The position numbers and the translations under genes are program-made. Shown piece by piece: positions 1 to 64,000 of a DNA stretch of 64,000 bases. This DNA is from a virus: the IMG/VR virus record IMGVR_UViG_3300025646_000029, positions 1 to 64,000 of that record; one strand, written 5' to 3'. Under the pieces are notes generated by a model. That model searched no databases, was not told where the DNA came from, and saw only the letters and a program-made list of their open reading frames with translations. The first letter of the stretch is position 1, and the number at the start of each line of letters is the position of its first letter.

Positions 1-135
1 AGGTCGGGGGCCAGGTCTGGAATCAGGTCGGGTATCAGGTCTTGTATCAGGTCGGGATTCAGGTCTTTGATCAGGTTTGGTATCAGGTCTGGAATCAGGT
101 CGGGAATCGGGTCATGGATCAGGTATTGGAGGAAA
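1..135. repeat. tandem array of about 11 copies of a 12-bp unit AGGTC-N-GG-N-ATC
   Basis: Direct reading: aggtctggaatc, aggtcgggtatc, aggtcttgtatc, aggtcgggattc, aggtctttgatc and so on. The period is 12 bp with about 3 variable positions per unit. The array runs off the left edge of the window. Confidence 0.9.
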
Positions 136-176
136 TTCGTGAAAACAGCCGAGCAGGTGTGGGATCAGGTCAATGA
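1..176 (+). CDS. 5'-truncated ORF (frame 3) encoding a tetrapeptide-repeat (Q-V-x-x)n protein
   Basis: Frame 3 is open from the window edge to TGA at 174-176, which overlaps the ATG at 173 (ATGA). Translation: VGGQVWNQVGYQVLYQVGIQVFDQVWYQVWNQVGNRVMDQVLEEIRENSRAGVGSGQ. Frame 1 is also open across the repeat, so coding status is uncertain. Confidence 0.25.
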   Translation, partial: VGGQVWNQVGYQVLYQVGIQVFDQVWYQVWNQVGNRVMDQVLEEIRENSRAGVGSGQ

Positions 177-574
177 GAGAGATTAAATTTAGATTTTGGC
201 ATAATGGATTAAGGCAATTCTTACCGGATTACATGTTTGGTATTACTGGCAACTGGATACTTACTTGTGAACCCCGCTTTAAGTTATGGGATGGTCCTCA
301 GTGGGATTTGGCTTCACCTAACACAACGTTAGATATTACCATTCAGCAGTACACGGGACTTAAAGATAAGAATGGAGTGAAGATTTACGAAGGCGATATC
401 TTACGGTGGAACGGTCCTAGTGATATTTATCGAACCGGAGTGGTAAAATATAACCCACCAAGATTTGAAGCCTTAACTGACAGCATTCCAAATATGAATG
501 GTTTACCAGTATATAACATTCTTCACAATAAATCAATGGTTGTTGGAAATATCTTTGAAGGAGTTAATAAATGA
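173..574 (+). CDS. YopX-like phage protein, paralog 1
   Basis: N-terminal MREIKFRFW, central QQYTGLKDKNGVKIYEGDI and C-terminal VVGNIFEGVNK, a pattern shared by five ORFs in this window and typical of the YopX family. Stop and start overlap the flanking genes. Confidence 0.6.
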   Translation: MREIKFRFWHNGLRQFLPDYMFGITGNWILTCEPRFKLWDGPQWDLASPNTTLDITIQQYTGLKDKNGVKIYEGDILRWNGPSDIYRTGVVKYNPPRFEALTDSIPNMNGLPVYNILHNKSMVVGNIFEGVNK

Positions 575-936
575 CTGATAAGTCAGATAAAAAACAGAAG
601 CATCTGGTTCGTTTCGAAGACATGCTGACCGACTCACAAAGAGCGGCGTGGGTAATGACAATTGAAGACGATGAAATATGGATGACGCTTGAAGAAATTA
701 TGGATGCTCATAAGAAATATTGTGAAGATCAAGATATGGGAGATGTTCCTCCAACACGGGGTGAGCTACTTAGAGACATTGGAGACTTTATTAGATTTCA
801 TTACGTGGAAGTTCTAGTAGAATGCAAAACTTGTGATGGTACAGGAGAAGTTCATTCTCATAATCCACAGTGTTGGACATGTTCTGGAAGAGGGTATACA
901 ATTGTGTGGAGAAACAGTTGTCGTAAATCTTCTTGA
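571..936 (+). CDS. small protein with DnaJ-type CxxCxGxG zinc-finger repeats
   Basis: CKTCDGTG and CWTCSGRG motifs. The N-terminal half is paralogous to the 1015..1260 ORF (WMTLEEIM(D/E)AH(K/H)KYCEDQD(M/I)GDVPPT). Confidence 0.45.
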   Translation: MTDKSDKKQKHLVRFEDMLTDSQRAAWVMTIEDDEIWMTLEEIMDAHKKYCEDQDMGDVPPTRGELLRDIGDFIRFHYVEVLVECKTCDGTGEVHSHNPQCWTCSGRGYTIVWRNSCRKSS

Positions 937-1014
937 AAAGAATTATAAATTAGCCAAGAAGATAAAGAAACTACTTTCTGAAAATACAGATTTAATCTTT
1001 AGCAAGGAAAAGAT

Positions 1015-1260
1015 ATGAAATTTCGCCGCATTAGAATAGATCCACAACCCGGACAAAATTACCCGCATCCAGAAGGAACTGCGTGTATTGGTATACACGC
1101 CTTGGAGTCAGATAGATGGATGACACTCGAAGAAATTATGGAAGCTCACCATAAGTATTGTGAAGATCAAGATATAGGAGATGTTCCGCCGACATGGGGT
1201 GAGCTAATTAGAGATCTGGGGTTGTTTATTTGTTTTCATATGGTAGAAGTGAATGAGTAA
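1015..1260 (+). CDS. paralog of the N-terminal domain of the 571..936 protein, lacking the Zn finger
   Basis: About 45 aa align near-identically to 571..936. ATGA overlap at both ends. Confidence 0.4.
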   Translation: MKFRRIRIDPQPGQNYPHPEGTACIGIHALESDRWMTLEEIMEAHHKYCEDQDIGDVPPTWGELIRDLGLFICFHMVEVNE

Positions 1261-1465
1261 AAGAAAACTACACAACAATAAACCAAAGTCTTCCCACAGC
1301 AAATCTCGCAACCAAAGTGAATCTCACAGAAAAGGCTCATGTCTCAGGAAGATTGGATACGATAAAAGGGAAGCATACGAACACAAAAAAATTATGGGAG
1401 ATACTGATCTATCTATTTACAAGTGTAAGTTTTGTGGTAAATTCCATATTGGACATAGGAGTTGA
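1253..1465 (+). CDS. small basic Zn-ribbon protein
   Basis: Lys/Arg/His-rich N-terminus and a C-terminal CKFCGKFH motif. Translationally coupled. Confidence 0.3.
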   Translation: MSKRKLHNNKPKSSHSKSRNQSESHRKGSCLRKIGYDKREAYEHKKIMGDTDLSIYKCKFCGKFHIGHRS

Positions 1466-1947
1466 CAATGAGTGATAAATCAGAAGATCATCCATACGCA
1501 AAGTATCTAAAGTTAAAAGAGCCGGTAGAATTTAAACTTTCTATTTTAGATGATAAAGAACAAAAGTTTTGGGACCATATGGAGAAAAAGAATGACCGAA
1601 ATAGAGAAGGTTGGTACGGGTTTGCAACTTTTGGATATGCTGATCCAGATAAAGAAAATAGAATCAAGAAAAAACTACAAGATTCATTAGACTCATTGAA
1701 ATGGAATACTTGGAATAGATGGAGCGATCCAGACTTAAACGATGTCTACAGTAACGGAATGACTGGAGAAGTTGCGTCTTTTCATGACTGCATTTATGAA
1801 GCACTTAATAAGTCATACGAAATTGAGCAACTGCGGGACATCTTCTTTTCTTTACCAGAACATCTTATTCTAGTAGCAAGAGAATGGGGCTTGTCAGACA
1901 CAGAATTTAGAGAGGCGGTATATTCACACTTATGTCAGAATTCATAA
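1462..1947 (+). CDS. hypothetical protein
   Basis: 161-aa ORF with coupled start and stop. No recognisable motif. Confidence 0.4.
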   Translation: MTMSDKSEDHPYAKYLKLKEPVEFKLSILDDKEQKFWDHMEKKNDRNREGWYGFATFGYADPDKENRIKKKLQDSLDSLKWNTWNRWSDPDLNDVYSNGMTGEVASFHDCIYEALNKSYEIEQLRDIFFSLPEHLILVAREWGLSDTEFREAVYSHLCQNS

Positions 1948-2330
1948 TCGACACTGGTAAAACCAGAACAGAACCAATTGATTACAGTTGGAGAAATAAA
2001 CCCGGAGGTGGATGCCTCGGAGCTATTGACTGCAAAGAATGTGGATGTATTATGGCTGCTCAAGGCAGTCATTGTTTTTGTATGGGGATTTATACCTGTC
2101 CAAGATGTGGTTATGAATCTAAAGGATGGGTGCATAATATTCGTGGATTTAAGAATGGTAGTCCAATTTATGATGACCCCGTTGATATTGATTCGGAAAC
2201 CTTTGAAAAAATCAAAACTGGATTTAAAGCTGTTGACTTTGCCCCAACAGGTGTTATGATAGACCACGATTCTTATGCTATAGCCGATATTATGGTAAAA
2301 TTTTATTTAGGGTTGACAAATGAGTTCTGA
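1932..2330 (+). CDS. Cys-rich hypothetical protein
   Basis: CLGAIDCKECGC...CFCMGIYTCPRCGY. The C-terminal 20 aa (DSYAIADIMVKFYLGLTNEF) are identical to the C-terminus of the 7346..7543 ORF. Confidence 0.4.
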   Translation: MSEFIIDTGKTRTEPIDYSWRNKPGGGCLGAIDCKECGCIMAAQGSHCFCMGIYTCPRCGYESKGWVHNIRGFKNGSPIYDDPVDIDSETFEKIKTGFKAVDFAPTGVMIDHDSYAIADIMVKFYLGLTNEF

Positions 2331-2643
2331 CGAACATAAGCAACGATACATTAACCGCATAAAAGAAGTAGTTAATCCTATGATCTACAAGGAAGTAGAT
2401 GGATATGATGTCATACAATTTAAAGGTGCTGGATTTTTTAGTGCTGAATCATTACGTGTAATTGCCGATTATCTTGATGAAAGAAATAAACCGTGGGACC
2501 ATGTTATCAATGAGGGGATATGTCACCAATGCGGAAGAGCAAAAGAAATGTCAAGAGAAATAACAGAAAATGGAGATCCGATATTTTATGACTGCCACTA
2601 TTGTACTACTATTAATATGATAGACCGCCAAGCGTATCACTAG
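2320..2643 (+). CDS. hypothetical Zn-binding protein
   Basis: CHQCGRAKEM...YDCHYCTT. The start lies inside the conserved junction motif. Confidence 0.4.
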   Translation: MSSDEHKQRYINRIKEVVNPMIYKEVDGYDVIQFKGAGFFSAESLRVIADYLDERNKPWDHVINEGICHQCGRAKEMSREITENGDPIFYDCHYCTTINMIDRQAYH

Positions 2644-2742
2644 CTCAATTAAAAGAGCTATCTCAAGAAGATAGAGCTAAAGTATTCCGGCACTTTTGTC
2701 GAGGATGTAATCGTTACCTTGAAGAAGGAGAGGTTTGCTATT

Positions 2743-3210
2743 GTGAGAAATATTAAATTTCGTGTATGGTCTAAACTTCATAAGAAATGGTATAATAATA
2801 CTATTTTAATAGCCTATGATGGTCTGCCATTTGCTCACTTTGTTAAAGTTGATGATGATGGAAAAGCTGTAGAACATCAGGTATTTAATGCGGAGAATTT
2901 AGACCTTGTAGTTCAACAATCAACGGGACTCACCGATCAGAATGGTCAGGAAATTTACGAGGGGGATATTCTCTCTTTTCCAAAAGACAGTATGGAAGAC
3001 TACATCGTACATGCTGTTGTAAAATATGGCACTGGAGAATTTGATGGTGGAGTTTACAAATATACCGGATTTTATCTTGAAAGCACAGGAGATGATGTTA
3101 ATCTAAAAGAGGGCGACATCATGGAACCCTATGAGATAACAAACCTGCATGATCCAAAGTGGTATCACTACGAAGTAGTGGGAAATATCTTTGAAGGAGT
3201 TGATAAATGA
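2743..3210 (+). CDS. YopX-like phage protein, paralog 2
   Basis: The GTG at 2743 gives M/V-RNIKFRVW like the other paralogs, preceded by the RBS gaaggagagg. QQSTGLTDQNGQEIYEGDI and VVGNIFEGVDK motifs. The track start at 2719 is probably too far upstream. Confidence 0.55.
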   Translation: MRNIKFRVWSKLHKKWYNNTILIAYDGLPFAHFVKVDDDGKAVEHQVFNAENLDLVVQQSTGLTDQNGQEIYEGDILSFPKDSMEDYIVHAVVKYGTGEFDGGVYKYTGFYLESTGDDVNLKEGDIMEPYEITNLHDPKWYHYEVVGNIFEGVDK

Positions 3211-3422
3211 CTAATTACATTGTAATGTGGGAAAGAGATGGTAATGAAGGTTTTGACTTTGTAAACGCAGAAGATGAAGACTCTGCTATTGAGCTATGGC
3301 TCGAACATCAAAATGGTCATCATCCAGATGGTCGTTTATACAAGATGATTATTACCGAAACTAACAATACCTACAAAGTTCCACTGGATTCCTATGGATA
3401 TTATTATGGAGTTGAGAAATGA
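3207..3422 (+). CDS. hypothetical protein
   Basis: 71-aa ORF with ATGA coupling at both ends. Confidence 0.35.
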   Translation: MTNYIVMWERDGNEGFDFVNAEDEDSAIELWLEHQNGHHPDGRLYKMIITETNNTYKVPLDSYGYYYGVEK

Positions 3423-3598
3423 GTTCTGACGAACTAAAAATACAAACCCGATATCAATTTGGATTTCCTTATCATAGAATAGTGTATGGAGATATGGTTG
3501 TCGTAAATCTTCTTGAAAAGAATTATAGATTAGCCAAGACAATAAAGAAGCTACTTTCTGAAAATCCAGATCTAATCTTTAATAAAGAAAAGATATGA
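3419..3598 (+). CDS. small conserved peptide (59 aa), below the ORF-track cutoff
   Basis: MSSDELKIQTRYQFGFPYHRIVYGDMVVVNLLEKNYRLAKTIKKLLSENPDLIFNKEKI. The C-terminal 34 aa are encoded by a ~110-bp repeat also present at 908..1018, with synonymous differences. Confidence 0.3.
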   Translation: MSSDELKIQTRYQFGFPYHRIVYGDMVVVNLLEKNYRLAKTIKKLLSENPDLIFNKEKI

Positions 3599-3771
3599 CT
3601 CACCAAATTACCTGTATCTATTGCCATGACACTATTTTTGTCAATCAAGATAGAGTTCGTAATAATCTATCTCTGAATTTATGGAAGTTTGTCGATTGGG
3701 GCTCTGGCGTTTGTCCAAAGTGTTCTAAAACACTAAAAGAACAAGAAATCACTCAAAGGGTTGACAAATGA
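3595..3771 (+). CDS. small Zn-ribbon protein (58 aa), below the ORF-track cutoff
   Basis: MTHQITCIYCHDTIFVNQ...GSGVCPKCSKTL. Its start overlaps the previous stop (ATGA). It ends ...QRVDK with its stop overlapping the ATG at 3768. Confidence 0.3.
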   Translation: MTHQITCIYCHDTIFVNQDRVRNNLSLNLWKFVDWGSGVCPKCSKTLKEQEITQRVDK

Positions 3772-4106
3772 GCCGTGAGATTAAGTTTCGTTTTTGGGAC
3801 ACACAAGACAAGAAATTTGCTAAGAATCTAGCTATCCTTAATAATGGGACCATTTTAGAAATAGATGTAACGCCATTTTCCCCCAATCAAGATAAGTATA
3901 TTTCTCAACAATACACAGGACTTAAAGATAAGAATGGTGTGGAGATTTATGAGGGCGACATTGTAGAATTTTGCATACCAAAAAATGAACCAGAAACTGA
4001 AACAGTGACTTTTGAAGACGCGGTTTTTTGGGCCGGTTATCCGCTGTATGAAGTCGCCAGTAGTTGTAAAGTAGTTGGAAATGTATTTGAAGGAGTTGAC
4101 AAATGA
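3768..4106 (+). CDS. YopX-like phage protein, paralog 3
   Basis: MSREIKFRFW, QQYTGLKDKNGVEIYEGDI and VVGNVFEGVDK. Confidence 0.6.
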   Translation: MSREIKFRFWDTQDKKFAKNLAILNNGTILEIDVTPFSPNQDKYISQQYTGLKDKNGVEIYEGDIVEFCIPKNEPETETVTFEDAVFWAGYPLYEVASSCKVVGNVFEGVDK

Positions 4107-4387
4107 AATGCCCGGCATGTGGGTACACCCACGAAACCAAAACAGAAATGGTTGGCGATGTTATTCGTTACAAATCTGGAAAAAGAAAAGGCGAGATCAA
4201 AGAAGTTAAAACAAAAACAATAACTTTAGAGATCGGTCATGAGCCATTTGAAGCAGTAACAATTTCTCATTGTCGGGTCGTACACCACAGGGAAGCCGAA
4301 TACGGTTTCTGCGGGGACAAAGATCGTGAGGAAATATCATTTAATGCCTGCCCCGAATGCGGTTGTATGTTTATTGATAGGGGTTGA
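4103..4387 (+). CDS. Zn-ribbon protein
   Basis: MKCPACGY...CPECGC motifs. Confidence 0.4.
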   Translation: MKCPACGYTHETKTEMVGDVIRYKSGKRKGEIKEVKTKTITLEIGHEPFEAVTISHCRVVHHREAEYGFCGDKDREEISFNACPECGCMFIDRG

Positions 4388-4390
4388 CAA

Positions 4391-4657
4391 ATGACCAAAG
4401 AAAATGGCGGCATAGATGGTTATATTGATACTAGGGAGTATACTATGCTTTGGATTAAAGACGCAATAAAATGGAAAGAGCTACCGCTTGTCGAGAAATT
4501 GGAAGCCTTACGCCTTCACTATTGCACCGGTCCATGCGGTCAGTCTAGCAGTATTTTAGCTACTCGGTCTGCGACCGACTCCGCCCTTAAAGAAGCAATG
4601 AAGACAATTGATTCGTTAAGTCGATTGAGCGGAAGTAGAGAAGATTACACCACGTGA
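4391..4657 (+). CDS. hypothetical protein
   Basis: 88-aa ORF preceded by the junction motif ggggttgacaaATGa. Confidence 0.35.
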   Translation: MTKENGGIDGYIDTREYTMLWIKDAIKWKELPLVEKLEALRLHYCTGPCGQSSSILATRSATDSALKEAMKTIDSLSRLSGSREDYTT

Positions 4658-4692
4658 ACTGCTGGTGCTTGAAGAAAGATAGGCATGTTACT

Positions 4693-5136
4693 ATGAGAAG
4701 TATTAAGTTTAGAATTTGGCACAAACCAACAAATCAATTCGTAAGATGTCATCCTGTATGGGATGATGAAAAGTATACAGACCTTGGGCTTTTATCACTT
4801 ACTTCCGATGGTGAATTAATATTTGAAACTAAGTATGATGGATTCCAAAGGTTAAGTAGTAATGAGGTTGACGATTTTATCGTCCAGCAATACACCGGAC
4901 TCAAAGATAAGAATGAAGTGGAGGTTTATGAGGGAGATATCGCAGACTGGTGCGAAGATTCATACATAGACGAGGGTACTCAACCAGCTACAATAGTTTG
5001 GCACGAACTAGAAGGCTGGAAATGTACTTGGTATACAGAAGACAGGTCTGAATTATGTACAGAACCACTGTATTTTTATGAAAATCATCGCTACTTTGAG
5101 GTAATCGGAAATATCTTTGAAGGAGTTAAGAAATGA
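4693..5136 (+). CDS. YopX-like phage protein, paralog 4
   Basis: The ATG at 4693 gives MRSIKFRIW. VQQYTGLKDKNEVEVYEGDI and VIGNIFEGVKK motifs. Confidence 0.55.
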   Translation: MRSIKFRIWHKPTNQFVRCHPVWDDEKYTDLGLLSLTSDGELIFETKYDGFQRLSSNEVDDFIVQQYTGLKDKNEVEVYEGDIADWCEDSYIDEGTQPATIVWHELEGWKCTWYTEDRSELCTEPLYFYENHRYFEVIGNIFEGVKK

Positions 5137-5789
5137 TTGTAGTAGCTGGAACCACATATAGAACCGGGACGACGTTAATTCAAAGACTGATCAATACTTC
5201 ATCAGAAGAACGTGTAATATATGGTGAAGACAACGCGATTCTACAGTGCGTTTCTAATTATTTAAGCTTTACCCGCAATTCATTAAAGCGATCAAATGCA
5301 CAAACAGAAATCTTCAAGAAAGATAAAAATTCTTTTACAGCAAATATGCTACCATTGAATAAAGTGCCTTACGCTTGTGCAAATTTTATCAACAGTTTGT
5401 ATTTCAATTCTGGGTTTAAAGTTTTGTCACCAACAATCGAGCAAATCAAAACACTAGCGGCTATCTCTGACGCGAAGATAGTTTTAATGTATAGAAACGT
5501 ACAAGAAAGTTGGAGATCCTACCAAAGTATGTATAATTGGGTAGATAAAAAAACATTCTTTGGTTATTTTGAGAGATCTAGAGAATTGTTAAAATCTTCC
5601 CTAAATGGTGAGCTAGACTACGTTTATACAATAAAGTATGAAGATATAGCCCGAGATACAATTGAAAGATTATTCGATTGGTTAGAAATATCCAATAGAG
5701 ATAATATCGCAGAGGTATTAAATCTTAAACTAAAGGAAATGGACGGTTTTAGCAATAGTAGTGATTCTTATTTAGAGGTTGACAAATGA
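5133..5789 (+). CDS. sulfotransferase-like protein
   Basis: N-terminal AGTTYRTGTTL resembles the PAPS 5'-phosphosulfate-binding loop (PKSGTTW-like). LMYRNVQESWRSY resembles the 3'-phosphate-binding RNPxD..S.Y motif. The size fits a sulfotransferase domain. Confidence 0.4.
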   Translation: MIVVAGTTYRTGTTLIQRLINTSSEERVIYGEDNAILQCVSNYLSFTRNSLKRSNAQTEIFKKDKNSFTANMLPLNKVPYACANFINSLYFNSGFKVLSPTIEQIKTLAAISDAKIVLMYRNVQESWRSYQSMYNWVDKKTFFGYFERSRELLKSSLNGELDYVYTIKYEDIARDTIERLFDWLEISNRDNIAEVLNLKLKEMDGFSNSSDSYLEVDK

Positions 5790-5817
5790 AGCTATCCAAG
5801 TCGATGAAGGAAGTGAA

Positions 5818-5949
5818 ATGAGTGATTTACCATCGGGATATAACTTCAAAATACAGGTGCCGGGAAAACACAAACCACACAAAGAATATAACGACCCGCA
5901 CAACAGATTGTCGCAATTGTGTGTACTTGGCTTTAGGAATAATAAATGA
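5818..5949 (+). CDS. tiny ORF (43 aa) in an ATGA-coupled chain
   Basis: MSDLPSGYNFKIQVPGKHKPHKEYNDPHNRLSQLCVLGFRNNK. Its stop overlaps the ATG at 5946. An 11-aa ORF at 5786..5821 links it to the upstream gene. Confidence 0.2.
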   Translation: MSDLPSGYNFKIQVPGKHKPHKEYNDPHNRLSQLCVLGFRNNK

Positions 5950-6491
5950 GAGGGATTAAGTTTACGGATAAAATAATTGTAATTGATGTTGAATCCACAT
6001 GCGATGAAAACAAAGAGGGATTTATAAGTGAAATAATTGAGATAGGAATGACAGACTCAAACGGAAAAGAAATTCCTTCTATTTTTGTAAAACCAAAATA
6101 TTCTATAGTTACGCCATTTTGTACCAGATTAACAACTTTGACTCCTGAAGAAATTGAAGCAAAAGGTCAAGAGCCAGAAATTGCATATAAAAATCTCGAA
6201 TCTATATTTTCAAAATATACTAGGTGGGCATCTTATGGATATTACGACAAAAAAATGTTTGAAAAAATGAGTAGTCTATACGGGCTAGATATAAGGCTGC
6301 CACCGATACATATAAATGTTAGATTACTTTTTGCTCAAGAAATATTAAATAGTAATGATCCTCAAAAAGCACCAAGAAATCCCAAGGACGCACTAATTAT
6401 GCTGGGTAAAGAATTTCAAGGGGTAAATCACAGAGGGGAAGATGACGCTATAAACATAGCAAATCTTTATAATTTGTTAATTCAATTCTAG
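5946..6491 (+). CDS. DnaQ-like 3'-5' exonuclease (DEDDh family)
   Basis: Exo I motif VIDVEST and exo III motif HRGEDDAINIANLY (H-x4-D). 181 aa. Confidence 0.65.
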   Translation: MRGIKFTDKIIVIDVESTCDENKEGFISEIIEIGMTDSNGKEIPSIFVKPKYSIVTPFCTRLTTLTPEEIEAKGQEPEIAYKNLESIFSKYTRWASYGYYDKKMFEKMSSLYGLDIRLPPIHINVRLLFAQEILNSNDPQKAPRNPKDALIMLGKEFQGVNHRGEDDAINIANLYNLLIQF

Positions 6492-6504
6492 GAGTTATGG
6501 GTAA

Positions 6505-6936
6505 ATGAGAGCGATTAAGTTTCGGGCATGGAATAAAAGAGAGAAAGGATGGGAGCAAGAACATTCCTGTTATGGGATTGGGCTAGACGGAACAATTATT
6601 CCTGCGACGCCTTGTGTAACTCCCATTCGTCCTTTTAATAAGGACAGCGTAATTATCCAGCAGTATACTGGACTTAAAGACAAGAAAGGTCGAGAGATTT
6701 ATGAGGGCGATTTAATTATATCAGATCATTGGGCTTCGCAAGAACCATTAGTAGTTAGCTGGGATAAAGACGCCTGTAAATTTTACGCTTCACTTTCAAC
6801 TGGTGGAGAATACATTGATATGGACGAGGCTAGTAAACTGGTGGTCGGTAATATTTTTGAAGGAGTTGATAAATTAGTGATGAAATCACATACGGCGAAA
6901 TCTGCTGGTACGGTCAGGGTTTTTGGGGGTAAATAA
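6505..6936 (+). CDS. YopX-like phage protein, paralog 5 with a C-terminal extension
   Basis: MRAIKFRAW, IQQYTGLKDKKGREIYEGDL and VVGNIFEGVDK, followed by 20 extra residues. RBS aggag upstream. Confidence 0.55.
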   Translation: MRAIKFRAWNKREKGWEQEHSCYGIGLDGTIIPATPCVTPIRPFNKDSVIIQQYTGLKDKKGREIYEGDLIISDHWASQEPLVVSWDKDACKFYASLSTGGEYIDMDEASKLVVGNIFEGVDKLVMKSHTAKSAGTVRVFGGK

Positions 6937-6939
6937 CCA

Positions 6940-7161
6940 ATGCTTTACTTCATGAAGTTGATTGCAGCGAATGGTATAATTGGCTTCATTCACGTATTTT
7001 CGATTTACCTGGAGTCACAAATACCACGGGAGCGTCTTGATTTGGTGTTGATTGTCACGTTTTTTCATTTGTCGGCCACTTTCTGGCTTATGGACAGAAG
7101 CCTTAAAAAGAACTGGTTCAATCTCTTTCCCGGCAGAAAAGGTAGGGGTCTTTTCTGGTGA
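6940..7161 (+). CDS. small hydrophobic protein, possibly membrane
   Basis: Two hydrophobic stretches, IAANGIIGFIHVFSIY and LVLIVTFFHLSATFWL. Confidence 0.25.
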   Translation: MLYFMKLIAANGIIGFIHVFSIYLESQIPRERLDLVLIVTFFHLSATFWLMDRSLKKNWFNLFPGRKGRGLFW

Positions 7162-7272
7162 GGTAAATAAATATGAAAACAGATAATCAGACGACGAAAC
7201 TCTTTCGATCAATTGGCTGTGCCTTTTGCGTAGCCTTTTTATTGTTGTCGTGCTGGTTTTGGCGGGTGTGCA

Positions 7273-7300
7273 TTGAAATGGAGTACTTCTTACGTATAAT
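7273..7300 (+). promoter_or_regulatory. sigma70/sigmaA-like promoter candidate (TTGAAA-16-TATAAT)
   Basis: ttgaaa at 7273-7278, a 16-bp spacer, and a perfect tataat at 7295-7300. It lies about 45 bp upstream of the ORF at 7346, in the only sizeable gap of the left arm. Confidence 0.35.
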
Positions 7301-7345
7301 ACATGTGCTAAAATATTTTACAGAATACTAAACAGGACTTGACAA

Positions 7346-7543
7346 ATGAGTTTACAAGATCAAGCAGAAAATTTAGAAGCAATTAAATTAATGTGTTCCA
7401 AATACAAAGAAGAACTAAAAGAAAAGGCTCTTAAAATGGTTTGGGAGCAAGATCAAGAAGAAGGGCAGGGGTGGTCTGACGATTCTTATGCTATAGCCGA
7501 TATTATGGTAAAATTTTATTTAGGGTTGACAAATGAGTTCTAA
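7346..7543 (+). CDS. hypothetical protein sharing a C-terminal tail with 1932..2330
   Basis: Ends DSYAIADIMVKFYLGLTNEF. 63 bp are identical to 2266..2328. Confidence 0.35.
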   Translation: MSLQDQAENLEAIKLMCSKYKEELKEKALKMVWEQDQEEGQGWSDDSYAIADIMVKFYLGLTNEF

Positions 7544-8081
7544 AACGAGATTCACATCAATAACGACATCAAGCAATGCATACACAACCAAAATAGTTGA
7601 CAGCTTATTTGACGACATTAGAACAAAAACCAACTGGCGCACAAAAATTCTACGTAGAACCATAAATTTTTACAGAGACCTTCGGTATTTTTTTATGAAA
7701 ATTTGTCAACGGTTTCAATATGGATTTCCGCTCGAACAGGTGTGGGAGTTCCATTGTTGGCATTCTGAAATTGTTGTGCCGCGACTTAAACTGCTAAAGA
7801 AAATTCGATCGAAACACCCAACTGATTTAACAAACGAAGAATGGGGGGATATTCTAGACAAAATGATTTGGTCATTTGAAAACCACGATGATGTCATAGA
7901 GCCAACCTACAGCGAAGATTACGACCACCGTTATGAAGTAGCCAGCTATGAAAAATTTACTTCGTATACCACTCTAAATAAAACTGGGACAATTGATTGG
8001 TCTCCAGTCAGAAAACATGAAACAAAAGTTCAAGAAGGACTTGATTTGTTTGCCAAATATTATTTGAATCTTTGGGATTAA
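7533..8081 (+). CDS. hypothetical protein
   Basis: 182-aa ORF starting in the junction motif. Contains copy 1 of the 29-bp direct repeat. Confidence 0.45.
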   Translation: MSSKTRFTSITTSSNAYTTKIVDSLFDDIRTKTNWRTKILRRTINFYRDLRYFFMKICQRFQYGFPLEQVWEFHCWHSEIVVPRLKLLKKIRSKHPTDLTNEEWGDILDKMIWSFENHDDVIEPTYSEDYDHRYEVASYEKFTSYTTLNKTGTIDWSPVRKHETKVQEGLDLFAKYYLNLWD

Positions 8082-8107
8082 AACTTGACTTTTATTAAGA
8101 GCGGCAA

Positions 8108-8317
8108 ATGAGTAAATTACAGGATCTTCTTTTTAGGGCGAGTATCTATGGCGCTGAAGTTAAATACGACAATGGTACTTTTATCATTGTATGCCAAAAT
8201 GGTGCATTTTTAACCAGTAAAGACCTGTATACTCTACTTGAAGAAAGCGGCGTCAAAGTTGATACAATATATGCTAGAGATAATAGCTTGATTGTAAATA
8301 TTTCAATGAAAGATTGA
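8108..8317 (+). CDS. hypothetical protein
   Basis: 69-aa ORF. Confidence 0.3.
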   Translation: MSKLQDLLFRASIYGAEVKYDNGTFIIVCQNGAFLTSKDLYTLLEESGVKVDTIYARDNSLIVNISMKD

Positions 8318-8320
8318 TAA

Positions 8321-8650
8321 ATGAAAAAAATTGAAAATATCATACAAGCTTTTCGGGTTCTTAGTGCTTTAAAAGTAAAAGAAGTGGTATTACCGCATCT
8401 TGAATACCGCGAACTAAAACACTTGGTAGATCGTCATTTTTTAAATAACATCTCACATAATTCTCAAGAAAAATTTGAGGAATCTACAACAGTGCTAATT
8501 TATGGAGTTCAGGTTAAATCAGAACGGTTCCCTAAATACGAAAAGATTGACTACATAACCCCAGATAAATTCGCTGTTCAGCTCAAAAAAATGACAGAAG
8601 TAAAGATTAAATCGCGACCTCATACGCCGCGAGACGAACTGGATGACTAA
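8321..8650 (+). CDS. hypothetical protein
   Basis: 109-aa ORF. Confidence 0.35.
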   Translation: MKKIENIIQAFRVLSALKVKEVVLPHLEYRELKHLVDRHFLNNISHNSQEKFEESTTVLIYGVQVKSERFPKYEKIDYITPDKFAVQLKKMTEVKIKSRPHTPRDELDD

Positions 8651-8773
8651 ATGGATGTTATAAATTAACAGCCGCCGCTACCCTGGCAGCAGCTGACATC
8701 AAGCAATACATGCACAACCAAAAAGGAGCACGAAATAAATAGATTTAGATATGACGATGTTGATTGGGGCTAC

Positions 8774-9148
8774 GTGCTGAGAGCGCTGATTGATGCAACC
8801 CAATCGCGAAGAATTAGGTGGCAAGTTTACAGTCGTATGCAGCGTCCAGACGCGACTTCGGTGATATACCGCGGAGCATACAAGGGCTTTAATATCGTAT
8901 TGTTTAAATTCGCTGTAGATATTCCCGACGAGTCTTTTGCGGGCGATCTTGAAGACGTGTGCATTCTTATTGTAGACGAAGATGGCAAAGAGCTGTTTCG
9001 GATCCCTGCGGACTCGCAGCGGTGGCAACTTCTTAAACTTGTCCAATATGAAGCCGCTAACATTAGCACATTTATAGAGGATTTGTCGAGGCGGACGGCG
9101 AGAAATCCATTCTGGCTGTGGTCATGGTTCCGTCCGGGTCGCCGGTGA
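8774..9148 (+). CDS. hypothetical protein within the GC-rich island
   Basis: 124-aa ORF in a markedly GC-richer segment. The start is uncertain (GTG/CTG context). Confidence 0.3.
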   Translation: MLRALIDATQSRRIRWQVYSRMQRPDATSVIYRGAYKGFNIVLFKFAVDIPDESFAGDLEDVCILIVDEDGKELFRIPADSQRWQLLKLVQYEAANISTFIEDLSRRTARNPFWLWSWFRPGRR

Positions 9149-9230
9149 ATGGCCAGCGAGGCAGAAGTTAAGGCCGCGCGTGCGGCGTATTTGCAAAGAA
9201 TTTCAAAAGCGAAATCTTGAAGGGAAACAC

Positions 9231-9441
9231 AATGATTGTGCTGAATGTTGCGGTAAACGAACCTATCCATTGTTTCAAAGATGGGGAACTGATCCTCACG
9301 ATCACACGAGTGGAATCTTCAAAAATGAGTTTCGAATGCGATCGCGGTATCCGCGTCGTGCGAGATAAAGTCCTCGCGCGTGAGTCAGAAAACATAGCCG
9401 CCACGACTTCCGTGAATGCAATGGAATTCACTGAAGACTGA
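9231..9441 (+). CDS. CsrA/RsmA-like small RNA-binding regulator (candidate)
   Basis: MIVLNVAVNEPI...GELILTITRVE...GIRVVRDKVLARE follows the CsrA pattern of MLILTR.VGE.I.IGD.I.VTVL...G..VRIG..AP..V.V.REEI, with alternating beta-strand hydrophobics and a conserved R-E near the end. RBS gaaggga upstream of the ATG at 9231. Confidence 0.35.
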
Positions 9442-9480
9442 TAAAATTGATTTCTGTACCAGAATAAGAGTCTTTCGACA

Positions 9481-9753
9481 TTGATTACGAATGGAGATTT
9501 GAATTATACGAGAAAATTTATGAACAAAAAAACAAAAAATCCACTAGATAGTATATTGAATATGGACGAAAATTGGTATATACTAAAACGTGGTGAAAAG
9601 ATAGAAATAGGTGACGAGTGGCTATCGGATGAAGGGTGGAAACCTTACTCAAAAGCATCTCTCGGTTACTGTATCTATGGAAGAATATCCAGAAGAAAAA
9701 CAGAAAAAGAAGAAACCGCGCCAGCAGAAAAAAATAAAGAAAATTTATTTTGA
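9481..9753 (+). CDS. hypothetical protein
   Basis: 90-aa ORF with a Lys/Glu-rich C-terminus. Confidence 0.3.
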   Translation: MITNGDLNYTRKFMNKKTKNPLDSILNMDENWYILKRGEKIEIGDEWLSDEGWKPYSKASLGYCIYGRISRRKTEKEETAPAEKNKENLF

Positions 9754-9844
9754 TTTAGATTTTTTGCTTTTAGGTTTAATTTAAAATCACCTAAAAGGAG
9801 AAGGACTGTTACCGACAACAAACTTGTTATAAAGGGGCAGTCTT

Positions 9845-10375
9845 ATGGAAGCAGCATTTTCTTGGATTGGCGCTATAATCGAGTGGTTTGGGTTGTTTAT
9901 TCCCAGAAGAATAATCGTAAAACCAACAGATGTCCTGATAAAATCTACTTTCTCTGGGGTTGCAAAAGAAAAAAAACCAGGGCTTCGTTGGTATTGGCCT
10001 ATAACAACTGACATCGACCTGATAACAGTTGCGAGGCAACCGATAGACATAAAGCAAATAAACTTTGTAACAAAAGATGGACTGCCATGCAAAGCAGACT
10101 GCGCTTGTACTTATTACATAAACGACCCAATAAAGTTTTTTACTGAAAATTACGAGGGGCATTTGGCTCTTTTTGAGTTGATAAGCTTTGTGTTTTCAAA
10201 AAAACTAAGAAGCATGACCTTTGATCAAATACAGAATTCATCAAAAATAAACGAAGACTTGACTGAAGAAATAACAAAGGAGGCGGATTTTCTGGGAATA
10301 GAAGTAGAATACGTAAGATTGCAAAACTTCACTTGGATGATTCCAATTGGATTAATAAAAGACGACCGAGATTAA
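9845..10375 (+). CDS. SPFH/band-7 (stomatin/HflK-like) domain protein
   Basis: N-terminal hydrophobic segment, then IVKPTDVLIKSTFSGVAKEKKPGLRWYWPITTDI...VTKDGLPCKADCACTYYINDPIKF. This resembles the SPFH core (V.E.e.gV.erfGk....L.PGlhf..Pfi..v...d.r......itkDn..v.vd..v.yrI.dp). Confidence 0.45.
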   Translation: MEAAFSWIGAIIEWFGLFIPRRIIVKPTDVLIKSTFSGVAKEKKPGLRWYWPITTDIDLITVARQPIDIKQINFVTKDGLPCKADCACTYYINDPIKFFTENYEGHLALFELISFVFSKKLRSMTFDQIQNSSKINEDLTEEITKEADFLGIEVEYVRLQNFTWMIPIGLIKDDRD

Positions 10376-10411
10376 AGATTAGAAAAGGGAAAATATGAAA
10401 GAAAAAAACAG

Positions 10412-11383
10412 ATGTCGATATTTGACGAGCAAATTACTAGAAAACCTAACAACTATCCTTGGACAGAGGAATTTATAGAGGCAATGCATGCCGGTCACTG
10501 GACCGACAAAGAGTTCAACTTTATAAGCGATATAAAAGATTTTGACTGCTCTCTTGATGACCAAGAAAAAGAAATAGTCTCACGGACTCTTTCTGCAATT
10601 GGGCAAATCGAAGTTGCTGTAAAAACCTTTTGGGCAAAGCTTGGGGAAAATCTTCCGCACCCATCTTTATCTGACTTAGGGTATGTTATGGCCAACACGG
10701 AAGTTATTCATAACAACGCTTACGAGAGACTTTTGTCTTGCCTGAATATGGAAGAAATATTTGAAAAAAATATGAACCTCGAATGGATGGCGGGGCGAGT
10801 AAAGTATCTTAAAAAGTACACACATAGGTTTTACAAAGACTCAAAGAAACAGTACGTGTACGCGCTTATTCTTTTTACTCTTTTTGTAGAAAACGTGTCG
10901 CTTTTTTCTCAGTTTTACATTATCTTGTGGTTTTCTAGAAACAAAAATGTTTTGAAAGACACGAGTCAACAAGTAATGTATACTAAAAACGAAGAAACAA
11001 TTCACGCCAAAGTTGGAATCAAAATTGTAAACACGATTCGAAAAGAACTTCCAGAACTTTTTGACGAAGATCTTGAGCAAAAAATTCTTCACGAAGCAGA
11101 AGAAGCATTCAAAGCAGAGTCAAAAATAATAGACTGGATAGTAAACGGATACGAACAAAACGGGTTGTCGTCTGAGTTGCTAAAAGAGTACATTAAAAAT
11201 AGAATAAACGAAAGTTTAAACCAAATTGGCTTTAATCAAATTTTTGAAATAAACCAGAAATTGATTGATAAAACTCTTTGGATGGATGACCAAGTTGTCG
11301 GTAAAAATTCTGTTGACTTTTTCTTTCAAAGACCAGTTGATTACGCAAAAAATATACAAATAGACGAGGATGACCTTATATGA
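10412..11383 (+). CDS. nrdB: ribonucleotide reductase class I small (beta) subunit
   Basis: Ferritin-like di-iron signatures: NTEVIHNNAYERLL (E..H helix) and VENVSLFSQFYIILWF. 323 aa, directly upstream of and overlapping nrdA. Confidence 0.8.
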   Translation: MSIFDEQITRKPNNYPWTEEFIEAMHAGHWTDKEFNFISDIKDFDCSLDDQEKEIVSRTLSAIGQIEVAVKTFWAKLGENLPHPSLSDLGYVMANTEVIHNNAYERLLSCLNMEEIFEKNMNLEWMAGRVKYLKKYTHRFYKDSKKQYVYALILFTLFVENVSLFSQFYIILWFSRNKNVLKDTSQQVMYTKNEETIHAKVGIKIVNTIRKELPELFDEDLEQKILHEAEEAFKAESKIIDWIVNGYEQNGLSSELLKEYIKNRINESLNQIGFNQIFEINQKLIDKTLWMDDQVVGKNSVDFFFQRPVDYAKNIQIDEDDLI

Positions 11384-13044
11384 GTTACGAATGGCTTAAC
11401 GACGAATCAAGAACCTTTTTGTCACGTGGTTATTTAAAAAATGGAACTACACCAGAAGAAAGACTAGCTGAAATAGCTAAGGTCGCCGAGTGCTACCTAG
11501 AGCAATCTGGTGCAACTGTTTTAGCAAATGGGTTTGCAGAAAAGTTTTTGGGCTATTTAAGTAACGGTTGGTATAGTTTGTCAACACCAGTATGGATAAA
11601 TTACGGTAATCGGCGTGGACTCCCCGCTAGTTGCAACGGGTCTTATATATCTGATAACATGGCATCAATCCTTAGTAAAACTGCAGAGATAGGAATGATG
11701 ACAAAATGCGGAGCGGGTACATCCGCTTATATCGGAAATCTAAGACCAAAAGGTGCACCAATTAGTTGCGGCGGGGAGTCCGACGGGCCGGTTCATTTTA
11801 TGAGACTACTAGAAAGTACAACTGAAGTTGTAACGCAAGGAAGTTCAAGAAGGGGGTCGTGCGCAGTTTATCTTCCTGTCGAGCATCCGGACATAAAAGA
11901 CTTTCTAAAGTGCCGAAGTATTGGAAGCCCAATACAACAGCTTAGCATTGGAGTCTGTATATCAGACCAATGGATGAATGACCTAAAAAACAAAAAGCAA
12001 GAAAACCTTTCTATATGGGCTGCCATAATAAGAAAAAGATACGAAAGCGGCTTTCCATATATATTTTTCACGGACACTGTTAACAACAGTGCCCCAGAAG
12101 CTTATATAAAAAACAACAAACGAATACTTGCTAGCAACCTGTGTTCTGAAATAACATTGTCTTCAAGTGATGACGAATCTTTTGTTTGCGTTTTAAGTTC
12201 TATGAACGTCGAACATTATGACGAATGGAAAAACACTGATGCAGTAGAAACTCTAACGTATTTTTTAGACACGGTATGTACGGAGTACATCAACAAGTCA
12301 GCAGAAATACCACTTTTGTCTGCTGCTTGTAATTTTGTAAGAAACCAAAGGGCTATAGGAATAGGTGTTTTAGGGCTGCATACTTACTTTCAAAAGAAAG
12401 GGGTGGCATTCGGAAGTATGGACTCGATGTATATGAATTCTGAAATATTCAAACACATAGACGAGTCTAGTAAAAATGCTTCTATGCAACTAGCTGCTTT
12501 GTGTGGAGAGCCAGAATTGATGAGCGGAACAAACGAAAGAATGGTAACAAGAATGGCGGTTGCCCCAACAAAATCAAGTTCGTTTATTCATGGTGGTATA
12601 TCTGGCGGAATCGAACCAATTGAGTGCAATTATTTTGTAGAGGTTCTGGCAAAAATAACAACCACCAAAAGAAACCCGCTGTTTATGGATCTGTTGAGAT
12701 CGAAAAAATTAAACAACAAAAAGATAATAGACAGCGTTGTGGCAAATTTTGGTAGCTGCCAACACCTTGATGAACTTACAGACGAAGAAAAAAACGTGTT
12801 TAAAACTTTTTCTGAAATATCCCAAAGGGATATAATAACAATGGCGGCACAAAGACAAAGGTATATAGATCAATCACAGAGTTTGAATCTAAGCATACCT
12901 TTGAATACACCGCCCAAAGAGGTTAGCCAGTTGTTGTTGTACGGCTGGGAAAACGGAATCAAAACATTTTACTATAACAAGGGAACTAACCCGAGCCAAG
13001 AACTAAATAGAAAGATGAGTTCGTGCTCGGCTTGCGAGGGATGA
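11380..13044 (+). CDS. nrdA: ribonucleotide reductase class I large (alpha) subunit, compact form without an ATP cone
   Basis: Catalytic NLCSEITL motif, PTKSSSFIHGGISGGIEP and C-terminal CSACEG cysteines. 554 aa. Confidence 0.85.
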   Translation: MSYEWLNDESRTFLSRGYLKNGTTPEERLAEIAKVAECYLEQSGATVLANGFAEKFLGYLSNGWYSLSTPVWINYGNRRGLPASCNGSYISDNMASILSKTAEIGMMTKCGAGTSAYIGNLRPKGAPISCGGESDGPVHFMRLLESTTEVVTQGSSRRGSCAVYLPVEHPDIKDFLKCRSIGSPIQQLSIGVCISDQWMNDLKNKKQENLSIWAAIIRKRYESGFPYIFFTDTVNNSAPEAYIKNNKRILASNLCSEITLSSSDDESFVCVLSSMNVEHYDEWKNTDAVETLTYFLDTVCTEYINKSAEIPLLSAACNFVRNQRAIGIGVLGLHTYFQKKGVAFGSMDSMYMNSEIFKHIDESSKNASMQLAALCGEPELMSGTNERMVTRMAVAPTKSSSFIHGGISGGIEPIECNYFVEVLAKITTTKRNPLFMDLLRSKKLNNKKIIDSVVANFGSCQHLDELTDEEKNVFKTFSEISQRDIITMAAQRQRYIDQSQSLNLSIPLNTPPKEVSQLLLYGWENGIKTFYYNKGTNPSQELNRKMSSCSACEG

Positions 13045-13045
13045 C

Positions 13046-13321
13046 ATGTTTAAAATAATAATCGATGGTATTTTGCACAAAAGAAGGGTCGGTCAGCTTT
13101 CTTCTTTTTTTACGCCGACTTGTATAATTATAGGTTTGTATGATTTGTGGATGGCTTCGTACTACGGGGTTGACCACACTATAAGTAGGTACTTGCAAGT
13201 AGCAAGCTTTGACACCCCTACCGTGCCATTTACCATTGGTTATATTTGCGGTCATATTTTTGGTTACATGAAACCCAAAAAGGAAATAGAATCGCTAAAA
13301 GAACACGTGAAACAAGATTAA
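13046..13321 (+). CDS. small hydrophobic protein
   Basis: 91-aa ORF with hydrophobic stretches. Confidence 0.3.
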   Translation: MFKIIIDGILHKRRVGQLSSFFTPTCIIIGLYDLWMASYYGVDHTISRYLQVASFDTPTVPFTIGYICGHIFGYMKPKKEIESLKEHVKQD

Positions 13322-13347
13322 AAGTTTTTTACAAAGGTTCAAAATAA

Positions 13348-13668
13348 ATGTGGCACCTAGAAAAAATAATAGCAATGAACTCTGATACATCCGCAAAAGC
13401 TGTTAGTCTCGAAGATACTGATTTCGGAGAATTAGTTTCTGAATTAAAACAACTAAAAAATCCAGAATTGTCGGCGGAATTAAAAGAAACAACTGTTGAT
13501 TTGCTTGACCAAACTTTGGAAGCGTTAAAAAAAGTAGAAAGTAACCTGACTCAATTAAGAATTATTACAGTACTGTGTAAAACACTTAAAAAAACCGAAA
13601 GAAAGATTCCAGTCGGGGATAACACACCTGTGATCAGGAGGATGGTCGGGCTCTACGATTGCGAGTGA
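13348..13668 (+). CDS. hypothetical protein
   Basis: 106-aa ORF. Confidence 0.35.
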   Translation: MWHLEKIIAMNSDTSAKAVSLEDTDFGELVSELKQLKNPELSAELKETTVDLLDQTLEALKKVESNLTQLRIITVLCKTLKKTERKIPVGDNTPVIRRMVGLYDCE

Positions 13669-13790
13669 CAGTGACCAATTGTTCTGGTAATATAAAAATT
13701 ATAAAACAAAAGTCGGAACCGTCTTCTAAAGACAGGGATTAGACAGATCGACAAGACTAGACTCGCAGGTGAAAACCCTGCTTGTTTTAT

Positions 13791-13819
13791 ATAACAATTG
13801 CGTGTAATATACAAACTTG
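13791..13819 (+). promoter_or_regulatory. weak promoter-like element upstream of thyX (TTGTTT-17-TAATAT)
   Basis: cttgttttatataacaattgcgtgtaatatac lies in the 160-bp gap between 13668 and 13830. Both hexamers are imperfect. Confidence 0.2.
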
Positions 13820-13829
13820 GGAGTAAATT

Positions 13830-14642
13830 ATGAGAAACAGCGTGCAACTCATTGGTTATTACGGAAGCGACGAAGTAATCGCTTGTAGCGCTTGGACTTC
13901 AACCAGCAGAGATCTTTCAGAAGAAAAATTAGCACGCGTAGGGGCTTTAATAAACATGCTTTGGAGCGAAGGGCACGAAACCCCTTTTGAAAAGGGCGAG
14001 GTTCATTTTCTTGTCAATACTGATATTGCTAGCCACATTCATCTACTCAAACATCGGATTAGCTCACTCAATGCTGAATCTGCACGCTACAAGGAATTAA
14101 AGGAAGACAAGTATTACATTCCGGAAGACTGGCCTGAATTTAAAGCTAACACAAATGCTTTGGAAATATGTCGCGACGGAGCAGTTATTGACTCAAACTG
14201 GATAGAACTATTAGAGAGATACACGGAAATTGGAAACAAGTTGTACCACGACTGTGTTGCACAACTTACGCCCGTTTTGGGTCGAAAGCGAGCAAAAGAG
14301 TCAGCAAGATTCTTTAAAACATATAACTCGCAGATTCAAGCTGATGTAAAATTTAACATGAGATCGTTCGCTAATTTTCTAAAATTAAGAAATTCAGAAA
14401 GCGCCCAGCTGGAGATCAGAGAAATCGCAAAAGAAATGGTGAAGCAAGTATCTGAAATACACGGCAATCCATTTAAGCATACCCTAGAAGCGTTCGAGAA
14501 GCGTTCTAGTCTAGAAAAAACAACGAGGTCTTTGATAAAAAAGATGGGGGACATGGATGGAGCCACGTATTGCATTGATAGTGTCTTAGAATCCCCAGAG
14601 ATCTTTGACCAGATAAAAGACAAGTGGTTTTCAAATCTTTGA
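13830..14642 (+). CDS. thyX: flavin-dependent thymidylate synthase ThyX
   Basis: ThyX signature KHRISSLNAESARY (RHRx7S..RY-type) plus FLKLRNSESAQLEIREIAKEM (the AQxEIR motif). Confidence 0.8.
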   Translation: MRNSVQLIGYYGSDEVIACSAWTSTSRDLSEEKLARVGALINMLWSEGHETPFEKGEVHFLVNTDIASHIHLLKHRISSLNAESARYKELKEDKYYIPEDWPEFKANTNALEICRDGAVIDSNWIELLERYTEIGNKLYHDCVAQLTPVLGRKRAKESARFFKTYNSQIQADVKFNMRSFANFLKLRNSESAQLEIREIAKEMVKQVSEIHGNPFKHTLEAFEKRSSLEKTTRSLIKKMGDMDGATYCIDSVLESPEIFDQIKDKWFSNL

Positions 14643-14672
14643 TTTTGGTTCATATTTTACACGGAGCGCGCC

Positions 14673-14891
14673 ATGAAAAAAGAAAACGTTTACATTTTGT
14701 ACAAGCCAACAAAAAGAATCGACGGAGTATGGGCCTATTCTTTTTTGGGGTGTTACTCTTCTAGGGACCTGGCGATACAAAGTTATCTTGATGCGACGTT
14801 TTCATTCGAAGACGACTCGGACCCGCCAAAGCCACTTATTGTAAAAACAATGAAAGACAGCCCAGCCTTAACCCCCAAAGAATTATGGTGA
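14673..14891 (+). CDS. hypothetical protein
   Basis: 72-aa ORF. Confidence 0.3.
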   Translation: MKKENVYILYKPTKRIDGVWAYSFLGCYSSRDLAIQSYLDATFSFEDDSDPPKPLIVKTMKDSPALTPKELW

Positions 14892-14901
14892 AAGATAAAA
14901 T

Positions 14902-15762
14902 ATGAAACCTACTACAAAGAGCGTAAGAGTAAAAGGTGTCAACGTATACTACAATGATTTCGATGATGGGTTGCCAGACGACCCAGTAATAGATGGACTA
15001 AAAAACGGGATGCTTTACGGTGAAAGCAATTTTAACTTTCTGAATTTATTCATGGAATACGAAGCGATTCCTAGAAAAAAATACATATTCGATGGAGGCG
15101 GTCACGTTGGCACGTTTTCAGTTCCATGTATAAGATATGGGCACAATGTAATTATTGTCGAAGGAGCCGAGGGCAACTTCGAGTGCATCAAACAAACTTT
15201 GGAAGAAATGGAAAAGAACGACTCTATAGACTACGAGGTGCATAATTCTATTTTGTCTGACAAAAAAAGAAATTGCGAATTCAGCTCTACCGATGGGCCG
15301 TTTGGAATGGTTGTGTACGATGAAGATGGCGCTTTGATTACATCCACAATAGACGAGCTATGCGATGGAAAAGAAATATCGGCAATAAAACTAGACTTAG
15401 AAGGCGGCGAAATAGAAGCTATTCTTGGCGCGAAAGAAACAATAAAAAAACATCAGCCGCCGATGCTTGTAGAATTCAACTCGCATTGTCTTGGACTTAA
15501 CAACAAAAGTCCGCAACAGCTCATCGAAACCGTGGAAAGTGTGGACTACTTAGTTTACACAGCAATAAACAACGCATTAGTAAAAATATCCAAAGAGGAT
15601 AAGTTTCCCTTTTGTGTTGTAGACTGTATATGTATGCCAAAAAACAAGAACTATTCTGCGCGAACACTTAGTCAAGACGCCATACAAGCAATAGCCGAGA
15701 ATGGTTTTCAAAGATCAAACGAAGATTGCAGGGTTTACTTTAGAAAAGAATTTGGTTTTTAG
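14902..15762 (+). CDS. FkbM-family methyltransferase-like protein
   Basis: FDGGGHVGTFSVPCIRYGHNVIIVEGAEGNFECIK matches the FkbM-type SAM-binding block (fDiGAN.G.y......g.v.afEP.p.nf). Confidence 0.5.
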   Translation: MKPTTKSVRVKGVNVYYNDFDDGLPDDPVIDGLKNGMLYGESNFNFLNLFMEYEAIPRKKYIFDGGGHVGTFSVPCIRYGHNVIIVEGAEGNFECIKQTLEEMEKNDSIDYEVHNSILSDKKRNCEFSSTDGPFGMVVYDEDGALITSTIDELCDGKEISAIKLDLEGGEIEAILGAKETIKKHQPPMLVEFNSHCLGLNNKSPQQLIETVESVDYLVYTAINNALVKISKEDKFPFCVVDCICMPKNKNYSARTLSQDAIQAIAENGFQRSNEDCRVYFRKEFGF

Positions 15763-16096
15763 TGAATTTATAGAATATTCGAGTGGATCCAATAAAAAGG
15801 AGAGGGTAATCATAAATAAAAGTCAGCCGCGAGTACACAATAAACATCATGGAACTGCTCCACCAGATGCGGTTTACATTGGCAGAGGATCGATATACGG
15901 CAACCCTTTTGTGATAGACAAGCATGGAGACCGTGATGAAGTGTGCGAGGCGTATGAATCCATGTTGTTTTCAAACCAAGAACTGTTGGCAAAAGTGCGA
16001 AAAAATTTAAGAGGCAAAGATTTAGTTTGTTTTTGTAGCCCTAAAAGATGTCATGGTGACACTTTATTGAGGGTTGCTAATGAAACCGAGGCTTAA
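15701..16096 (+). CDS. DUF4326-like protein (GNPF / C-x-C-x-P-x2-CHGD)
   Basis: VYIGRGSIYGNPF ... KDLVCFCSPKRCHGDTLL. The conserved part begins near 15812. A strong RBS aaggagagg at 15797-15805 precedes in-frame ATC/ATA codons, so the true start may be non-AUG and downstream of the track start. Confidence 0.45.
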   Translation: MVFKDQTKIAGFTLEKNLVFSEFIEYSSGSNKKERVIINKSQPRVHNKHHGTAPPDAVYIGRGSIYGNPFVIDKHGDRDEVCEAYESMLFSNQELLAKVRKNLRGKDLVCFCSPKRCHGDTLLRVANETEA

Positions 16097-17219
16097 AATG
16101 TTACCAAAATTTGAAAAACTTTACAAAATGGACTCCAAACGCAAGATACGCGAATGGCTCATACAACTTGGTTCTGACGCCGGTGGCCAATATTATGAGC
16201 AAACACACGGCGTAACAGGCGGGGCAATGCAGACCACTAGAACATATGTTCTGACAGGCAAAAACAAGGGGAGGTCAAACGAAACAACACCCGGCGAACA
16301 AAGAGACCTTGAAGCCGAAAGTCTTTGGGTTAAAAAACAACAGAGAGGTGGTTATCAAACAGAAATACCAGAGTCCACCCCAAACATGCCAATGCTGGCG
16401 AAAAAGTACGACGAAAACAAACACAATATACAGTATCCAGCCTTTGCCCAACCCAAGCTAGATGGAATTAGATGTGTAGTCGAAGTTGATGAGAACGGTG
16501 ATGCAAGGTTTTTTTCGAGAACGAACAAAGAGTTCAGGACGCTTGAGCATATTGAAAAATATATCAAATCTAACACAAAAATTCGCTCCATAACACTCGA
16601 TGGTGAACTTTATAATCATGACCTAAAAGATGACTTTCAATCGATCGTGTCTGCTGTAAAACGAGACGAAGCGTGTGATTTTACGAAAAACATACAGCTT
16701 CATGTTTACGATATTTTCTCCGACGAAGATTACCAAAGCAGATTGCAAAAAATACAAAACACCTTGTCAAAATCGGGAGATGACAGTTGTATCAAGCCTG
16801 TCGAGACAATTGAGGTCGAAGACGAAGAAGGGTTCCTGGCTCTGTACCAGTCTTTTATTGAAAATGGCTACGAAGGAGCAATGATAAGAAACAAGACTGG
16901 TGGATACGAAAAAAACAAAAGAAGCAGCAATCTTCAGAAATTCAAGTCGTTTGAAGATGACGAATTCAAAATAACTGGCGCATACGAAAACAAAGGAAAA
17001 ATGGTTGGCCAATGCACTTTCGAGTGCGTTACCAAAAACGGCGACAGCTTTGGAGTAAAACCAAAAGGCGACGAACAAAAGCGACAAAAGTACTGGCAGG
17101 ATTTTCAAGACGGAAAACTAACTGGTAAAATGTTGACTGTCAGGTATTTTGGTTATACAATTGGAGAAAATCCAGTTCCTAGATTTCCAGTCGGTATCTC
17201 TATTAGGGATTACGAATAA
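16074..17219 (+). CDS. ATP-dependent DNA ligase
   Basis: Motif I AQPKLDGIRCVV (KxDG), motif III TLDGELY, motif IV EGAMIRNK and motif V LQKFK. Confidence 0.85.
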   Translation: MLMKPRLKMLPKFEKLYKMDSKRKIREWLIQLGSDAGGQYYEQTHGVTGGAMQTTRTYVLTGKNKGRSNETTPGEQRDLEAESLWVKKQQRGGYQTEIPESTPNMPMLAKKYDENKHNIQYPAFAQPKLDGIRCVVEVDENGDARFFSRTNKEFRTLEHIEKYIKSNTKIRSITLDGELYNHDLKDDFQSIVSAVKRDEACDFTKNIQLHVYDIFSDEDYQSRLQKIQNTLSKSGDDSCIKPVETIEVEDEEGFLALYQSFIENGYEGAMIRNKTGGYEKNKRSSNLQKFKSFEDDEFKITGAYENKGKMVGQCTFECVTKNGDSFGVKPKGDEQKRQKYWQDFQDGKLTGKMLTVRYFGYTIGENPVPRFPVGISIRDYE

Positions 17220-17222
17220 TTC

Positions 17223-17654
17223 ATGAAAAAACCTTTTGTGAAATCAAGCAGTTGTGTAATGTACCACATAGACCCAAACAAAAAAGTAAGGGTCTATTTG
17301 AATTACCCTAAGTCTTGTTATAGTGTAAAACAAAACGGCTTGGTTGTTTGTCATGCCTCAACGGTTATTTTGAAAGATTTTCAAACAATAGTAAGCAAGC
17401 CGGGTCAAAACAAAGTGCGAGAAGAAAAAAGAAAGAACGTGCACAGTTATGTTGAAGGGCAGGTTATTTCTGAACAGGAGGCCTTCAGAAAAAATAAAGC
17501 TGATATGGAGTGGCGTTACATGCACTATAATCCGTACACAACCGACTACTGGACAGATTCTGAAACGGGTAAATTTGTTTACTCTGGACAGCTTGCTTTA
17601 CTCGACAATGATTGTCGCGTTTTGGTTTCTAATAATTTTTGTTTGCGAGATTGA
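17223..17654 (+). CDS. hypothetical protein
   Basis: 143-aa ORF. Confidence 0.4.
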   Translation: MKKPFVKSSSCVMYHIDPNKKVRVYLNYPKSCYSVKQNGLVVCHASTVILKDFQTIVSKPGQNKVREEKRKNVHSYVEGQVISEQEAFRKNKADMEWRYMHYNPYTTDYWTDSETGKFVYSGQLALLDNDCRVLVSNNFCLRD

Positions 17655-17685
17655 CAGAATTGGTTTTTAGAAAGAAGTATGCAAA

Positions 17686-18855
17686 ATGAACTTAAACGAT
17701 TTTGGTGAAAAATTATTGTATGAAAGTCCGTTTTATGGCCACGTTTGTATTGGCGTTCCCAAAAGTTTTTCTACTGACATAGAAACCGCATGCGCTAGAC
17801 TTGACGGATTAAACTACTCGTTGCATTTCAATAAAGATTATTTTGACTCACTAAACGACAAACAAAAAATTGGTTTAATAGAACACGAAATATTGCACAT
17901 AGCTAATATGCATTTGCTGTATATTAGAAATTATAAAGACCGAGAAATATACAACATAGCATGCGATATGTCTATAAACCAATACATAAAACCAGAGAAC
18001 CTTTTTCCAAGGGCATTTTTACCCGACAGTATAGATGATTGCAAAATGCCGTATTGGCAAGGAGTAGATTATTACTACAACCGTCTTTGCGAATCAAAAA
18101 GTGAAGCTCTTGCACAATTCAAAGATTACATGAAAAACGGCGGGGCTGTTTCGTGCAGTCATAATTATTGGGAAGAATCTCAGGAAGGCCTTGACGAAAA
18201 TATAATCGAATTAATAAAAATTGATACGGCACAAAAATTAAAAGAAGCATCTGACGCAGCAGAATCAAAAGTCCCAGGATGCACACCTGGAGACATAAGA
18301 AGTATTATTGACTCAATATTAAAGAAGGTCCCACAAGTACTAAATTGGAAAGCTTTAGTCAACCAATTTAATTCTTTTTCTGACAAGTCTAAGGTTAATT
18401 TTTCAAGAAACAAATTAAACAAAAGATTTCCGGGTTTTGAGGCACCGTATCTTAGACTGAAAAGATCTCTACTTGTCGGAATAGACGTTTCCGGAAGTAT
18501 GACGCGTCCGTTTTTAAAACAAATTTATCAACAAATAAACCACATAAGCAATACTGGAGTTGAAGTTACAATTTGCGAATGGGACGCTGGGATAAAATCA
18601 ACTTATGACTACAAAAAAATAAAAAATAAAACCTCCATTGCTTACACTGGTGGCGGAGGAACAGACCCAACAGAGGCTATAGATTATTTCAAAAAAAGCG
18701 CTAATCTAAATGCAGCTGTGTTTTTTACAGATGGATTCATAAGTTGTAATTGGGACAAAAAATTACACAAACCAATTTTGTGGATCATTCCAGAAAACGG
18801 AAACGACAAGTTTAGTTGTCCGGGTAAAAAAGTAAAGGTGAATTTTAACATTTAA
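17686..18855 (+). CDS. putative metallopeptidase (HExxH) and von Willebrand factor A domain protein
   Basis: N-terminal HEILHIANMH zincin motif. C-terminal vWA MIDAS motif LVGIDVSGSMTR. This architecture is the usual partner of MoxR ATPases (DUF2201-like). Confidence 0.65.
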   Translation: MNLNDFGEKLLYESPFYGHVCIGVPKSFSTDIETACARLDGLNYSLHFNKDYFDSLNDKQKIGLIEHEILHIANMHLLYIRNYKDREIYNIACDMSINQYIKPENLFPRAFLPDSIDDCKMPYWQGVDYYYNRLCESKSEALAQFKDYMKNGGAVSCSHNYWEESQEGLDENIIELIKIDTAQKLKEASDAAESKVPGCTPGDIRSIIDSILKKVPQVLNWKALVNQFNSFSDKSKVNFSRNKLNKRFPGFEAPYLRLKRSLLVGIDVSGSMTRPFLKQIYQQINHISNTGVEVTICEWDAGIKSTYDYKKIKNKTSIAYTGGGGTDPTEAIDYFKKSANLNAAVFFTDGFISCNWDKKLHKPILWIIPENGNDKFSCPGKKVKVNFNI

Positions 18856-18880
18856 GTTTGTTTTTTTAAGGTTTAATAAA

Positions 18881-20044
18881 ATGTCAGAACAACAAAGCTC
18901 AAGCACGATTAAAAACATTCTATACCATATCATTTCCAACAACCAGTCGTTGGCCGAGCAAGGCAAAAAGAAAAACGCCTTGCTGATAGAAGGCCCAGCT
19001 GGACTAGGCAAAACATCAGTTGTCCAGCAAGTTGCAGAGTCAGTTGGTTTTAACTTTGTCAAAGTTAATTTATCAAACGTAGAACAAGCCGGTGACTTGT
19101 GCGGTTTTCCTATCCGAGAGTTCGAGTACACAGATTCGGACCTGAGGCCGCACTGGATAAACGAAGTAGACGCGGCTTCTCCTGGAGCTCTAGACGGCCT
19201 CAAAAGAACAGGCAAAACCAGAACTGGTTACTGTAAGCCGGACTGGGTTCCAGAAGAAGATGGAAATGGCACCATATTGTTACTAGACGACTTTACCCGT
19301 GGTGCCACTCATATCATGCAAGCTACAATGGAAGTTATCGACAGGGGCGAGTACTTGTCTTGGAAACTTCCCAAAAACTGTCACGTCATCTTGACTTCAA
19401 ATCCGTCAGACGGAGATTACAACGTTTCGGCTTTGGACGACGCTCAGTCGTCAAGATACATCAAAGTAGAAATGGGGTTCAATTTAGACGAATGGGCAAG
19501 ATGGGCGGAGGGTTACGGTTTGGATTCTAGATGTATAAACTTTATTCTTCTTAATCCAGAAATGGTAACCCAAAAAACCAACCCCCGACTCATAACTGAC
19601 TTCTTTAATTCTATCTCTTCTCTTAAAGATTTTTCTGCACCCGAGTCACTTTCTTTGATCAGGAGCATAGGCGCTGGCAGTGTAGGACGCGAGTTCTCTA
19701 CCACCTTTTGCCTGTTTATCCAAAACAGACTTGACAAAATACCGTCTCCAGGCGAAATTTATTCGAGCGCCCCTGAAACTTCTGTTCAGAAAATTTCTGA
19801 TATATGTGGCAGTTCGCGGTCAGTAGAATTCAGGCAAGACATAGCTGGTTTGATGGGAAGAAGACTTGTTAACTTCGCCGCAAACGTTTTGTGCAAAACT
19901 AGGCACTCAAGAGAAAAAGAGGCGGAGGTAATAGCGGCTTTGATAAACAATAATTGTCTTGGAAAAGACGTGAGTGGATACGTCAAAAAAGAATTAAATG
20001 GTTTTTATCAGTTCAAAACCCTTGTTTCCAAAATAGAAAATTGA
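18881..20044 (+). CDS. MoxR-family AAA+ ATPase
   Basis: Walker A LLIEGPAGLGKTSV and Walker B/sensor ILLLDDFTRGATHIMQATMEVIDRGEY. Confidence 0.75.
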   Translation: MSEQQSSSTIKNILYHIISNNQSLAEQGKKKNALLIEGPAGLGKTSVVQQVAESVGFNFVKVNLSNVEQAGDLCGFPIREFEYTDSDLRPHWINEVDAASPGALDGLKRTGKTRTGYCKPDWVPEEDGNGTILLLDDFTRGATHIMQATMEVIDRGEYLSWKLPKNCHVILTSNPSDGDYNVSALDDAQSSRYIKVEMGFNLDEWARWAEGYGLDSRCINFILLNPEMVTQKTNPRLITDFFNSISSLKDFSAPESLSLIRSIGAGSVGREFSTTFCLFIQNRLDKIPSPGEIYSSAPETSVQKISDICGSSRSVEFRQDIAGLMGRRLVNFAANVLCKTRHSREKEAEVIAALINNNCLGKDVSGYVKKELNGFYQFKTLVSKIEN

Positions 20045-20052
20045 GGTTAAAA

Positions 20053-22095
20053 ATGAAACTAGGAATAGTTATAAACAGCGAAATAGCTTTCAATGATAGG
20101 GTTTCTGTACCCAAAAAAATCAATGATTATCTATATTTACAACCTATAAACCCCAAAGTTGTTTCTGTTCTTTCAGATTTTGGCATCAATATATCACAGG
20201 ACTTAACCCGTAAGTCTGCAAGTAACCCCAAGTTTTACTATACGCATATAATTGGCAGTTCAGTAAATTTTCTAAATGCATTGCTTGTTGTTTCAAAAGA
20301 AAACAAACCAACAATACTTGCAAGCGACCCAAGCCTTTTAGAGATTATAAAATATATATGTTGCGAAATTCTTTTTATTAAACGTTATAATGATATTATT
20401 AATATTATTTTCGAAGACGACTTGGATCAATTAGAAAATATAGACAAAGATTTTACTAAACTGCTTTCAAAACTTAAATACAAAGAAACAATACTAGAGT
20501 CGAGTATAGATTCAGTTTGCTTTTATCCTAAAACCAAATTTGACAGAAATTATTTCAAAGAAACATACCCTTCTGTCAATAAAAAAATGAAACCCAAAGA
20601 CGCTGATATATCCGTGGTCGACGAAGATTTAACAGCAAGAGACTTGATGAAAGAACTTAACAATATTAAGGTCAAAGTTTTTTCTTTAAGTGGCATCGAG
20701 TCTTTTAATTTTTGTGAAATTCTTGCAAATCATTTGTCGAGCTTTGCTACAATAAACACAAACACTGCTACTTTTGATTTTCACTCAGGCGCTTCAGTTG
20801 AAATAATATTGCAATTCAAAAATTACATAGATGATTTGATAACGAGTTTTATCAATGGAGAAGAATCAGAAATCGAGTTAGAATTATTTGTCAAAATTGG
20901 ACAATTGGAAAACGGATCCACCCGAAGCCCGTTTTCGCAGTGGGGTAAACTAGAGTGCCCGTTAACAAAAACGTCAGGGAACAACCTTTCGTTTAAAGGG
21001 GCTAATGATGAGGACGTATATGTAGATAATTTGTTTAATTTTGATTGCCCTATAAAAGATACAAAAGAAGATTTTATTCACAATAAATTTGTTGAAATAT
21101 TAACGCAGGCGCCCCAATTTTCTCGTCTCCAACAAGTCGCTTTTGGGAAAAACAAATCTTTTCAAACGGCAATTTGTCCAGACAGCGTGGAAAGGATTCT
21201 TCGCCCAAAACATTGGGCAGAGAAAGCGCAATCTGAAACAAGTGAAAGTGAAAACTACAATGAATGGCACAACGGAATTTCTTTGTATATAAACAAAAAT
21301 GACAGAAAAGCTGTAGACTGGATACTAGACTCAAATAACTTGGTTTTAAACACTGACATTATAAACTCGATCGTTCCAGAAAATGCAAAAGATTTAAAAA
21401 AAGAAAACATAAAAAATATAATGTCAAAAATAATGTCGTCTGATATCAAGGCTGTTCTTTACGGAGTAAACGAACTGTTGTCATTCGACGCACGTAAATA
21501 TTGGCCTGTGCAAATGTTTATTTTAAGAACAAATAAATTTCCAATAAGAGACCTGTGGGCCAAATCTAAAAAACTAGAAGCTTTTTGGAATACTTATCAC
21601 GTCCAGATATCACGGCATAATTCGAGTAATGTTTCTATTTTAATCGGGACAACCCATTATTTTGATTCAAAAAATATTGAAAACATATCAGCCGTCATGC
21701 AAATTCTAGGAAAGGCAGCCAGTAAGAGTTTCCCCAGCAATCAGGTGCACGAAAAAATGTCAACTATACTTGACATAGTGTGTTCTGCGGATATACTTGG
21801 TGATCTCGTTAAAGATCAAGTACAAAATAGATTAAACGGTTTGTTTCAAGGTAAAATAAAAATAACCAACGGTACTTTTGATCTGTCATTGTTTAATGAC
21901 GAAGAAAATGATTTTGGTATGTTTTTTACTTTTGCATCGGGTAAAACCGAAATTTACCAATATTCGTCTTCTGAAGAAAAAGATCAGGTTATAAAAAATT
22001 ATTTATCGTCTTCAACCAGCTGTACCCAAAAAGAAGAACCGGCCCAAAGAGCAGAAATTACAAAACCTAGTTTAGTAGATTTATTTGCAGTTTAA
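20053..22095 (+). CDS. large hypothetical protein (~680 aa) downstream of the MoxR/vWA pair
   Basis: ATG at 20053 with RBS gagg. The track ORF starts at 19954 inside the MoxR gene. Asn/Lys/Ser-rich with no recognisable motif. Confidence 0.5.
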   Translation: MKLGIVINSEIAFNDRVSVPKKINDYLYLQPINPKVVSVLSDFGINISQDLTRKSASNPKFYYTHIIGSSVNFLNALLVVSKENKPTILASDPSLLEIIKYICCEILFIKRYNDIINIIFEDDLDQLENIDKDFTKLLSKLKYKETILESSIDSVCFYPKTKFDRNYFKETYPSVNKKMKPKDADISVVDEDLTARDLMKELNNIKVKVFSLSGIESFNFCEILANHLSSFATINTNTATFDFHSGASVEIILQFKNYIDDLITSFINGEESEIELELFVKIGQLENGSTRSPFSQWGKLECPLTKTSGNNLSFKGANDEDVYVDNLFNFDCPIKDTKEDFIHNKFVEILTQAPQFSRLQQVAFGKNKSFQTAICPDSVERILRPKHWAEKAQSETSESENYNEWHNGISLYINKNDRKAVDWILDSNNLVLNTDIINSIVPENAKDLKKENIKNIMSKIMSSDIKAVLYGVNELLSFDARKYWPVQMFILRTNKFPIRDLWAKSKKLEAFWNTYHVQISRHNSSNVSILIGTTHYFDSKNIENISAVMQILGKAASKSFPSNQVHEKMSTILDIVCSADILGDLVKDQVQNRLNGLFQGKIKITNGTFDLSLFNDEENDFGMFFTFASGKTEIYQYSSSEEKDQVIKNYLSSSTSCTQKEEPAQRAEITKPSLVDLFAV

Positions 22096-22160
22096 AATAA
22101 AGGAAATAAAACAAGAGAAGTTTAGTTTGGTCGCTTAACTTTATCTATGATAGGATTAAT

Positions 22161-22829
22161 ATGAAAAAAACCAGACCAAACGGCTTTGTACCAGTTTCAA
22201 GCAAAACTGAAAACCAAAAAAAATACATAATGTCGATACAAAAAAATGACGTTGTGATATGCTCAGGACCAAGTGGAACTGGAAAAAGCTTGATAGCCCT
22301 TGGAATTGCTTTTCAAAAATACTATAAAAATGAAATAGGAACAATATTCGTAACTAGGCCGATGGTTGCAACTTCAGAAAGAGAGTTTCCTTATATAAAA
22401 GGAACTTTGTTTGAAAAATTAGAACCCTACTACGCCCCAATAATCGAAGTTATAGGGCAGTTACACGGTGGTGGCACTAACGGTAAAAAGATAGCAAAAG
22501 AACTAATAGAAACCGGAATCGTTGTTCTGCAGCCAATAGAGCTTATGAGAGGGTTCACTTACAAAAACTGCTGTGTTTTAGTAACAGAGTCACAAAACAT
22601 GAGTGTGCAACAAGCAGTTATGGCTATCACTAGAATAGGCGAAGGCTGCAAGATGATATTCGAAGGGGACACTGACCAAAAAGACGTGCGATTTGAAAGC
22701 GGCCTTTCCTTTTTAATAAGAAAGCTAGGCGGAAACGATGACGTTTGCTCTGTTGTGCAGCTTGGCAATGAAGATATTCAAAGGCACCCTTTGATAGGAA
22801 GAATTTTAGAACTAATAAAAAAGGAATGA
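22161..22829 (+). CDS. phoH: PhoH-like ATPase
   Basis: Walker A VICSGPSGTGKSLIA and the PhoH block VLVTESQNMSVQQAVMAITRIGEGCKMIFEGDTDQKD. Confidence 0.8.
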   Translation: MKKTRPNGFVPVSSKTENQKKYIMSIQKNDVVICSGPSGTGKSLIALGIAFQKYYKNEIGTIFVTRPMVATSEREFPYIKGTLFEKLEPYYAPIIEVIGQLHGGGTNGKKIAKELIETGIVVLQPIELMRGFTYKNCCVLVTESQNMSVQQAVMAITRIGEGCKMIFEGDTDQKDVRFESGLSFLIRKLGGNDDVCSVVQLGNEDIQRHPLIGRILELIKKE

Positions 22830-23233
22830 CGATGATAGTTGCAGTTTCTATAGACAGAGATTTCGATGATTATGCAAAATTTTCTGATACCCTTCAGAAT
22901 ATAGAATCATCAAATACAGCAGTAGAATTTTGTTCGATTGGAAAACCAGAACTATTGCTGCGGTACAAAGAGGAGTTTGGTTCTAATGTTAATGTTTTTG
23001 AGATATTTTGGAAAGTAAACTCGGAAACATTAAAGAAAGACATCAAACAAGGAAAGTTTGGGCCGTATGACTCAGGCGCGCCATTGGCGGCTGCAAGAAG
23101 AGTCGCTGGATATTGTACTCATTTTATAAATTTTGGAAATGGAGATTACAATATTTCAAGAGAATGCCTAAACCTTGAAAGACCAGAGATCACGTTTAGC
23201 TCTCAAGAAACGAGTAAGAGATACAAGTTCTAG
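22826..23233 (+). CDS. hypothetical protein
   Basis: 135-aa ORF, coupled. Confidence 0.4.
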   Translation: MTMIVAVSIDRDFDDYAKFSDTLQNIESSNTAVEFCSIGKPELLLRYKEEFGSNVNVFEIFWKVNSETLKKDIKQGKFGPYDSGAPLAAARRVAGYCTHFINFGNGDYNISRECLNLERPEITFSSQETSKRYKF

Positions 23234-23241
23234 GAAAAAAA

Positions 23242-23562
23242 ATGCTAGTAACAAAAGAATACCTGTGCGAAAATTGTGGTGAAATTGAAATACTTCAAAG
23301 CCACAAACAAATCTCTAAAAAATGCCCAACGTGCAAGGCAAAAATAGAAAGGATCATCGGTGCTCCGATAGTATCGAAATTGAATGAACCTAGAACCATT
23401 GGGGCTCAACTTGATTTAAACAACAAGCGAAACCCTCTTTCTAGGGAAAAGGCGATGGGTGTAGGAAAGCAAAAAAAGCTGGAAAAAGAATCTCGCATGA
23501 GAAAAATATCAAAACTAAGCCCGTCTGGAATGAAAAGGTTCTTGAACGACGGCGTACTTTGA
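23242..23562 (+). CDS. FmdB-like Zn-ribbon protein
   Basis: YLCENCGEIEIL...KCPTCKA. Confidence 0.35.
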   Translation: MLVTKEYLCENCGEIEILQSHKQISKKCPTCKAKIERIIGAPIVSKLNEPRTIGAQLDLNNKRNPLSREKAMGVGKQKKLEKESRMRKISKLSPSGMKRFLNDGVL

Positions 23563-23592
23563 TCTAATCTATGTGATAGAATTGAGGTCAAA

Positions 23593-23814
23593 ATGAGTAT
23601 TGATTTTAAAGACGCCAAAAAGATTTTTGTTTTGAGACACAAAGACACAGAAAAATATCTAAATTACAAAAACGCACTTGTAAAAAATTTTTGTAATGCG
23701 CTAATATTTACAACTGAATGGAAGGCTAGGCAAAGAAGGTCTTCCCTAAAAAAAATAGACTCTTCTTGTCTTGAAATAGTAGAATATTTTTTGTCGCAAA
23801 ATTGCATAAAATAG
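23593..23814 (+). CDS. hypothetical protein
   Basis: 73-aa ORF. Confidence 0.25.
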   Translation: MSIDFKDAKKIFVLRHKDTEKYLNYKNALVKNFCNALIFTTEWKARQRRSSLKKIDSSCLEIVEYFLSQNCIK

Positions 23815-23830
23815 AAAGGTATGAATAAGA

Positions 23831-24058
23831 ATGTTGCTAAGTTGTAATAATTGTTCAGAAGAAATGGTAGACGCAGAAGATAACGCAAGCGAAGAATCGA
23901 CAGATGTTGTAAAAATAAACATCACATGTGTTTGCGGTTATGTAAACCAGCATTCAAGTTTAGGTTACCCTAGACTAGCTGGAGTCGACAAGTACTACTT
24001 TGAATTTACAGATGAATTTTCCATAGAGTGCAGAGAAAGAAAATCGTTTAATGTTTAA
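23831..24058 (+). CDS. hypothetical acidic Cys-containing protein
   Basis: 75-aa ORF with CNNC...CVCGY. Confidence 0.3.
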   Translation: MLLSCNNCSEEMVDAEDNASEESTDVVKINITCVCGYVNQHSSLGYPRLAGVDKYYFEFTDEFSIECRERKSFNV

Positions 24059-24389
24059 ACAAATTTATATTTCTAATATATCAGAATTACCAGTTGCTTT
24101 AGCAGAAGTAAAATATACAAAAGATGGAAAGTCTGCAAGTGGTAAAATAGAGAACTACCTTGTTGCCGCCAAGAAAACAACAGGAGAACACCCTACTTAC
24201 TTTATAAGGCTTTTTGCTAATTTACCAGCCCGAAAAGAAGGCAATGCATTCAATAGCCATGTTATGAATCCCACTTTTGTGGCAGTAAACGAAAAAACAT
24301 TTTCGCAATACATCGAGTATCTTTATAGCGGAAAAGAAGGTGCGTGGCTCAATGTAAGAAATGACATGAGGGATCAAAATATCATATGA
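24051..24389 (+). CDS. hypothetical protein
   Basis: 112-aa ORF. Confidence 0.4.
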   Translation: MFKQIYISNISELPVALAEVKYTKDGKSASGKIENYLVAAKKTTGEHPTYFIRLFANLPARKEGNAFNSHVMNPTFVAVNEKTFSQYIEYLYSGKEGAWLNVRNDMRDQNII

Positions 24390-24712
24390 GTAAAACAACA
24401 AAAATAACAAAAAAGAAAAGAACAACAGCCAACCCCGCCGATATAATGTATATCAAGTCAAAGCAAAAGTCGCAAACTGCAGAGGAAATTTCTGAGGCGA
24501 TAGGGCTTTCTTTGACGACAGTAAAAAAACACTATTCTGGTATAACACAAAAAGAAACCGTCGAAAAAAACATTGGTCGCTCCAAAATAAAACTACCAAA
24601 CGGGGGACGAGTTTTTCAAATGACGGACGACTTAGACGCCCCAGTAAAAAGAAGCCCCCTAAAAGATCAAGCCGATCTAGACGCGCAAAACGGTATATAC
24701 AGGTTGAAGTAA
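24386..24712 (+). CDS. putative HTH DNA-binding protein
   Basis: Basic N-terminus, then TAEEISEAIGLSLTTVKKH, a helix-turn-helix-like segment. Confidence 0.35.
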   Translation: MSKTTKITKKKRTTANPADIMYIKSKQKSQTAEEISEAIGLSLTTVKKHYSGITQKETVEKNIGRSKIKLPNGGRVFQMTDDLDAPVKRSPLKDQADLDAQNGIYRLK

Positions 24713-25077
24713 TGATAAACGGGTCAAAATCAAACCGGGACGCAATAATTCACCTCGCTATGCAAAGGAGGTTTGAAAAAAACGGAGTAAAACTCCCGCC
24801 TAAATACTGGAATCTTCCAGAGTACAAACAAGAATACGCCCATCAAATCAGGGGGTATTACAAACTAACAAAAGCGTACTCTGAAACGGTTATATTAAAA
24901 GTGTTTCAACGCGAGCGCTGGTGTTTTAGCTTGCACAACGAATCTCTTGTTGGAAAAATTTCTCAAGAAAATAACATAGAAAAAACAAAACAACAGCAAA
25001 CTCAGCCGTTGGCAAAACCAAAAATTCAAAACACTTCTGATCTTGCCAATGAAGACATTCCTTTGTTCAGAAAATAA
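24712..25077 (+). CDS. hypothetical protein
   Basis: 121-aa ORF. Confidence 0.4.
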   Translation: MINGSKSNRDAIIHLAMQRRFEKNGVKLPPKYWNLPEYKQEYAHQIRGYYKLTKAYSETVILKVFQRERWCFSLHNESLVGKISQENNIEKTKQQQTQPLAKPKIQNTSDLANEDIPLFRK

Positions 25078-25085
25078 GGTGAAAT

Positions 25086-26180
25086 ATGGCAAAAGCCAAG
25101 AAAAAAGAAAAGTCTCTTATAGGCCAAGACTTTTTCTGTTCCGCGCAAGACATTCTCGAAGAAGAAAAAAGATGCGCTAGCACTATCCCGGTAAGCCCGG
25201 CCCTTGACGAAAAGCTTCACGGCGGACTTAGGTCTGGCACCGTAGTCTTGCTCAGAACACTTCCCAAAGTTGGTAAAACAACTCTTTGCATGCAAGTAGT
25301 TAAAAATGCCCTTGATCAAAATAGATGGGTTATATTCGTTGATGCAGAACGCAGGCTTGTCGGGGAGAAATACTTTGATATCAAAGGCCTTGATGTAAAA
25401 CACCCAAAACTACTTTTTGTTCGAGCGCGAGTTGGGGGCAAATTAGTTTCAGGTGACGAAATATATTCGAATATATACCATATGATGCAACTCCCGAAGT
25501 ACAGAGGGGCTTTGTACGTCGTTGATTCTTTGTCGAAAATAATACCACGATCTACCCTTGAAGACGACACTGTTAGAGCTGATAGATTTGATACTACGCC
25601 AAAATTAAATGCAGATTTTTGCAAAAAAGTAATGCCGCTTGCAAGAATCTCTGAAAGTGTAGTTATAGGGATACAGCACTTTATTACAGACAGAAATGCA
25701 ATGGGCGATCCTTTAAAACCAGACGGCGGTATTAAACTTGAGTTCGAATGCGATGTTGTTATTGAATCAAGAAAAAAACCAAAGATGTGGGATGGCAACG
25801 CCATAAACCTTGCAGAAGGCGAAGAACTTGAAGGTCAAAAAGTATTCTTTAATATTCCTGTCAATAAAATGGGGGCGCCATACATAAGCAAAATGTGTCC
25901 AGTCGAGTGCTACATAAAGTTCGGCGAGGGTATTTGGTGGGCTAGAGAAGCGCTAGACGTATTGACTGGAATGGGAGTTATATCCAAATCTGGTTCGTAT
26001 TATACATTTTTAACAGAAACAGGCGAGCAGAAGGTACAAGGTTCGGTAAAAGCTGTTGATTTTATAGAATCAAACAAAGAGTTTTATGAAAACTTACTAA
26101 AAAATGAAATGACCGAAAGATACGGCGCTGTCTACTCGTTTGAACAAGTCGACGACGAAGAAGAAGAGGAGGAGGAATGA
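25086..26180 (+). CDS. RecA-family recombinase-like ATPase (RecA/UvsX/Sak4-like)
   Basis: GGLRSGTVVLLRTLPKVGKTTLCMQVV resembles RecA [24 protein letters not shown], but the Walker A is deviant and lacks the first Gly. VIFVDAE Walker B-like block. Poly-Glu C-terminal tail, as in RecA and UvsX. Confidence 0.5.
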   Translation: MAKAKKKEKSLIGQDFFCSAQDILEEEKRCASTIPVSPALDEKLHGGLRSGTVVLLRTLPKVGKTTLCMQVVKNALDQNRWVIFVDAERRLVGEKYFDIKGLDVKHPKLLFVRARVGGKLVSGDEIYSNIYHMMQLPKYRGALYVVDSLSKIIPRSTLEDDTVRADRFDTTPKLNADFCKKVMPLARISESVVIGIQHFITDRNAMGDPLKPDGGIKLEFECDVVIESRKKPKMWDGNAINLAEGEELEGQKVFFNIPVNKMGAPYISKMCPVECYIKFGEGIWWAREALDVLTGMGVISKSGSYYTFLTETGEQKVQGSVKAVDFIESNKEFYENLLKNEMTERYGAVYSFEQVDDEEEEEEE

Positions 26181-26181
26181 G

Positions 26182-26691
26182 ATGACACAGTGTACTAATT
26201 CATCTGTTATCGAAATCAAAGTTCGCTCCAAACACCTTGAGTCGGCACAAAAAAGATGGGCAAAGATACCCACAAATTCAAAGACTATATCGAAATCTGG
26301 AAAAAAATACGGAATACTAGCCGAAGAAATTTTTATTGACAGCTATGGCGGAATCTTAATAGACAATAAAGAGTACGATATAGACTACAAATCTTTGGGA
26401 AAGATAGACATAAAAACCAAAAGATGCTGGTCTTGCCCGGACCCTTCTTATAACTGCACCGTTGCAAAATACCAACTAGACCGTGGGGGGTGTGATTTTT
26501 ATGCCTTTTATAGAATCCGCAGCGATTACTCTACTGCTTGGTTTTTGGGTATGATATCAGCAGCAGAATTCAAAAAAACTGCAACTTTTATGAAAAGCGG
26601 AACTCGTGCTGGTAATTTCATTTGTAAAGCCGATTGTTACAACATTCCTATAAGCAGTTTAAAAACAATAAACGAGTTAAAAACTAAATAA
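26182..26691 (+). CDS. hypothetical Cys-containing protein
   Basis: The ATG at 26182 is preceded by gaggaggagga and begins MTQCTNSS. The track start at 26140 lies inside the recA-like gene. Confidence 0.4.
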   Translation: MTQCTNSSVIEIKVRSKHLESAQKRWAKIPTNSKTISKSGKKYGILAEEIFIDSYGGILIDNKEYDIDYKSLGKIDIKTKRCWSCPDPSYNCTVAKYQLDRGGCDFYAFYRIRSDYSTAWFLGMISAAEFKKTATFMKSGTRAGNFICKADCYNIPISSLKTINELKTK

Positions 26692-26722
26692 CACATAATG
26701 GTCGAATTGTTTTTAATTACGA

Positions 26723-27148
26723 ATGGAGCCAGATATCAAAGCCATTGGAATAGACGGAAAAGAATATATAATAAATTTTACAAAGCACTGTATAATAGAA
26801 GAGCAAAAAAGCTCATTGCACGTAAAAGCTCGCGTTCTTCTAAAAAAAATGTTTCCGTCTTCTGATGTATACGAAGAGGTAATACTAAAGGGATGCGTTG
26901 GGGCCGGTGGCAAAGAATTAAAAGCTGACTTTTTAATACCTCAATTAAAAGTGCTTGTCGAAACACACGGAAAACAGCACTATGAGTACACGAGTCATTT
27001 TCACAAAACAACTTCTGATTTTAAAAAATCATTAAAAAATGATGAAATAAAACAGGACTGGGCGGAGTTGAATGGTATTATTTATATATCCCTCCCGTAC
27101 AATAAAATAAAAGATTGGAGATCGATTATCAATGACAGACTTCCGTAG
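26723..27148 (+). CDS. hypothetical protein
   Basis: 141-aa ORF. Confidence 0.4.
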   Translation: MEPDIKAIGIDGKEYIINFTKHCIIEEQKSSLHVKARVLLKKMFPSSDVYEEVILKGCVGAGGKELKADFLIPQLKVLVETHGKQHYEYTSHFHKTTSDFKKSLKNDEIKQDWAELNGIIYISLPYNKIKDWRSIINDRLP

Positions 27149-27590
27149 CGATATGAAAGACTCGGTAAAGGACTTAGTCAAGCGGGTTGACTCTTCTGTT
27201 TTTCCTCAGAGAGAAGATTCTATAGAAGAATATTTTAACTTAGATAAAAACGACTTGAGAAGATTTTCAAAAGAAGAATGCGTTCTTGCCCAGCACGCCT
27301 TGTTGAGTAGTTCTGTTTTTATACAAAGAAAAATTAACGAACTAAAAATTGGCGTAAAAATAAACAAGTCGTTTCTAGATAGAATAATAGCAGAGAAAAT
27401 ACCTGACTTTGAAAAATATACAAAGTACGACATCATTGTTTCTACTATTGTAAATGAATATGAATACGTAAAAGAAGCAGTGGATGAAACACTTAGGTTA
27501 GAATGTGTTATACAGGGACTAGAGGGGACCGTAGAAAAAATAGATAAAATGGTCCAAGTTTTTCGAGACCTTTCATTTTGTAAGAGTTAA
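27132..27590 (+). CDS. hypothetical protein
   Basis: 152-aa ORF. Confidence 0.4.
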   Translation: MTDFRSDMKDSVKDLVKRVDSSVFPQREDSIEEYFNLDKNDLRRFSKEECVLAQHALLSSSVFIQRKINELKIGVKINKSFLDRIIAEKIPDFEKYTKYDIIVSTIVNEYEYVKEAVDETLRLECVIQGLEGTVEKIDKMVQVFRDLSFCKS

Positions 27591-27592
27591 AC

Positions 27593-28027
27593 ATGACTGA
27601 AAATAACCAAACAACAAGCGAACAGCTAGATTTATTATTAAAACAAATTGCTGAAATGCAAAAAAAAATAGACGCCATCGAAGCTAAACCAAGAACCAAG
27701 CCTAGAAATAGAATCACCACCAAAAAGACCTCGATTGCTCCGAAAGAAAAAGTTCAAAACGAAGGTGTTTGGGTAAACAAAAAAAGACCAAGAGTTTCAA
27801 ACAAACCGCACAGAGAAAGTGACGCCAACTTACAAATAAACCTTTCTCTAACAGACTTTCCGTCTTACGGAGATGAACTGCAATCGACTTCAAAACCAAG
27901 GTCTTCAAGCCTTGTTTCCGCAATTTGTGTGAATTGCAAAACTAAAAGCAAGGTATCCACAGCCTTATTAATTGCCGGTGTCGATACCCCGTCATTTATA
28001 TGCGCCTCTTGCGACGAAAGATACTAA
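27593..28027 (+). CDS. hypothetical protein with a C-terminal Cys4 motif
   Basis: N-terminal coiled-coil-like region and CVNCKTK...CASCDERY. Immediately upstream of dnaB, so a loader role is possible but unsupported. Confidence 0.35.
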   Translation: MTENNQTTSEQLDLLLKQIAEMQKKIDAIEAKPRTKPRNRITTKKTSIAPKEKVQNEGVWVNKKRPRVSNKPHRESDANLQINLSLTDFPSYGDELQSTSKPRSSSLVSAICVNCKTKSKVSTALLIAGVDTPSFICASCDERY

Positions 28028-29422
28028 ATGGTTTCGCCCTTATATCAAGTGAACTTGAAAAAAGAAGAATCCCGACTGTTGCACACCGTGATCACATCCG
28101 GAGAAGAAATTTATTCGTTGTTGACTGGAATTATCAGCCCAGAAAACTTCTCTGTCACCAATCACAAATTAGTATTTCAGGCAATACAAGATCTTTCGAA
28201 TGAGGGTGTGAATTTAAATCTTCACAATATAGTAACCAGATTAAAAACTTCTGGTTCCGGATTGTCAGAAGAAGAAATAGAAGAGCTTCAAACTCAAGTT
28301 TCTGAGGCCAAGGCAATGACTTCAGAAGAGTGCATCAGCACAGCTCGTTCACTAAGAAACAAACAAATAATAAAAGAATGCGTCCAAAGCCACAAAGAGG
28401 CAATTGAAAATTTATTTCAAACCAGTGTAGAAAGCGACACGGATTCAATATTTTCAATATCAGAAAAATCATTTTTTAAAACAGTAAAACAGTTTTCTAA
28501 TTCCAATGACTCTATAACAGAAATATCAAGTGTCACAAGAGGAATAGTTAACGAGTGGGAAGAAAACCCGTGTCAATTTGTGGGACTGCCAACGCCTTGG
28601 CCGGAATTCAACGATTCAATAGGCGGTGGAATGAGGACAGGAATAACTTTAATTGGAGCAAGATCCGGCATAGGCAAAACCAGCATAGGTGTGGTGTGCA
28701 CTCTATTTTTGGCTAAAAACGGAGTTCCATGCCTTATAATAGACACCGAAATGAGCATTAAAGCTCTACTCCCTAGGTTCATTTCTAATATGAGCAGTGT
28801 TCCAATCAAGAAAATTGAAAACGGACAGTTTGGTAATCTAGACATAGATAAAAATAACGTTTATAAGGCCGTTCAAGAAATTGAAAATATGAACATATCG
28901 CACAAGTCTGTGGCTGGAAAAGAATTTTCGGAAATACTATCTATCATAAGAAGATGGGTACACACGAAAGTTGGAATAAACAAAGAGACAGGAAAAGCAA
29001 ACCAGTGCTTTATAGTTTACGATTATTTTAAAATGATGAACAAAAAAGACGTGGCTAACATGCAGGAGCATGCAGCGTTTGGCTACCAAGTATCGGAACT
29101 AAAAGATTTTCTAGAAATGTACGATATACCATGCATGTCTTTTGTTCAGTTGAACCGCGACGGAATCGCGAAAGAAGATACGGACGTCATTGCCCAATCT
29201 GACAGAATTCTATGGAACGTAAACTCTTTTTCTCTTTTTAAGAAAAAGACACCCGAAGAAATGCATCATGACAACAATGTAAACGGAATCCCAACAAACA
29301 AAGGTAACAGAAAAGTTATAACCTTAAAAGGAAGGTACGGCGGAGAGCATGAGCGTGGCGAACACATTAACTTCTTCTGGAACGGAGAAACGTGCAGCTT
29401 ACAAGAAATACAGTCAAAATAA
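28028..29422 (+). CDS. dnaB: DnaB-like replicative DNA helicase
   Basis: GLPTPWPEFNDSIGGGMRTGITLIGARSGIGKTSIGV (DnaB H1/Walker A block). 464 aa. Confidence 0.75.
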   Translation: MVSPLYQVNLKKEESRLLHTVITSGEEIYSLLTGIISPENFSVTNHKLVFQAIQDLSNEGVNLNLHNIVTRLKTSGSGLSEEEIEELQTQVSEAKAMTSEECISTARSLRNKQIIKECVQSHKEAIENLFQTSVESDTDSIFSISEKSFFKTVKQFSNSNDSITEISSVTRGIVNEWEENPCQFVGLPTPWPEFNDSIGGGMRTGITLIGARSGIGKTSIGVVCTLFLAKNGVPCLIIDTEMSIKALLPRFISNMSSVPIKKIENGQFGNLDIDKNNVYKAVQEIENMNISHKSVAGKEFSEILSIIRRWVHTKVGINKETGKANQCFIVYDYFKMMNKKDVANMQEHAAFGYQVSELKDFLEMYDIPCMSFVQLNRDGIAKEDTDVIAQSDRILWNVNSFSLFKKKTPEEMHHDNNVNGIPTNKGNRKVITLKGRYGGEHERGEHINFFWNGETCSLQEIQSK

Positions 29423-30446
29423 TTACAATGATTTAAACAAAATGGCTCTTGAGGTTGTTGGTTCGGTTTTAAGGTATTATGGAATCGAAAGCTACGATGA
29501 TCCTTCAGAAAATTTTATTAAAATAAAATGCCCGATCCACGGAAGCGACAGCGTTGGTAATTCAATTATCTATAAAAATACAGGAGTATGGCTGTGCTTC
29601 AGCGGTGGGTGTCACAAAAGAAGCGCCAAAACTATAGTTGGGCTAATTTCTTCAGTTATGAAACGTAATGGTTCGTCCGGCTCGTTTGATTCAGTAAAAA
29701 ATTTCTTGCTAAAACTTAGGCAAAACAAAAAAACAAGGATACATCCAGTAAAAAATATACAGATACCGGAAAAGAAACCTTTGTTTTTTGATGAAAAAAA
29801 CATGCCGCCGTGTTCCTTTCCCTCAAATTATTATCTTTCCAAAAGAAGCTTTTCACAAGACACATTGTCTTATTTTGGTGTCGGAGACTGCCAAGAAGGA
29901 ATAATGAAAAACAGAGCTGTTATTCCAGTTAGATATATAGACGGAAGGTACATGGGGTTCTCTGCTAGGTCTCATTTTGACAAATGCTTGCAGTGCAAAC
30001 ATTATCACTCTGTTGATTCTGCTTGTATAAATGCCAGTGACAGAGAAAGCGCCATATCTAAAAAATGGTATCACTCTAAGGGCTTAAGAAAAACCACTAC
30101 TCTTTACAATATACAAAACATAAGACCATCAAGTGCCATTGCAATGGTCGAAGGGCCAAGTTGTGTTTGGAGACTTCATGAATTTGGTATACCAGCTGTG
30201 GCTTGTCTTGGAAAGGATATAGATGAATTACAGCTAAAGCTTTTAGACAGTTTAAACATAAAAAAGATTTTGTTTATGCCAGACTCTGACGAATCTGGTA
30301 AAGAATTCTTGACGAGATTCATAAAAGACTACTATACTAGATATAGTATCTCTGTTGCAAACTTTGGTAATTACAAAGATATAACAGAAATGGACAATGA
30401 ATCTTTGAAAGAAAATATAGTTAAAGTTTGGAACAAAATTTGCTGA
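29349..30446 (+). CDS. dnaG: DnaG-like DNA primase (Zn-binding and TOPRIM domains)
   Basis: Zn-ribbon IKCPIHGSDSVGNSIIYKNTGVWLCFSGGCH. TOPRIM acidic blocks MVEGPSCVWRL and LFMPDSDESGKEF. The start may be at 29349 (RBS ggagag), overlapping dnaB. Confidence 0.7.
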   Translation: MSVANTLTSSGTEKRAAYKKYSQNNYNDLNKMALEVVGSVLRYYGIESYDDPSENFIKIKCPIHGSDSVGNSIIYKNTGVWLCFSGGCHKRSAKTIVGLISSVMKRNGSSGSFDSVKNFLLKLRQNKKTRIHPVKNIQIPEKKPLFFDEKNMPPCSFPSNYYLSKRSFSQDTLSYFGVGDCQEGIMKNRAVIPVRYIDGRYMGFSARSHFDKCLQCKHYHSVDSACINASDRESAISKKWYHSKGLRKTTTLYNIQNIRPSSAIAMVEGPSCVWRLHEFGIPAVACLGKDIDELQLKLLDSLNIKKILFMPDSDESGKEFLTRFIKDYYTRYSISVANFGNYKDITEMDNESLKENIVKVWNKIC

Positions 30447-30472
30447 TTTACAATTAATTTTGGAGGTTTATT

Positions 30473-31195
30473 ATGTGGGTTCATCTCGTTCCAAAGTCTG
30501 AAAATAAAAAAACAGGCCCGATTGCAGTTTCTACAACAGAGGAAGACTCTTGTCCAAAAGAATGCGCGTTTAAAGATGACAAAACTTGTTACGGGAAACA
30601 TTACCCTATAATGTTTCATTGGCAGAAGGTTTCTAGTCACGAACGCGGTGATAATTGGGACCCATTTTGCAAGCGCGTCGAAAAATTTGAAAACAATCAA
30701 TTTTGGAGACACAACCAAATTGGAGACCTACCAAAAGACAAGAATAGTTCAAGTGAAGTCGACGAGATAGACAAAGAAAAAAGCATAAAATTGTTGAAAG
30801 CAAGCTCGCATACAAAAGGGTTTACTTACACACATTATGATGTTATAAATTCAGAACACAATAGAGATGTTGTGAGACAAATGAATAAATCAAGTGGTAT
30901 GACAGTTAATTTGTCTGGAAACGATGTAAATCACGCAGACAAACTGGTAGACCTTGATATAGGCCCAGTTTGTGTTACTTTACCATCTAACACAACAGGA
31001 CAATCACTGCATACCCCAAACGGAAACAGGGTTCTTGTTTGCCCCGAACAGACGGGGAGAACACAAAGCTGTGATACATGTAGACTGTGTGAAAGCAAAA
31101 CCAGGTCGTATATCATAGGGTTTATAGCGCACGGTTCTAAAAAGAAAAAAATGACAGAAAGTATTTTACTACGAGAAAACCAACAGAAAGAGTAA
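30473..31195 (+). CDS. hypothetical protein with Cys clusters
   Basis: SCPKECAF...CY and CDTCRLC. Confidence 0.4.
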   Translation: MWVHLVPKSENKKTGPIAVSTTEEDSCPKECAFKDDKTCYGKHYPIMFHWQKVSSHERGDNWDPFCKRVEKFENNQFWRHNQIGDLPKDKNSSSEVDEIDKEKSIKLLKASSHTKGFTYTHYDVINSEHNRDVVRQMNKSSGMTVNLSGNDVNHADKLVDLDIGPVCVTLPSNTTGQSLHTPNGNRVLVCPEQTGRTQSCDTCRLCESKTRSYIIGFIAHGSKKKKMTESILLRENQQKE

Positions 31196-31199
31196 ATCA

Positions 31200-32048
31200 A
31201 TGCCTTTAGTAGTTTTTTGCGGTGCGAAACAATCAGGAAAATCAACTGCTGCAAAAGCAGTATTTTCTAGTATTGTAGTGGAAAATGGCTTAGTTCCAAA
31301 GCTACAGATGCTAGAAGACGGAAAGTTATTTGCTGTATACAAACAATCAACGGACTCTAAAACAGGAGAGACCAGGCAAGAAGGGTGTTATATAGACCCG
31401 GAAAACATACCGCCTGAAAACGAAGACTGGTTTAGACATTCTTTTGATCCATATGTAAAATGTTTTTCTATAGCAGATGAATTAAAAAATACGGCATGCG
31501 ACCTATTTGGTCTTGATAAAAACGAAATACGCGGCGATAACGACAGCAAAAACAGGGAGTGCCGAATAAGGTGGAGTAACATGCTTTCTCTTTTGTCCGC
31601 AAAGACTAAAAAGACAGTGACCGAAATTTACAAAGATGAATGCAAAAACGAATTAATGACTAACCGTAGATTTCTAGAAGTTTTTGGTACTTTTGTTTGC
31701 AGGCAAATAGCGCCGAATTGCCATGTAAATAGTTGCTCTAGAAAAATAAAAGAGTACCTGGGTGAAGATTCAACAAAGATAGCGTGTATTTCTGACGCAA
31801 GGTTTATAGATGAAATAGAAATCTTGCGAGAAAATTTCGCGGGCAACGTTGTTTTTTATAAACTCACCAGAACAGTAGAAAATTCTTCTGCTGTCAGCGA
31901 GCGACAAAACTTGATTCCAGATTTATATTTTAACAAAGTCATTGACAATACAGATATGAATTTGTATCAAAAGAATGAAGTCGTCTTAAAACATCTTTCT
32001 AAATCCGGTGTACTGAGTTTTGATAACTTAAAAAGGACTTCTGAATGA
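31200..32048 (+). CDS. P-loop NTPase / nucleotide kinase-like protein
   Basis: N-terminal VVFCGAKQSGKSTAAKAV resembles phage dNMP-kinase-type P-loops. No further motifs were verified. Confidence 0.35.
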   Translation: MPLVVFCGAKQSGKSTAAKAVFSSIVVENGLVPKLQMLEDGKLFAVYKQSTDSKTGETRQEGCYIDPENIPPENEDWFRHSFDPYVKCFSIADELKNTACDLFGLDKNEIRGDNDSKNRECRIRWSNMLSLLSAKTKKTVTEIYKDECKNELMTNRRFLEVFGTFVCRQIAPNCHVNSCSRKIKEYLGEDSTKIACISDARFIDEIEILRENFAGNVVFYKLTRTVENSSAVSERQNLIPDLYFNKVIDNTDMNLYQKNEVVLKHLSKSGVLSFDNLKRTSE

Positions 32049-33058
32049 TATGCCCCTATATTAGATCTAGCTCTTTGAACGCTTTTAAAACTTGCCAAAT
32101 GAGATACTATCTAGAATACGTGCTTGGAATGCGAAGCCCTGCTGGAAAACCCGCTACTCTAGGAACTATATTTCATAAAGTTTTTGAAATTAGAGCTTTA
32201 GCAAAAAAAAACCAACAAAACAAAAAGAGTTTTTTTGTTGATGACAATTTAGGTAAACTCACAGTAAAAGAGTCAAAAGACTACAAAAATATTCTAGACA
32301 AGTCTTGGGATTACTACAAAGAAATAGAAACGCACGTAGATCTATTAAAGTCCGACAAAACAAAAATTTTAGGGTGGATCGAAAAAACTTTAAATGACTA
32401 CCCTAATTACGACCCATTTAATATGAATATAGTCGAAGCAGAAATGTTTTTTGACTTTGAAATAAAAAAGCCTTGGGCGGAACAAGAAATAACTATTGCT
32501 GGTGAAACAGTAAAAAATAATCTTAGAATAAAAGGAACCATGGATACCGTAGTTAAATTATCAGACGGTGTTTATGAACTAGTTGATTATAAAACTGGGG
32601 CCAAAAGAAACGATTTTGCAACTGGTGCAGAAAAGAATCTTGAATACCATATGACCCAAGACAAACAGTTGATGCTCTATGCAATAGCATTAAAAGAAGC
32701 ATTTCCGGAAGTAGAACTGATAGTAAGCTTGTTTTGGGTTAACACTGGTGGTATATTTAGCGTCCCATGCGACGAAGAATATCTAAGTAAAGCATGGAAT
32801 ATGCTTGAAAAAGACTATAAAAAAATACTGAAGACCTATACTCCAACTCAACTCGACCCAGAACACAAGGACTGGCGGTGCAAGTATGTGTGCGCTTTTT
32901 CAAGGAAACAAAGTCCTTCTGACAAAAAATCAATTTGTCAAACTTTTAGAGAACGAATAAAAAAAGACGGGTTAGTAAAAGTTACGAACGAATACGGAAG
33001 TATATCAAAGGCTACGTCTTATGGAGACGGTGGCGGAAGAAAAAATACAGGCAAGTAA
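32045..33058 (+). CDS. Cas4-like PD-(D/E)xK exonuclease with a putative Fe-S cluster
   Basis: N-terminal Cys (ICPYIRSSSLNAFKTCQMRYYLEY), GTMDTVVKL...YELVDYKTG (D...E.VDYK motif) and C-terminal CKYVCAF...C cysteines. Confidence 0.65.
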   Translation: MICPYIRSSSLNAFKTCQMRYYLEYVLGMRSPAGKPATLGTIFHKVFEIRALAKKNQQNKKSFFVDDNLGKLTVKESKDYKNILDKSWDYYKEIETHVDLLKSDKTKILGWIEKTLNDYPNYDPFNMNIVEAEMFFDFEIKKPWAEQEITIAGETVKNNLRIKGTMDTVVKLSDGVYELVDYKTGAKRNDFATGAEKNLEYHMTQDKQLMLYAIALKEAFPEVELIVSLFWVNTGGIFSVPCDEEYLSKAWNMLEKDYKKILKTYTPTQLDPEHKDWRCKYVCAFSRKQSPSDKKSICQTFRERIKKDGLVKVTNEYGSISKATSYGDGGGRKNTGK

Positions 33059-34915
33059 ATGATAAACCTACATGTACACTCGAAACACAGCTGGGACTGC
33101 ATATCATCAATAAAAGGCATAGTTCAAGCTGCGGTTGAATACGGACAAGACGCCATAGCTGTTACTGACCACGGCTTGATGAGTGGCGCGATGGAATTGT
33201 TTTTAGAAGCCCGAAAGGCTGGAATAAAGCCCATAATAGGGTGCGAGTTTTACGTCTGCCCACCGGGTATAAAAAAAGAAGATAAAAACAGTGAGTCCAG
33301 AAGACTGAATCATCTAGTTGTTTTGGCAAAAAATCTTGTTGGATATAAAAACCTTATAAAGCTGAACTATATAGCGCACGAAAATTTTTACTACCGCCCA
33401 AGAATAGACGAACAAGCTTTGTTCGAAAACTCGGAAGGACTAATAGTAATAAACGGCCACTTCGATACCAGTGTTCACGACTGTCTATTTTTTAACAGAG
33501 AGATGGCTTCAGCTGCTACAACCGAAGAAGAGTGCTGGCTTTATATACACCCTGAGTGCGAAGATAATGTTCTTAAAATAGTTTCGAGATATCAGGAATT
33601 TTTTGGCGAAGATTTCTATTTAGAGTGCCAAATGTTCGACCAGAAAGACCCGATACAGCAAGTGGCGTCGAAAAAGCTTTTAGAAATATCTAGAAAATAC
33701 AAAATAAACGCGGTCGGTACAGGGGATGCTCATTACATAAAACAAGAAGATGCGATTTTTCATAAAACGTTTTGCGCAATAAAACAAAATAAGAGAGTAA
33801 AAGACCTACCCAGCATAAGCTACTATACAAACGGGTCTTATTCTATAGTTTCAAACGAGCACGCAGCAAAAACCTATTCACCAGAACTGATTGACGCGAC
33901 TCACGAAATAGCGGCAAAAATAGAAGACTTCGACATAACTATTCCAATGGCCATACCTTCTTTTAGTTCAGAAGGGGCGTACAAACCAAAAGAAATTGTG
34001 CGCGACAAATGTATAGAGAAACTAAAGAAACTAGGCCTTCACAACGAAGAGTATATCAAAAGATTAGATTACGAAATAAATGTATTAGAACTTGGTAATC
34101 TGTACGACTACTTTCTTGTGGTAGAAGATTATTGCGAATTCGCACGCAAACAATCAATGCTGATTGGCCCCGGAAGAGGGTCTTCTGGTGGATGCCTGAT
34201 TTCTTATCTGCTCGATATAGTTTCAATAAACCCGATTGAGTATAACCTCAGCTTTGATAGATTCTTTTCTGCAGAAAAAGCTAGGTCGGGATCTATACCA
34301 GACATTGATACTGATTTTCAGTCGTCCAGAAGAGACGAAATCATAAGTTATATACAAAAAAAATACGGAAAAAGAAAAGTTTGCGAGGTTGTTACTTACG
34401 GGAAACTTCAAGCTAAAAATGCCCTCAAAGACGTACTCAGGGCTCACGCTGCTTGTACACCAATGGTAGCAAATATAATAACTAAAAACATACCAGACAA
34501 AGACAAAATATCTGACAAACTCCAAGATTTCTTTGAAGAAACCGGTTCTTCAAGCGTGCTTTATTATTGTTTGAAAAAAGAACCAAAACTTTTGTCCGAT
34601 TATTGCCGTCTTTCAACAAAAGAAGACGGGACGGAAATTTTTGAAGGAGATTACGCCGAATCTTTCATGGTAGCGGTAGGACTAGAGGGCGCTATCAAAT
34701 CATCTTCGAGGCACCCGTCTGCTTTGATCATATCTCCTTATAATATAGACGAAATATGCCCGATGTTATTAGATAAAAAAACAAACCAAATGATAACGGC
34801 CTACGACATGTATTATTTTCCCTATGCGTCTCTAGTGAAATTTGATATTCTTGTTTTAAAATCTCTTGACTGCCTTGCGGAAGTTAATACTTTGTTAAAG
34901 GAAACGGGGTTATGA
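33059..34915 (+). CDS. dnaE: DNA polymerase III alpha (DnaE-type) N-terminal fragment: PHP, palm and thumb
   Basis: PHP motif INLHVHSKHS...AVTDHGLMSGAMELF and HLVVLAKNLVGYKNL. Catalytic PDIDTDF. Ends at the FDILVLKSL (KFDFLGL-equivalent) motif. Confidence 0.8.
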   Translation: MINLHVHSKHSWDCISSIKGIVQAAVEYGQDAIAVTDHGLMSGAMELFLEARKAGIKPIIGCEFYVCPPGIKKEDKNSESRRLNHLVVLAKNLVGYKNLIKLNYIAHENFYYRPRIDEQALFENSEGLIVINGHFDTSVHDCLFFNREMASAATTEEECWLYIHPECEDNVLKIVSRYQEFFGEDFYLECQMFDQKDPIQQVASKKLLEISRKYKINAVGTGDAHYIKQEDAIFHKTFCAIKQNKRVKDLPSISYYTNGSYSIVSNEHAAKTYSPELIDATHEIAAKIEDFDITIPMAIPSFSSEGAYKPKEIVRDKCIEKLKKLGLHNEEYIKRLDYEINVLELGNLYDYFLVVEDYCEFARKQSMLIGPGRGSSGGCLISYLLDIVSINPIEYNLSFDRFFSAEKARSGSIPDIDTDFQSSRRDEIISYIQKKYGKRKVCEVVTYGKLQAKNALKDVLRAHAACTPMVANIITKNIPDKDKISDKLQDFFEETGSSSVLYYCLKKEPKLLSDYCRLSTKEDGTEIFEGDYAESFMVAVGLEGAIKSSSRHPSALIISPYNIDEICPMLLDKKTNQMITAYDMYYFPYASLVKFDILVLKSLDCLAEVNTLLKETGL

Positions 34916-35298
34916 CTGACGACCACTTTAGTACACACTTATCAAAACAACTTGAGTATCACAGAAATTGTGTTGGTTTAGGACTTGTGTGCAAAGAGTT
35001 GTTTTTTCAACTTATAGAGTATGTAATAAATTTTTTCTTAGATTCTCAGGAAGAATGCTGGTTAGACAGCGAGACAACTTCTATATCCAAGATGAAAAAA
35101 ACTGGCTATGGATATAAAATAGGAGAAGAGGAGTATGTATTACAAGTCGAATGCACTTGTTGCGACTACTCAAGATTCTACGAGATAGAAGATCTACAGG
35201 AAGCCGCCAAGTGCTTTATAACAAGATGCTTAGAATGTTCTTTTAAAAGACACGTAAAGGTAGTTCCCTGTGATAAAAAACGAAGACGTAGTTCTTGA
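34912..35298 (+). CDS. hypothetical Cys-rich protein inside the dnaE split
   Basis: 128 aa with CTCCDY...C..C. ATGA-coupled to the dnaE N-fragment. Confidence 0.4.
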   Translation: MTDDHFSTHLSKQLEYHRNCVGLGLVCKELFFQLIEYVINFFLDSQEECWLDSETTSISKMKKTGYGYKIGEEEYVLQVECTCCDYSRFYEIEDLQEAAKCFITRCLECSFKRHVKVVPCDKKRRRSS

Positions 35299-35620
35299 GT
35301 TTGAGCGAGACATGTCTGATAACCCAGATTTCTGGATCGAAAAGTTTTTGAAAAACGCAGACGAAGACGTGGCATTTATAATTGAACGAACCAGGGATAT
35401 AAAAGAAGTTTCTCCCGATGACTCTTTTGATTACGGATTTTTGCTAGGTTTAATGTTGATGTGCAGAATAAATAAAGTTTCAGACTCTGAGACACTTGAA
35501 GAATTAAAAACAAAATTCTGCGCGTACAAAAGGTGGGTGGAGTATCTAGAGCAAGAGACGTGTGAATTAAAACAGAAAAGTAAGGTTGGGAATGCTAACA
35601 TTAGGGCAAATAAGAAATGA
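35270..35620 (+). CDS. hypothetical protein inside the dnaE split
   Basis: 116-aa ORF. Confidence 0.35.
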   Translation: MIKNEDVVLEFERDMSDNPDFWIEKFLKNADEDVAFIIERTRDIKEVSPDDSFDYGFLLGLMLMCRINKVSDSETLEELKTKFCAYKRWVEYLEQETCELKQKSKVGNANIRANKK

Positions 35621-36065
35621 AACTCAAAACTGCACCAGGTGCAATCTAAGAGAAAAGTGCCTGTCTCCAGTTGGAATCGAGGCGTATGGCCGAGACCCGT
35701 TTGTTCTTTTTATTTTTGGAAGCAAAGTAAGCAAAGAATCCGACGGTTTTCAAACAGTTTTGGACGTCACCAGCTTTAATATACTTGAAAATATACAAAA
35801 AGAGCTTCAAGTTGGAATAGCAGTAACTTACGAAACAAAGTGCTATTCGACTAAATCTTACTCGGCTTCTCAAAAAACAAAATGCTCTGGGTATTTCATA
35901 CAAAAGGAAATACAGGCCGTCTCTGCGAAATTAGTTGTTGGTTTCGGAGTAAAAGAAAACAACTTGTTTTCTTGCGACATATATTGCGATACTTACGCAA
36001 AAGTTTTTAATAATGCCAAAAAAACTAAAGATTTGATTAAAAAAATAAAAGAAAGGCTTACTTGA
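35586..36065 (+). CDS. uracil-DNA glycosylase family-4-like protein
   Basis: CTRCNLREKCLSPVGIEAYGRDPFVLFIFGSKVSKESDGFQ matches family-4 UDG motif A, but the GEAPG catalytic loop is replaced by GSKVS. Confidence 0.45.
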   Translation: MGMLTLGQIRNETQNCTRCNLREKCLSPVGIEAYGRDPFVLFIFGSKVSKESDGFQTVLDVTSFNILENIQKELQVGIAVTYETKCYSTKSYSASQKTKCSGYFIQKEIQAVSAKLVVGFGVKENNLFSCDIYCDTYAKVFNNAKKTKDLIKKIKERLT

Positions 36066-36898
36066 TGGTGTGTCAAAACAAAATATGTGTTCTAGATTTC
36101 GAAACTGATAGCTTAGACAACAATTTCAATCAACCCGTTTCTATTGCAGCTGTCATGATAGACGGCAGATCTTTAAAAATATGCGAGAACGGGATTTTTT
36201 ATTCTTTAATATCAAGAATTCCAGATTCCGAAGTAGAAAAGTATGGTCTCTCAAAATTAGACCCAAAGTCAATGTCGATCAACGGCATACGTGAAAGCGA
36301 CCTAGAATCTGCTCCCCCTTTAAAATTAGTGTGGACCAACTTTATAAATTGGGTAAAATATTTTAACCCAAAACCCAGCAAATGGGACGGCCCAATATTA
36401 TCTGGTCATAACCATAAATACGACCGAAAAATAATCGAGAGAATTATGTATGGTACGCATTATGGCCTGAAAATATCCAATCAAAAATCAATTCAATACG
36501 CCCGGTTTTCAAAAATGACAACCGAGGAGCAAAAGGACTACTTTGCTCGAACTGCTACTTTGCAAGAACCATGGAAACTAGGTCCACAATCTGAATTTTT
36601 TCACCCGGGGCTGTATTTAGATTCGCAGGATTACAGCCATATTTTATTTGAAAACACGAGAAACTATAGAAGCATTTCTTTGTCCAACGTGAAGTCGCTG
36701 TTGGGTTTCAAAGACGACGCCGAAATAGATGAACACCATGCTCTAGTCGACACGATGTGGTCCGCTGAGATAATAGTCAGATACATCTCACTTATGAGAC
36801 AGGTTTTAAAAGATGTTGACTTTGAAACTCAAAATAAAACACACTTAGATGTGCACCAACAGCTTAAAAATATACTACAAAACGAAAAGGAAGACTGA
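36062..36898 (+). CDS. DnaQ-like 3'-5' exonuclease (candidate proofreading subunit)
   Basis: Exo I CVLDFETDS and exo III HHALVDTMWSAEI. Confidence 0.6.
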   Translation: MMVCQNKICVLDFETDSLDNNFNQPVSIAAVMIDGRSLKICENGIFYSLISRIPDSEVEKYGLSKLDPKSMSINGIRESDLESAPPLKLVWTNFINWVKYFNPKPSKWDGPILSGHNHKYDRKIIERIMYGTHYGLKISNQKSIQYARFSKMTTEEQKDYFARTATLQEPWKLGPQSEFFHPGLYLDSQDYSHILFENTRNYRSISLSNVKSLLGFKDDAEIDEHHALVDTMWSAEIIVRYISLMRQVLKDVDFETQNKTHLDVHQQLKNILQNEKED

Positions 36899-38502
36899 TG
36901 GTGACAAAAGCTGCTAGCGATAGCAATTTTTATTCATTTGATTGCGGGTGTTCTATACCAATTGACGAAGATGGAGACCCGCAAATAGATTATGAAAATA
37001 TCAACCTATGCTGCAATAAAACATGGAGTACGTACGCAAAGGGGTACACGCGCTCGATTTTTCAGTTAGAAAAAAGACTTGGGAAAGAATGGAGTAAAAA
37101 ACTAAAACCGAAGTCTGTACTAGAATCAGCCGCTTTGATATCCGTCATAAGGCCTGGCACGCTAAATGCAGTTAATGCCGAAGGTAAAAGCTTTTCTCAA
37201 GTTTTTTGCGATAGAAAGAACTCTAACTGGAAGCCAGAAGAGGGCGATAAATTATCGGAAGCGCTAGAGGAAACCTATGGCGTCAATATTTACCAAGAAC
37301 AAACGATGTTTCTTTCTTTTTTGTTTGCTGGATTCGATGGCGACCAGCAAATAAAGCTATTAAAAGGAATAGCGAAGAAAGACGCTGGTTATCTTGCGTC
37401 TTTAAAAGAAGAATTCTTGAATGGTTGTAGTTCAAAAGGGTTGATTACAAACAAACAGGCTCTGGAGGTGTTTTCAAACATAGAGGCAAGCGCCAGATAC
37501 GCCTTTAACAAATCTCACGCAGTTGGGTATGCTAAAACTGGATATTGGACAGCTTGGGTAAAATCACATCTGCCGATTCATTATATATGCGGATGGTTAA
37601 GGCACGCAAAAAATACACCAAAACCAAAAGAAGAAATAAAGGCGATAGTCTCGGAAGCAAATAGATTAGGAGTCACAATTGCACCCCCGAGCTTTAAAAA
37701 CCTACCGGTCACCAATTTCTTTATAAACAAAGAAACAAGCATTATTTATTTTGGAATAGATTCAATCAAAGAGTGCGGTGAAAAAGTGGCCAGCTTGATC
37801 CAAAAAAATATCACAAAACCTCCAACGAGTTTTTTAAATTTTCTAGTTTTTGATTCACAAAACCTTAAAAAAAATAATATAATAAACTTTATACGGGCAG
37901 GGTGTTTCGACTATCTTCAAATCGACAGATATCAGGCTGAGCATGACTACAATAAGTATTCTATGCTCACAAAAGGAGAAAAGAAAGACTGCGTATTGAT
38001 TCAGTCTAAGCTCAATTTAACTAATCTAAAAGACCTATTAAAAAAGGTTTTGGAGCTTAGCGGTAAAGAAGAAAGAATTAAAATTATAAAGTCAATGATC
38101 GAGACTTTTGAAGACAACTTAAAAGATAGCAAAAGAGCTATCATAGAGCAAGAGCGCGAGCTGATAGGTGTGAATATAAGTTACTCTTCTATAATGACAA
38201 ATTCTCAATATTCAGCAACGCATGAATGCGGCGTTATAGACGACTTACCGCCAAATACAAAATGTATCGCGTGTGGAGAAGTCGACGAATATTTTGAAAT
38301 CGAAATAAAAAACGGCAAGATGGCTGGACAAACCATGGCGCGTTTTAAATTAGTTGATGAATCCGGAGAATGCGACTGTGTAGTATTCCCAAAAGAACTA
38401 GACACTTATCAAGGGGCAATATATGAAACTAGCAATGTGATGATCGTTGGATCTACAGGAAATCGTGGTGGACTAATAGTAAATAAAATTTATGAAGGTT
38501 GA
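36898..38502 (+). CDS. dnaE: DNA polymerase III alpha (DnaE-type) C-terminal fragment: fingers, beta-binding and OB fold
   Basis: IPIDED...GYTRSIFQLE (the IPLDD...T.AVFQLES-equivalent), VIRPGT, NIYQEQTMF, RYAFNKSHAVGYAKTGYWTAWVKSHLPIHY and C-terminal OB-like ARFKLVDESGECDCVVFPKE. It starts exactly where the N-fragment stops. Confidence 0.8.
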   Translation: MVTKAASDSNFYSFDCGCSIPIDEDGDPQIDYENINLCCNKTWSTYAKGYTRSIFQLEKRLGKEWSKKLKPKSVLESAALISVIRPGTLNAVNAEGKSFSQVFCDRKNSNWKPEEGDKLSEALEETYGVNIYQEQTMFLSFLFAGFDGDQQIKLLKGIAKKDAGYLASLKEEFLNGCSSKGLITNKQALEVFSNIEASARYAFNKSHAVGYAKTGYWTAWVKSHLPIHYICGWLRHAKNTPKPKEEIKAIVSEANRLGVTIAPPSFKNLPVTNFFINKETSIIYFGIDSIKECGEKVASLIQKNITKPPTSFLNFLVFDSQNLKKNNIINFIRAGCFDYLQIDRYQAEHDYNKYSMLTKGEKKDCVLIQSKLNLTNLKDLLKKVLELSGKEERIKIIKSMIETFEDNLKDSKRAIIEQERELIGVNISYSSIMTNSQYSATHECGVIDDLPPNTKCIACGEVDEYFEIEIKNGKMAGQTMARFKLVDESGECDCVVFPKELDTYQGAIYETSNVMIVGSTGNRGGLIVNKIYEG

Positions 38503-38944
38503 AATATATATGAACGACCAAAATCAAATGATAGATAAATTTAAAGTCACTGGCAACCCGGAAAAAGCCAGAATGGAAATACTGATCAACGACGGCACTT
38601 ACATGACTGTAAATTCATCCAAATGTGGAAATGAATGTGTTATTGAAGTCGGCGACAAGTATTCAAAAACCGGACGAAAGCAAACAACTAAATTTGTTTC
38701 AGATGGTAATTTTGTTAGATTTTTTGATCTATCTTTAGATTCAGAAAGCGACCGTGTAATCCAAACAACTGCTATCACGGGAAGCGATCTTGGAATTAGT
38801 TGTTTAGATTTAGCGATTGAATCCGTTCCGGGTATCATATCCTCTCTTTGTATACCAGAGGGGCATGTTTTTGTAAACAATAACAGGTATGATACACAGT
38901 ACGATGATTTATCTGAAACAGAAGAAAAAACCAAGGACGAATGA
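38492..38944 (+). CDS. hypothetical protein
   Basis: 150-aa ORF. Confidence 0.4.
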   Translation: MKVEIYMNDQNQMIDKFKVTGNPEKARMEILINDGTYMTVNSSKCGNECVIEVGDKYSKTGRKQTTKFVSDGNFVRFFDLSLDSESDRVIQTTAITGSDLGISCLDLAIESVPGIISSLCIPEGHVFVNNNRYDTQYDDLSETEEKTKDE

Positions 38945-39264
38945 CTATGGACTGCGAAGAGTGCGATTATAGAACAAAACTAACTTGTTCCGGTACAGGT
39001 TTGATAAAAGATATTTTGAAGCATACAACAGTTCCCGGGCAAGTAGACAAAACTTCGTTGCGGGTTTCTTTTGTAAGAAGAAGGCAAGACGGAAGCCAAA
39101 CAATAAAAGAAGAAGATCTGGTGACCGTTGTTTTCTGGTCTTCGGCTGCCCAAATAATCAATGATCTAGCAAGTGTAGATCAACACATATATTTGGATAT
39201 GGAAATAAGATCTTCGAAAGAAGGCCTTGTTTTCAAGGCTAAAAGTTTTGAAATCTTAGACTGA
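38941..39264 (+). CDS. hypothetical protein
   Basis: 107-aa ORF with CEECDY near the N-terminus. Confidence 0.4.
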   Translation: MTMDCEECDYRTKLTCSGTGLIKDILKHTTVPGQVDKTSLRVSFVRRRQDGSQTIKEEDLVTVVFWSSAAQIINDLASVDQHIYLDMEIRSSKEGLVFKAKSFEILD

Positions 39265-39278
39265 AACTGGGCGTCCCT

Positions 39279-40901
39279 ATGAAAATTTTAATTGTCAGTG
39301 AATTTACCGGGTTGGGAACCACTGGTTACTCTAATTATTACAAACAAATAGCCAGAGGCCTTCACGATGACGGGCACGAAATTCTTGAGCTGGCTTCTTA
39401 TGGAGACCAAAATAACCCAGCTCACGTATCATATGCAAACAATTGTGATTGGAAAATATTCCTGAATATACCACAAAGAGACGACGACAAGGGTAACTCT
39501 CTTTACAAACAAAGAGAAGAGTCTCATGGGGACGCCAAATTCGGGGCGTGGAATTATGAAAACATAATGCTTGATTTTATGCCAGATACCGTGATTTCAA
39601 TAAGAGACCATTGGTACGACAGGTTTATAATAAACTCTCCGAGCGCAAAGTATACAACTGTAGTTCTTAGTCCAACAGTTGACAGCATGCCGCAGAAATC
39701 AGAGTGGTTAGAAACTTATGGCAAAGCTGACGTTATAACTACCTATAACGAATGGAGCCAAAACTGGCTTAAACAACAATACGCAAGCCGTAACCTAGTA
39801 GAGTTTATATCTCCTTGTGCTGACGATTCTTTGAAAATACTAAATACAAAATTATGCAGGCAAAAACTAGGCCTGCCAACTGATTCAAAAATCGTAGGAA
39901 CAGTCATGAGAAATCAAACAAGAAAAAGATTTCCAGAACTGTTTAAGGCCTTGGCTCAAGTAGATAACTTGTATTTGCATTGCCATACTGGGTACCCAGA
40001 CGATGGATGGGATATGCCAGAATTAATTTTAAGAAACAAAGTGCAAGACAGGGTTTTCTTTACATACAGATGTAAAAGATGCAACGCAGTATCAGCAAAA
40101 CTTTTTTCAGGAAGATCAACGCGTTGTGATAAATGCGGTGGAACAAAAGTGATGCCAAATGCGTCAGTTGGTGTAACAACTGAGGATATGTCTGTTATTT
40201 TTGGCGCTATGGATTTGTATATACAGCCTCACACAGCAGAGGGCTTTGGTATACCAGTTATAGAAGCCGCTAAATGCGGTATCAAATCCGCGAGCACTGA
40301 TTATTCTGCCCAAGAAGATATCATAAGAAGAGTGGGTGGCATTCCAATTCCCCCTTTATCTTTAGAGACAGAAATAGCAACGACAGCCGACAGGGCTACT
40401 ATGAACGTGCAAAAAATAGTAGAAATCCTGTCTGACGAAAATTCTTATCAATACAATAAACAAGATATAAAAGAATTATACGAAAAAAATTACAACTGGG
40501 ATTCAACAATAAAAAAATGGCAATCTCTAGTAAAAAACATAGAGAGCACAAAAACACTTGCCGATAAAAACAAATGGTTTTTAAATTGGTCTCCAGTTGA
40601 CGTTCCTAGTTTAGAAGAAATTCAAAAAATAAATCTAACTAATGAAAGTTATGTAATTTATTGTATTCTGAACGTTGCTCAGTCCCCAGATATCATCGGG
40701 ACTTATCTTCATTGTAAGATCCTAGACGATTTAAATTCTGGAGAAATTTACGTTAAAAGATCTACTGCAACAGGTGTTTCTCCATACAACAGAGAAAACG
40801 TATACAGACATATGCTTCAAATAAGGAATAGGGTTTTGAAATGGGAAGACCTAAGGGTTCAAAAAATAAAAAGACTAGTCCAAGCCCAAAAGAACCGTTA
40901 G
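39279..40901 (+). CDS. GT-B glycosyltransferase (GT4-like) with an internal Zn ribbon
   Basis: N-terminal MKILIVSEFTGLGTTGYSNYYKQIARGLHDDGHEI. C-terminal signature EGFGIPVIEAAKCGIKSAST. CKRCNAVS...CDKCGG. Confidence 0.6.
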   Translation: MKILIVSEFTGLGTTGYSNYYKQIARGLHDDGHEILELASYGDQNNPAHVSYANNCDWKIFLNIPQRDDDKGNSLYKQREESHGDAKFGAWNYENIMLDFMPDTVISIRDHWYDRFIINSPSAKYTTVVLSPTVDSMPQKSEWLETYGKADVITTYNEWSQNWLKQQYASRNLVEFISPCADDSLKILNTKLCRQKLGLPTDSKIVGTVMRNQTRKRFPELFKALAQVDNLYLHCHTGYPDDGWDMPELILRNKVQDRVFFTYRCKRCNAVSAKLFSGRSTRCDKCGGTKVMPNASVGVTTEDMSVIFGAMDLYIQPHTAEGFGIPVIEAAKCGIKSASTDYSAQEDIIRRVGGIPIPPLSLETEIATTADRATMNVQKIVEILSDENSYQYNKQDIKELYEKNYNWDSTIKKWQSLVKNIESTKTLADKNKWFLNWSPVDVPSLEEIQKINLTNESYVIYCILNVAQSPDIIGTYLHCKILDDLNSGEIYVKRSTATGVSPYNRENVYRHMLQIRNRVLKWEDLRVQKIKRLVQAQKNR

Positions 40902-41041
40902 AGCCAGAAATAGCCGACAAAGAGAAGCAGCTCAGATTGATTTATGATTTTGCCTCTTATTTATCAGACAGACACCCAGTAAAAACAGATCGTTATTTAG
41001 AACTACTGAGGAATTTTTTAGAAATAAAAGGTGTTTCATGA
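40841..41041 (+). CDS. small AT-hook-like DNA-binding protein
   Basis: MGRPKGSKNKK (an AT-hook GRP core) followed by a short helical tail. Confidence 0.35.
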   Translation: MGRPKGSKNKKTSPSPKEPLEPEIADKEKQLRLIYDFASYLSDRHPVKTDRYLELLRNFLEIKGVS

Positions 41042-41889
41042 AACCATTTGTGATGCTTCTTGTGGACAACACTGATCCTTGGTTTGGATTCATGTCTTCC
41101 GTGTTCGAATACAGATTAAAAGAAATGGACGTAAAGTATTTGACGTCTACTAAGACAAAGGCGCCTGTTTTTGAGTTTGATCCGGAAGAAGTAACTCATG
41201 TAATTCAATGTGTACCTTCAAAGGAATTAACAACAATTCCAGAGCGGTACACAAATATTGCTGTGACTAACTACAGAAAATCAAAATACGATTACAGCTA
41301 CAGTCTTGTAGATTTTGTCGTCGAAACAAGCGGAACTTACAGTGTTATAAACCCTTATATAAATAACCCCGAAATAAAAAAACGGGCTGCCTTAAAGGCT
41401 GGGTCTATTACTTCAAAAATTGGAATCGCGGGGCAACCAGTATTTTATTGCGTTGTCAGGGACTCGAATCAATACAGAACTGAAGAGGTTCTTTTTGAAC
41501 TACAAAAAATAAAGGACTCGCGCAAACGCGAGTTTATCGTCGAGGCGCTTGTTGTAGTTATTTCTGAAACGGCTGACGCCGAATTTGTAAAAAAAAGATT
41601 TACAGATCTAAAACAAGAACTTGAAATCGACTGTTATATTGTGTTCGTTGAAAATCAAAACGAAACAGACATAGCTCTTTTTCATTTCGGTTTTACAGAA
41701 TTCGAAGACAAAAACTGGTTTGGTTATAGTTATGATAATTTTATTTATAACAGAGAAGTCGTATCCAGTCAAGAATTTGTAGACTTGATAAATTATAACA
41801 CAAACTTTCGAAGTGCCGGAAATGACAACATAAAAACATTCGTAGAGCAAATAAAAAACGGCGTTAACTTTAAAACATCAATTTTTTAA
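41038..41889 (+). CDS. hypothetical protein
   Basis: 283-aa ORF. Confidence 0.45.
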   Translation: MKPFVMLLVDNTDPWFGFMSSVFEYRLKEMDVKYLTSTKTKAPVFEFDPEEVTHVIQCVPSKELTTIPERYTNIAVTNYRKSKYDYSYSLVDFVVETSGTYSVINPYINNPEIKKRAALKAGSITSKIGIAGQPVFYCVVRDSNQYRTEEVLFELQKIKDSRKREFIVEALVVVISETADAEFVKKRFTDLKQELEIDCYIVFVENQNETDIALFHFGFTEFEDKNWFGYSYDNFIYNREVVSSQEFVDLINYNTNFRSAGNDNIKTFVEQIKNGVNFKTSIF

Positions 41890-41901
41890 CAAGGAAAAAA
41901 A

Positions 41902-42261
41902 ATGAAAGTAGAATATCCCGTTTCCATTGGCGGAAAAACTATTATTGTTTCAGATGAATTAGAAAATGATACAGAGATATTTAAGTTTATTCACCACATG
42001 GAGGAGTTATTCGGAGACACGAAGTGTGAAAGAAACGGGCAGTCTTCGGATAAAGTCAAGATCAACGTTAGAGTTGATTCAGATGAAAACCATTATTACG
42101 AAATAGTCTGCTACGACAGGTCTGCTCCAGAATGCAATTATGCCAAAAGAACATTTGGCGTAAACAAGAAAGGGGGCAACTTGTTTCCCAAAAACAAAGA
42201 CCAAGAGGGCAATTGGAGGCCGTGGAGAAAATATAACCCGGAAACCAAGACAGAAGAATGA
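41902..42261 (+). CDS. hypothetical protein
   Basis: 119-aa ORF. Confidence 0.4.
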   Translation: MKVEYPVSIGGKTIIVSDELENDTEIFKFIHHMEELFGDTKCERNGQSSDKVKINVRVDSDENHYYEIVCYDRSAPECNYAKRTFGVNKKGGNLFPKNKDQEGNWRPWRKYNPETKTEE

Positions 42262-43007
42262 TTTCTCAATACAACAAAAATAAAGAAACACTGCGCCTCC
42301 TCACAGGGGGCGCCTGCAACATTGTTTGTTATGGTCCACTAGAGTTTTATTTTAGCGGACTAAAAAAATCTTTTGAATCGGATGATATAAAAGTTTTTGA
42401 TGTCACAGAATCGTTCAATAAATCTAAAGATATCGACATCGAAATGATTCCCTCGGTGTTTATTTGTTTTTCTCCACAAAACGCGTACCACTTTAGTAAG
42501 TATTGCGAAGAAAGAGAAATACCTTTTGTTTACGTTGTTCGCGACTGGCCCAAAACAAATCAACAAGCAGCAAATTTTAGGTCTTTTGTATCAAAAAATC
42601 TAAATTGCAAAGATGTTGTTTTTTACAACAGTCATCATTGTAATTCTTGGGGCTTCGGTGGAACAAACTCAAGTATGGTAGAACCTTGTGTTTCCCAAAA
42701 AATAACAAGTGACGAAAATATTTTTGTAAAACCCCAAGCGACAAAAGAAGAACTGCTCAACGCCATGGCTTCTGGGCTTGTGGTAGTAACAAGCGCCAAT
42801 AATCCAAGCGCGCAACAACTAATAGTGCAAAACCAAAATGGACTGCTTGTTAAAAGCGAGCAAGAAAAAGAATTGGTATTAGAAGCTATCAAGAAATCTC
42901 AAATTGACACAAAAACAATGAGCAAAAACGCAATACAATCAGCTTCAAGAGAATGCTTTTCTTTAAAAGAATTCACAAGTGGGTGGAAAAAAATCCTAGA
43001 AAACTAA
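42258..43007 (+). CDS. glycosyltransferase-like protein (GT-B C-terminal-like)
   Basis: MASGLVVVTSANNPSAQQLIVQNQNGLLV resembles the GT4 nucleotide-sugar-binding block. Confidence 0.4.
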   Translation: MISQYNKNKETLRLLTGGACNIVCYGPLEFYFSGLKKSFESDDIKVFDVTESFNKSKDIDIEMIPSVFICFSPQNAYHFSKYCEEREIPFVYVVRDWPKTNQQAANFRSFVSKNLNCKDVVFYNSHHCNSWGFGGTNSSMVEPCVSQKITSDENIFVKPQATKEELLNAMASGLVVVTSANNPSAQQLIVQNQNGLLVKSEQEKELVLEAIKKSQIDTKTMSKNAIQSASRECFSLKEFTSGWKKILEN

Positions 43008-43008
43008 T

Positions 43009-43449
43009 ATGAAAAAGATACATTTAATAACGAATAACGAATTACCCGAAGAGGGTTTCGAAGTTAAGAGCGTAGGAAGCTACGATTATATAGGAAGTTC
43101 TTATTACAAGTCAAGTGTATCGGAAATATATTGTCCAAAAGGAATAAACTTTATACCCCTAGAAAAAATAAACAGCTTCTTTTCTTTGCTCAAAGATATT
43201 TTGGCGCCCAACGGGTTGATTTCAATCGGTGGAATTGACGCAGAAATGCTTTTAGGGTCTTTTGCAGCCAAGATACACACTGAACAGGTCATTAACAAAT
43301 TTTTGTTCAAAGGTGATTTTACACAGTGGAACTCGCTTCCTTATTATAGAAGCATAAAAAATTCAATGATAAACAATGGTTTATTGGTTACAAACACCAT
43401 AACAGATCCACTTGAAGCAAGGTTCCTAATAAAAGGACAAAAGACTTGA
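43009..43449 (+). CDS. hypothetical protein
   Basis: 146-aa ORF. Confidence 0.4.
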   Translation: MKKIHLITNNELPEEGFEVKSVGSYDYIGSSYYKSSVSEIYCPKGINFIPLEKINSFFSLLKDILAPNGLISIGGIDAEMLLGSFAAKIHTEQVINKFLFKGDFTQWNSLPYYRSIKNSMINNGLLVTNTITDPLEARFLIKGQKT

Positions 43450-44135
43450 AAGAAAACTTAATAAGTCACGTGTTTATCCTTGATCAGCCGGAATTTATAA
43501 AAAGAGACACCGGGTTGGAAACTACTGAGTTTTATATCGACTGTAATAATTTGATATTAGAATCCCAAAAGAAGCTAGAAAACGACGTCAGAGTAACCCG
43601 CCAACAGTACTTGGATTCAAACAACAAGCCGGGAACCACGTCAATTCAGAAAGCGTTAAATTTTGCATGGGAAAACAAAAACGACTATTGTTTACTATGT
43701 TATGATTTTTGTGGATTCGAAGAAAACATTTTAGAAACTTTTAACAAGTGTATAAAGAGATATGACAGAATTGTTAACTCTGGCGACAAAAGGGCTCACT
43801 TGGGATATGTATATAGTGATTTTCATTATCTTTTATGGAATAACTTCGCCATTCGTAAATCTTTACGAGAAATCGAAGCGTTCGAACCAAACAAAAACTT
43901 CATGAACAGTGTAATTCAAGGTATTTATTTAGTTGCCGTGGACATAAAACATGTTGACAGATCGGTGCCTTATTTAAGTTTGTCAGAAATGATTCTGGCG
44001 AACTGCGCTGGCAGGCCAAACCCTCCAATAGTTTATCATTTAGCTGAGCCTGTGTACTTTGTTCCTGAATACATAACTAATGATGAACTAAAAATAAAAA
44101 ACGAAGGACACGCTTATGCAAGATTTTATGTATAA
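43446..44135 (+). CDS. hypothetical protein, possibly GT-A-like
   Basis: 229 aa. No firm motif. Confidence 0.4.
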   Translation: MKENLISHVFILDQPEFIKRDTGLETTEFYIDCNNLILESQKKLENDVRVTRQQYLDSNNKPGTTSIQKALNFAWENKNDYCLLCYDFCGFEENILETFNKCIKRYDRIVNSGDKRAHLGYVYSDFHYLLWNNFAIRKSLREIEAFEPNKNFMNSVIQGIYLVAVDIKHVDRSVPYLSLSEMILANCAGRPNPPIVYHLAEPVYFVPEYITNDELKIKNEGHAYARFYV

Positions 44136-44814
44136 AGGAGAAAAGAAGACCTTTCAACTTCCTTTGCTTGCATGCCCAAATCCATTAATGGAAAACGTTA
44201 CGTTTATATTATGCGGTTCTTATCCTGCTCATGGAATCAAGTCAAACGGAAGCAAGTTATTTTGCGAATTTAAAGACTCACAGGTAATCGACTATAACCT
44301 TGATTTGTTTTATAAAATTTGCAAAAATCCAGATGTTATAATTACGACGGGGCAAGACCACAAAGATTTCGTTAAGCATCACAGAAAAAGCCAGTTTAGC
44401 ATAGTTCAAAATTGTTTTTTTGAATTTTCAAATACAGCAGAAGATTTACGAATTGGTCTTTTGGCGGCAAGAAACTCAAAAGTTGTATTTATTGAAAGCG
44501 GGTTTATACCAACTGTTGCAACAATGAAACTTTTGATTGACTCCGGATACAAATCTTCTAAAATTTACACCAAAGACATTGACGACGATTACCCCGGCGT
44601 AAAAACAAGCGAAGGAATCGTAAAAGATTTTTGTTTTGACACTTATGAAAAAATCACCGGAATGTACTATCTCTGTGAAAAAGACATAAGCAAAGCAAGA
44701 AAAAAAGCAGTGGGCAAAGACTACTCTAGGAATCAATTCGCTTTTGAATTTTTAAAATCAGTAAATCTACATGCAGTGTTTGATAACACCGACTCAGTAT
44801 TGGTAACAAGATGA
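44116..44814 (+). CDS. hypothetical protein, tandem paralog A
   Basis: LFYKICKNPDVIITTGQDHKDFVK is paralogous to YSLCCKNPEVILTLKDNHTEVEAAK in the next ORF. Confidence 0.45.
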   Translation: MQDFMYKGEKKTFQLPLLACPNPLMENVTFILCGSYPAHGIKSNGSKLFCEFKDSQVIDYNLDLFYKICKNPDVIITTGQDHKDFVKHHRKSQFSIVQNCFFEFSNTAEDLRIGLLAARNSKVVFIESGFIPTVATMKLLIDSGYKSSKIYTKDIDDDYPGVKTSEGIVKDFCFDTYEKITGMYYLCEKDISKARKKAVGKDYSRNQFAFEFLKSVNLHAVFDNTDSVLVTR

Positions 44815-45533
44815 AAATACTCTGCAATATACAAAAACTAAAATCTAGGTCTAAATACGTTCTCGAAACAGATTCTATAGAATTTATAGACTCTAATATC
44901 TATAGTCTTTGCTGCAAAAATCCCGAAGTTATATTAACCCTAAAAGATAACCACACAGAGGTCGAAGCTGCCAAGCAGGACTATCCTTTTATAAAGTTCG
45001 TGTGTGTTAATCCAGATTCAATAAAACCAGTTTACATTGACACGGTTTATATAAATTCAATAACGGAAAATCCTGTACCACTACAATCAATTGACGACCG
45101 CCCCGATTTTGGTACTTGTTGGGTTAATGCTTCAAGCCTCAAACCAATTGATTATACAAAATTCTTGTCGCACATGAAGTCTTTTTCTACACTAAGAACA
45201 GTTGGGGCGAGATCGATATACAATATATCGCACGATGCAGGAAAACTAGAACAAACAATTGCATTGTTCAAAAAATCTAAAACGATTGTGGTAACTGACG
45301 AGTTTCATATGCTGCTCGCCTTTTATTTGCGCAAACCGTGTATAGTAACAGATTATTTTAAAATAAAAACTCCAAAAGAAAAGCTTGAATTCTTATTTGA
45401 AAACAATATGGTTACATATTATAGAGACATTCAAAATATAGAAGAACTAAGGACCTCAGAGAAAGCCTTTGAGTATGCTTTAGATCATTGCTATAGTGTA
45501 TTTTGGCAAAAATTTTACTCGAATTTTAACTAG
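44811..45533 (+). CDS. hypothetical protein, tandem paralog B
   Basis: See the paralogy above. 240 aa. Confidence 0.45.
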   Translation: MKILCNIQKLKSRSKYVLETDSIEFIDSNIYSLCCKNPEVILTLKDNHTEVEAAKQDYPFIKFVCVNPDSIKPVYIDTVYINSITENPVPLQSIDDRPDFGTCWVNASSLKPIDYTKFLSHMKSFSTLRTVGARSIYNISHDAGKLEQTIALFKKSKTIVVTDEFHMLLAFYLRKPCIVTDYFKIKTPKEKLEFLFENNMVTYYRDIQNIEELRTSEKAFEYALDHCYSVFWQKFYSNFN

Positions 45534-45541
45534 GAAAAAAA

Positions 45542-45979
45542 ATGAGACCAGAACTTGAAAGACATAGACTAAATTCAGAAGAATATCCAACCGAAGAACA
45601 AAGGGAACTGCTGTCTGGCGTCAGTGGTGAAGTTATTGAAATTGATGGAGGGGTTGGTATCGCGTCAGAATACCTAAGCAGAAATGGTTGCAGTGTTACT
45701 TTGCAATCAGAAGAAAGATTATGTTTTTCTTACAGAAAAAAGGAAGTTCCAGACTCCACAGTAAAACAGTGGAATGTTTCTACTGATCAAATTTCCACAG
45801 ACAAAAAGCTTTTTGACTATGTTATCATAAGGGATACTTCAAAAACTGAAATGGCCCAAAAGATAGCAAAAATTGGCGTTGTTAATTTATCTACTGGAGA
45901 GACTATAAGTGTTATCGATACTGACGTCGTCGACGAAGAAAAACCAAAGGCTGCTCGACGTACTAAATCTGACGAGTGA
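45542..45979 (+). CDS. small protein with a SAM-MTase motif-I-like segment
   Basis: VIEIDGGVGIASEYLSRNGCSVT resembles the E/DxGxGxG motif, but 145 aa is too short for a complete methyltransferase. Confidence 0.3.
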   Translation: MRPELERHRLNSEEYPTEEQRELLSGVSGEVIEIDGGVGIASEYLSRNGCSVTLQSEERLCFSYRKKEVPDSTVKQWNVSTDQISTDKKLFDYVIIRDTSKTEMAQKIAKIGVVNLSTGETISVIDTDVVDEEKPKAARRTKSDE

Positions 45980-46355
45980 AATAAAAGATAGATCAATTTT
46001 CACCACTGATATCACAAGAACCGGCTCTGAATTTTTAGGGCCGGTTTTCCCAGTGATCAATCTGTGGTCTCAGTGGAAAAACATAGTATTGTTTTCGTGT
46101 TTTTCAGAATATCTACACATAGATAAGTTGCGAACTAATCATAAAAAAATATTTTATTGTTACAACTTGAACTGGAACACGACCTCAATAAATTTCGAGT
46201 GGGCACAAAAAACAGTGTCAACTGCAGACGTTGTTTTGGTCAGAAATGAAAACCATGCGTCTGTGATAATGGACGTATTTGGGCGTGACACAATTGTAGT
46301 GGACGAAGAATTTAAAATAACAGAAGATTTTTTACAAAGTTTGTTTGAGGAATAA
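45909..46355 (+). CDS. hypothetical protein
   Basis: 148-aa ORF. The start may be downstream of the track start because of overlap with the preceding ORF. Confidence 0.35.
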   Translation: MLSILTSSTKKNQRLLDVLNLTSEIKDRSIFTTDITRTGSEFLGPVFPVINLWSQWKNIVLFSCFSEYLHIDKLRTNHKKIFYCYNLNWNTTSINFEWAQKTVSTADVVLVRNENHASVIMDVFGRDTIVVDEEFKITEDFLQSLFEE

Positions 46356-46357
46356 AA

Positions 46358-47170
46358 ATGGCGAAATCAAAAAAGAACGCAATCGAAGAATCAACAGAAA
46401 TTGAAGAATGGGATTTCGAGGCGACTGCAGAAGAAAACTCGGTAAACCAAGAAAGCCCAACCGAACAAACAAATGTTGTTCCGAAAATGTACTCCGAAGA
46501 GTGGGAAAACTACGTTCTTTCTAATCTGAGAAACTCAGAAGTTACAAGTGATGGTTTTCCAAGGGCATTCGGGCTGCGCAGACTTGTACAGGATCACGTC
46601 GGTCAAATAATTAGCACTAGAACCCCTATTGTATCTGTCATTCCAATAGAAAACGGTTCTAGGGCTGTTACTGTAAGCGCAGAAATACAAGTAAGGGTTT
46701 CTGAAACCGTAGGATTTTTTGTCGACGGAGAAAATGTTTTTCAAAGCGAAACAAGAACTTTTACCGGAACAGCAGACTGCATAGAATCTGAGTCAAATAT
46801 ATTCGCTAGGCACCCGGCTGCTTCGGCAGAAACAAAAGCATTAAGCAGAGCCTACAAAATGGCTCTTGGATTAACTGTTTTGACTGCTGAAGAAAAGATA
46901 TCTGGATACGACCAACAAGAAGACCTGCAAAGCATGGCGCAATCGCAAAACGCCAAGCCCGCTGCTGCGTCTAGTATATTAAAGATGATAAAGGGCAAAA
47001 TATCAACCCTTCGACCGGACGCCCCAGTTGAAGATACGGTAAAAGAAATTCTTGAAAAATGTGAAATCCAAAAATCTAAACTTGAACAACTAGACGGTTC
47101 AGAGGCCAGAGTTGTATGGGGCTACATAAACGACATGCAACAGACCCTTAAAGAAGAGGTGCCTTTCTAG
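46358..47170 (+). CDS. hypothetical protein with an acidic N-terminus
   Basis: 270 aa. The last gene of the plus-strand block, convergent with the minus-strand block. Confidence 0.45.
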   Translation: MAKSKKNAIEESTEIEEWDFEATAEENSVNQESPTEQTNVVPKMYSEEWENYVLSNLRNSEVTSDGFPRAFGLRRLVQDHVGQIISTRTPIVSVIPIENGSRAVTVSAEIQVRVSETVGFFVDGENVFQSETRTFTGTADCIESESNIFARHPAASAETKALSRAYKMALGLTVLTAEEKISGYDQQEDLQSMAQSQNAKPAAASSILKMIKGKISTLRPDAPVEDTVKEILEKCEIQKSKLEQLDGSEARVVWGYINDMQQTLKEEVPF

Positions 47171-47418
47171 CCTTTGTTTTTTTGACAAGGCACGCACTCT
47201 GAGTTTATAACAACTCCGTTGACGTCGACTAGAGCTTTCCATTTTTTTGGAGTTAATGGGCAGCTTTGTTTGGCGTCAGCGGTTTTTTCTTGAACGTCAC
47301 ATCCACACAACGCGCATGTGTCCGCGACTAGAAATTCGCAGCTCCCACAAATTTTTAATCTCTCTTTTTGAAATTGTTCCATTACCATTTTCCTTCTGGG
47401 CAACTTTCTGAGTCCCAA
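47167..47418 (-). CDS. Cys-rich small protein, member 3 of the CxxC...CxxCGC...CP...W family
   Basis: KICGSCEFLVADTCALCGCDVQEKTADAKQSCPLTPKKW. Confidence 0.45.
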   Translation of the reverse strand: MGLRKLPRRKMVMEQFQKERLKICGSCEFLVADTCALCGCDVQEKTADAKQSCPLTPKKWKALVDVNGVVINSECVPCQKNKG

Positions 47419-47615
47419 GCAATTTTATATTTCAGGTAACACCCACATGAATTACACTTGTTGTTTTCTTGGTCCAGAAAATCGCAACCCGAACAAGCTT
47501 CTGACCGCGATTGTATTGTTTGCTGGTCTGCTGGCTTCAATCCATTGCTGACGTGTTTCAAAACAGACATCGCAAGGCTTACTAATTTTTTTGCGTTCAT
47601 TTGTTGCACCCACAC
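47382..47615 (-). CDS. Cys-rich small protein, member 2 of the same family
   Basis: CSGCDFLDQENNKCNSCGCYLKYKIAWDSESCPEGKW. Confidence 0.45.
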   Translation of the reverse strand: MWVQQMNAKKLVSLAMSVLKHVSNGLKPADQQTIQSRSEACSGCDFLDQENNKCNSCGCYLKYKIAWDSESCPEGKW

Positions 47616-48280
47616 CCCTTTTGAGTTTCTTTTGATTGTACTAAAGAAAAAGTTTTTGTTGTTGATTCGACTTGTTGTTTGGTTATTTCATCCCACAATG
47701 GTTGCTCTAGTGGGCACTTCTCTTTTTTGATAAAAGTTTTTTTTAAAAGATCACAACCACACGCTTGACATGATTTTGTTTCTTTGTCAAAAAAATCGCA
47801 AGCAACGCATTTTTTTAGTCTAGACTTTCGCTCGTTTTGGTCTACAAAACTACTAATAGCTTTTACGTGCTCAGGAATATGTTTTGTGTAAACTTCTGGT
47901 ATACCGTACACATTCAAAGACCCGTTCAAAATATTTTTGCAGCAATCTACTACGGACTCATAGTTTTCGACACGTATTAAATCCGGTTTGTCTATTTTGT
48001 ATGCAACTGCATAAGTGCTCATTCCAAGCAAATTTGAATCATTTTCTTTGGAAAATATTCTTAAAATAGGCACGGCAAAATTTTGTTTTAGTTCCCAACT
48101 GTATATTGTAAAATCTACCAACAAAAAATCAACGCCCGCATGGTCGTTAAAAAAATCTTTTTTTGATTCAACTTTTTTCAAAATCATATCTGAACCGGTT
48201 CCTCGATTGTGGTCACAGCTAGATACCCGTAAAGTTTTCTTAGTTTGCACTTTATATCTTCTTTGGGTTGTATTCGTCAC
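47597..48280 (-). CDS. 227-aa protein with a C-terminal Cys module of the same family
   Basis: CVACDFFDKETKSCQACGCDLLKKTFIKKEKCPLEQPLW, plus a unique ~150-aa N-terminal domain. Confidence 0.5.
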   Translation of the reverse strand: MTNTTQRRYKVQTKKTLRVSSCDHNRGTGSDMILKKVESKKDFFNDHAGVDFLLVDFTIYSWELKQNFAVPILRIFSKENDSNLLGMSTYAVAYKIDKPDLIRVENYESVVDCCKNILNGSLNVYGIPEVYTKHIPEHVKAISSFVDQNERKSRLKKCVACDFFDKETKSCQACGCDLLKKTFIKKEKCPLEQPLWDEITKQQVESTTKTFSLVQSKETQKGCGCNK

Positions 48281-51200
48281 AAAGATCCCATATACCCCAA
48301 GCCATAAAAGGCTGTTCTATCTTTAATTTCAAAGGACTTGTGTTCAAAACTGTTACATCTGCAAAATAACTTCCAGATGATATATCAGCCTGTGACTTTA
48401 TAAAACCACGTGGGCTTTCCCACCATTTTTTTATCCCTGCACCGACGACACAGTCGTCAAATGATTCATAAAATTTTGGACAAGGAAGAGTGGCACTGTA
48501 GTCTCTTGGAGACCCAGTCTCCGGGTAGTCACTGTTTCCTTGAAGTATAAAGCCACCTGTATCATATGGCCTAAGAAGGGCTTTGAACTCCCCAGAAGTT
48601 TTGTCTAGAAAAACAATGAGATCTCCAACCATTACATTAACGCCTTCAAAAAGAGTTTGGTTTGGAAGACCACTAGAAAATTTAGATATTTGCGCGTCTC
48701 CTACGCCAAACTTTGGATTTGCGTCGTCTATTGGTGTGAAATTATTGGTGTCATCGCCGTCCCAGCTAGCAAAATGAACCCTACAATGAACTGTACCGGC
48801 CCAAAATGGAAAATTCTTATAAGTTGTATTCTGTGATTGGTTTTCACAGCAATACGCAGTCAAGTCGTGAAGCTCTTTGTGAAGTCCATTGTAAATTTCA
48901 AACGCACCGGTCGACTGTTGTTCGAATGTTACCATGTCTGTAAGACTGGTAACACAGTTGTAGGAAGTATAAGGCCATGCGGTTTCTGGTACTATAGTTC
49001 CATGTCCCCAATAAGGAGCGCTTTGAAATTTCGGAGTACTTCTGACAATTATATTGCCCATTTCATCCATAAATATCCCTGGAAGCACTGGTCTAGAATA
49101 ATCTTCACCGACGTTTAAATTAAAACTTGTGTATCCATAAAACTTTTGATTAAAACTTCCACTTATTTGTGGACACGAATTCATGCTTCCACAGCCGGAA
49201 GGGTCTGTAAAAACAGGATAATCAGCCGTCCATTCTGTTATATAGTACGGGTAATCCTGAATTAACATCGGAGGGGGTGTTGAACTATTTGAGTCACCAC
49301 CGAGGATTGGTCCCCACAAATTAAAAGAATTAGTTGAAATCCTTTTATCCATGGCGTCAAACATTGTAGAAGTATGATCAAACGCTGTCAGCCCTGTTCC
49401 GCCGCGATAAAACGTTTCATGCGAATAAACCTGTCCGTCAAATTTTATTGTTACTTTTTGATTTCTAACATTAGTTGACGAATAATACTCTGAACACGGA
49501 CGGCTAATAGTTATAGTACCCAGTTCGCATTCAGAACCGTGATAAACATTGTGAAATCCAGAATTCATATTTCCTAATTCATAATCGTCACCACTACCAA
49601 GTATGTAAGTGCTTCCTGTACAAATTGGAAGTAATCCGGAATTCGGTGTTCCGCTAGACAATAAAAACCTAAAATTTCCACTCCACCACAGATTAGTTGG
49701 GTCCCAATTTAATTTGTAACTTAATTTTTCTACTTCAAATAATTTATCACCCTGACAATTTTCATCAAAGTGGTATTGAGTGCCCACATAGCTTGCGCCT
49801 CTATAAAATTTAAAAAGTGAGAAATCATCTCCCCTGACTATCGGGGTCTCTGCGTTCTCAGAAAAATGTGAAAGCTGTAAATACTCGTAATCCTTGATCG
49901 AAAAAGATTTGTCATTCATACCAAACGCACTTAGTCCTAGAGTTCCCACTCTTGGGCACGCCCCGGAATCCACGACTACGTTATTTTGAGTCAAACCGTA
50001 TCTTTCGTGAGATGAATGACCTAAGCCAATAGGAATCGCATCCTCCAATGAGTGCCTATAATCTCCATAAGCGTAGCGTGAATTGTCAAAAGACAACAGG
50101 GGCAGGCATTCGTGGCATGGGTACCCAGAAAAATTAACAAAGTTTTCGTATACATTCAATCCAGTTTCTGGATCAATTCCGACTATTTCAGACACCTCGC
50201 TCACCGACTGCTCGGTAACAACTGGAGTTATGGACCAAGTGTCATCGGCCAAAAGGTCAACTTCGTATGTATCTATTGGGCACCTTAGATACACAAGGTT
50301 CGAAGACGTTGGTGGAACTACACCTATGTCACACCTCCATACCTCGTCGTCTTCGTTCGCTGCGTATTTTAAATATTCATTGTGGTAAGCAGAAAATATC
50401 AGGTACCCTGTTTGTTCTGGTCCAGAACAGATCGAAGAAGGGGGTGGGTCGCAATTGTAACCAGATAACCTAAATTTTGCTTTAGGAATAAAGAACTCGT
50501 TTGTGCTATTACTACACGGGCACCCGAGTGGCCCAAGCATAGTCTTGTTTGAAACGTCGGTATAAGAATAAAAACAAAAATCATCTAACTGGTATTGGGC
50601 CCCGCTTATTTCTGCCCCCACTTGTATTGGAGACGACAAAATATAAATGTCTCCCGAGGCCGGTGTTTTTTCATAAGTTTCTGAAAAAATTAAGCACTCA
50701 TAATAAGGGCATCCTGAATTTGGTAATTCATAAACATACCCCGCCCCGCTTTTATTGTTTGGATTACCTCCCAGAGTAGAGCAACTAAACCCGGTGCTGT
50801 TGCGCCTTTTGTATACATCCACTTCTTGAAAAACTGAATCTGAATCAGGCTTGTTGTAAGTAAGCATCTTGATTATGTATCTGTCACCAGATTCAAAATT
50901 AGTATCAATCGTCAACCCGCTTCCGTTCGGTAAAAGCAGTGAAGTCTGCGCGTTTGAAGTCGTTACAACTGGAGAATAACTTCCATAAAAACCGAAGTTG
51001 GCGTATCCGCTTTGTGTGGGATCTAGGTCGTAAAAAGTACAACCAAGACTATCAAGTCTGCACCCACCGCTGTTTGATATCGGCTCTCCGATTACATAAT
51101 CATAATCATTCGTGGTGCCAGAAGGTAATGCGCCCTTACCGTTGTTTGAAACAAAGGACTGGCGTTGCCATCCTACTTGTAACGGATCGTTAAACGGTTC

Positions 51201-51314
51201 AGAAAAATTGCCGTACTCGTTTATGGTTTGGCAATCCGTTAAATCAAAATTATCGCAAGAAAACCCTTGACAGGTTTCAACACAGTCACATGGGCATGGT
51301 CTTCCCGATCTCAT
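48252..51314 (-). CDS. putative tail fibre / receptor-binding protein (1020 aa)
   Basis: Last large gene of the tail module. Cys-rich N-terminus (CPCDCVETCQGFSCDNFDLTDCQ). Gly/Ser/Asn/Tyr-rich and beta-rich composition. The assignment rests on position only. Confidence 0.45.
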   Translation of the reverse strand: MRSGRPCPCDCVETCQGFSCDNFDLTDCQTINEYGNFSEPFNDPLQVGWQRQSFVSNNGKGALPSGTTNDYDYVIGEPISNSGGCRLDSLGCTFYDLDPTQSGYANFGFYGSYSPVVTTSNAQTSLLLPNGSGLTIDTNFESGDRYIIKMLTYNKPDSDSVFQEVDVYKRRNSTGFSCSTLGGNPNNKSGAGYVYELPNSGCPYYECLIFSETYEKTPASGDIYILSSPIQVGAEISGAQYQLDDFCFYSYTDVSNKTMLGPLGCPCSNSTNEFFIPKAKFRLSGYNCDPPPSSICSGPEQTGYLIFSAYHNEYLKYAANEDDEVWRCDIGVVPPTSSNLVYLRCPIDTYEVDLLADDTWSITPVVTEQSVSEVSEIVGIDPETGLNVYENFVNFSGYPCHECLPLLSFDNSRYAYGDYRHSLEDAIPIGLGHSSHERYGLTQNNVVVDSGACPRVGTLGLSAFGMNDKSFSIKDYEYLQLSHFSENAETPIVRGDDFSLFKFYRGASYVGTQYHFDENCQGDKLFEVEKLSYKLNWDPTNLWWSGNFRFLLSSGTPNSGLLPICTGSTYILGSGDDYELGNMNSGFHNVYHGSECELGTITISRPCSEYYSSTNVRNQKVTIKFDGQVYSHETFYRGGTGLTAFDHTSTMFDAMDKRISTNSFNLWGPILGGDSNSSTPPPMLIQDYPYYITEWTADYPVFTDPSGCGSMNSCPQISGSFNQKFYGYTSFNLNVGEDYSRPVLPGIFMDEMGNIIVRSTPKFQSAPYWGHGTIVPETAWPYTSYNCVTSLTDMVTFEQQSTGAFEIYNGLHKELHDLTAYCCENQSQNTTYKNFPFWAGTVHCRVHFASWDGDDTNNFTPIDDANPKFGVGDAQISKFSSGLPNQTLFEGVNVMVGDLIVFLDKTSGEFKALLRPYDTGGFILQGNSDYPETGSPRDYSATLPCPKFYESFDDCVVGAGIKKWWESPRGFIKSQADISSGSYFADVTVLNTSPLKLKIEQPFMAWGIWDLCDEYNPKKI

Positions 51315-51325
51315 TCATTGTCTCC

Positions 51326-54300
51326 TTATGGTGGAAGTGGTCCACCGCCTCCGGGGTCGCCACCGTCGCCACCATCTCCGCCGTCGCCACTGTTTGCCTG
51401 TGTCCCGGTTCTTAGGGCCAGCATTTCAAGGGCGTCATCATCAGCAGAACAAGCTGCATAAATAATAGACTTTACTCCATTCAAATCGTGATAATAAACA
51501 ATCGTTCCGGGCAATATATCACCGATGCTTTTATCAAATACGACGACTTTGTTTTTGTTTCCAAGTCTTCCTGTGGCCAAACTTGGTCTGTCTGGAATGT
51601 AATCGTAAACCCATCCTTCAGAAGGACTGGTAATACTTGTTGGAGGAGCTATGTTGTCACTGACTATAGCCATGCTTACATTATTGAAGCCCCACATTCC
51701 AATATCAGGCTCGTACGAAGCCTTGAATGGCCCATACGCCCACTTGTCTGGGTTGTAAAGGTAATCGTAGTCGTATTGAGCAGAGCCGCTGTCTGGAGCC
51801 CCTGTGGTTAAAATTAATTCGCCACTAGAATCAACAAGTGCGGGAACAGGCTCGTTATAACAGTCTCTTCCCCAACCTCCGTAAACGGCAGGTGCCTTTA
51901 TTGCTATTCCTTTTTGGTCTGGAACCCCACTACTGTTGACTTCTACAGACAGCCCGTTTCCTCTAACTCCATCGTTTGTTATTTCGCCACCAGAAGCCCC
52001 GGCCACAATAGATATATCGGCACCAACTTGTAATGGATAATAATCAAGAGAAGTCTTGTTTGTTTGTCCTGCTTCTCCTGTGTTCACCGGGAAAAACAAA
52101 CCAGGAAGACCACTCTGTCTTGGAATATTTGCGTACGGCCTAAAAATAGAATCTAGACTAACAAACGCTTTGTTCGAGTAGTTGTCGCTGACCTGTGTGC
52201 TCATATTGTACTCTGGTTGTATCACAACAGTGCTTTTATAAGAACTATTCTCAGCCGCTATAACAGAGTGTGAAGTGTTGCTGTTGTCTCTTTTGGGAAG
52301 CTCTTCAAGGTTGACAAATCTACCCCTTATGTCATTAAAGAACTCAGCGGGAGAAGACCAGGCGCCCTGAGAAAATCCACTTCTAAAAGATCTTTTTACT
52401 TTTCTTGACTCTTCTACTAATCTTTTTATTTTTTCTGTATGAAAGTTTGTGAGCTTACTAAGTCTTCTTTGAGACGAAAAGCTTTGAAAAGAATATTTGG
52501 TTCTTATTCCGTCCGCCCCTACAGAAACATTTATGTCTGTTATATATGGCCCTCCGGAAATAAGTTGATCGCCGATATTCAAATCCGGACCGGAAGCAAT
52601 TGTTAAACTTCCAGTTTCATCAAATGTTTGATCTGTTACGCCGTCATTAACTCTTGCGAATCCAGCTAGATCAAGACCTGTGTATCCTCCGTAATTCCAA
52701 GGAGCGAGGTCTTCGTTTTTTTCGTAGTCAACTGGTCCGTCTGTAAGATTACCAGAAGTCGGAGTGTAATACCATGGGCCATAAGTAAGAACATTGCTTT
52801 TTAATGGTACTGCAAAAATATCTGGCATGATTGATTTTTGCCCAGAATTATAAAACGGTTCATCTCCGCCTATAGAAGCATATATAGCGCGTTTCTTTTC
52901 GTTTGAAAAATTAACGTCTGCATAAAATGCACCGCCCTCCGATATAGCTATGTCTTCTATAAAGTTGTTCAAAACCTTCTTGGAGTTGTATCCATGGTAA
53001 GGATCATACAAAACTTTTCCGGGTAATTCAACAATTGCCCTTGGGTTTTGCAGAGTTGAATTATCGTAATAAACAGTGTTGTCAAGAACTGAACACCGAA
53101 CCCACATGTCTTTGTTGACAAAGTTCCCAGAATTTTGGGCATTTCCAAAAGTACGTTCTTGTTCACTTATCTCGGAGTAATCAAATTGAACGCCGACTGG
53201 CTGTATACCACTATAAGTTATAGCGTTTTTGTATTTAACAAACGGGTAAAACTTGTCTTGTTCTGTTAGTATTGTGTCTACGCCGCTTGTGTCTGGGATC
53301 AAACCAGAGGCGACCCCTATTGCCCATTCTTGGTCACTCAAGTATCCTTCTGAGTTTGGTTTTTGACTAAGCCTTGCCTTGGTTGATTCTGGCTCGATGG
53401 CAACAGAAGTAGAAGGAATAGTTACTATGTATCTTTTGCCATGATAGTTATCTGCTAAGTTCTTTAGTCTTTTGAATATTCTTGTGGTTTTTTCTCGGGC
53501 GCCTGTTTCTATACTATTTCCCTGAGAAAGCTCAAAGGGTTTTGTTATTTGGGAAGAATAGTATTTTGAAATTTGCTCGCTATAAAAGTCTTTGCCTACA
53601 CTGCCGATAAACTTGTTGTAAAGATTTGTAAAAAACTCCTGCTGAGACTGAGTTGAAGCAGTAGTCGATATTGAATACAAGTCATCTTCTCTGAGTCTTG
53701 CGAACGTAATCGCGTGCGGCGCCGGAGTCAAAAGGTCGAATGCTCGACCAAAAAATGGATTGATGGAATTGGTCGACGGGTAGTATAATAGCCTTTGGTA
53801 TTTACCGCCATTTAAAGTAGAGTTCACTGCATGCGAAGCTGCAGAAAAAAACTCTGGGGCTATTGTTTCGCTGTAGTACGTGCCCGCAGTAATATTATCT
53901 GGCAAGTTCCATGTATTTTCTCTTCTTTTTACTTCTATGTATCCAAACTTCGGCACACCTTCAAAGTAATGATCGGCTGTAGCGGCGTATGCTGATCCGG
54001 AAATATCAAAAACTTGGCCGTTTGGAAGTGCAGTCTTTGGAAGCTTTAAAACAAATGGTCTTGCTGTTACGGGACCAGTCCCGTTCGATATATTGTATAG
54101 ATTGCAGGACCTTTTTGCCAAAAATGCTTCCCAAGAGTCTCTTCCGGCCTTTGCTGCTTCTAATTCTTCTGAACTGGTAGTATAAGAACCGGAGGGAAAA
54201 GAAGGGTGGGCTATATCCGATATGTCTATGTCAAACAGATAATTTTCCGGGTCGTCTATGTATGTTCTTCCTACTATGTAATTTCCATACGAATCGTTTC

Positions 54301-55201
54301 CATAATAAGGAAGAACATTATAGCCAAGATATTCTGACTCTGATATTTCTCCATCTTGTATAAGATTGGCGCCTGTAGAAGCCGGGGTTTTTTCAACAAA
54401 CCACATCTGTTCGACATTTGCGCCAACTACCATTTTAGAAGTTGGGTCTTTCCTTATTTCCTGCCCTATATCTTTTTCAACCAAACAGTTTATAGAATTT
54501 ATGTAGTTTTCTATGGCCCCTGGTGTAGGTTCGTTTGACCTACTTATAGTGTAAACCTTGAACTCGCCGTCTAAACCTGGTGTTAGCGTTTCTTCTAATT
54601 TTACAAAAAAATCTACTCCACCAGCCTCACAAACTTCTTGAATAAATTCTAATATACTTACGCTGTCGGAGTTTATTCTGTAGTAATCAGGCAGTAATGG
54701 TAAATTAGAAAGATCTATTCCGTAAGAGTGACCTTTGTGTTTTATTGGGTTTCCATAAACGTTACCAGAAGTGTTGTTTAAAAGATATACAACAGAATCT
54801 CTAACTTTTTTCCAAGAAATACCTGCATCATTTACTTCCGAGTTACCAAAAGAAAATGACTCTAGATAACCAAATGGATTTATCAAGTTAGGGACATTAG
54901 ACGTTGCACCATAGTAATCATTCAAGATCAACTTGGTTCCCTGTAAAAGAAACAACCCATTAGAAAGATTAACACTGTAATCAAAAGAACTAGAGCTGTA
55001 GTTCTCAGTGTACCTATCTAGCAAACCAAAAAATTCAAAAGACCCGTATTGAAACAAGTGAGGATAGCCGACCGGGCCTGGATCAAAACTGTCTCCTTCT
55101 ACTTTACAGTCAGCTAATTTTATATCACAAGATATTTCTGACCCGCCCCATGCTACAGAGGTAGAAAAAGAAAGAATAGAGGACCCTAAAAATTTAGACA
55201 T
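51326..55201 (-). CDS. putative baseplate or tail-associated large structural protein (1291 aa)
   Basis: Sits in the position of tail-associated lysin (Tal)/hub-like proteins. Gly-rich C-terminus GDGGDGGDGGDPGGGGPLPP. Confidence 0.45.
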   Translation of the reverse strand: MSKFLGSSILSFSTSVAWGGSEISCDIKLADCKVEGDSFDPGPVGYPHLFQYGSFEFFGLLDRYTENYSSSSFDYSVNLSNGLFLLQGTKLILNDYYGATSNVPNLINPFGYLESFSFGNSEVNDAGISWKKVRDSVVYLLNNTSGNVYGNPIKHKGHSYGIDLSNLPLLPDYYRINSDSVSILEFIQEVCEAGGVDFFVKLEETLTPGLDGEFKVYTISRSNEPTPGAIENYINSINCLVEKDIGQEIRKDPTSKMVVGANVEQMWFVEKTPASTGANLIQDGEISESEYLGYNVLPYYGNDSYGNYIVGRTYIDDPENYLFDIDISDIAHPSFPSGSYTTSSEELEAAKAGRDSWEAFLAKRSCNLYNISNGTGPVTARPFVLKLPKTALPNGQVFDISGSAYAATADHYFEGVPKFGYIEVKRRENTWNLPDNITAGTYYSETIAPEFFSAASHAVNSTLNGGKYQRLLYYPSTNSINPFFGRAFDLLTPAPHAITFARLREDDLYSISTTASTQSQQEFFTNLYNKFIGSVGKDFYSEQISKYYSSQITKPFELSQGNSIETGAREKTTRIFKRLKNLADNYHGKRYIVTIPSTSVAIEPESTKARLSQKPNSEGYLSDQEWAIGVASGLIPDTSGVDTILTEQDKFYPFVKYKNAITYSGIQPVGVQFDYSEISEQERTFGNAQNSGNFVNKDMWVRCSVLDNTVYYDNSTLQNPRAIVELPGKVLYDPYHGYNSKKVLNNFIEDIAISEGGAFYADVNFSNEKKRAIYASIGGDEPFYNSGQKSIMPDIFAVPLKSNVLTYGPWYYTPTSGNLTDGPVDYEKNEDLAPWNYGGYTGLDLAGFARVNDGVTDQTFDETGSLTIASGPDLNIGDQLISGGPYITDINVSVGADGIRTKYSFQSFSSQRRLSKLTNFHTEKIKRLVEESRKVKRSFRSGFSQGAWSSPAEFFNDIRGRFVNLEELPKRDNSNTSHSVIAAENSSYKSTVVIQPEYNMSTQVSDNYSNKAFVSLDSIFRPYANIPRQSGLPGLFFPVNTGEAGQTNKTSLDYYPLQVGADISIVAGASGGEITNDGVRGNGLSVEVNSSGVPDQKGIAIKAPAVYGGWGRDCYNEPVPALVDSSGELILTTGAPDSGSAQYDYDYLYNPDKWAYGPFKASYEPDIGMWGFNNVSMAIVSDNIAPPTSITSPSEGWVYDYIPDRPSLATGRLGNKNKVVVFDKSIGDILPGTIVYYHDLNGVKSIIYAACSADDDALEMLALRTGTQANSGDGGDGGDGGDPGGGGPLPP

Positions 55202-55225
55202 ACCTGCCTCTGTTAATAAAACTTA

Positions 55226-56713
55226 CTAAGGTGACTGTGAACCTGATGGCGGACACGCCTGTGTTTGCCATACCCAAGACACATTGTAAGAATAAAGTTT
55301 GTCGTACTCGTTCCAGTTCTCAGACTGGCTTTCAACAACTTGATAGTTTACACCAGATATATTCAATGAAGGCATAAAATCGTTTACCGCGCTTTGTAAT
55401 TCTGCTGCCAAGGCTGTGTCGGACCTTGGCCCAAATGCTCCTATAGAAAGATCGCATGGGTAAATTGCTTCTATAGAAAGACTTGTTTTATTGGCTTTAT
55501 TGCCGGTCGTATTTATTTTTTGTATAAGCTCACCACCACCGAGTATTGGTATGGTTGCAAATATATCTTCTCCGAAATTGTTTGATACACTAATATTTTC
55601 CCAACTAGCACTGGATAATCTTCTTGATCTTCCTCCGTGATATTGGTAATTGTACGTTATAGTTCCTGTTAATGGAGAAACTCCAACTGTAGTAACATTT
55701 GGCGTATTGTATAAAGTGAACCCGGTTGCAGCTTCGCCTCTTAGTCGTACACCAGAAGCCTTTATCGAGTTCCAAAAATTTAAAGCGTTGGCGTACTTAG
55801 AAGTCAACACTTCTCCGTTTGCAAAGTCTCTTGTTTCGAAACCGTTTATTGTCCCGTTTATTGTGACATTTGGGCAAGCCCTAGAAGTATCAGTAGAAGA
55901 ATCTACCGTGTATTCTTCTTTGTATGGATCGTTTGAATATGTCCAAGTTTCAGAAACAGAATAAGTTTGGTCGTTTATACTAGAACTGTGTGAGTCGACA
56001 TAATTGTATTTGTTAGTATAGTTATCTAGTCCACTGATAGCCAACTGAGGTGCTACCGCGTTTGCCCCTATTTTAGAAGCAACATATTCTCTCGCTCCGT
56101 CTAGTCCTGACTTTGTTATGTTTCCGCTGGAATCAAATATATTTACTCCTTGGGCGGAAACACTATGAGAAACAGTATATATTCTGTTGTCACCACCTGA
56201 AGCATTAACGTTTTCGTGTTCGTAAGCAAAGTCCCATGATTCAGACACTGTTCTTAGTCTCGTCCCCGTTGGCTCTGCAGGGACGCCGCTACAAAACATG
56301 TTGTCGCTAGTCAGTGTAACAGAAAAGGGCCAGTACTGCGGGTTGTCGGATTCGTCACACGAAAACGACTCCACTTTGGGATAGCATGTCAAGTGGTCGG
56401 GCGAAGTACTGGTCCCTATTGATAGCTTTCTATAACTGTTAGAAAACAAGCCTTCTAGTGCGCATTTTTTTGTTATTAAGGATTTTATCCAATTTGTTTC
56501 ACCATTTTCTTCGATTATGTCGCACGTGCTTCCAGGATCAACAAAGTTTCCGCTTGAATTTGGCGACCCCATTTTTGCCAGAAGTTTACCGCGCAAAGAA
56601 ATACTGTATGAAGACGATATCTTTTCGCCGGCATCGGTAAAAACAGGGTTGTAAGAAACACTTACGGCTTCTATCGGTTCTATGTTAGAAAAATCGTATT
56701 TTATTATTGCCAT
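55226..56713 (-). CDS. putative distal tail protein (495 aa)
   Basis: Sits immediately downstream of the tape-measure-like gene, in the position of a distal tail (Dit) protein. Assignment by synteny only. Confidence 0.4.
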   Translation of the reverse strand: MAIIKYDFSNIEPIEAVSVSYNPVFTDAGEKISSSYSISLRGKLLAKMGSPNSSGNFVDPGSTCDIIEENGETNWIKSLITKKCALEGLFSNSYRKLSIGTSTSPDHLTCYPKVESFSCDESDNPQYWPFSVTLTSDNMFCSGVPAEPTGTRLRTVSESWDFAYEHENVNASGGDNRIYTVSHSVSAQGVNIFDSSGNITKSGLDGAREYVASKIGANAVAPQLAISGLDNYTNKYNYVDSHSSSINDQTYSVSETWTYSNDPYKEEYTVDSSTDTSRACPNVTINGTINGFETRDFANGEVLTSKYANALNFWNSIKASGVRLRGEAATGFTLYNTPNVTTVGVSPLTGTITYNYQYHGGRSRRLSSASWENISVSNNFGEDIFATIPILGGGELIQKINTTGNKANKTSLSIEAIYPCDLSIGAFGPRSDTALAAELQSAVNDFMPSLNISGVNYQVVESQSENWNEYDKLYSYNVSWVWQTQACPPSGSQSP

Positions 56714-56733
56714 TTTGGTTTCCTAGTACCGGC

Positions 56734-59700
56734 TTAGGGTCTATATCCACCTGCAATATGAGGCGGGACAAAAGGTTTTGAAGTTTTGGCAGATGATATC
56801 GGGTTAATTGTCAAGTCGGGGAAGGTTCTCCTTAATTCTTCTGCTACTCTTGAAACTGCTGTGTTGGCAATTTCAATTTTTAATTGCTCGGAATTTATTC
56901 CGTCCATTTGTGTATTAACACTAACAACTATAGGATTTACATTCAATGTGTGATTTATAGTGGTTGGCATATTACTTAAATTTTTAGCTTGCTGAGCAGT
57001 TGCTTCAGCAAACTTGTTCATATTAACACCAAATCCTATTATGGCCTCTCTGTTCATAACCATTTCTGTTATAAGATTTCCTATGCTTGCAGAGAGAGCT
57101 ACATTTATGCTAGTCAAAGCGTTTTGGGCTTCGATTTGCTTTTGGAATTCTTCTTGAACTCTAGCAGACTCGGGTATTGGTCCGGTTTTAGCTTTTATTC
57201 CTATAGAGTTTTCAAACACTCTGGTTTTTGATTCGTCACCAGAAATATAAGACTGAAGAGCGCCCTTTTCTTGTGAGCTCAAAGACATCAAGCTAGAAAG
57301 CCCGCCGGACTGAACTCTTTGAAAAGCTTCTGCTCCTCTAGAAAGATTTATGATTTCTTCGTCTGATCCAAGCAGAGCATTCGAAAGTTTTTCGGCTGAC
57401 CTAGCTGCTGATTCGGCAGCAGATTCGTAGTCCCTCATGGCTTTTGCCATTACCTCTCCGCCTTGGGCAGCTGACTCTAAAGCAGACCTAAGAGCATCTT
57501 TTACAAACTGCGTCTGTGGGGTTACTCCAGATTTACTTTCTAGTCTTGTAACCTGTCTGTATCTATCCATTATATCTTGTGTAGAGGCACCCGCTCCTAA
57601 CCCAGTACCTCTGAGTTGAACCGCCCGTTGACTTGATTCAAACTGTTGTGCTTGAGACCTAGTCAATTCTCCGGTTTTAGAACCGCCTATAGACTTGTTT
57701 AAAAACTCAGTAAGGCTCTTTCTAGTATCCAAAGTCTTAGACAAACTTTCGTTTACCTTAGATTCTATTTCTAGCCTAGATTTGACTTTGTCTCTCATAC
57801 CGTCTTCAAAGTCAGAAGTAGCCTTTTCAAAAGCTTTTAAAAGTTCAATTTGACCTTTGTCGATATCAAATCCCTTGACTATTTCTGATAACTGCGACAA
57901 TTTTATGGTTTCACCGGCGGCCTCGGTTAATTCCTGAGACTTTTGTTCAAGATACCCCTCGAATACCTCCTGAAACTTCATTACTGCGTCGTCGCCAAAA
58001 TTCTGGGACTTTAAAGATTTTCCTAGTTCCTCTACCAAAAAGTTTTGCGCGTCAAGACCGCCACCGCCAGTATTTTTTATAGCATTCTGTATACTGTCTT
58101 GGTCTAGAGTAGAAAGATATCTGGATATGTCCGCCTTGCCCCTTTCTAAAGCAATACGCTCGTTCACATCAGTAAATGCCTGCTTATTAAACTTTCTGAA
58201 TCTAGCCATGAGCTTGCTAAAATCTTGATACGCTGGCCCTGCAATTTCCTGTCCAGTTTCAAGCTGCCCAAAAACAGACTCGTCTAGTTTGCTCGACGTG
58301 ATTTGTCCAAGCGCTGTTTGTATCTTTTTGTCAAAAGCGTTTGTGAACTGTTCAGCTGTTGTTATTACGTTTGTAAGGTCTTGAGCTAAACTTGTAACTC
58401 TTAAAAAGTATTGCTCTGATTTTTCTAAGGCTAACTGCCTTGCTTGGTCTGTTAGATCTACGGACGCCCCAAGATCGTCGTTCAGTTTTTGAAGGTCGTT
58501 TAGATTCAGGCCTGAAGCCTTGAGAATTTCTGCGCCACCTGTTTTACCGCCTATTGTATTAAATACCTCGGTAAACTGGGCTCTCAATTCCTTTTTCTGT
58601 CCTTCGGTCGCGTTGGGGGTCAAATCTTTTATTCTTTTGATTGTTTCTACGAGCCCTTGTCGGGCAGCAGACTGTTCTTTGCTCATTCCAGCTGAGCCTG
58701 GCTCTGCAGCATTTTGCGCCGCAACGTATTTTGCCATTGATACTTCGTTAAGAGCAACGTCTTTTTCAAATTTGTCTTGTTGAACTATTGAATCTGGCTT
58801 TTCTCCCGCAAGCAAGTCTATAAAATTTGCCAAAGAAGCCGCCAGCCAATCGAAAATATCAACGATCTTGCCAAAAGCATTTGCTAAACCGTCCACTACT
58901 GGCTTCATTAGCTTTTCAAGTAACGCGCCGGTTTTTACAAACAAATTACCAAGGCTTTTCCCAAGCCTTGTTTTCTTTAAAGAACTGCTCAATGAAGAAA
59001 GTCCACCTAGTATACCACCTATAATCGCCCCTTTTGGCCCTAGTAGTGACCCAGCTCGCGCGCCACCAAAAACCCCGCCTACTGTTGACAAAATAGCAGA
59101 CATGTTTTCGTACTTCTTTCTTTTTGCAAAAATGGCGTCGACTTCTTCAGCTGATTTTGCTTTCGATAAATCGTCTTTAGTTTTTTCAGCAGCAGAAGAA
59201 TAATACTGTGATCCCCCAAACGCAAGAGCGGATGACAAAAGGCCGCCGGCGCCTTTAACAAAATTAAATGCTTTCAGAGCCGTTCCCGCCTTGCCGGTTG
59301 TTTTTAGAAAATTAGGAACTGCTTTAGCTCTATCTACAGCCGTCGAGCCAACGCCGCCCTTTGTTTTTGCAAAATTGGTCAATCCGATTTTTTCGGAAAT
59401 CGTACCCAATATCCCGCTACCCGCGCCTCCTTTTATTCTTGCTTCGGCAGCAGCAATTGCGAACGACGCAGTTGTAAACACGCCCACAGCCGTTCCAACC
59501 GCTTCTGTTAAAAGCAGCATGTTATCGGAAGCTTCTTTGCTTGAAGACGCGTAGGCCCCTAAACCAACCACAGCTAACCCAGCAGCTGCTGTAAGACTCT
59601 TCATACTAATACTGGATTTGACTATATTCTTCAAAAAATCTTTGATTGGTCCAGTTTTAGGCGGCGGACCCGAATCCCCACCTCCGCCTGAGCCGGCTGA

Positions 59701-62700
59701 ACCGCCCGGTGGAGGAGGGCCGTACACCCCGCCTCCGCCGGCCATTTCTGAATCAGCAGTCCTGTATATTCCAGTTGGCTTTCTAAGGCCCTGTTTACCT
59801 TTAACAAACCCTTGTTGCTGAGGAAGGCCAAGGGAGCGAGCTACAGTCGCATCAGGTACAACACGTTGTTCTAAAAGATTTTTCTGTAGCGACTGAAGCA
59901 TTTGTAACAAAATACGGTTTGTTTCGTCACTTTTTGTTCCACCTTCAGCAAGTGCGCTTCTTATAAAGTCTATAGCCCCTTGATCTGTGTTGGAACTAAG
60001 AGCCTTTTTCTGATAATCAGACGAGCTTGCAAATACGTTTGCAAATGCTTCTTTTAGAACCTTCGCACGACCTTCTTTATCCGATTCATCGTATTGTTTT
60101 TTAAGATCTTTGTTTCCGGTTATAAAAGCCATTGCAATCTTGTTGAAATTTTCACCTTCTGTTGCAGAGGCGAATCCGGCTGCTGTTTTCAAACCGGCTT
60201 TTCTGTCAACAGCGTGTCCGACTTCATGTTTAGCAACAAAATCTGTAGAACGATCATCAAACCCCTTAGCAACTCCTAAAGCCCCTCTTTTCCCCTGTCG
60301 AGGCATACGGTGCCCCCCTGCGAATTTACCGCCCCTTGTATCTTCGCCGTAATCATAATTTGCTTTTATAAAATCACGAGTTTCCTCGCTAAGATTCTGT
60401 ACAATTGGACCAAAAATAGAACCAGCATCAATATCTTTGGGATCTTTAGGAGACATCAAACTCGACAATTTTTTACTCATTCCTCCAAAAAAACCTTTTA
60501 TTCCCGCAGAACCGGAATCTTTATAATTCGGGTTTCTAGTAAGCAGGTTTGTTACTCTGTCGAACACGCCTAAGATTCTATTGTTTTCAACTTGTCCTGG
60601 GGCTTTAGTTATATTCGCGTGTTTTTTGTATTCTTCGTTCGGAATATCCATCAACACAACTTTGTCCCCGAAACCAGAACGATCAAACGGGCCAACAGAA
60701 CCAGTTGTCAATAAACCGGCGGCATCTTTATTAGAAGTAAAAGCGTCAGTAGTAGATGTAATATCAGATTTGTATTTAAACGGTTGTCCAGACAATAATT
60801 TTTCAGCAACTCCCTGACCGGTAAAATGAGTAGCCCTAATATTGTCTTTAGGAATCGAAGGCAAGCCAAACGATACAAGAGTTTTTGTTAAGTAAGAAAC
60901 TGCTTGACTTGATCTTTTAAGAATGCTTTGTCCAAATCTAGACATAGCAGAACTAAACCCTGCGCTTGTTTTTGTTATTTTGCCACTAATATCATCTGAA
61001 GATTTTAGAATATTATCTCCAAGTTTTTCCATAGAAGAAACAAACTCGTCTCCTAGTTCTTTTACGTAATCCAGATTAGGCCCTGTTATATTTGCACGGG
61101 TCGAGCCCGGTTTGTCCATAAACCTAATAGATCCTATGGATTTGTATGTGTCTCCAAGCGCTTTAAACAGTGACTTTCCGGCGCTTTTTGCAGAACCAAC
61201 AATAGTAGAAGAAATTTTTGAAAATAATTCTTCAAAAACTTTAGTAATTAAATCAAAACCGCCACCATTTGGTAAATTAGAAAAACCTCCGGGACCGCTT
61301 CCTGTGTTGGCTTTTTTTATCTTGCCGGAATTTAATTTGTTCAAAAAGTCTTTTCCATATTTAGAAACTGACCTTCTGTTTAAAACGTACTCGCCTTTGG
61401 TCAACAAATAAGGCTCCGTGTCTACGTTTGGGCCTACTCCTGGAATCAATCCTCCAGAGTTCATTCCCGCGACATCTAACACCGGGGTAGCTTTTCTACC
61501 AAAAAATGAGTTGCCGAAAGAATTTCCAACACCAGCCCAATCAAGACCTGCTTGCGCGAGTTTTGTATTAAAAAAGGAAGACGCTAACCTAGCAAGAGTT
61601 ACGCCTGCTGTGATTCTCCCGAACGCGCCAAAAGATTCAATCAATCTAGTCGTAGCCGATAAAGTCGAAGTTATAGCTTGTGTAACCAAAGTAAATCCGT
61701 CTACAAGAGCTTTGAACATAGGAGACCTTCCTAGCTCTGTAAACAAATCAACAACAGACGCCTTGGCCCTGCCAAGCTTGTTTTCTATAGAATCAAAAGC
61801 TATGCCAACATCTCTGTCTAAACTACCGGCTCCGCTTTTGAAGCTTTCGGTTGCTTTTTTAGCCTCATCAAAACCTTTAACAAGAGACAGTACTCTAGAT
61901 ATTTGTCTCGGGCCCGAGATTTTTTCGAAAATTTCAGCGAATCTTGGGTCGCCTGACGCTATTCCGAGTTCATCTAGTCTTTTTACAACTTTTCCGATAG
62001 CCTCATTAAAACCGATAAATTGGTTTTGGGTATCAAGCAAGTTTATTTGGTATCGATTTTTCAAAAACCTTTGAATACTGACTCTCTGAAGTCTGGTCAA
62101 AACGTTTCTCAAAGAGGTGGCCAGCGTTTCGTCCGCTTCTCTTGTTTTGCCTTTTAAGACTGTAAACGCCCCAACAAAATCCCCCAAAGAATCCATGTAA
62201 CTTTGGCCTTGGGCTGTTGACGCAGCAAAGGCGCCACCGGCTCTTCGTATAGCTTTGGTGATACCGTCGGCTTCAACAGGAAACTGAGCCGCGACTTGAG
62301 AAATACCACCAATCACCCCTTCCATTTGTCTGGCTGGTATTTGAAACTGGTTCATTGTTGCAATGACAGATTCAGATATTTGCTCAGACGAACCAAATGT
62401 TGGCCCTAGTCTAGCTTTTGAAACAGTTTCAAGTATAGTAGCTAACTCTTTGCCTTGTATGCCAGCCTGAGCAAGTACGTCTGCTGATTCTGCTATTTCA
62501 ATAGTAGAATTACCATACGCTTTGCCCAAATTTAAAATAGAGCTTGCAAGTTGATCGGACTGCTCTCGCGCGCTTTCCATGCTTTGTCCGTTGCCAGCAA
62601 GAATCTGAGTAAGCTTAGTAAACTGTTTGTCTAATCCTACAACTTCTCCAGCGGACTGCCTTATTGCGGAAGTAATTGTGTATATTGGCGTTGCCGCAAA

Positions 62701-63906
62701 AAGAAAAGCTGAAAGTCGTTTAGCAGCGAGCCCAACCGCCTTGGTAAATTCTCCTACACTGCCGCCCATTGCTTTTATTGACGCGACTTGAAAAGTTGCA
62801 TCTATTTGGTTTTTCAAATCGACATGGGTTTGTTTTAATTTTGTTACATCTCCACCTAGTCTACCAATTCCCTCAACGTATTTGTTGAGACTTGCTAATG
62901 CGTTTTCATAAACTTGTCTTACCTGTTTAAATGAATCTCCCCCGGATTCAAATATTTTTTCTTGAAGTTTTTGTCTTGCATTTTCAATAGTGTCATTGAT
63001 TTTTTGCATAGACCTAGCGACATATGACGCTTCGGATACGTTTCTTCTTAGATCCAAATCTCCTACTGTTTGAAACCCAGTTTCTGTAGTTTTTACTCCA
63101 GCAGACCTGAGTTGGGCTATTTGTTTGCTAATATAATCTTGAACGCCAACTTCATCTTTGCCAAAAGTTATCCCAAATTTAAAAGAATCCTGTAGCCGAA
63201 GAAGGGCGTCTTCAAATTTTCTTAGGCCCTTTTCGTTTTTGGCGTTAACTTCTATTGATTGATTTAGCTCGTTAAATCTAGCTGTTATTTCTGATATACC
63301 CGAACCGGCTTGCACCAGTCCCAGTATTTCTTGTTTTACAAGCTCAGTGTTTTTCTTTGCAACACTAAGGTTGTCTGAACTATAATAGGAGATCTTGTTG
63401 TTAAGAGAATCAAAAAAGCCCTGAGTTGTTTTGGCATAAGCTTTATAATCATCTAGATCTACTCTAAATCTTTCTCTTGCGCCAACAATTGATTCTTTAT
63501 TTGCTCCTTCTCCCGCTCGTCCTTGAACAGCTATAAATCGTTCGTATTCTTTTATTAATTCTCCAACTTTACCAGAAAGGTTTGAGGCACGAGCGGCTTC
63601 TGTTTGAAAAGCGTCACTTTCGTCGAGGCCGGTTTGGGTTTTTTGTAAAGTTGTTTTAAATTGTTCTAAAAGAACAGAGGCACTTTTTGCTCTAGCCTCA
63701 GCCGAGTAAGTTTGTTTGACCTGATCACTTTCCAGGGCCTGGGAATAAGTCTTTCCTTCACCTATCAACCTCTGTAATAATCTAAGTCTTTCTTCGAGTA
63801 TACCGACAATTGCGTCTGAGCCAACGTCACCCTTCCCCTTTAATCCAGATATTTCATCACGAATGCGCTCAGTACCTTTTCTAAAGTTTTCAGTTTCTGT
63901 TTGCAT
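56734..63906 (-). CDS. tail tape-measure-like protein (at least 2390 aa) with an embedded HExxH motif
   Basis: Very long alpha-helical, coiled-coil-like protein. Internal hydrophobic glycine-zipper segments (ILSTVGGVFGGARAGSLLGPKGAIIGGILGGL). A poly-Gly/Pro linker. AKHEVGHAVD zincin motif. The reading frame stays open upstream to the window edge, so the true start may lie beyond 64000. Confidence 0.55.
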   Translation of the reverse strand: MQTETENFRKGTERIRDEISGLKGKGDVGSDAIVGILEERLRLLQRLIGEGKTYSQALESDQVKQTYSAEARAKSASVLLEQFKTTLQKTQTGLDESDAFQTEAARASNLSGKVGELIKEYERFIAVQGRAGEGANKESIVGARERFRVDLDDYKAYAKTTQGFFDSLNNKISYYSSDNLSVAKKNTELVKQEILGLVQAGSGISEITARFNELNQSIEVNAKNEKGLRKFEDALLRLQDSFKFGITFGKDEVGVQDYISKQIAQLRSAGVKTTETGFQTVGDLDLRRNVSEASYVARSMQKINDTIENARQKLQEKIFESGGDSFKQVRQVYENALASLNKYVEGIGRLGGDVTKLKQTHVDLKNQIDATFQVASIKAMGGSVGEFTKAVGLAAKRLSAFLFAATPIYTITSAIRQSAGEVVGLDKQFTKLTQILAGNGQSMESAREQSDQLASSILNLGKAYGNSTIEIAESADVLAQAGIQGKELATILETVSKARLGPTFGSSEQISESVIATMNQFQIPARQMEGVIGGISQVAAQFPVEADGITKAIRRAGGAFAASTAQGQSYMDSLGDFVGAFTVLKGKTREADETLATSLRNVLTRLQRVSIQRFLKNRYQINLLDTQNQFIGFNEAIGKVVKRLDELGIASGDPRFAEIFEKISGPRQISRVLSLVKGFDEAKKATESFKSGAGSLDRDVGIAFDSIENKLGRAKASVVDLFTELGRSPMFKALVDGFTLVTQAITSTLSATTRLIESFGAFGRITAGVTLARLASSFFNTKLAQAGLDWAGVGNSFGNSFFGRKATPVLDVAGMNSGGLIPGVGPNVDTEPYLLTKGEYVLNRRSVSKYGKDFLNKLNSGKIKKANTGSGPGGFSNLPNGGGFDLITKVFEELFSKISSTIVGSAKSAGKSLFKALGDTYKSIGSIRFMDKPGSTRANITGPNLDYVKELGDEFVSSMEKLGDNILKSSDDISGKITKTSAGFSSAMSRFGQSILKRSSQAVSYLTKTLVSFGLPSIPKDNIRATHFTGQGVAEKLLSGQPFKYKSDITSTTDAFTSNKDAAGLLTTGSVGPFDRSGFGDKVVLMDIPNEEYKKHANITKAPGQVENNRILGVFDRVTNLLTRNPNYKDSGSAGIKGFFGGMSKKLSSLMSPKDPKDIDAGSIFGPIVQNLSEETRDFIKANYDYGEDTRGGKFAGGHRMPRQGKRGALGVAKGFDDRSTDFVAKHEVGHAVDRKAGLKTAAGFASATEGENFNKIAMAFITGNKDLKKQYDESDKEGRAKVLKEAFANVFASSSDYQKKALSSNTDQGAIDFIRSALAEGGTKSDETNRILLQMLQSLQKNLLEQRVVPDATVARSLGLPQQQGFVKGKQGLRKPTGIYRTADSEMAGGGGVYGPPPPGGSAGSGGGGDSGPPPKTGPIKDFLKNIVKSSISMKSLTAAAGLAVVGLGAYASSSKEASDNMLLLTEAVGTAVGVFTTASFAIAAAEARIKGGAGSGILGTISEKIGLTNFAKTKGGVGSTAVDRAKAVPNFLKTTGKAGTALKAFNFVKGAGGLLSSALAFGGSQYYSSAAEKTKDDLSKAKSAEEVDAIFAKRKKYENMSAILSTVGGVFGGARAGSLLGPKGAIIGGILGGLSSLSSSLKKTRLGKSLGNLFVKTGALLEKLMKPVVDGLANAFGKIVDIFDWLAASLANFIDLLAGEKPDSIVQQDKFEKDVALNEVSMAKYVAAQNAAEPGSAGMSKEQSAARQGLVETIKRIKDLTPNATEGQKKELRAQFTEVFNTIGGKTGGAEILKASGLNLNDLQKLNDDLGASVDLTDQARQLALEKSEQYFLRVTSLAQDLTNVITTAEQFTNAFDKKIQTALGQITSSKLDESVFGQLETGQEIAGPAYQDFSKLMARFRKFNKQAFTDVNERIALERGKADISRYLSTLDQDSIQNAIKNTGGGGLDAQNFLVEELGKSLKSQNFGDDAVMKFQEVFEGYLEQKSQELTEAAGETIKLSQLSEIVKGFDIDKGQIELLKAFEKATSDFEDGMRDKVKSRLEIESKVNESLSKTLDTRKSLTEFLNKSIGGSKTGELTRSQAQQFESSQRAVQLRGTGLGAGASTQDIMDRYRQVTRLESKSGVTPQTQFVKDALRSALESAAQGGEVMAKAMRDYESAAESAARSAEKLSNALLGSDEEIINLSRGAEAFQRVQSGGLSSLMSLSSQEKGALQSYISGDESKTRVFENSIGIKAKTGPIPESARVQEEFQKQIEAQNALTSINVALSASIGNLITEMVMNREAIIGFGVNMNKFAEATAQQAKNLSNMPTTINHTLNVNPIVVSVNTQMDGINSEQLKIEIANTAVSRVAEELRRTFPDLTINPISSAKTSKPFVPPHIAGGYRP

Positions 63907-64000
63907 TATCCTTAAATCTGAAACCAGATTTTTAACTTCGACGGAAGCTACATTTTTACCGCCACCTACTACATTCGGATCAATAAATAATTTTTTTAAT

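Follow-up and report, generated by a model that had tools for sequence, protein, structure and literature searches.

A DnaE-type polymerase gene split at the palm-fingers boundary around an exonuclease gene in uncultured phages: a probable two-chain polymerase

Organization of the split dnaE locus

The window, a 64-kb stretch of viral DNA (64,000 nt), carries a family-C (DnaE-type) DNA polymerase in two separate genes on the plus strand. DnaE-N (33059..34915, 618 aa) comprises PHP, palm and thumb, and DnaE-C (36898..38502, 534 aa) comprises the fingers, HhH (beta-binding-domain region) and an OB fold. The two genes are in different reading frames and are separated by an insert (34916-36897) that is essentially 100% coding and holds four overlapping ORFs. 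The ORF positions were exactly those given in an earlier sequence-only reading of this DNA, and the size of the insert, reported there as 1983 bp, was corrected to 1982 nt. Two conserved neighbors with Pfam and PHROG matches were located upstream on the same strand, a dNMP kinase-like gene (31200-32048) and a PD-(D/E)XK nuclease gene (32045-33058) that stops immediately 5' of the DnaE-N start codon. The order DnaB - primase - dNMP kinase - PD-(D/E)XK nuclease - DnaE-N was kept in relatives down to 35% identity. Every ORF of the locus starts at a codon of its own behind a purine-rich SD-like tract, which reads AAGGAAG ahead of the ATG of DnaE-C. The count of promoter-like and terminator-like sites was not above shuffle expectation.

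DnaE-N matched the Pfam models PHP (1.2e-37) and DNA_pol3_alpha (1.4e-61) and positions 45-617 of the 1190 of phrog_405 (E=2e-152). DnaE-C matched DNA_pol3_finger (1.1e-24), HHH_6 (8.3e-7), weakly an OB model, and positions 617-1055 of phrog_405 (E=1e-80). On NCBIfam TIGR00594, DnaE-N covered 2-573 at 438 bits (cut-off 434) and DnaE-C covered 574-1022. When aligned with Taq alpha, residue 616 of DnaE-N corresponded to Taq 638 and residue 24 of DnaE-C to Taq 637, and the break mapped to approximately position 578 of E. coli alpha. The halves were thus complementary to the residue on the models of all three databases and on Taq alpha. With the fragments meeting end to end on each of them, nothing of the polymerase is missing, and the earlier statement that the N-fragment ends where the C-fragment begins was borne out. 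The alignments moved the break from the fingers domain, where it had been expected, to the palm-fingers boundary, about 20 residues past the third catalytic Asp (KFDIL).

The catalytic Asp triad lies within DnaE-N (PDIDTDF and KFDIL), and D415, D417, D419 and D596 were invariant among 28 sequences. The PHP residues H7, D13, H38, E63, H85, H134, D223 and H225 were invariant in the same number, and all residues aligning with PHP metal-ligand positions were kept. DnaE-C carries GYTRSIFQLE and RYAFNKSH, of which FQLE and FNKSH were conserved across 26 C-fragments. All six genes, both halves and the four between them, are under purifying selection, with dN/dS of 0.068 for DnaE-N and 0.100 for DnaE-C. 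Stand-alone C-fragments are the rule among the homologues of DnaE-C, where they measure 510-549 aa. Structure prediction by AF2 with DnaE-C alone (pLDDT 88.1, pTM 0.82) suggested a confident, independent fold, and in Foldseek the model superposed on Pol III alpha (4iqj, 7pu7 and 3e0d; about 530 columns, TMq up to 0.68).

It is hardly credible that the split reflects an error of sequencing or assembly, or a pseudogene in decay. Single metagenomic contigs often show split ORFs from frameshift errors, but here the halves are separated by 1982 nt of conserved genes and not by one frameshift. The same ORFs and split were present in the independently assembled contig L246, which aligned without gaps over 17,072 nt at 99.92% identity, and L001 (93% amino-acid identity) shared the architecture. 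Further, 81 split loci were recovered from many samples, both halves had dN/dS of 0.07-0.10 and their catalytic residues were invariant. The second assembly, the number of loci, the purifying selection and the invariant residues together refute this reading. The sequence-only reading had named a contiguous dnaE in close relatives as the sign of an artefact; such genes were indeed found (L048, P0133, P0136, P0153 and P0155), but they represent distinct lineages and no assembly error.

Genes located between the two halves

The gene next to DnaE-C encodes a DEDDh (DnaQ-like) 3'-5' exonuclease (36065..36898, plus strand; 277 aa). Its likely start is ATG 36065, as called in L246, and it shows TGATG overlaps at both ends, with orfC upstream and DnaE-C downstream. 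The assignment made in the sequence-only reading was upheld by Pfam RNase_T (1.6e-8, 35.7 bits, cut-off 24), by phrog_192 'DNA polymerase exonuclease subunit' (3.3e-22) and by the clade-wide invariance of D11, E13, D120, H224 and D229; the best PDB match was DnaQ 8h18, and dN/dS was 0.044. A DEDDh exonuclease gene was located between the halves in all 81 split loci and ended no more than 150 nt from the start of DnaE-C in 78 of them, the exceptions being L244, L245 and L169 with gaps of 0.5-3.2 kb. No exonuclease gene was found near dnaE in the 57 outgroup loci, and no fusion of the exonuclease with either half, which would have spoken directly for a physical partnership, was found. A role as proofreader is plausible for this exonuclease. 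It need not be the proofreader, because the PHP domain of DnaE-N looks catalytically competent and, judged from its residues, could proofread by itself.

ATGA or TGATG overlaps, previously noted as coupling the ORFs throughout, were confirmed at three of the five junctions (DnaE-N/orfA, orfC/exonuclease and exonuclease/DnaE-C), while orfA/orfB and orfB/orfC are 29-nt overlaps. orfA (34912..35298, plus strand) encodes a small protein of 128 aa, has an ATGA overlap with the stop codon of DnaE-N and showed a dN/dS of 0.285; no relative was found in Pfam or PDB. Its family follows DnaE-N within the subclade of the window and was also detected beyond it (L006, L027, L032, L034, L039, L046, L058 and L085). 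In L048 an orfA homologue (E=5.6e-22) and the exonuclease sit upstream of an unsplit DnaE. orfB (35270..35620, plus strand; dN/dS 0.090) encodes a small protein of 116 aa with a predicted C-terminal helix. Its HMM matches were restricted to the subclade of the window, its Pfam match to DUF6809 was weak and under the cut-off (8.8e-4), and nothing significant was found in PDB.

orfC (35592..36065, plus strand; dN/dS 0.097) encodes a degenerate and truncated family-4 UDG homologue of 157 aa; the mechanical ORF starts at TTG 35586, and ATG 35592 is the likely start on the evidence of L246. Searched singly, the protein of the window had no match to Pfam, PHROG or NCBIfam models. The UDG-like assignment, made earlier from this one protein, held at the level of the family: a profile of eight orthologues matched the family-4 UDGs 4zbx (1.8e-12) and 1ui0 (1.8e-8), although the match spanned only chain residues 6-145 of 194, and four of the eight touched Pfam UDG (best 1.9e-6). 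These profile matches argue that orfC is a true family-4 UDG homologue. C16, C19, C86 and C100 (alignment numbering) were invariant and the GEAPG position was variable. In the subclade of the window, motif A (GEAPG) and the whole motif-B region were lost, and therefore orfC is probably not a glycosylase. The UDG-like genes of the relatives L004, L006, L022 and L026 retain GEAPG and HPS, and the L005 protein passes TIGR00758.

A UDG-like gene was present in only 16 of the 81 split loci, and the module earlier proposed to sense uracil is not a general part of this arrangement. The term cassette, used for the whole insert, also proved misleading. Constant across the clade are the split and the nested exonuclease, usually together with a small ORF after DnaE-N, and in most relatives these two genes make up an insert of about 0.9 kb. 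The gap as a whole ranged from 0.7 to 6.9 kb and its contents varied freely, including metabolic genes. Apart from the exonuclease, the gap is a cargo slot.

Intron and intein readings

Group I introns with endonuclease ORFs are frequent in phage polymerase genes, and in T4 gene 60 ribosomes can bypass a gap. A group I or II intron or another RNA-level element, with an unbroken dnaE message recovered by splicing or translational bypassing, is nevertheless very improbable here. The Rfam search of 34500-37300 at E<=1 returned only a chance U4 fragment, and over the whole window no match reached the gathering score. Nearly all of the insert is taken up by overlapping ORFs on which purifying selection acts, and the 0.9-kb inserts of most relatives are so filled by the small ORF and the exonuclease that an intron core would not fit. 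The two halves do not share a frame, and alpha-C starts with a Met of its own that is conserved, is preceded by an SD-like tract and carries a conserved element near its N-terminus. None of the inserts examined contained a homing endonuclease, in agreement with the sequence-only reading, which had argued against a homing-endonuclease intron.

Protein trans-splicing by a split intein, giving one mature chain, was likewise considered. Split inteins are known classically from DnaE, and three fractured DnaE loci were described by Dassa et al. 2009 (PMC2677866). The clade itself is rich in inteins: intein domains occur in N homologues of about 1020 aa and C homologues of about 790 aa, and L048 is a true fractured DnaE. 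In the window, however, DnaE-N stops 20 residues past the palm and DnaE-C enters the fingers alignment after only about 23 residues. These tails are too short to hold a canonical N-intein and C-intein, and they are conserved as such throughout the clade. No Pfam intein domain was found in either half, nor a Cys/Ser/Thr-initiated block A after the N-extein, nor a terminal HN plus nucleophile ahead of the C-extein. L048 offers the contrast, with FNR followed by CLDPTT..., then an endonuclease ORF, then ...VSN followed by SHS. The intein reading is contradicted by these features and can be given very little credence, and the earlier exclusion of an in-frame intein stood as well.

Distribution and inheritance of the split

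The split is no peculiarity of one genome; it appears to be an ancient and widespread state, common to an entire clade of large, uncultured phages. At least 525 relatives were present in IMG/VR. Of the 150 closest representatives of clusters formed at 50% identity, 85 stop at this junction. The best 120 DnaE-N homologues consisted of PHP and palm only, mostly of about 600-670 aa, with a few longer ones carrying inteins and two truncated ones. Split loci accounted for 81 of the 139 loci examined, and all were broken at the same place. No earlier description of this arrangement was found in the literature.

Most split loci share an element near the N-terminus of DnaE-C (36928..37026, plus strand; aa 11-43) with the pattern F-x-C-G-C-x-h-P ... 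P-x-I ... C-x-x-x-W. F14, C16, G17, C18, P21, P28, C39 and W43 were conserved in the alignment of split forms, and AF2 placed strands at 11-13 and 19-22 with pLDDT of about 90, which predicts a beta-hairpin with C-G-C at the turn. Five split loci were without it (L053, L058, L059, L062 and L084). It was not found in Taq alpha, E. coli alpha or the read-through forms L048, P0133, P0136 and P0153.

In a neighbor-joining (NJ) tree based on one protein, all 100 split sequences fell into one clade in 99 of 100 bootstraps. The small unsplit group (L048, P0133, P0136, P0153 and P0155) was nested in the split clade, and read-through forms were located within the most recent common ancestor of the window and P0053 in 97 of 100 NJ replicates. 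It is unlikely that the split arose several times, or that the unsplit L048 type, with orfA and the exonuclease upstream, was ancestral and gave rise to split forms repeatedly, as opposed to a single ancient fission with later re-fusions. The tree is NJ only, and the read-through forms L048, P0133, P0136 and P0153 bridge the junction by a short linker (43-48 aa) without the CGC element, which would fit such a history. However, all split forms share the break residue, most share the split-specific element, all carry the exonuclease gene between the halves, and they form one clade with the read-through forms inside, so that many identical events would be needed. None of the five nested read-through forms has a relic of the element, so that the direction of change can be read only tentatively.

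A probable two-chain polymerase

Related contigs extend to 100-230 kb, and the genome of the window, of which 64 kb is visible, is probably well over 100 kb. We consider it quite probable that the window derives from a large lytic tailed phage in which the fission of DnaE is ancient and the polymerase is an obligate two-chain enzyme. A polymerase of two polypeptides, as already proposed in the sequence-only reading, is the likeliest product, since the halves were conserved together in 81 loci with dN/dS of 0.07 and 0.10 and invariant motifs. The DnaE-type gene would have undergone an ancient fission at the palm-fingers boundary. Alpha-N (PHP, palm and thumb) would be the chain with the three catalytic aspartates, and alpha-C (fingers, HhH and OB) the chain with the DNA-binding modules and with fingers motifs that, by homology to solved Pol III alpha, would bind dNTP and template. 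The active site would therefore be divided over both chains, and for a working polymerase alpha-N and alpha-C would have to associate non-covalently, without protein or RNA splicing. We infer such a physical assembly, in which the Cys-bearing hairpin of alpha-C may have a docking role.

The exonuclease is probably co-translated in step with alpha-C, because its end meets or overlaps the start of alpha-C in almost all relatives, and it probably belongs to the polymerase complex as a subunit. The small protein that travels with it, orfA in the window, may be a further subunit. The persistence of the orfA-exonuclease pair beside the polymerase even where the latter is unsplit (L048) supports this partnership. 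After the split, the gap may have become a permissive slot that gained unrelated cargo genes; in the subclade of the window the cargo would be orfB and the family-4 UDG derivative without catalytic motifs and with four conserved cysteines.

The halves might instead no longer act together as a replicase, with one or both in other roles: alpha-N might be, for example, a PHP nuclease or a phosphoesterase, and alpha-C a factor that binds DNA. The genome would then be replicated by another polymerase encoded outside the window or by the host enzyme. Only part of the genome is seen in the 64-kb window, where neither clamp nor clamp loader was recognized, and group 2.2 jumbo phages carry a split minimal Pol III alpha beside a family-B replicase (Iyer et al. 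2021; PMC7824862). This repurposing seems improbable. The Asp triad of alpha-N and the fingers motifs of alpha-C are invariant over a deep divergence, and a nuclease-only or binding-only role would not need them. The halves always occur together at one locus and in unchanged order, within a canonical replication module including RecA, DnaB, primase and SSB, and no other polymerase was found within the window. The jumbo-phage proteins resemble the two-chain DnaE in having a catalytic module in N and C proteins predicted to reconstitute the enzyme, but that version lacks PHP and other Pol III alpha domains and its genes are distant from each other, whereas the window has the full DnaE domain set in adjacent genes.

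Comparison with known split and partnered polymerases

The arrangement is similar to the genes-in-pieces of T4-related phages, in which an essential replication enzyme is encoded by two adjacent cistrons in the original order, separated by foreign DNA and without intein or intron. Examples are gp43A/gp43B of Aeromonas phages 25 and 44RR (Petrov et al. 2010; Friedrich et al. 2007); the PolB pieces of phage 25 co-purify and are active, and phage Aeh1 has an active split NrdA (NrdA-a/NrdA-b; PMC2988022). Those cases concern a family-B polymerase and RNR, with a homing endonuclease or untranslated spacer between the cistrons, in few closely related phages. In contrast, the DnaE gap contains a probable functional partner, the exonuclease, with cargo and no endonuclease, and the state appears ancient and clade-wide. 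The split form with nested exonuclease may best be read as a form of genes-in-pieces polymerase.

Pol III alpha is also encoded by two genes in cyanobacteria (Wu et al. 1998) and in metagenomic 'fractured' DnaE loci (Dassa et al. 2009), where the fractured parts share a locus with a gene between them. There a split intein ligates the parts, the breaks lie next to FNKSH or elsewhere, and the intervening gene is a homing endonuclease. L048 is of this fractured type, unlike the window, which has no intein and is broken at the palm-fingers boundary.

The pairing of a family-C polymerase with a DEDDh exonuclease is shared with bacterial enzymes. The bacterial Pol III core is alpha-epsilon-theta, and the PolC of Gram-positive bacteria has the exonuclease inserted in the polymerase chain. 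In PolC it is an in-frame domain inside PHP, and E. coli dnaQ is unlinked, whereas in the window a separate gene lies between palm and fingers. orfA as a small third subunit would be a loose analogy to that of the E. coli core; no similarity was detectable to theta or any known family.

UDG-fold proteins genetically tied to a replicative polymerase are known from the vaccinia D4-A20-E9 complex and from phage family-A polymerases fused to UDG (Missoury et al. 2025, preprint; Kazlauskas & Venclovas 2011, PMC3201878). Those partners are active (D4, YerA41 and phiLo) or polymerase-fused, whereas the orfC protein is free-standing, truncated, without either catalytic motif and missing from most of the clade.

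The two halves of the polymerase

Six tightly packed ORFs on the + strand span positions 33059-38502. The first, DnaE-N (33059-34915, +; 618 aa), matched Pfam PHP (1.2e-37, residues 4-191) and DNA_pol3_alpha (1.4e-61), and the last, DnaE-C (36898-38502, +; 534 aa), matched DNA_pol3_finger (1.1e-24), HHH_6 (8.3e-7) and, weakly, an OB domain (0.004). In the product of DnaE-N (alpha-N), H5, H7, D13, H38, E63, H85, H134, D223 and H225 of the PHP domain were conserved among 28 sequences, and we take these to be metal-ligand positions by reference to Taq and M. tuberculosis DnaE1. The Asp triad of the palm, PDIDTDF (D415, D417) and KFDIL (D596), was invariant in 28 sequences and aligned with the palm of Taq alpha. 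The product of DnaE-C (alpha-C) carries the fingers motifs FQLE and FNKSH, followed by HhH and OB.

On full-length models both halves abut to the residue. The N- and C-fragments aligned with positions 45-617 and 617-1055 of phrog_405 and with positions 2-573 and 574-1022 of TIGR00594, and on Taq alpha residue 616 of the N-fragment corresponded to residue 638 and residue 24 of the C-fragment to residue 637 (about 578 in E. coli). The break is therefore located at the palm-fingers boundary, about 20 residues past the KFDIL strand with the third catalytic Asp. The claim of the sequence-only reading that DnaE is cleanly split with nothing missing was borne out by all three alignments, which also gave the exact breakpoint, at this boundary rather than in the fingers domain as had been expected. 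Its description of the ORFs held, with lengths and types of junction needing small changes.

DnaE-N and DnaE-C sit in different reading frames and do not form a single polypeptide: DnaE-N stops at 34913-34915, DnaE-C starts anew at 36898, and the 1982 nt between them are occupied by other genes. The junctions consist of ATGA (DnaE-N/orfA), TGATG (orfC/exonuclease and exonuclease/DnaE-C) and two 29-nt overlaps, and a purine-rich tract precedes every start codon in the block. A promoter and terminator scan found sites no commoner than expected from shuffling.

The AF2 model of alpha-C alone (pLDDT 88, pTM 0.82) superposed on Pol III alpha along its entire length (TMq up to 0.68) and included C-terminal beta strands at 455-533. 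A conserved element, F-x-C-G-C-x-h-P...C-x-x-x-W, opens alpha-C in most split forms (five loci are without it) and was not found in Taq alpha, E. coli alpha or the relatives in which DnaE reads through the junction. This element was modelled as a beta-hairpin (pLDDT about 90) and may, speculatively, be a candidate for docking or stabilizing the new N-terminus. In a joint AF2 model of both halves the C-half had pLDDT below 50; MAFFT had placed the C rows on the N-half, leaving no effective C alignment.

Artefacts, inteins, introns and mobile elements

An assembly artefact was rejected. The ENA contig L246, from another assembly, was 99.92% identical to 26898-43969 of the window (13 mismatches, no gaps) with the same gene calls, and the Logan contig L001 carried the same six genes at 93% amino-acid identity. 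Gene decay was likewise rejected, the dN/dS between the window and L001 being 0.068 for DnaE-N, 0.100 for DnaE-C and 0.044 for the exonuclease; the values of orfB (35270-35620) and orfA (34912-35298) were 0.090 and 0.285.

There is no room for a split intein, as the N end and the C end of the break have no more than about 20 and about 23 residues, respectively, outside the polymerase, and no Pfam intein domain was detected in either half. An in-frame intein had already been denied from the sequence, correctly by these results. A group I or group II intron was rejected as well: the insert (34916-36897) is entirely coding and matched no catalytic RNA core, and neither an Rfam E-value scan of 34500-37300 nor a gathering-score scan of the entire window returned anything relevant. 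No HNH, GIY-YIG, LAGLIDADG or Vsr match indicative of a homing endonuclease was found between the halves, and none was seen in any insert examined among the relatives. Pairs of terminal repeats or target-site duplications bounding the insert occurred at chance level, and neither tandem repeats nor a compositional anomaly was detected.

Inteins do occur elsewhere in the clade. In L048 (IMGVR_UViG_3300042879_003909:9052-14675), DnaE reads through the breakpoint of the window and is fractured at another place by a split intein (FNR|CLDPTT..., a free-standing endonuclease ORF at 12703-13590, then ...VSN|SHS), an arrangement that Dassa et al. (2009; PMC2677866) described as a 'fractured gene'. Many homologues of both fragments were 300-400 aa longer and contained the intein/endonuclease domains PF14528, PF14890, PF05203/4 and PF13392 (N: P0040, P0042 and P0046-P0050; C: P0273-P0275, P0279-P0281, P0284, P0288 and P0289). 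Inteins are frequent in both halves of the split polymerase.

Distribution and phylogeny of the split

The fission is real, conserved, intein-less and common to a large clade of uncultured big phages. The best 120 homologues of the N-fragment, with identities as low as 34%, comprised PHP and palm only and were located on contigs of up to 190 kb; most were about 600-670 aa long, a few were longer with inteins and two were truncated. Stand-alone C-fragments of 510-549 aa were the rule among the C homologues. When 1.84 billion cluster representatives were searched exhaustively, 85 of the 150 best stopped at the junction and 57 read through. At least 525 relatives were present in IMG/VR; these were recovered by an alignment query, a single-protein query having given no confirmed relative. 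Among the 139 loci in which the end of N and the start of C were both visible, 81 were split at the same position, with N and C adjacent and collinear, and 58 read through.

No near-identical DNA was found in INPHARED, where the best protein matches reached 31-36%, and the collection held no cultured member. The best match among GTDB species-representative genomes was about 33% over the full length; the window therefore does not belong to a prophage in any sequenced species representative, and the search gave no clue to the host. A metagenome scan with the subclade alignment, the patterns of which were too generic, returned mostly distant full-length DnaE and one subclade locus, L169; the distant full-length loci were reused as an outgroup.

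In a neighbor-joining (NJ) tree of 149 N-regions, all 100 split sequences fell into one clade (99/100), and five read-through forms nested inside it (97/100). The simplest history would be one fission followed by rare re-fusion. We hold this polarity loosely because the read-through forms contain no relic of the split-specific element and the tree is an NJ tree only.

The exonuclease, the small ORFs and variable gap contents

A DEDDh exonuclease lies between the halves (36065-36898), as had been proposed. It matched RNase_T with 35.7 bits (cut-off 24), and D11, E13, N116, D120, H224 and D229, which make up Exo I (DxE), Exo II (NxxxD) and Exo III (Hx4D), were invariant in nine diverse orthologues; no NCBIfam epsilon equivalog was matched by the window protein. 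The tie between exonuclease and polymerase is one of genetic linkage: the exonuclease gene was located in the gap of all 81 split loci, ending within 150 nt of the C start in 78 of them, and in the window its stop codon overlaps the start codon of DnaE-C. This overlap suggests that translation of the two genes is coupled, which would keep their products in matched amounts. A Rosetta-stone search found no fusion of the exonuclease with either half.

The small ORF after DnaE-N belonged to one of three families, which were mutually unrelated as far as detectable (hhalign probability below 2%); orfA of the window represents one of these. Neither orfA nor orfB matched anything in Pfam or the PDB, and orfA as a theta-like protein was rejected since no resemblance was found in these databases. 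In L048 the pair of orfA and exonuclease is located directly upstream of the DnaE that is unsplit at this junction, and no exonuclease occurred near dnaE in the 57 outgroup loci. Thus, orfA and the exonuclease behave as a unit tied to this polymerase.

Apart from the exonuclease and the small ORF, the content of the gap varied across the relatives, and its length ranged from 711 to 6849 nt (median 903). The insert had been described as a cassette, a wording that this variation does not support; the gap is a cargo slot rather than a fixed cassette. The cargo included a glutamate-dehydrogenase-like gene (L004:9935-11146), a dCMP deaminase and a peptide deformylase (L006:9972-13733), a six-gene metabolic cluster (L039:11905-18110), an 863-aa RCC1-repeat protein (L053:8507-11098), a Macro domain together with a GDP-mannose-dehydratase-like (sugar dehydratase-like) gene (L169:3565-6199) and a further Macro domain (L245:11193-12746). 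The L039 cluster encodes a glyoxalase, an aldehyde dehydrogenase, a DDAH-like protein, a class-III aminotransferase, and UDP-glucose-dehydrogenase-like and saccharopine-dehydrogenase-like proteins. The gap illustrates how an essential gene, once split, becomes a hotspot where cargo collects, auxiliary metabolic genes included. In a relative of 49% identity (L244:10501-12936), a 160-aa ORF is located between exonuclease and DnaE-C, and DnaE-C is itself divided into one ORF for the fingers and another for HhH/OB, which suggests further fission or an unrecognised insertion.

The UDG-like protein

The window orfC (35592-36065) on its own had no Pfam, PHROG or NCBIfam match and fell below the cut-offs of Pfam UDG and TIGR00758. 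A word-indexed search with orfC gave one match, and orthologues were collected from the loci. A profile of eight orthologues matched the family-4 UDGs 4zbx (1.8e-12) and 1ui0 (1.8e-8), within the first ~145 of the 194 residues of 4zbx. C16, C19, C86 and C100 (numbering of the orthologue alignment) were invariant in all eight, and the first three aligned with Cys of 4zbx and 1ui0. Judged by the T. thermophilus UDG, the spacing of the four is that of the [4Fe-4S] cluster ligands. The catalytic motif A, GE(A/G)PG, was missing and replaced by variable sequences among the orthologues (FGSKVS, IGGKVK, FSDTVK and others), and motif B (HPS/HPA) was missing too, the protein ending at about residue 145 of 194 (4zbx). 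Canonical UDGs in which both motifs are kept occur in other subclades: motif B was CYHPSYL or NYHPAYL in L004, L006, L022 and L026, and the UDG of L005 passed TIGR00758 (148 bits vs 125.3).

A UDG-like gene was present in 16 of the 81 split loci. The family-4 homology noted in the sequence-only reading is therefore real by the orthologue profile, but the protein is not a general component of the split polymerase, and from its missing motifs the window orfC is probably not a glycosylase. It was retained under purifying selection (dN/dS 0.097 between the window and L001). Among viral replicases, partners with a UDG fold are known, namely vaccinia D4 and UDG-fused phage family-A polymerases (PMC3201878; Missoury et al., 2025, preprint), and by analogy a structural or reader role of orfC is conceivable. 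In this degenerate Fe-S homologue, the UDG fold may have taken on a new role that does not involve catalysis.

Proposed working of the split enzyme and comparison with known systems

In the proposed enzyme, alpha-N would supply the PHP domain and the three catalytic Asp, and alpha-C the fingers, HhH and OB. Neither half would be expected to polymerise alone, so the enzyme would have to be a non-covalent heterodimer, and we consider it probable that the two halves form the working replicase. We are less confident that the exonuclease, orfA, the Cys hairpin or the dead UDG has a role in the complex, and the same applies to the evolutionary polarity of the split. A joint reading, improbable as a whole, would go further: the break at the palm-fingers hinge would be an adaptive fission rather than a tolerated accident, and the enzyme a modular assembly of alpha-N, alpha-C, exonuclease and a small subunit. 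The Cys hairpin of alpha-C would then be a metal-dependent docking element, and in the subclade of the window an Fe-S protein with a catalytically dead UDG fold would serve as a structural subunit, acting as a uracil/lesion reader or as a processivity factor. This joint reading likens orfC to poxvirus D4, in a family-C polymerase apparently without a clamp.

Family-C polymerases are the replicases of bacteria and targets of antibiotics, and to our knowledge the cellular ones either consist of one chain or have their parts rejoined by inteins. The clade described here represents a natural, ancient and widespread enzyme with the catalytic carboxylates and the fingers on separate proteins, and shows the palm-fingers junction to be a permissive break point. 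It offers a ready-made system for the docking of the halves, exonuclease recruitment and the stoichiometric balance of a split enzyme. For annotation it is of practical importance that the 'truncated' Pol III alpha on hundreds of metagenomic phage contigs is half of a complete enzyme.

Split polymerases and genes-in-pieces are already known, and the DnaE of the window is no new category. The closest functional likeness is found in the genes-in-pieces enzymes of T4-related phages, in which the split gp43A/B co-purifies and is active and the split NrdA is active (PMC2988022). As with Aeh1 nrdA and gene 43 of phage 25, contiguous homologues exist elsewhere, and the order and locus are kept. However, the T4-related cases concern a family-B polymerase or RNR, split by endonuclease genes or spacers in few phages (PMC2988022). 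The cyanobacterial and 'fractured' DnaE are split by inteins at other sites (PMC2677866), whereas the window is without an intein. The split Pol III alpha that Iyer et al. (2021; PMC7824862) described in jumbo phages is a minimal module that lacks PHP, has its genes far apart and occurs beside a family-B replicase; in contrast, the window polymerase has a full PHP domain and its halves lie 2 kb apart in one operon-like block. Kazlauskas and Venclovas (2011; PMC3201878) reported viral family-C polymerases to be organised like E. coli alpha, with no split mentioned. In the full-text literature, for which coverage was incomplete, no prior description of this arrangement of a split with a nested exonuclease was found.

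The replication module and other genes of the window

The conserved gene order was RecA - DnaB - primase - dNMP kinase - PD-(D/E)XK nuclease - DnaE-N - [gap] - DnaE-C - (SSB) - (sigma) - glycosyltransferases. An SSB (PF00436) comes after DnaE-C in distant relatives. In the subclade of the window this slot is occupied by two or three small ORFs without a family match (38492-38944 and 38941-39264, +, in the window), which may be a divergent SSB. Family-1 glycosyltransferases were located just downstream of DnaE-C across the clade (39279-40901 and 42258-43007, +, in the window; L004:15140-17910 and L007:12857-17178 in relatives). Together with the upstream dNMP kinase-like gene, they raise the possibility of DNA or surface glycosylation. 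In view of the dNMP kinase and the glycosyltransferases on either side of the polymerase, DNA hypermodification was weighed as an explanation for the dead UDG; a ThyX is encoded at 13830-14642, and no further indication of a modified base was seen in the window.

The gene of a DUF7227 protein (E=5e-73; 30473-31195, +) separates the primase from the dNMP kinase-like gene, and this family was found elsewhere in the replication module of relatives (L002:421-1062 and L242:1470-2171). A second exonuclease of the RNase_T superfamily (5946-6491, +; 181 aa), located far from the polymerase, is ERI1/KapD-like and not DnaQ-like. No tRNA genes and no Rfam families at gathering score were detected in the 64-kb window. 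The early region (2719-3210, 4654-5136 and 5133-5789, +) encodes two YopX-family paralogues and a sulfotransferase-family protein. A tape measure protein of 2390 aa is encoded at 56734-63906 (-), implying a very long tail, and large unannotated ORFs of 1291, 1020 and 495 aa adjoin its gene.

Follow-up and report, generated by a model that had tools for sequence, protein, structure and literature searches.

Cysteine clusters that bind metal are known from the distal tail of long-tailed phages, where lambda gpL and its relatives, as well as T5 pb3, are Fe–S-binding tail-tip proteins. The late activators P2 Ogr and P4 Delta are zinc-binding proteins of approximately 72 aa encoded at the end of the tail gene cluster, and the known tail fibre chaperones are, to our knowledge, not cysteine-cluster metal proteins. 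DUF6171 (Pfam PF19668) is one of the larger uncharacterised families of small phage proteins, with at least 9,700 clusters at 50% identity and a confidently predicted fold; its module has neither a structural nor a sequence relative in the PDB. Full-text literature searches returned nothing on DUF6171 or PF19668 and no relevant paper on cysteine-rich or zinc tail-fibre chaperones and virion glycosylation. A 'moraphage' paper was set aside as describing a different lineage with contractile tails. Here we describe three DUF6171 genes that close a tail operon in a 64,000-nucleotide stretch of viral DNA (IMG/VR record IMGVR_UViG_3300025646_000029; hereafter the window).

Motif and profile searches of the 64-kb window identified three neighbouring minus-strand ORFs, here called genes A, B and C, that carry one six-cysteine module apiece; the full motif occurs in no other ORF of the window. 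An earlier interpretation made from the letters alone (the sequence-only reading) had described three such genes sharing one cysteine module, the largest with an extra N-terminal domain of its own, and both points were confirmed. In the order of transcription, the operon consists of the following features:

56734..63906, minus strand: tape measure protein, 2390 aa (phrog_28, E=1e-28; Pfam PhageMin_Tail, E=2e-19)
55226..56713, minus strand: 495-aa protein in the distal-tail position, homologous to L019_478 and L003_537
51326..55201, minus strand: 1291-aa protein in the tail-tip position, homologous to L001_1204 (35%), L019_1248 and L003_1399
48252..51314, minus strand: 1020-aa protein in the fibre / receptor-binding position, with 34 cysteines; the presumed partner of A–C
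47597..48187, minus strand: gene A, 196 aa; N-terminal domain of ~110 aa, DUF6171 module, linker and C-terminal KGCGCNK tail
47382..47600, minus strand: gene B, 72 aa; canonical minimal DUF6171, ending at CPEGKW
47167..47382, minus strand: gene C, 71 aa; DUF6171 module with a short first spacer and a C-terminal ECVPCQKNKG tail

The tape measure protein marks this operon as a tail module, and the proposal that A, B and C form a coupled unit at its end was supported. The details of that unit needed revision. The lengths first given (83, 77 and 227 aa) are those of the longest possible ORFs with TTG or GTG starts; because the probable starts are ATG codons instead, the proteins shorten to 71, 72 and 196 aa, and the overlaps of 20–35 nt prove to be an artefact, the actual ones being 4 nt between A and B (ATGA) and 1 nt between B and C (TAATG). 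Public gene calls agree with the ATG-start lengths: gene C is identical to P0014, gene B closely matches P0001 (97%) and gene A resembles a 196-aa call at a related locus, L010, whose cluster is represented by P0017. Gene A starts 64 nt past the stop of the 1020-aa ORF, the stop of gene C overlaps the end of a convergent plus-strand gene (46358-47170) by 4 nt, and no promoter or terminator signal stands out inside the A-B-C unit. Translational coupling of the three genes is plausible. L010, which has 91% nucleotide identity to the window, carries all three genes intact. The ratios of synonymous to non-synonymous changes between the two are 22:11 for A, 5:2 for B and 8:5 for C, and none of the cysteine codons is altered. 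Judged from these sequence comparisons, A, B and C are real genes under purifying selection. Gene C, although intact in L010, is absent from the gene calls of that locus.

The sequence-only reading did not recognise the module as a named family. We found that it corresponds to Pfam DUF6171 and to phrog_13558, with Pfam scores of 27.5 bits for B and 28.3 bits for C, both above the gathering score of 27 bits, and 20.0 bits (E=9e-4) for A, which falls below it. The matches to phrog_13558 have E-values of 2e-9 (A), 1.9e-15 (B) and 1.4e-7 (C), and gene A is tied to the family by the PHROG match and by 38-40% identity to B over 58 aa (E ~2e-10). Because DUF6171 is itself uncharacterised, this is not a match to a well-characterised family. 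It is close to certain on these matches that A, B and C belong to DUF6171, and they are three anciently diverged paralogues, new members of a catalogued, uncharacterised family.

In A, B and C the module takes the form C-x2-C-(D/E)F-x5-7-C-x2-CGC-x12-CP-x3-5-W, and all three contain the family signature, C-x2-C-x8-11-C-x2-C-G-C-x12-C-P-x3-5-W with an Arg four residues ahead of the first Cys. Among 18 and 128 homologues, the unvarying columns were R, C, C, C, C, G, C, K, C, P and W. A profile built from the three modules retrieved 9,726 cluster representatives (50% identity clusters) at E<=1e-3, and the cysteine spacing was retained in ~95% of the top 150. The core TGY-N6-TGY-GGN-TGY occurs five times in the window against 0.13 expected; the two matches outside A–C lie in ORFs 1932-2330 and 4103-4387, which were rejected as DUF6171 and are ordinary zinc ribbons. 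The family extends across cyanophages, large marine long-tailed phages, prophages and gut Firmicutes. NCBIfam gave no match to A, B or C, PADLOC, whose library covers defence and not anti-defence, gave none to them or their neighbours, and a megablast of the region against INPHARED found no match among cultured phages.

Gene B shows the basic layout, an amphipathic helix followed by a second helix with the invariant Arg and then the six cysteines, and AlphaFold models residues 21-72 with a pLDDT of ~90. In gene A the module cysteines are residues 127, 130, 140, 143, 145 and 158, and pLDDT is 95-98 at residues 120-170 and below 50 at residues 1-104; the model of its N-terminal domain was unusable, with no alignment depth. 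This domain aligns only with P0096, whose end is GGCGCGG, and resembled none of the proteins encoded ahead of DUF6171 at other loci. The GCGC-basic C-terminal tail of gene A is common to P0010, P0012 and P0013. The gene C subtype recurs at locus L001, with a PCIPCQAKSR tail and after a B-type gene. The highest Kyte-Doolittle averages over 19 residues are 0.69, 0.76 and 1.23 for A, B and C, with no hydrophobic or membrane segment, and the three proteins are predicted to be soluble. Because the six cysteines are invariant in a cytoplasmic domain of 45 residues with a confident AlphaFold core, we consider it likely that they bind metal. A 'split metal site', in which extra N- or C-terminal cysteine pairs would complete an eight-ligand RING-like site, was weakened: the extra pairs are missing in 93 of 112 IMG/VR members, and the C-terminal cysteine tails are not confidently docked in the AlphaFold model (pLDDT ~63).

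The 1020-aa protein, encoded directly upstream of gene A, has the N-terminus MRSGRPCPCDCVETCQGFSC, with the cysteine cluster MRSGRPCPCDC at its very start. It is the most divergent tail protein relative to L010, at 86.6% identity with indels, compared with 95-97% for its neighbours. The label 'tail-fibre gene' given to it by the sequence-only reading agrees with this variability and with its position, but no family match accompanies it: Pfam, PHROG, NCBIfam and INPHARED returned none. The 1291- and 495-aa proteins likewise have no match in Pfam or PHROG, and a tblastn search of INPHARED with the 1020- and 1291-aa proteins gave no match. Examination of the directly upstream proteins at independent loci found through gene B similarity showed that seven of nine have at least three cysteines in their first 25 residues, compared with 1.6% of 1,660 background ORFs (binomial P ~8e-12). 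These upstream proteins are otherwise unrelated to each other. In an unbiased IMG/VR sample the association was weak (2/97 versus 5/1492, P=0.06). One protein, P0097, joins a leader (MFLFNPCRPCCG) and a variable domain directly to DUF6171, and its leader matches that of L017_560 (MSFLFNPCQPCCG). A DNA-pattern search of IMG/VR for the NPCxPCCG leader gave mostly out-of-frame chance matches, and the few real ones ran off the end of the locus.

The window belongs to a deep, uncultured lineage defined by shared homologues of the 495- and 1291-aa proteins. Within it, DUF6171 genes keep their place after variable fibre-position genes, and their start usually overlaps the upstream stop. The tail-tip proteins of these relatives are only 23-35% identical and the adjoining fibre genes have been replaced, and the position of DUF6171 is kept, with one to three copies. 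The loci of the lineage and the comparable placements outside it are as follows, with proteins given by their length in aa:

L010: the same three genes A, B and C in the tail position
L001: order 1204, 651, 515, radical SAM, Methyltransf_24, two DUF6171 genes
L003: order 1399, 212, DUF6171, 332
L019: order 1248, 347, 276, DUF6171
L283: order 1303, 733, 635, two DUF6171 genes
L285: order 1301, 634, DUF6171
Paludisphaera prophage (outside the lineage): DUF6171 is the last tail gene
Leptospira phage LE1: DUF6171 (gp47) after baseplate J and two unannotated genes (197 and 257 aa)
Synechococcus phage S-SCSM2R: DUF6171 at a distance of 300 nt from the long tail fibre distal subunit gene upstream
Synechococcus phage Sf-FP1: DUF6171 within a tail fibre / virion structural block
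An IMG/VR neighbour cluster: Phage_fiber_2 beside DUF6171

The wider family is more varied in its setting. In the phages Mendera (Stenotrophomonas; gp101), TM30, ACP17 (Acidovorax; ASD50480) and S-T4, DUF6171 is surrounded by small hypothetical genes. IMG/VR and genome neighbourhoods were sampled by a degenerate DNA pattern scan; in the largest clade of this IMG/VR sample DUF6171 lies between small ORFs and a PD-(D/E)XK nuclease, and further members adjoin RNR, DNA polymerase, primase or terminase genes, some of them in replication blocks. Tail families made up about one third of 34 large neighbours, a share not clearly above expectation.

Among the roles offered by the sequence-only reading, a metal-binding adaptor or fibre accessory best fits the conserved synteny. 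In the explanation that we prefer, and to which we give somewhat less than an even chance as a whole, A, B and C would be metal-stabilised adaptor or assembly subunits of the distal fibre, possibly tied to fibre modification. The six invariant cysteines, together with the invariant Arg, Lys, Gly, Pro and Trp, would hold one or two metal ions, most likely zinc and possibly an Fe–S cluster, and the metal would fold a knot of ~45 residues placed after two helices. The domain would serve as a protein-docking or assembly module and not as an enzyme. Its client in this lineage would be the exchangeable protein of the fibre / receptor-binding position, whose gene lies immediately upstream; the one feature that this protein keeps across loci is the cysteine cluster within its first ~25 residues. 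This N-terminal anchor would be bound or matured by A, B and C, acting either as small structural adaptors that join the tail tip to the fibre, or as an assembly or metal-insertion chaperone. Because the family is recurrently fused or linked to glycosyltransferases, sugar methyltransferases and a glycosidase, docking may also recruit enzymes that modify the fibre with glycans. A functional link of DUF6171 to the distal tail fibre in this lineage seems to us evenly balanced, and a specific adaptor or chaperone mechanism, argued from gene context, is tentative. A more elaborate form of the idea is speculative and improbable as it stands: DUF6171 and the upstream N-terminal cysteine leader would make an inter-protein metal 'clasp', a plug-and-socket mount for exchangeable fibres or receptor-binding proteins that perhaps presents them to glycan-modifying enzymes, with A, B and C as the socket for a trimeric fibre and with bacteria having reused the docking domain in carbohydrate-enzyme complexes (GH51, GT2-methyltransferase).

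Those enzyme associations could also be read the other way round, with DUF6171 as an accessory or targeting domain of glycan-processing enzymes that perhaps binds a sugar, nucleotide-sugar or acceptor; A–C would then serve neighbouring glycosyltransferases that glycosylate the virion or DNA, and lying next to the fibre gene would be of secondary importance. DUF6171 is fused to GT2 in P0057 and to GT2 plus Methyltransf_24 in L156, it is the first gene of one same-strand operon of mannosyltransferase (Mannosyl_trans3), GT2, methyltransferase and epimerase genes, and in Sf-FS3 it stands at the head of a P4H / dehydratase / methyltransferase / GT cluster. The L017 cassette lies amid GT1, TylF, FkbM and acetyltransferase genes, at L001 Methyltransf_24 is directly upstream of the DUF6171 genes, and a GH51 arabinofuranosidase is directly upstream in 24 of 70 bacterial loci, the GH51-DUF6171 pairs of Firmicutes. 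The invariant Trp, Lys and Arg and the mildly basic core would suit a sugar-phosphate ligand, and the window has GT1 genes at 39279-40901 and 42258-43007, in an operon convergent on A–C. That operon lies on the opposite strand to A–C, and its place after the replication module means that DNA hypermodification could be its role instead. A–C are transcribed with the tail genes and not with the glycosyltransferase genes, carbohydrate enzymes are missing from the surroundings of many family members, GH51 differs from the transferases in being a catabolic hydrolase, and a sugar-binding site in a 45-residue cysteine knot is without precedent. We consider this alternative unlikely, and it would merge with our preferred explanation if the fibre were the target of glycosylation.

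It is improbable that A–C are small nucleic-acid-binding zinc-finger regulators, similar to P2 Ogr and P4 Delta, or autoregulators of the operons that they close. Such regulators would be small cysteine-rich proteins at the end of an operon, as these are, and the DUF6171 core has a net charge of +3 to +4 (the median pI across the family is ~8.4) and shows a weak profile likeness to RPB12 and L32/L31 zinc ribbons (E ~0.1); replication genes are frequent neighbours, and co-transcription with abfA in Firmicutes would fit autoregulation. However, Pfam gave no match to Ogr_Delta or any DNA-binding family, and the three proteins of the window are close to neutral (net charge +1 to +3, pI 7.5-8.3). 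Fusions to GT2/methyltransferase enzymes and TPR scaffolds, as well as tandem triplication in one chain (P0016, P0027 and P0064), are unusual for transcription factors, and a single regulator would not predict three successive paralogues.

We would also be surprised if A–C were 'moron' genes, that is, host-takeover or anti-defence zinc fingers directed against a host protein and with no role in the tail. The end of an operon, past the fibre genes, is a classic place for morons, several cultured phages have family members among their small early-type ORFs, and the copy number varies among relatives as noted above. Yet the position persists despite the divergence of the tail-tip proteins and the replacement of the fibre genes, the genes appear translationally coupled to the gene upstream, and outside phages the family is found in bacterial operons with GH51 and as one domain of larger bacterial enzymes; the missing PADLOC match also counts against it, within the limits of that library. 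A role in lysis or holin regulation, raised by the sequence-only reading, or as redox or RiPP-type elements (mini-ferredoxins or cysteine-rich radical SAM precursor peptides) is scarcely credible: the Pro after the final Cys recalls ferredoxins and rubredoxins, a radical SAM gene lies two genes upstream at L001 and some neighbours are Fe-dependent (2OG oxygenases, RNR), but A–C lack membrane segments and match no family of lysis or defence proteins, no lysis gene or lysis PHROG is found nearby (the window is part of a larger genome, a relative's contig being ~180 kb, and lysis genes may lie elsewhere), the cysteine spacing is unlike that of ferredoxin, a conserved fold fused to large proteins is unlike a leader-core precursor, and the radical SAM gene occurs at one locus only, with no match among the scanned window ORFs.

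The window offers a clean case, in which three paralogues are tied to the distal end of a tail operon and accompanied by a candidate client signal, the N-terminal cysteine leader. If the link is true, it would open a way to study how uncultured marine phages mount or modify their exchangeable receptor-binding proteins, and a family that recurs beside carbohydrate-active enzymes would gain a first function. Otherwise the locus just adds three copies of a domain that is already catalogued.

Comparison with known systems places the locus near several of them. The order C-x2-C ... C-x2-C-G ... C ... C-P ... W of the NSE1 RING-like finger and of the RPB12/bL32 ribbon knuckles aligns with DUF6171; the hallmarks of an NSE1-type RING-like binuclear treble clef, namely eight cross-braced ligands together with a significant match to the profile and a similar fold, were not found, and this assignment was rejected. 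The Ogr/Delta spacing, C-x2-C-x22-C-x4-C, differs from that of A–C, which have no Pfam Ogr_Delta match. In lambda gpL and T5 pb3 the cysteine cluster lies inside a tail-tip structural protein, whereas A–C are separate proteins, of ~70 aa in the minimal form, encoded after the fibre gene and with no detected homology to them. Tail fibre assembly proteins (lambda Tfa, P2 G, Mu U and T4 gp38/gp57A) are alike in being small genes immediately 3' of the fibre gene and co-translated with it. Placement directly downstream of a fibre-position gene was found in the window, L010, L003, L019, L283, L285, LE1 and S-SCSM2R; in LE1 the DUF6171 gene is the third past a baseplate J-like gene, about where the P2 order has gene G. 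The fibre-chaperone idea of the sequence-only reading thus fits in position, but homology to chaperone families was not found in Pfam, PHROG or NCBIfam: A–C have no sequence match to Tfa, gp38 or P2 G, and there are three paralogues in place of one. The closest likeness is to DUF6171 / PHROG 13558 itself, which A–C match in the six-cysteine signature, the preceding helix with the invariant Arg, and size. Firmicutes members from the genome scan have an extra N-terminal CxxC and follow GH51 genes, whereas the window copies are without that pair; two of these copies instead bear C-terminal cysteine-pair tails, and gene A adds a novel N-terminal domain to the family.

The tail operon of the window closes with three neighbouring minus-strand genes, A, B and C, each encoding one six-cysteine DUF6171 module. 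Public assemblies call the same ATG starts for them as we do:

Gene A: 48187-47597, minus strand, 196 aa from its probable ATG
Gene B: 47600-47382, minus strand, 72 aa from its probable ATG
Gene C: 47382-47167, minus strand, 71 aa from its probable ATG

A sequence-only reading had given these proteins 227, 77 and 83 aa and overlaps of 20-35 nt, values that arose from taking the longest ORF; the A/B overlap is ATGA and the B/C overlap is TAATG. The shared cysteine module that it described was confirmed in all three proteins, as C-x2-C-(D/E)F-x5-7-C-x2-CGC-x12-CP-x3-5-W, and no other part of the window has the full pattern. At the DNA level, the short core C-x2-C-G-C was observed 5 times in the window, against 0.13 expected. 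Two extra core matches (1932-2330 and 4103-4387) proved to be small Cys-rich ORFs of ordinary zinc-ribbon type (CPxCG ... CPECGC) rather than DUF6171. All three genes are intact in the close relative L010 (91% nucleotide identity), where synonymous and non-synonymous codon changes stand at 22:11 for A, 5:2 for B and 8:5 for C, and no change touches a cysteine codon. None of the proteins has a hydrophobic stretch (maximum Kyte-Doolittle 19-mer, 0.69-1.23), and no prominent promoter-like or terminator-like site was seen within the A-B-C unit. Together, these data show that A, B and C are real, soluble, coupled DUF6171 paralogues that close the tail operon.

The module, which had not been recognised as a named family, is Pfam DUF6171 (PF19668), or phrog_13558, catalogued though uncharacterised. 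Against the Pfam model, B and C scored 27.5 and 28.3 bits and A scored 20 bits (gathering threshold, 27); all three matched phrog_13558. Searched against 1.84 billion proteins, a profile built from the three modules matched 9,726 representatives of 50%-identity clusters with E<=1e-3, of which 752 reached E<=1e-10. The cysteine spacing, whose conservation had been proposed as a check, is kept in ~95% of the top 150, and the invariant columns are six Cys, Gly, Lys, Pro, Trp and an Arg that precedes the first Cys by four residues. In the fold check that had been proposed for zinc ribbons or treble clefs, AlphaFold gave a confident core (pLDDT ~90 in B, 95-98 in A) in which two helices precede a hairpin and a short helix. 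PDB profile searches reached at best E=0.03, for the NSE1 RING-like finger, and Foldseek returned no resembling solved structure. An eight-ligand RING-like site completed by optional extra Cys pairs was not supported. BFVD returned uncharacterised phage proteins only, NCBIfam and PADLOC gave no match, and the literature searched does not mention DUF6171. Unannotated DUF6171 ORFs are present in published records of phages Sf-FP1 (L289, 4001-4141), S-T4 (L290, 4001-4204), Sf-CH3 and Xanthomonas phage X1.

The three genes are distinct, old subtypes. Gene B is the minimal form, terminating at CPEGKW. In gene C the first spacer is short and the C-terminal tail is of the form C-[VI]-P-C-Q-basic; L001, a distant relative, likewise has this subtype downstream of a B-type gene. 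Gene A carries its own N-terminal domain of ~110 aa, for which AlphaFold yielded no usable model and which is common only to the family member P0096; the C-terminal GCGC-basic tail of gene A recurs in many members (for example, P0010, P0012 and P0013).

The window derives from a large, low-GC (~38%) phage genome and is organized as follows:

1-47170, plus strand: replication and nucleotide module, with RNR, split PolIII alpha, DnaB, primase, RecA, PhoH, ligase and two GT1 glycosyltransferases
63906-47167, minus strand: tail module, in the order tape measure, 495 aa, 1291 aa, 1020 aa, A, B, C
56734-63906, minus strand: tape measure protein, 2390 aa (phrog_28, PhageMin_Tail)

The tape measure protein contains no cysteine. 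By the usual rule of ~1.5 Å per tape-measure residue, the tail would be roughly 350 nm long. The window shows no sheath gene. The 495-, 1291- and 1020-aa proteins, in distal-tail, tail-tip and fibre position, had no family match. The tail and replication/glycosyltransferase operons converge where the stop of gene C overlaps that of the plus-strand gene by 4 nt (47167-47170), with no terminator-like hairpin between them. Within the replication module, DnaE is split into two ORFs ~2 kb apart (33059-34915, PHP and NTPase; 36898-38502, finger and HhH), with a DnaQ-like RNase_T exonuclease (36062-36898) and three small ORFs in the interval, of which one has 7.8% Cys. A further uncharacterised family, DUF7227, is matched very strongly (E=5e-73) at 30473-31195, flanked by the primase and a dNMP kinase-like gene.

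Homologues of the 495- and 1291-aa proteins (23-35% identity) were found in several uncultured long-tailed phages. Each has, after the 1291-aa homologue and then one or more variable genes, one to three copies of DUF6171, usually with a start overlapping the upstream stop:

L010: gene order same as window
L001: 1204, 651, 515, radical SAM, Methyltransf_24, DUF6171 (B type), DUF6171 (C type)
L003: 1399, 212, DUF6171 (A-type tail), 332
L019: 1248, 347, 276, DUF6171, 213
L283: 1303, 733, 635, DUF6171, DUF6171
L285: 1301, 634, DUF6171, 241

These gene orders (lengths in aa) show that DUF6171 keeps its position throughout a deep lineage in which the adjacent fibre-position genes are replaced. L001 (658-10004) also holds GIY-YIG endonuclease, phosphoribosyltransferase-domain, radical SAM and Methyltransf_24 genes within its tail module, just before the two DUF6171 genes. 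A conserved family of 213-358-aa proteins (N-terminus MATIDFQ... / MPTISFL...) lies 3' of DUF6171 in L003 (10462-11460), L019 (10414-11055) and L057 (6678-7754), with no equivalent in the window. Outside the lineage, placement often touches tail genes: DUF6171 closes the tail genes of a Paludisphaera borealis prophage, lies mid tail module in L011, follows baseplate J and genes of 197 and 257 aa in Leptospira phage LE1, sits 300 nt 3' of the long-tail-fibre distal subunit in Synechococcus phage S-SCSM2R, and falls within a short-tail-fibre/virion structural block in Sf-FP1.

The 1020-aa protein is the tail protein most divergent from L010 (86.6% plus indels; neighbours, 95-97%), which would fit a putative receptor-binding role. 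In L010 the fibre-position ORF (6244-9417) extends to 1057 aa, sharing ATGA with the start of gene A, whereas in the window it ends 64 nt before gene A, so its C-terminus is in flux between close relatives. At the N-terminus, the protein encoded immediately 5' of DUF6171 bears a cysteine cluster (at least 3 Cys within the first 25 residues) in 7 of 9 independent loci, reached via similarity to gene B:

Window, 1020 aa (48252-51314, N-terminus near 51314): MRSGRPCPCDCVETCQGFSC, cluster RPCPCDC
L003, 212 aa (9379-10017): MGRPCCCKK
L015, 144 aa (9570-10004): MPGIGLNPSGCCCAPPVPCAC
L017, 560 aa (8322-10004): MSFLFNPCQPCCG
L019, 276 aa (9174-10004): MPCNKLQNCQAGNC
L283, 635 aa (8097-10004): MSCIDCTKLKGRQAEIC
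L285, 634 aa (8097-10001): MGRPSKCGHCRCTDCD

Such a cluster is present in 26 of 1,660 background ORFs (1.6%; binomial P ~8e-12). The leaders take forms such as RPCPCDC, RPCCC, NPCQPCCG and GCCCAPPVPCAC, and past them the proteins are unrelated to one another. P0097 joins a leader (MFLFNPCRPCCG), a variable domain and a C-terminal DUF6171 module in a single chain. The association was weak in a pattern-based IMG/VR sample (2/97 versus 5/1492, P=0.06).

The module also occurs fused to other domains. P0057 is a GT2-DUF6171 fusion, a Planctomycete protein (L156, 3307-5127) combines GT2, Methyltransf_24 and DUF6171, and TPR repeats or scaffolds are joined to DUF6171 in further Planctomycete members; such fusions (also L148, L170 and L196) come from Planctomycetes and metagenomes. 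P0016, P0027 and P0064 carry three modules per chain. The ~45-residue size, the C-terminal attachment to enzymes and TPR scaffolds and the tandem arrays suggest that the domain serves in docking or assembly and is not enzymatic. We tentatively favour an overall reading in which such a domain would bind metal through its six cysteines, the client in this lineage would be the Cys-leader fibre-position protein, and docking might also tie in glycan-modifying enzymes. In the window, L001, L003 and L019, the operon convergent on the DUF6171 genes contains glycosyltransferase or sugar-nucleotide genes.

Carbohydrate enzymes accompany the family more widely, and DUF6171 could instead serve glycan enzymes as an accessory with no tie to the tail, a possible but unlikely alternative. 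In L286 DUF6171 opens an operon that also contains Mannosyl_trans3, FkbM methyltransferase, GT2 and epimerase genes, and it heads a P4H/2OG/dehydratase/methyltransferase/epimerase/GT cluster in cyanophage Sf-FS3; in L017 it and the 560-aa Cys-leader protein lie among GT1, TylF, FkbM and acetyltransferase genes. Of 70 bacterial loci with a short DUF6171 gene, 24 have a GH51 alpha-L-arabinofuranosidase gene directly upstream and 35 have one inside the 8 kb of the locus, mostly in Lachnospiraceae and other Firmicutes. In these Firmicutes, the ~80-aa DUF6171 gene lies 1-4 nt 3' of the GH51 gene (bacterial genome loci L142-L261; for example, L145, 831-2333 and 584-826), a pair for which the literature searched holds no description.

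Family-wide, DUF6171 is neither tail-linked nor sugar-linked only. Among 110 IMG/VR loci taken by a degenerate DNA pattern, the commonest context (16-19 loci) has a ~100-aa DUF6171 gene between small ORFs and a PD-(D/E)XK nuclease, and others adjoin 2OG-Fe(II) oxygenases, terminase, RNR, DNA polymerases or primase-helicase. That A-C are nucleic-acid-binding regulators seems improbable to us. Tail-fibre and tail PHROGs make up about a third of 34 large neighbours in this sample, not clearly above expectation. Small hypothetical ORFs surround the gene in Mendera, TM30, ACP17 and S-T4. We regard a moron or host-takeover role for A-C as improbable. The lysis or holin regulators proposed earlier do not suit proteins without a hydrophobic stretch, and no lysis gene or lysis PHROG lies near A-C within this 64-kb piece of a larger genome; lysis, ferredoxin and RiPP readings are, even jointly, very improbable.

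A-C are new members of a catalogued, wholly uncharacterised family. The literature searched holds no description of the tandem A-B-C arrangement, of the post-fibre placement across the lineage, of the association with N-terminal Cys leaders or of the link to carbohydrate enzymes. The A-B-C case, moderately interesting rather than startling, offers a testable way into a very large DUF.
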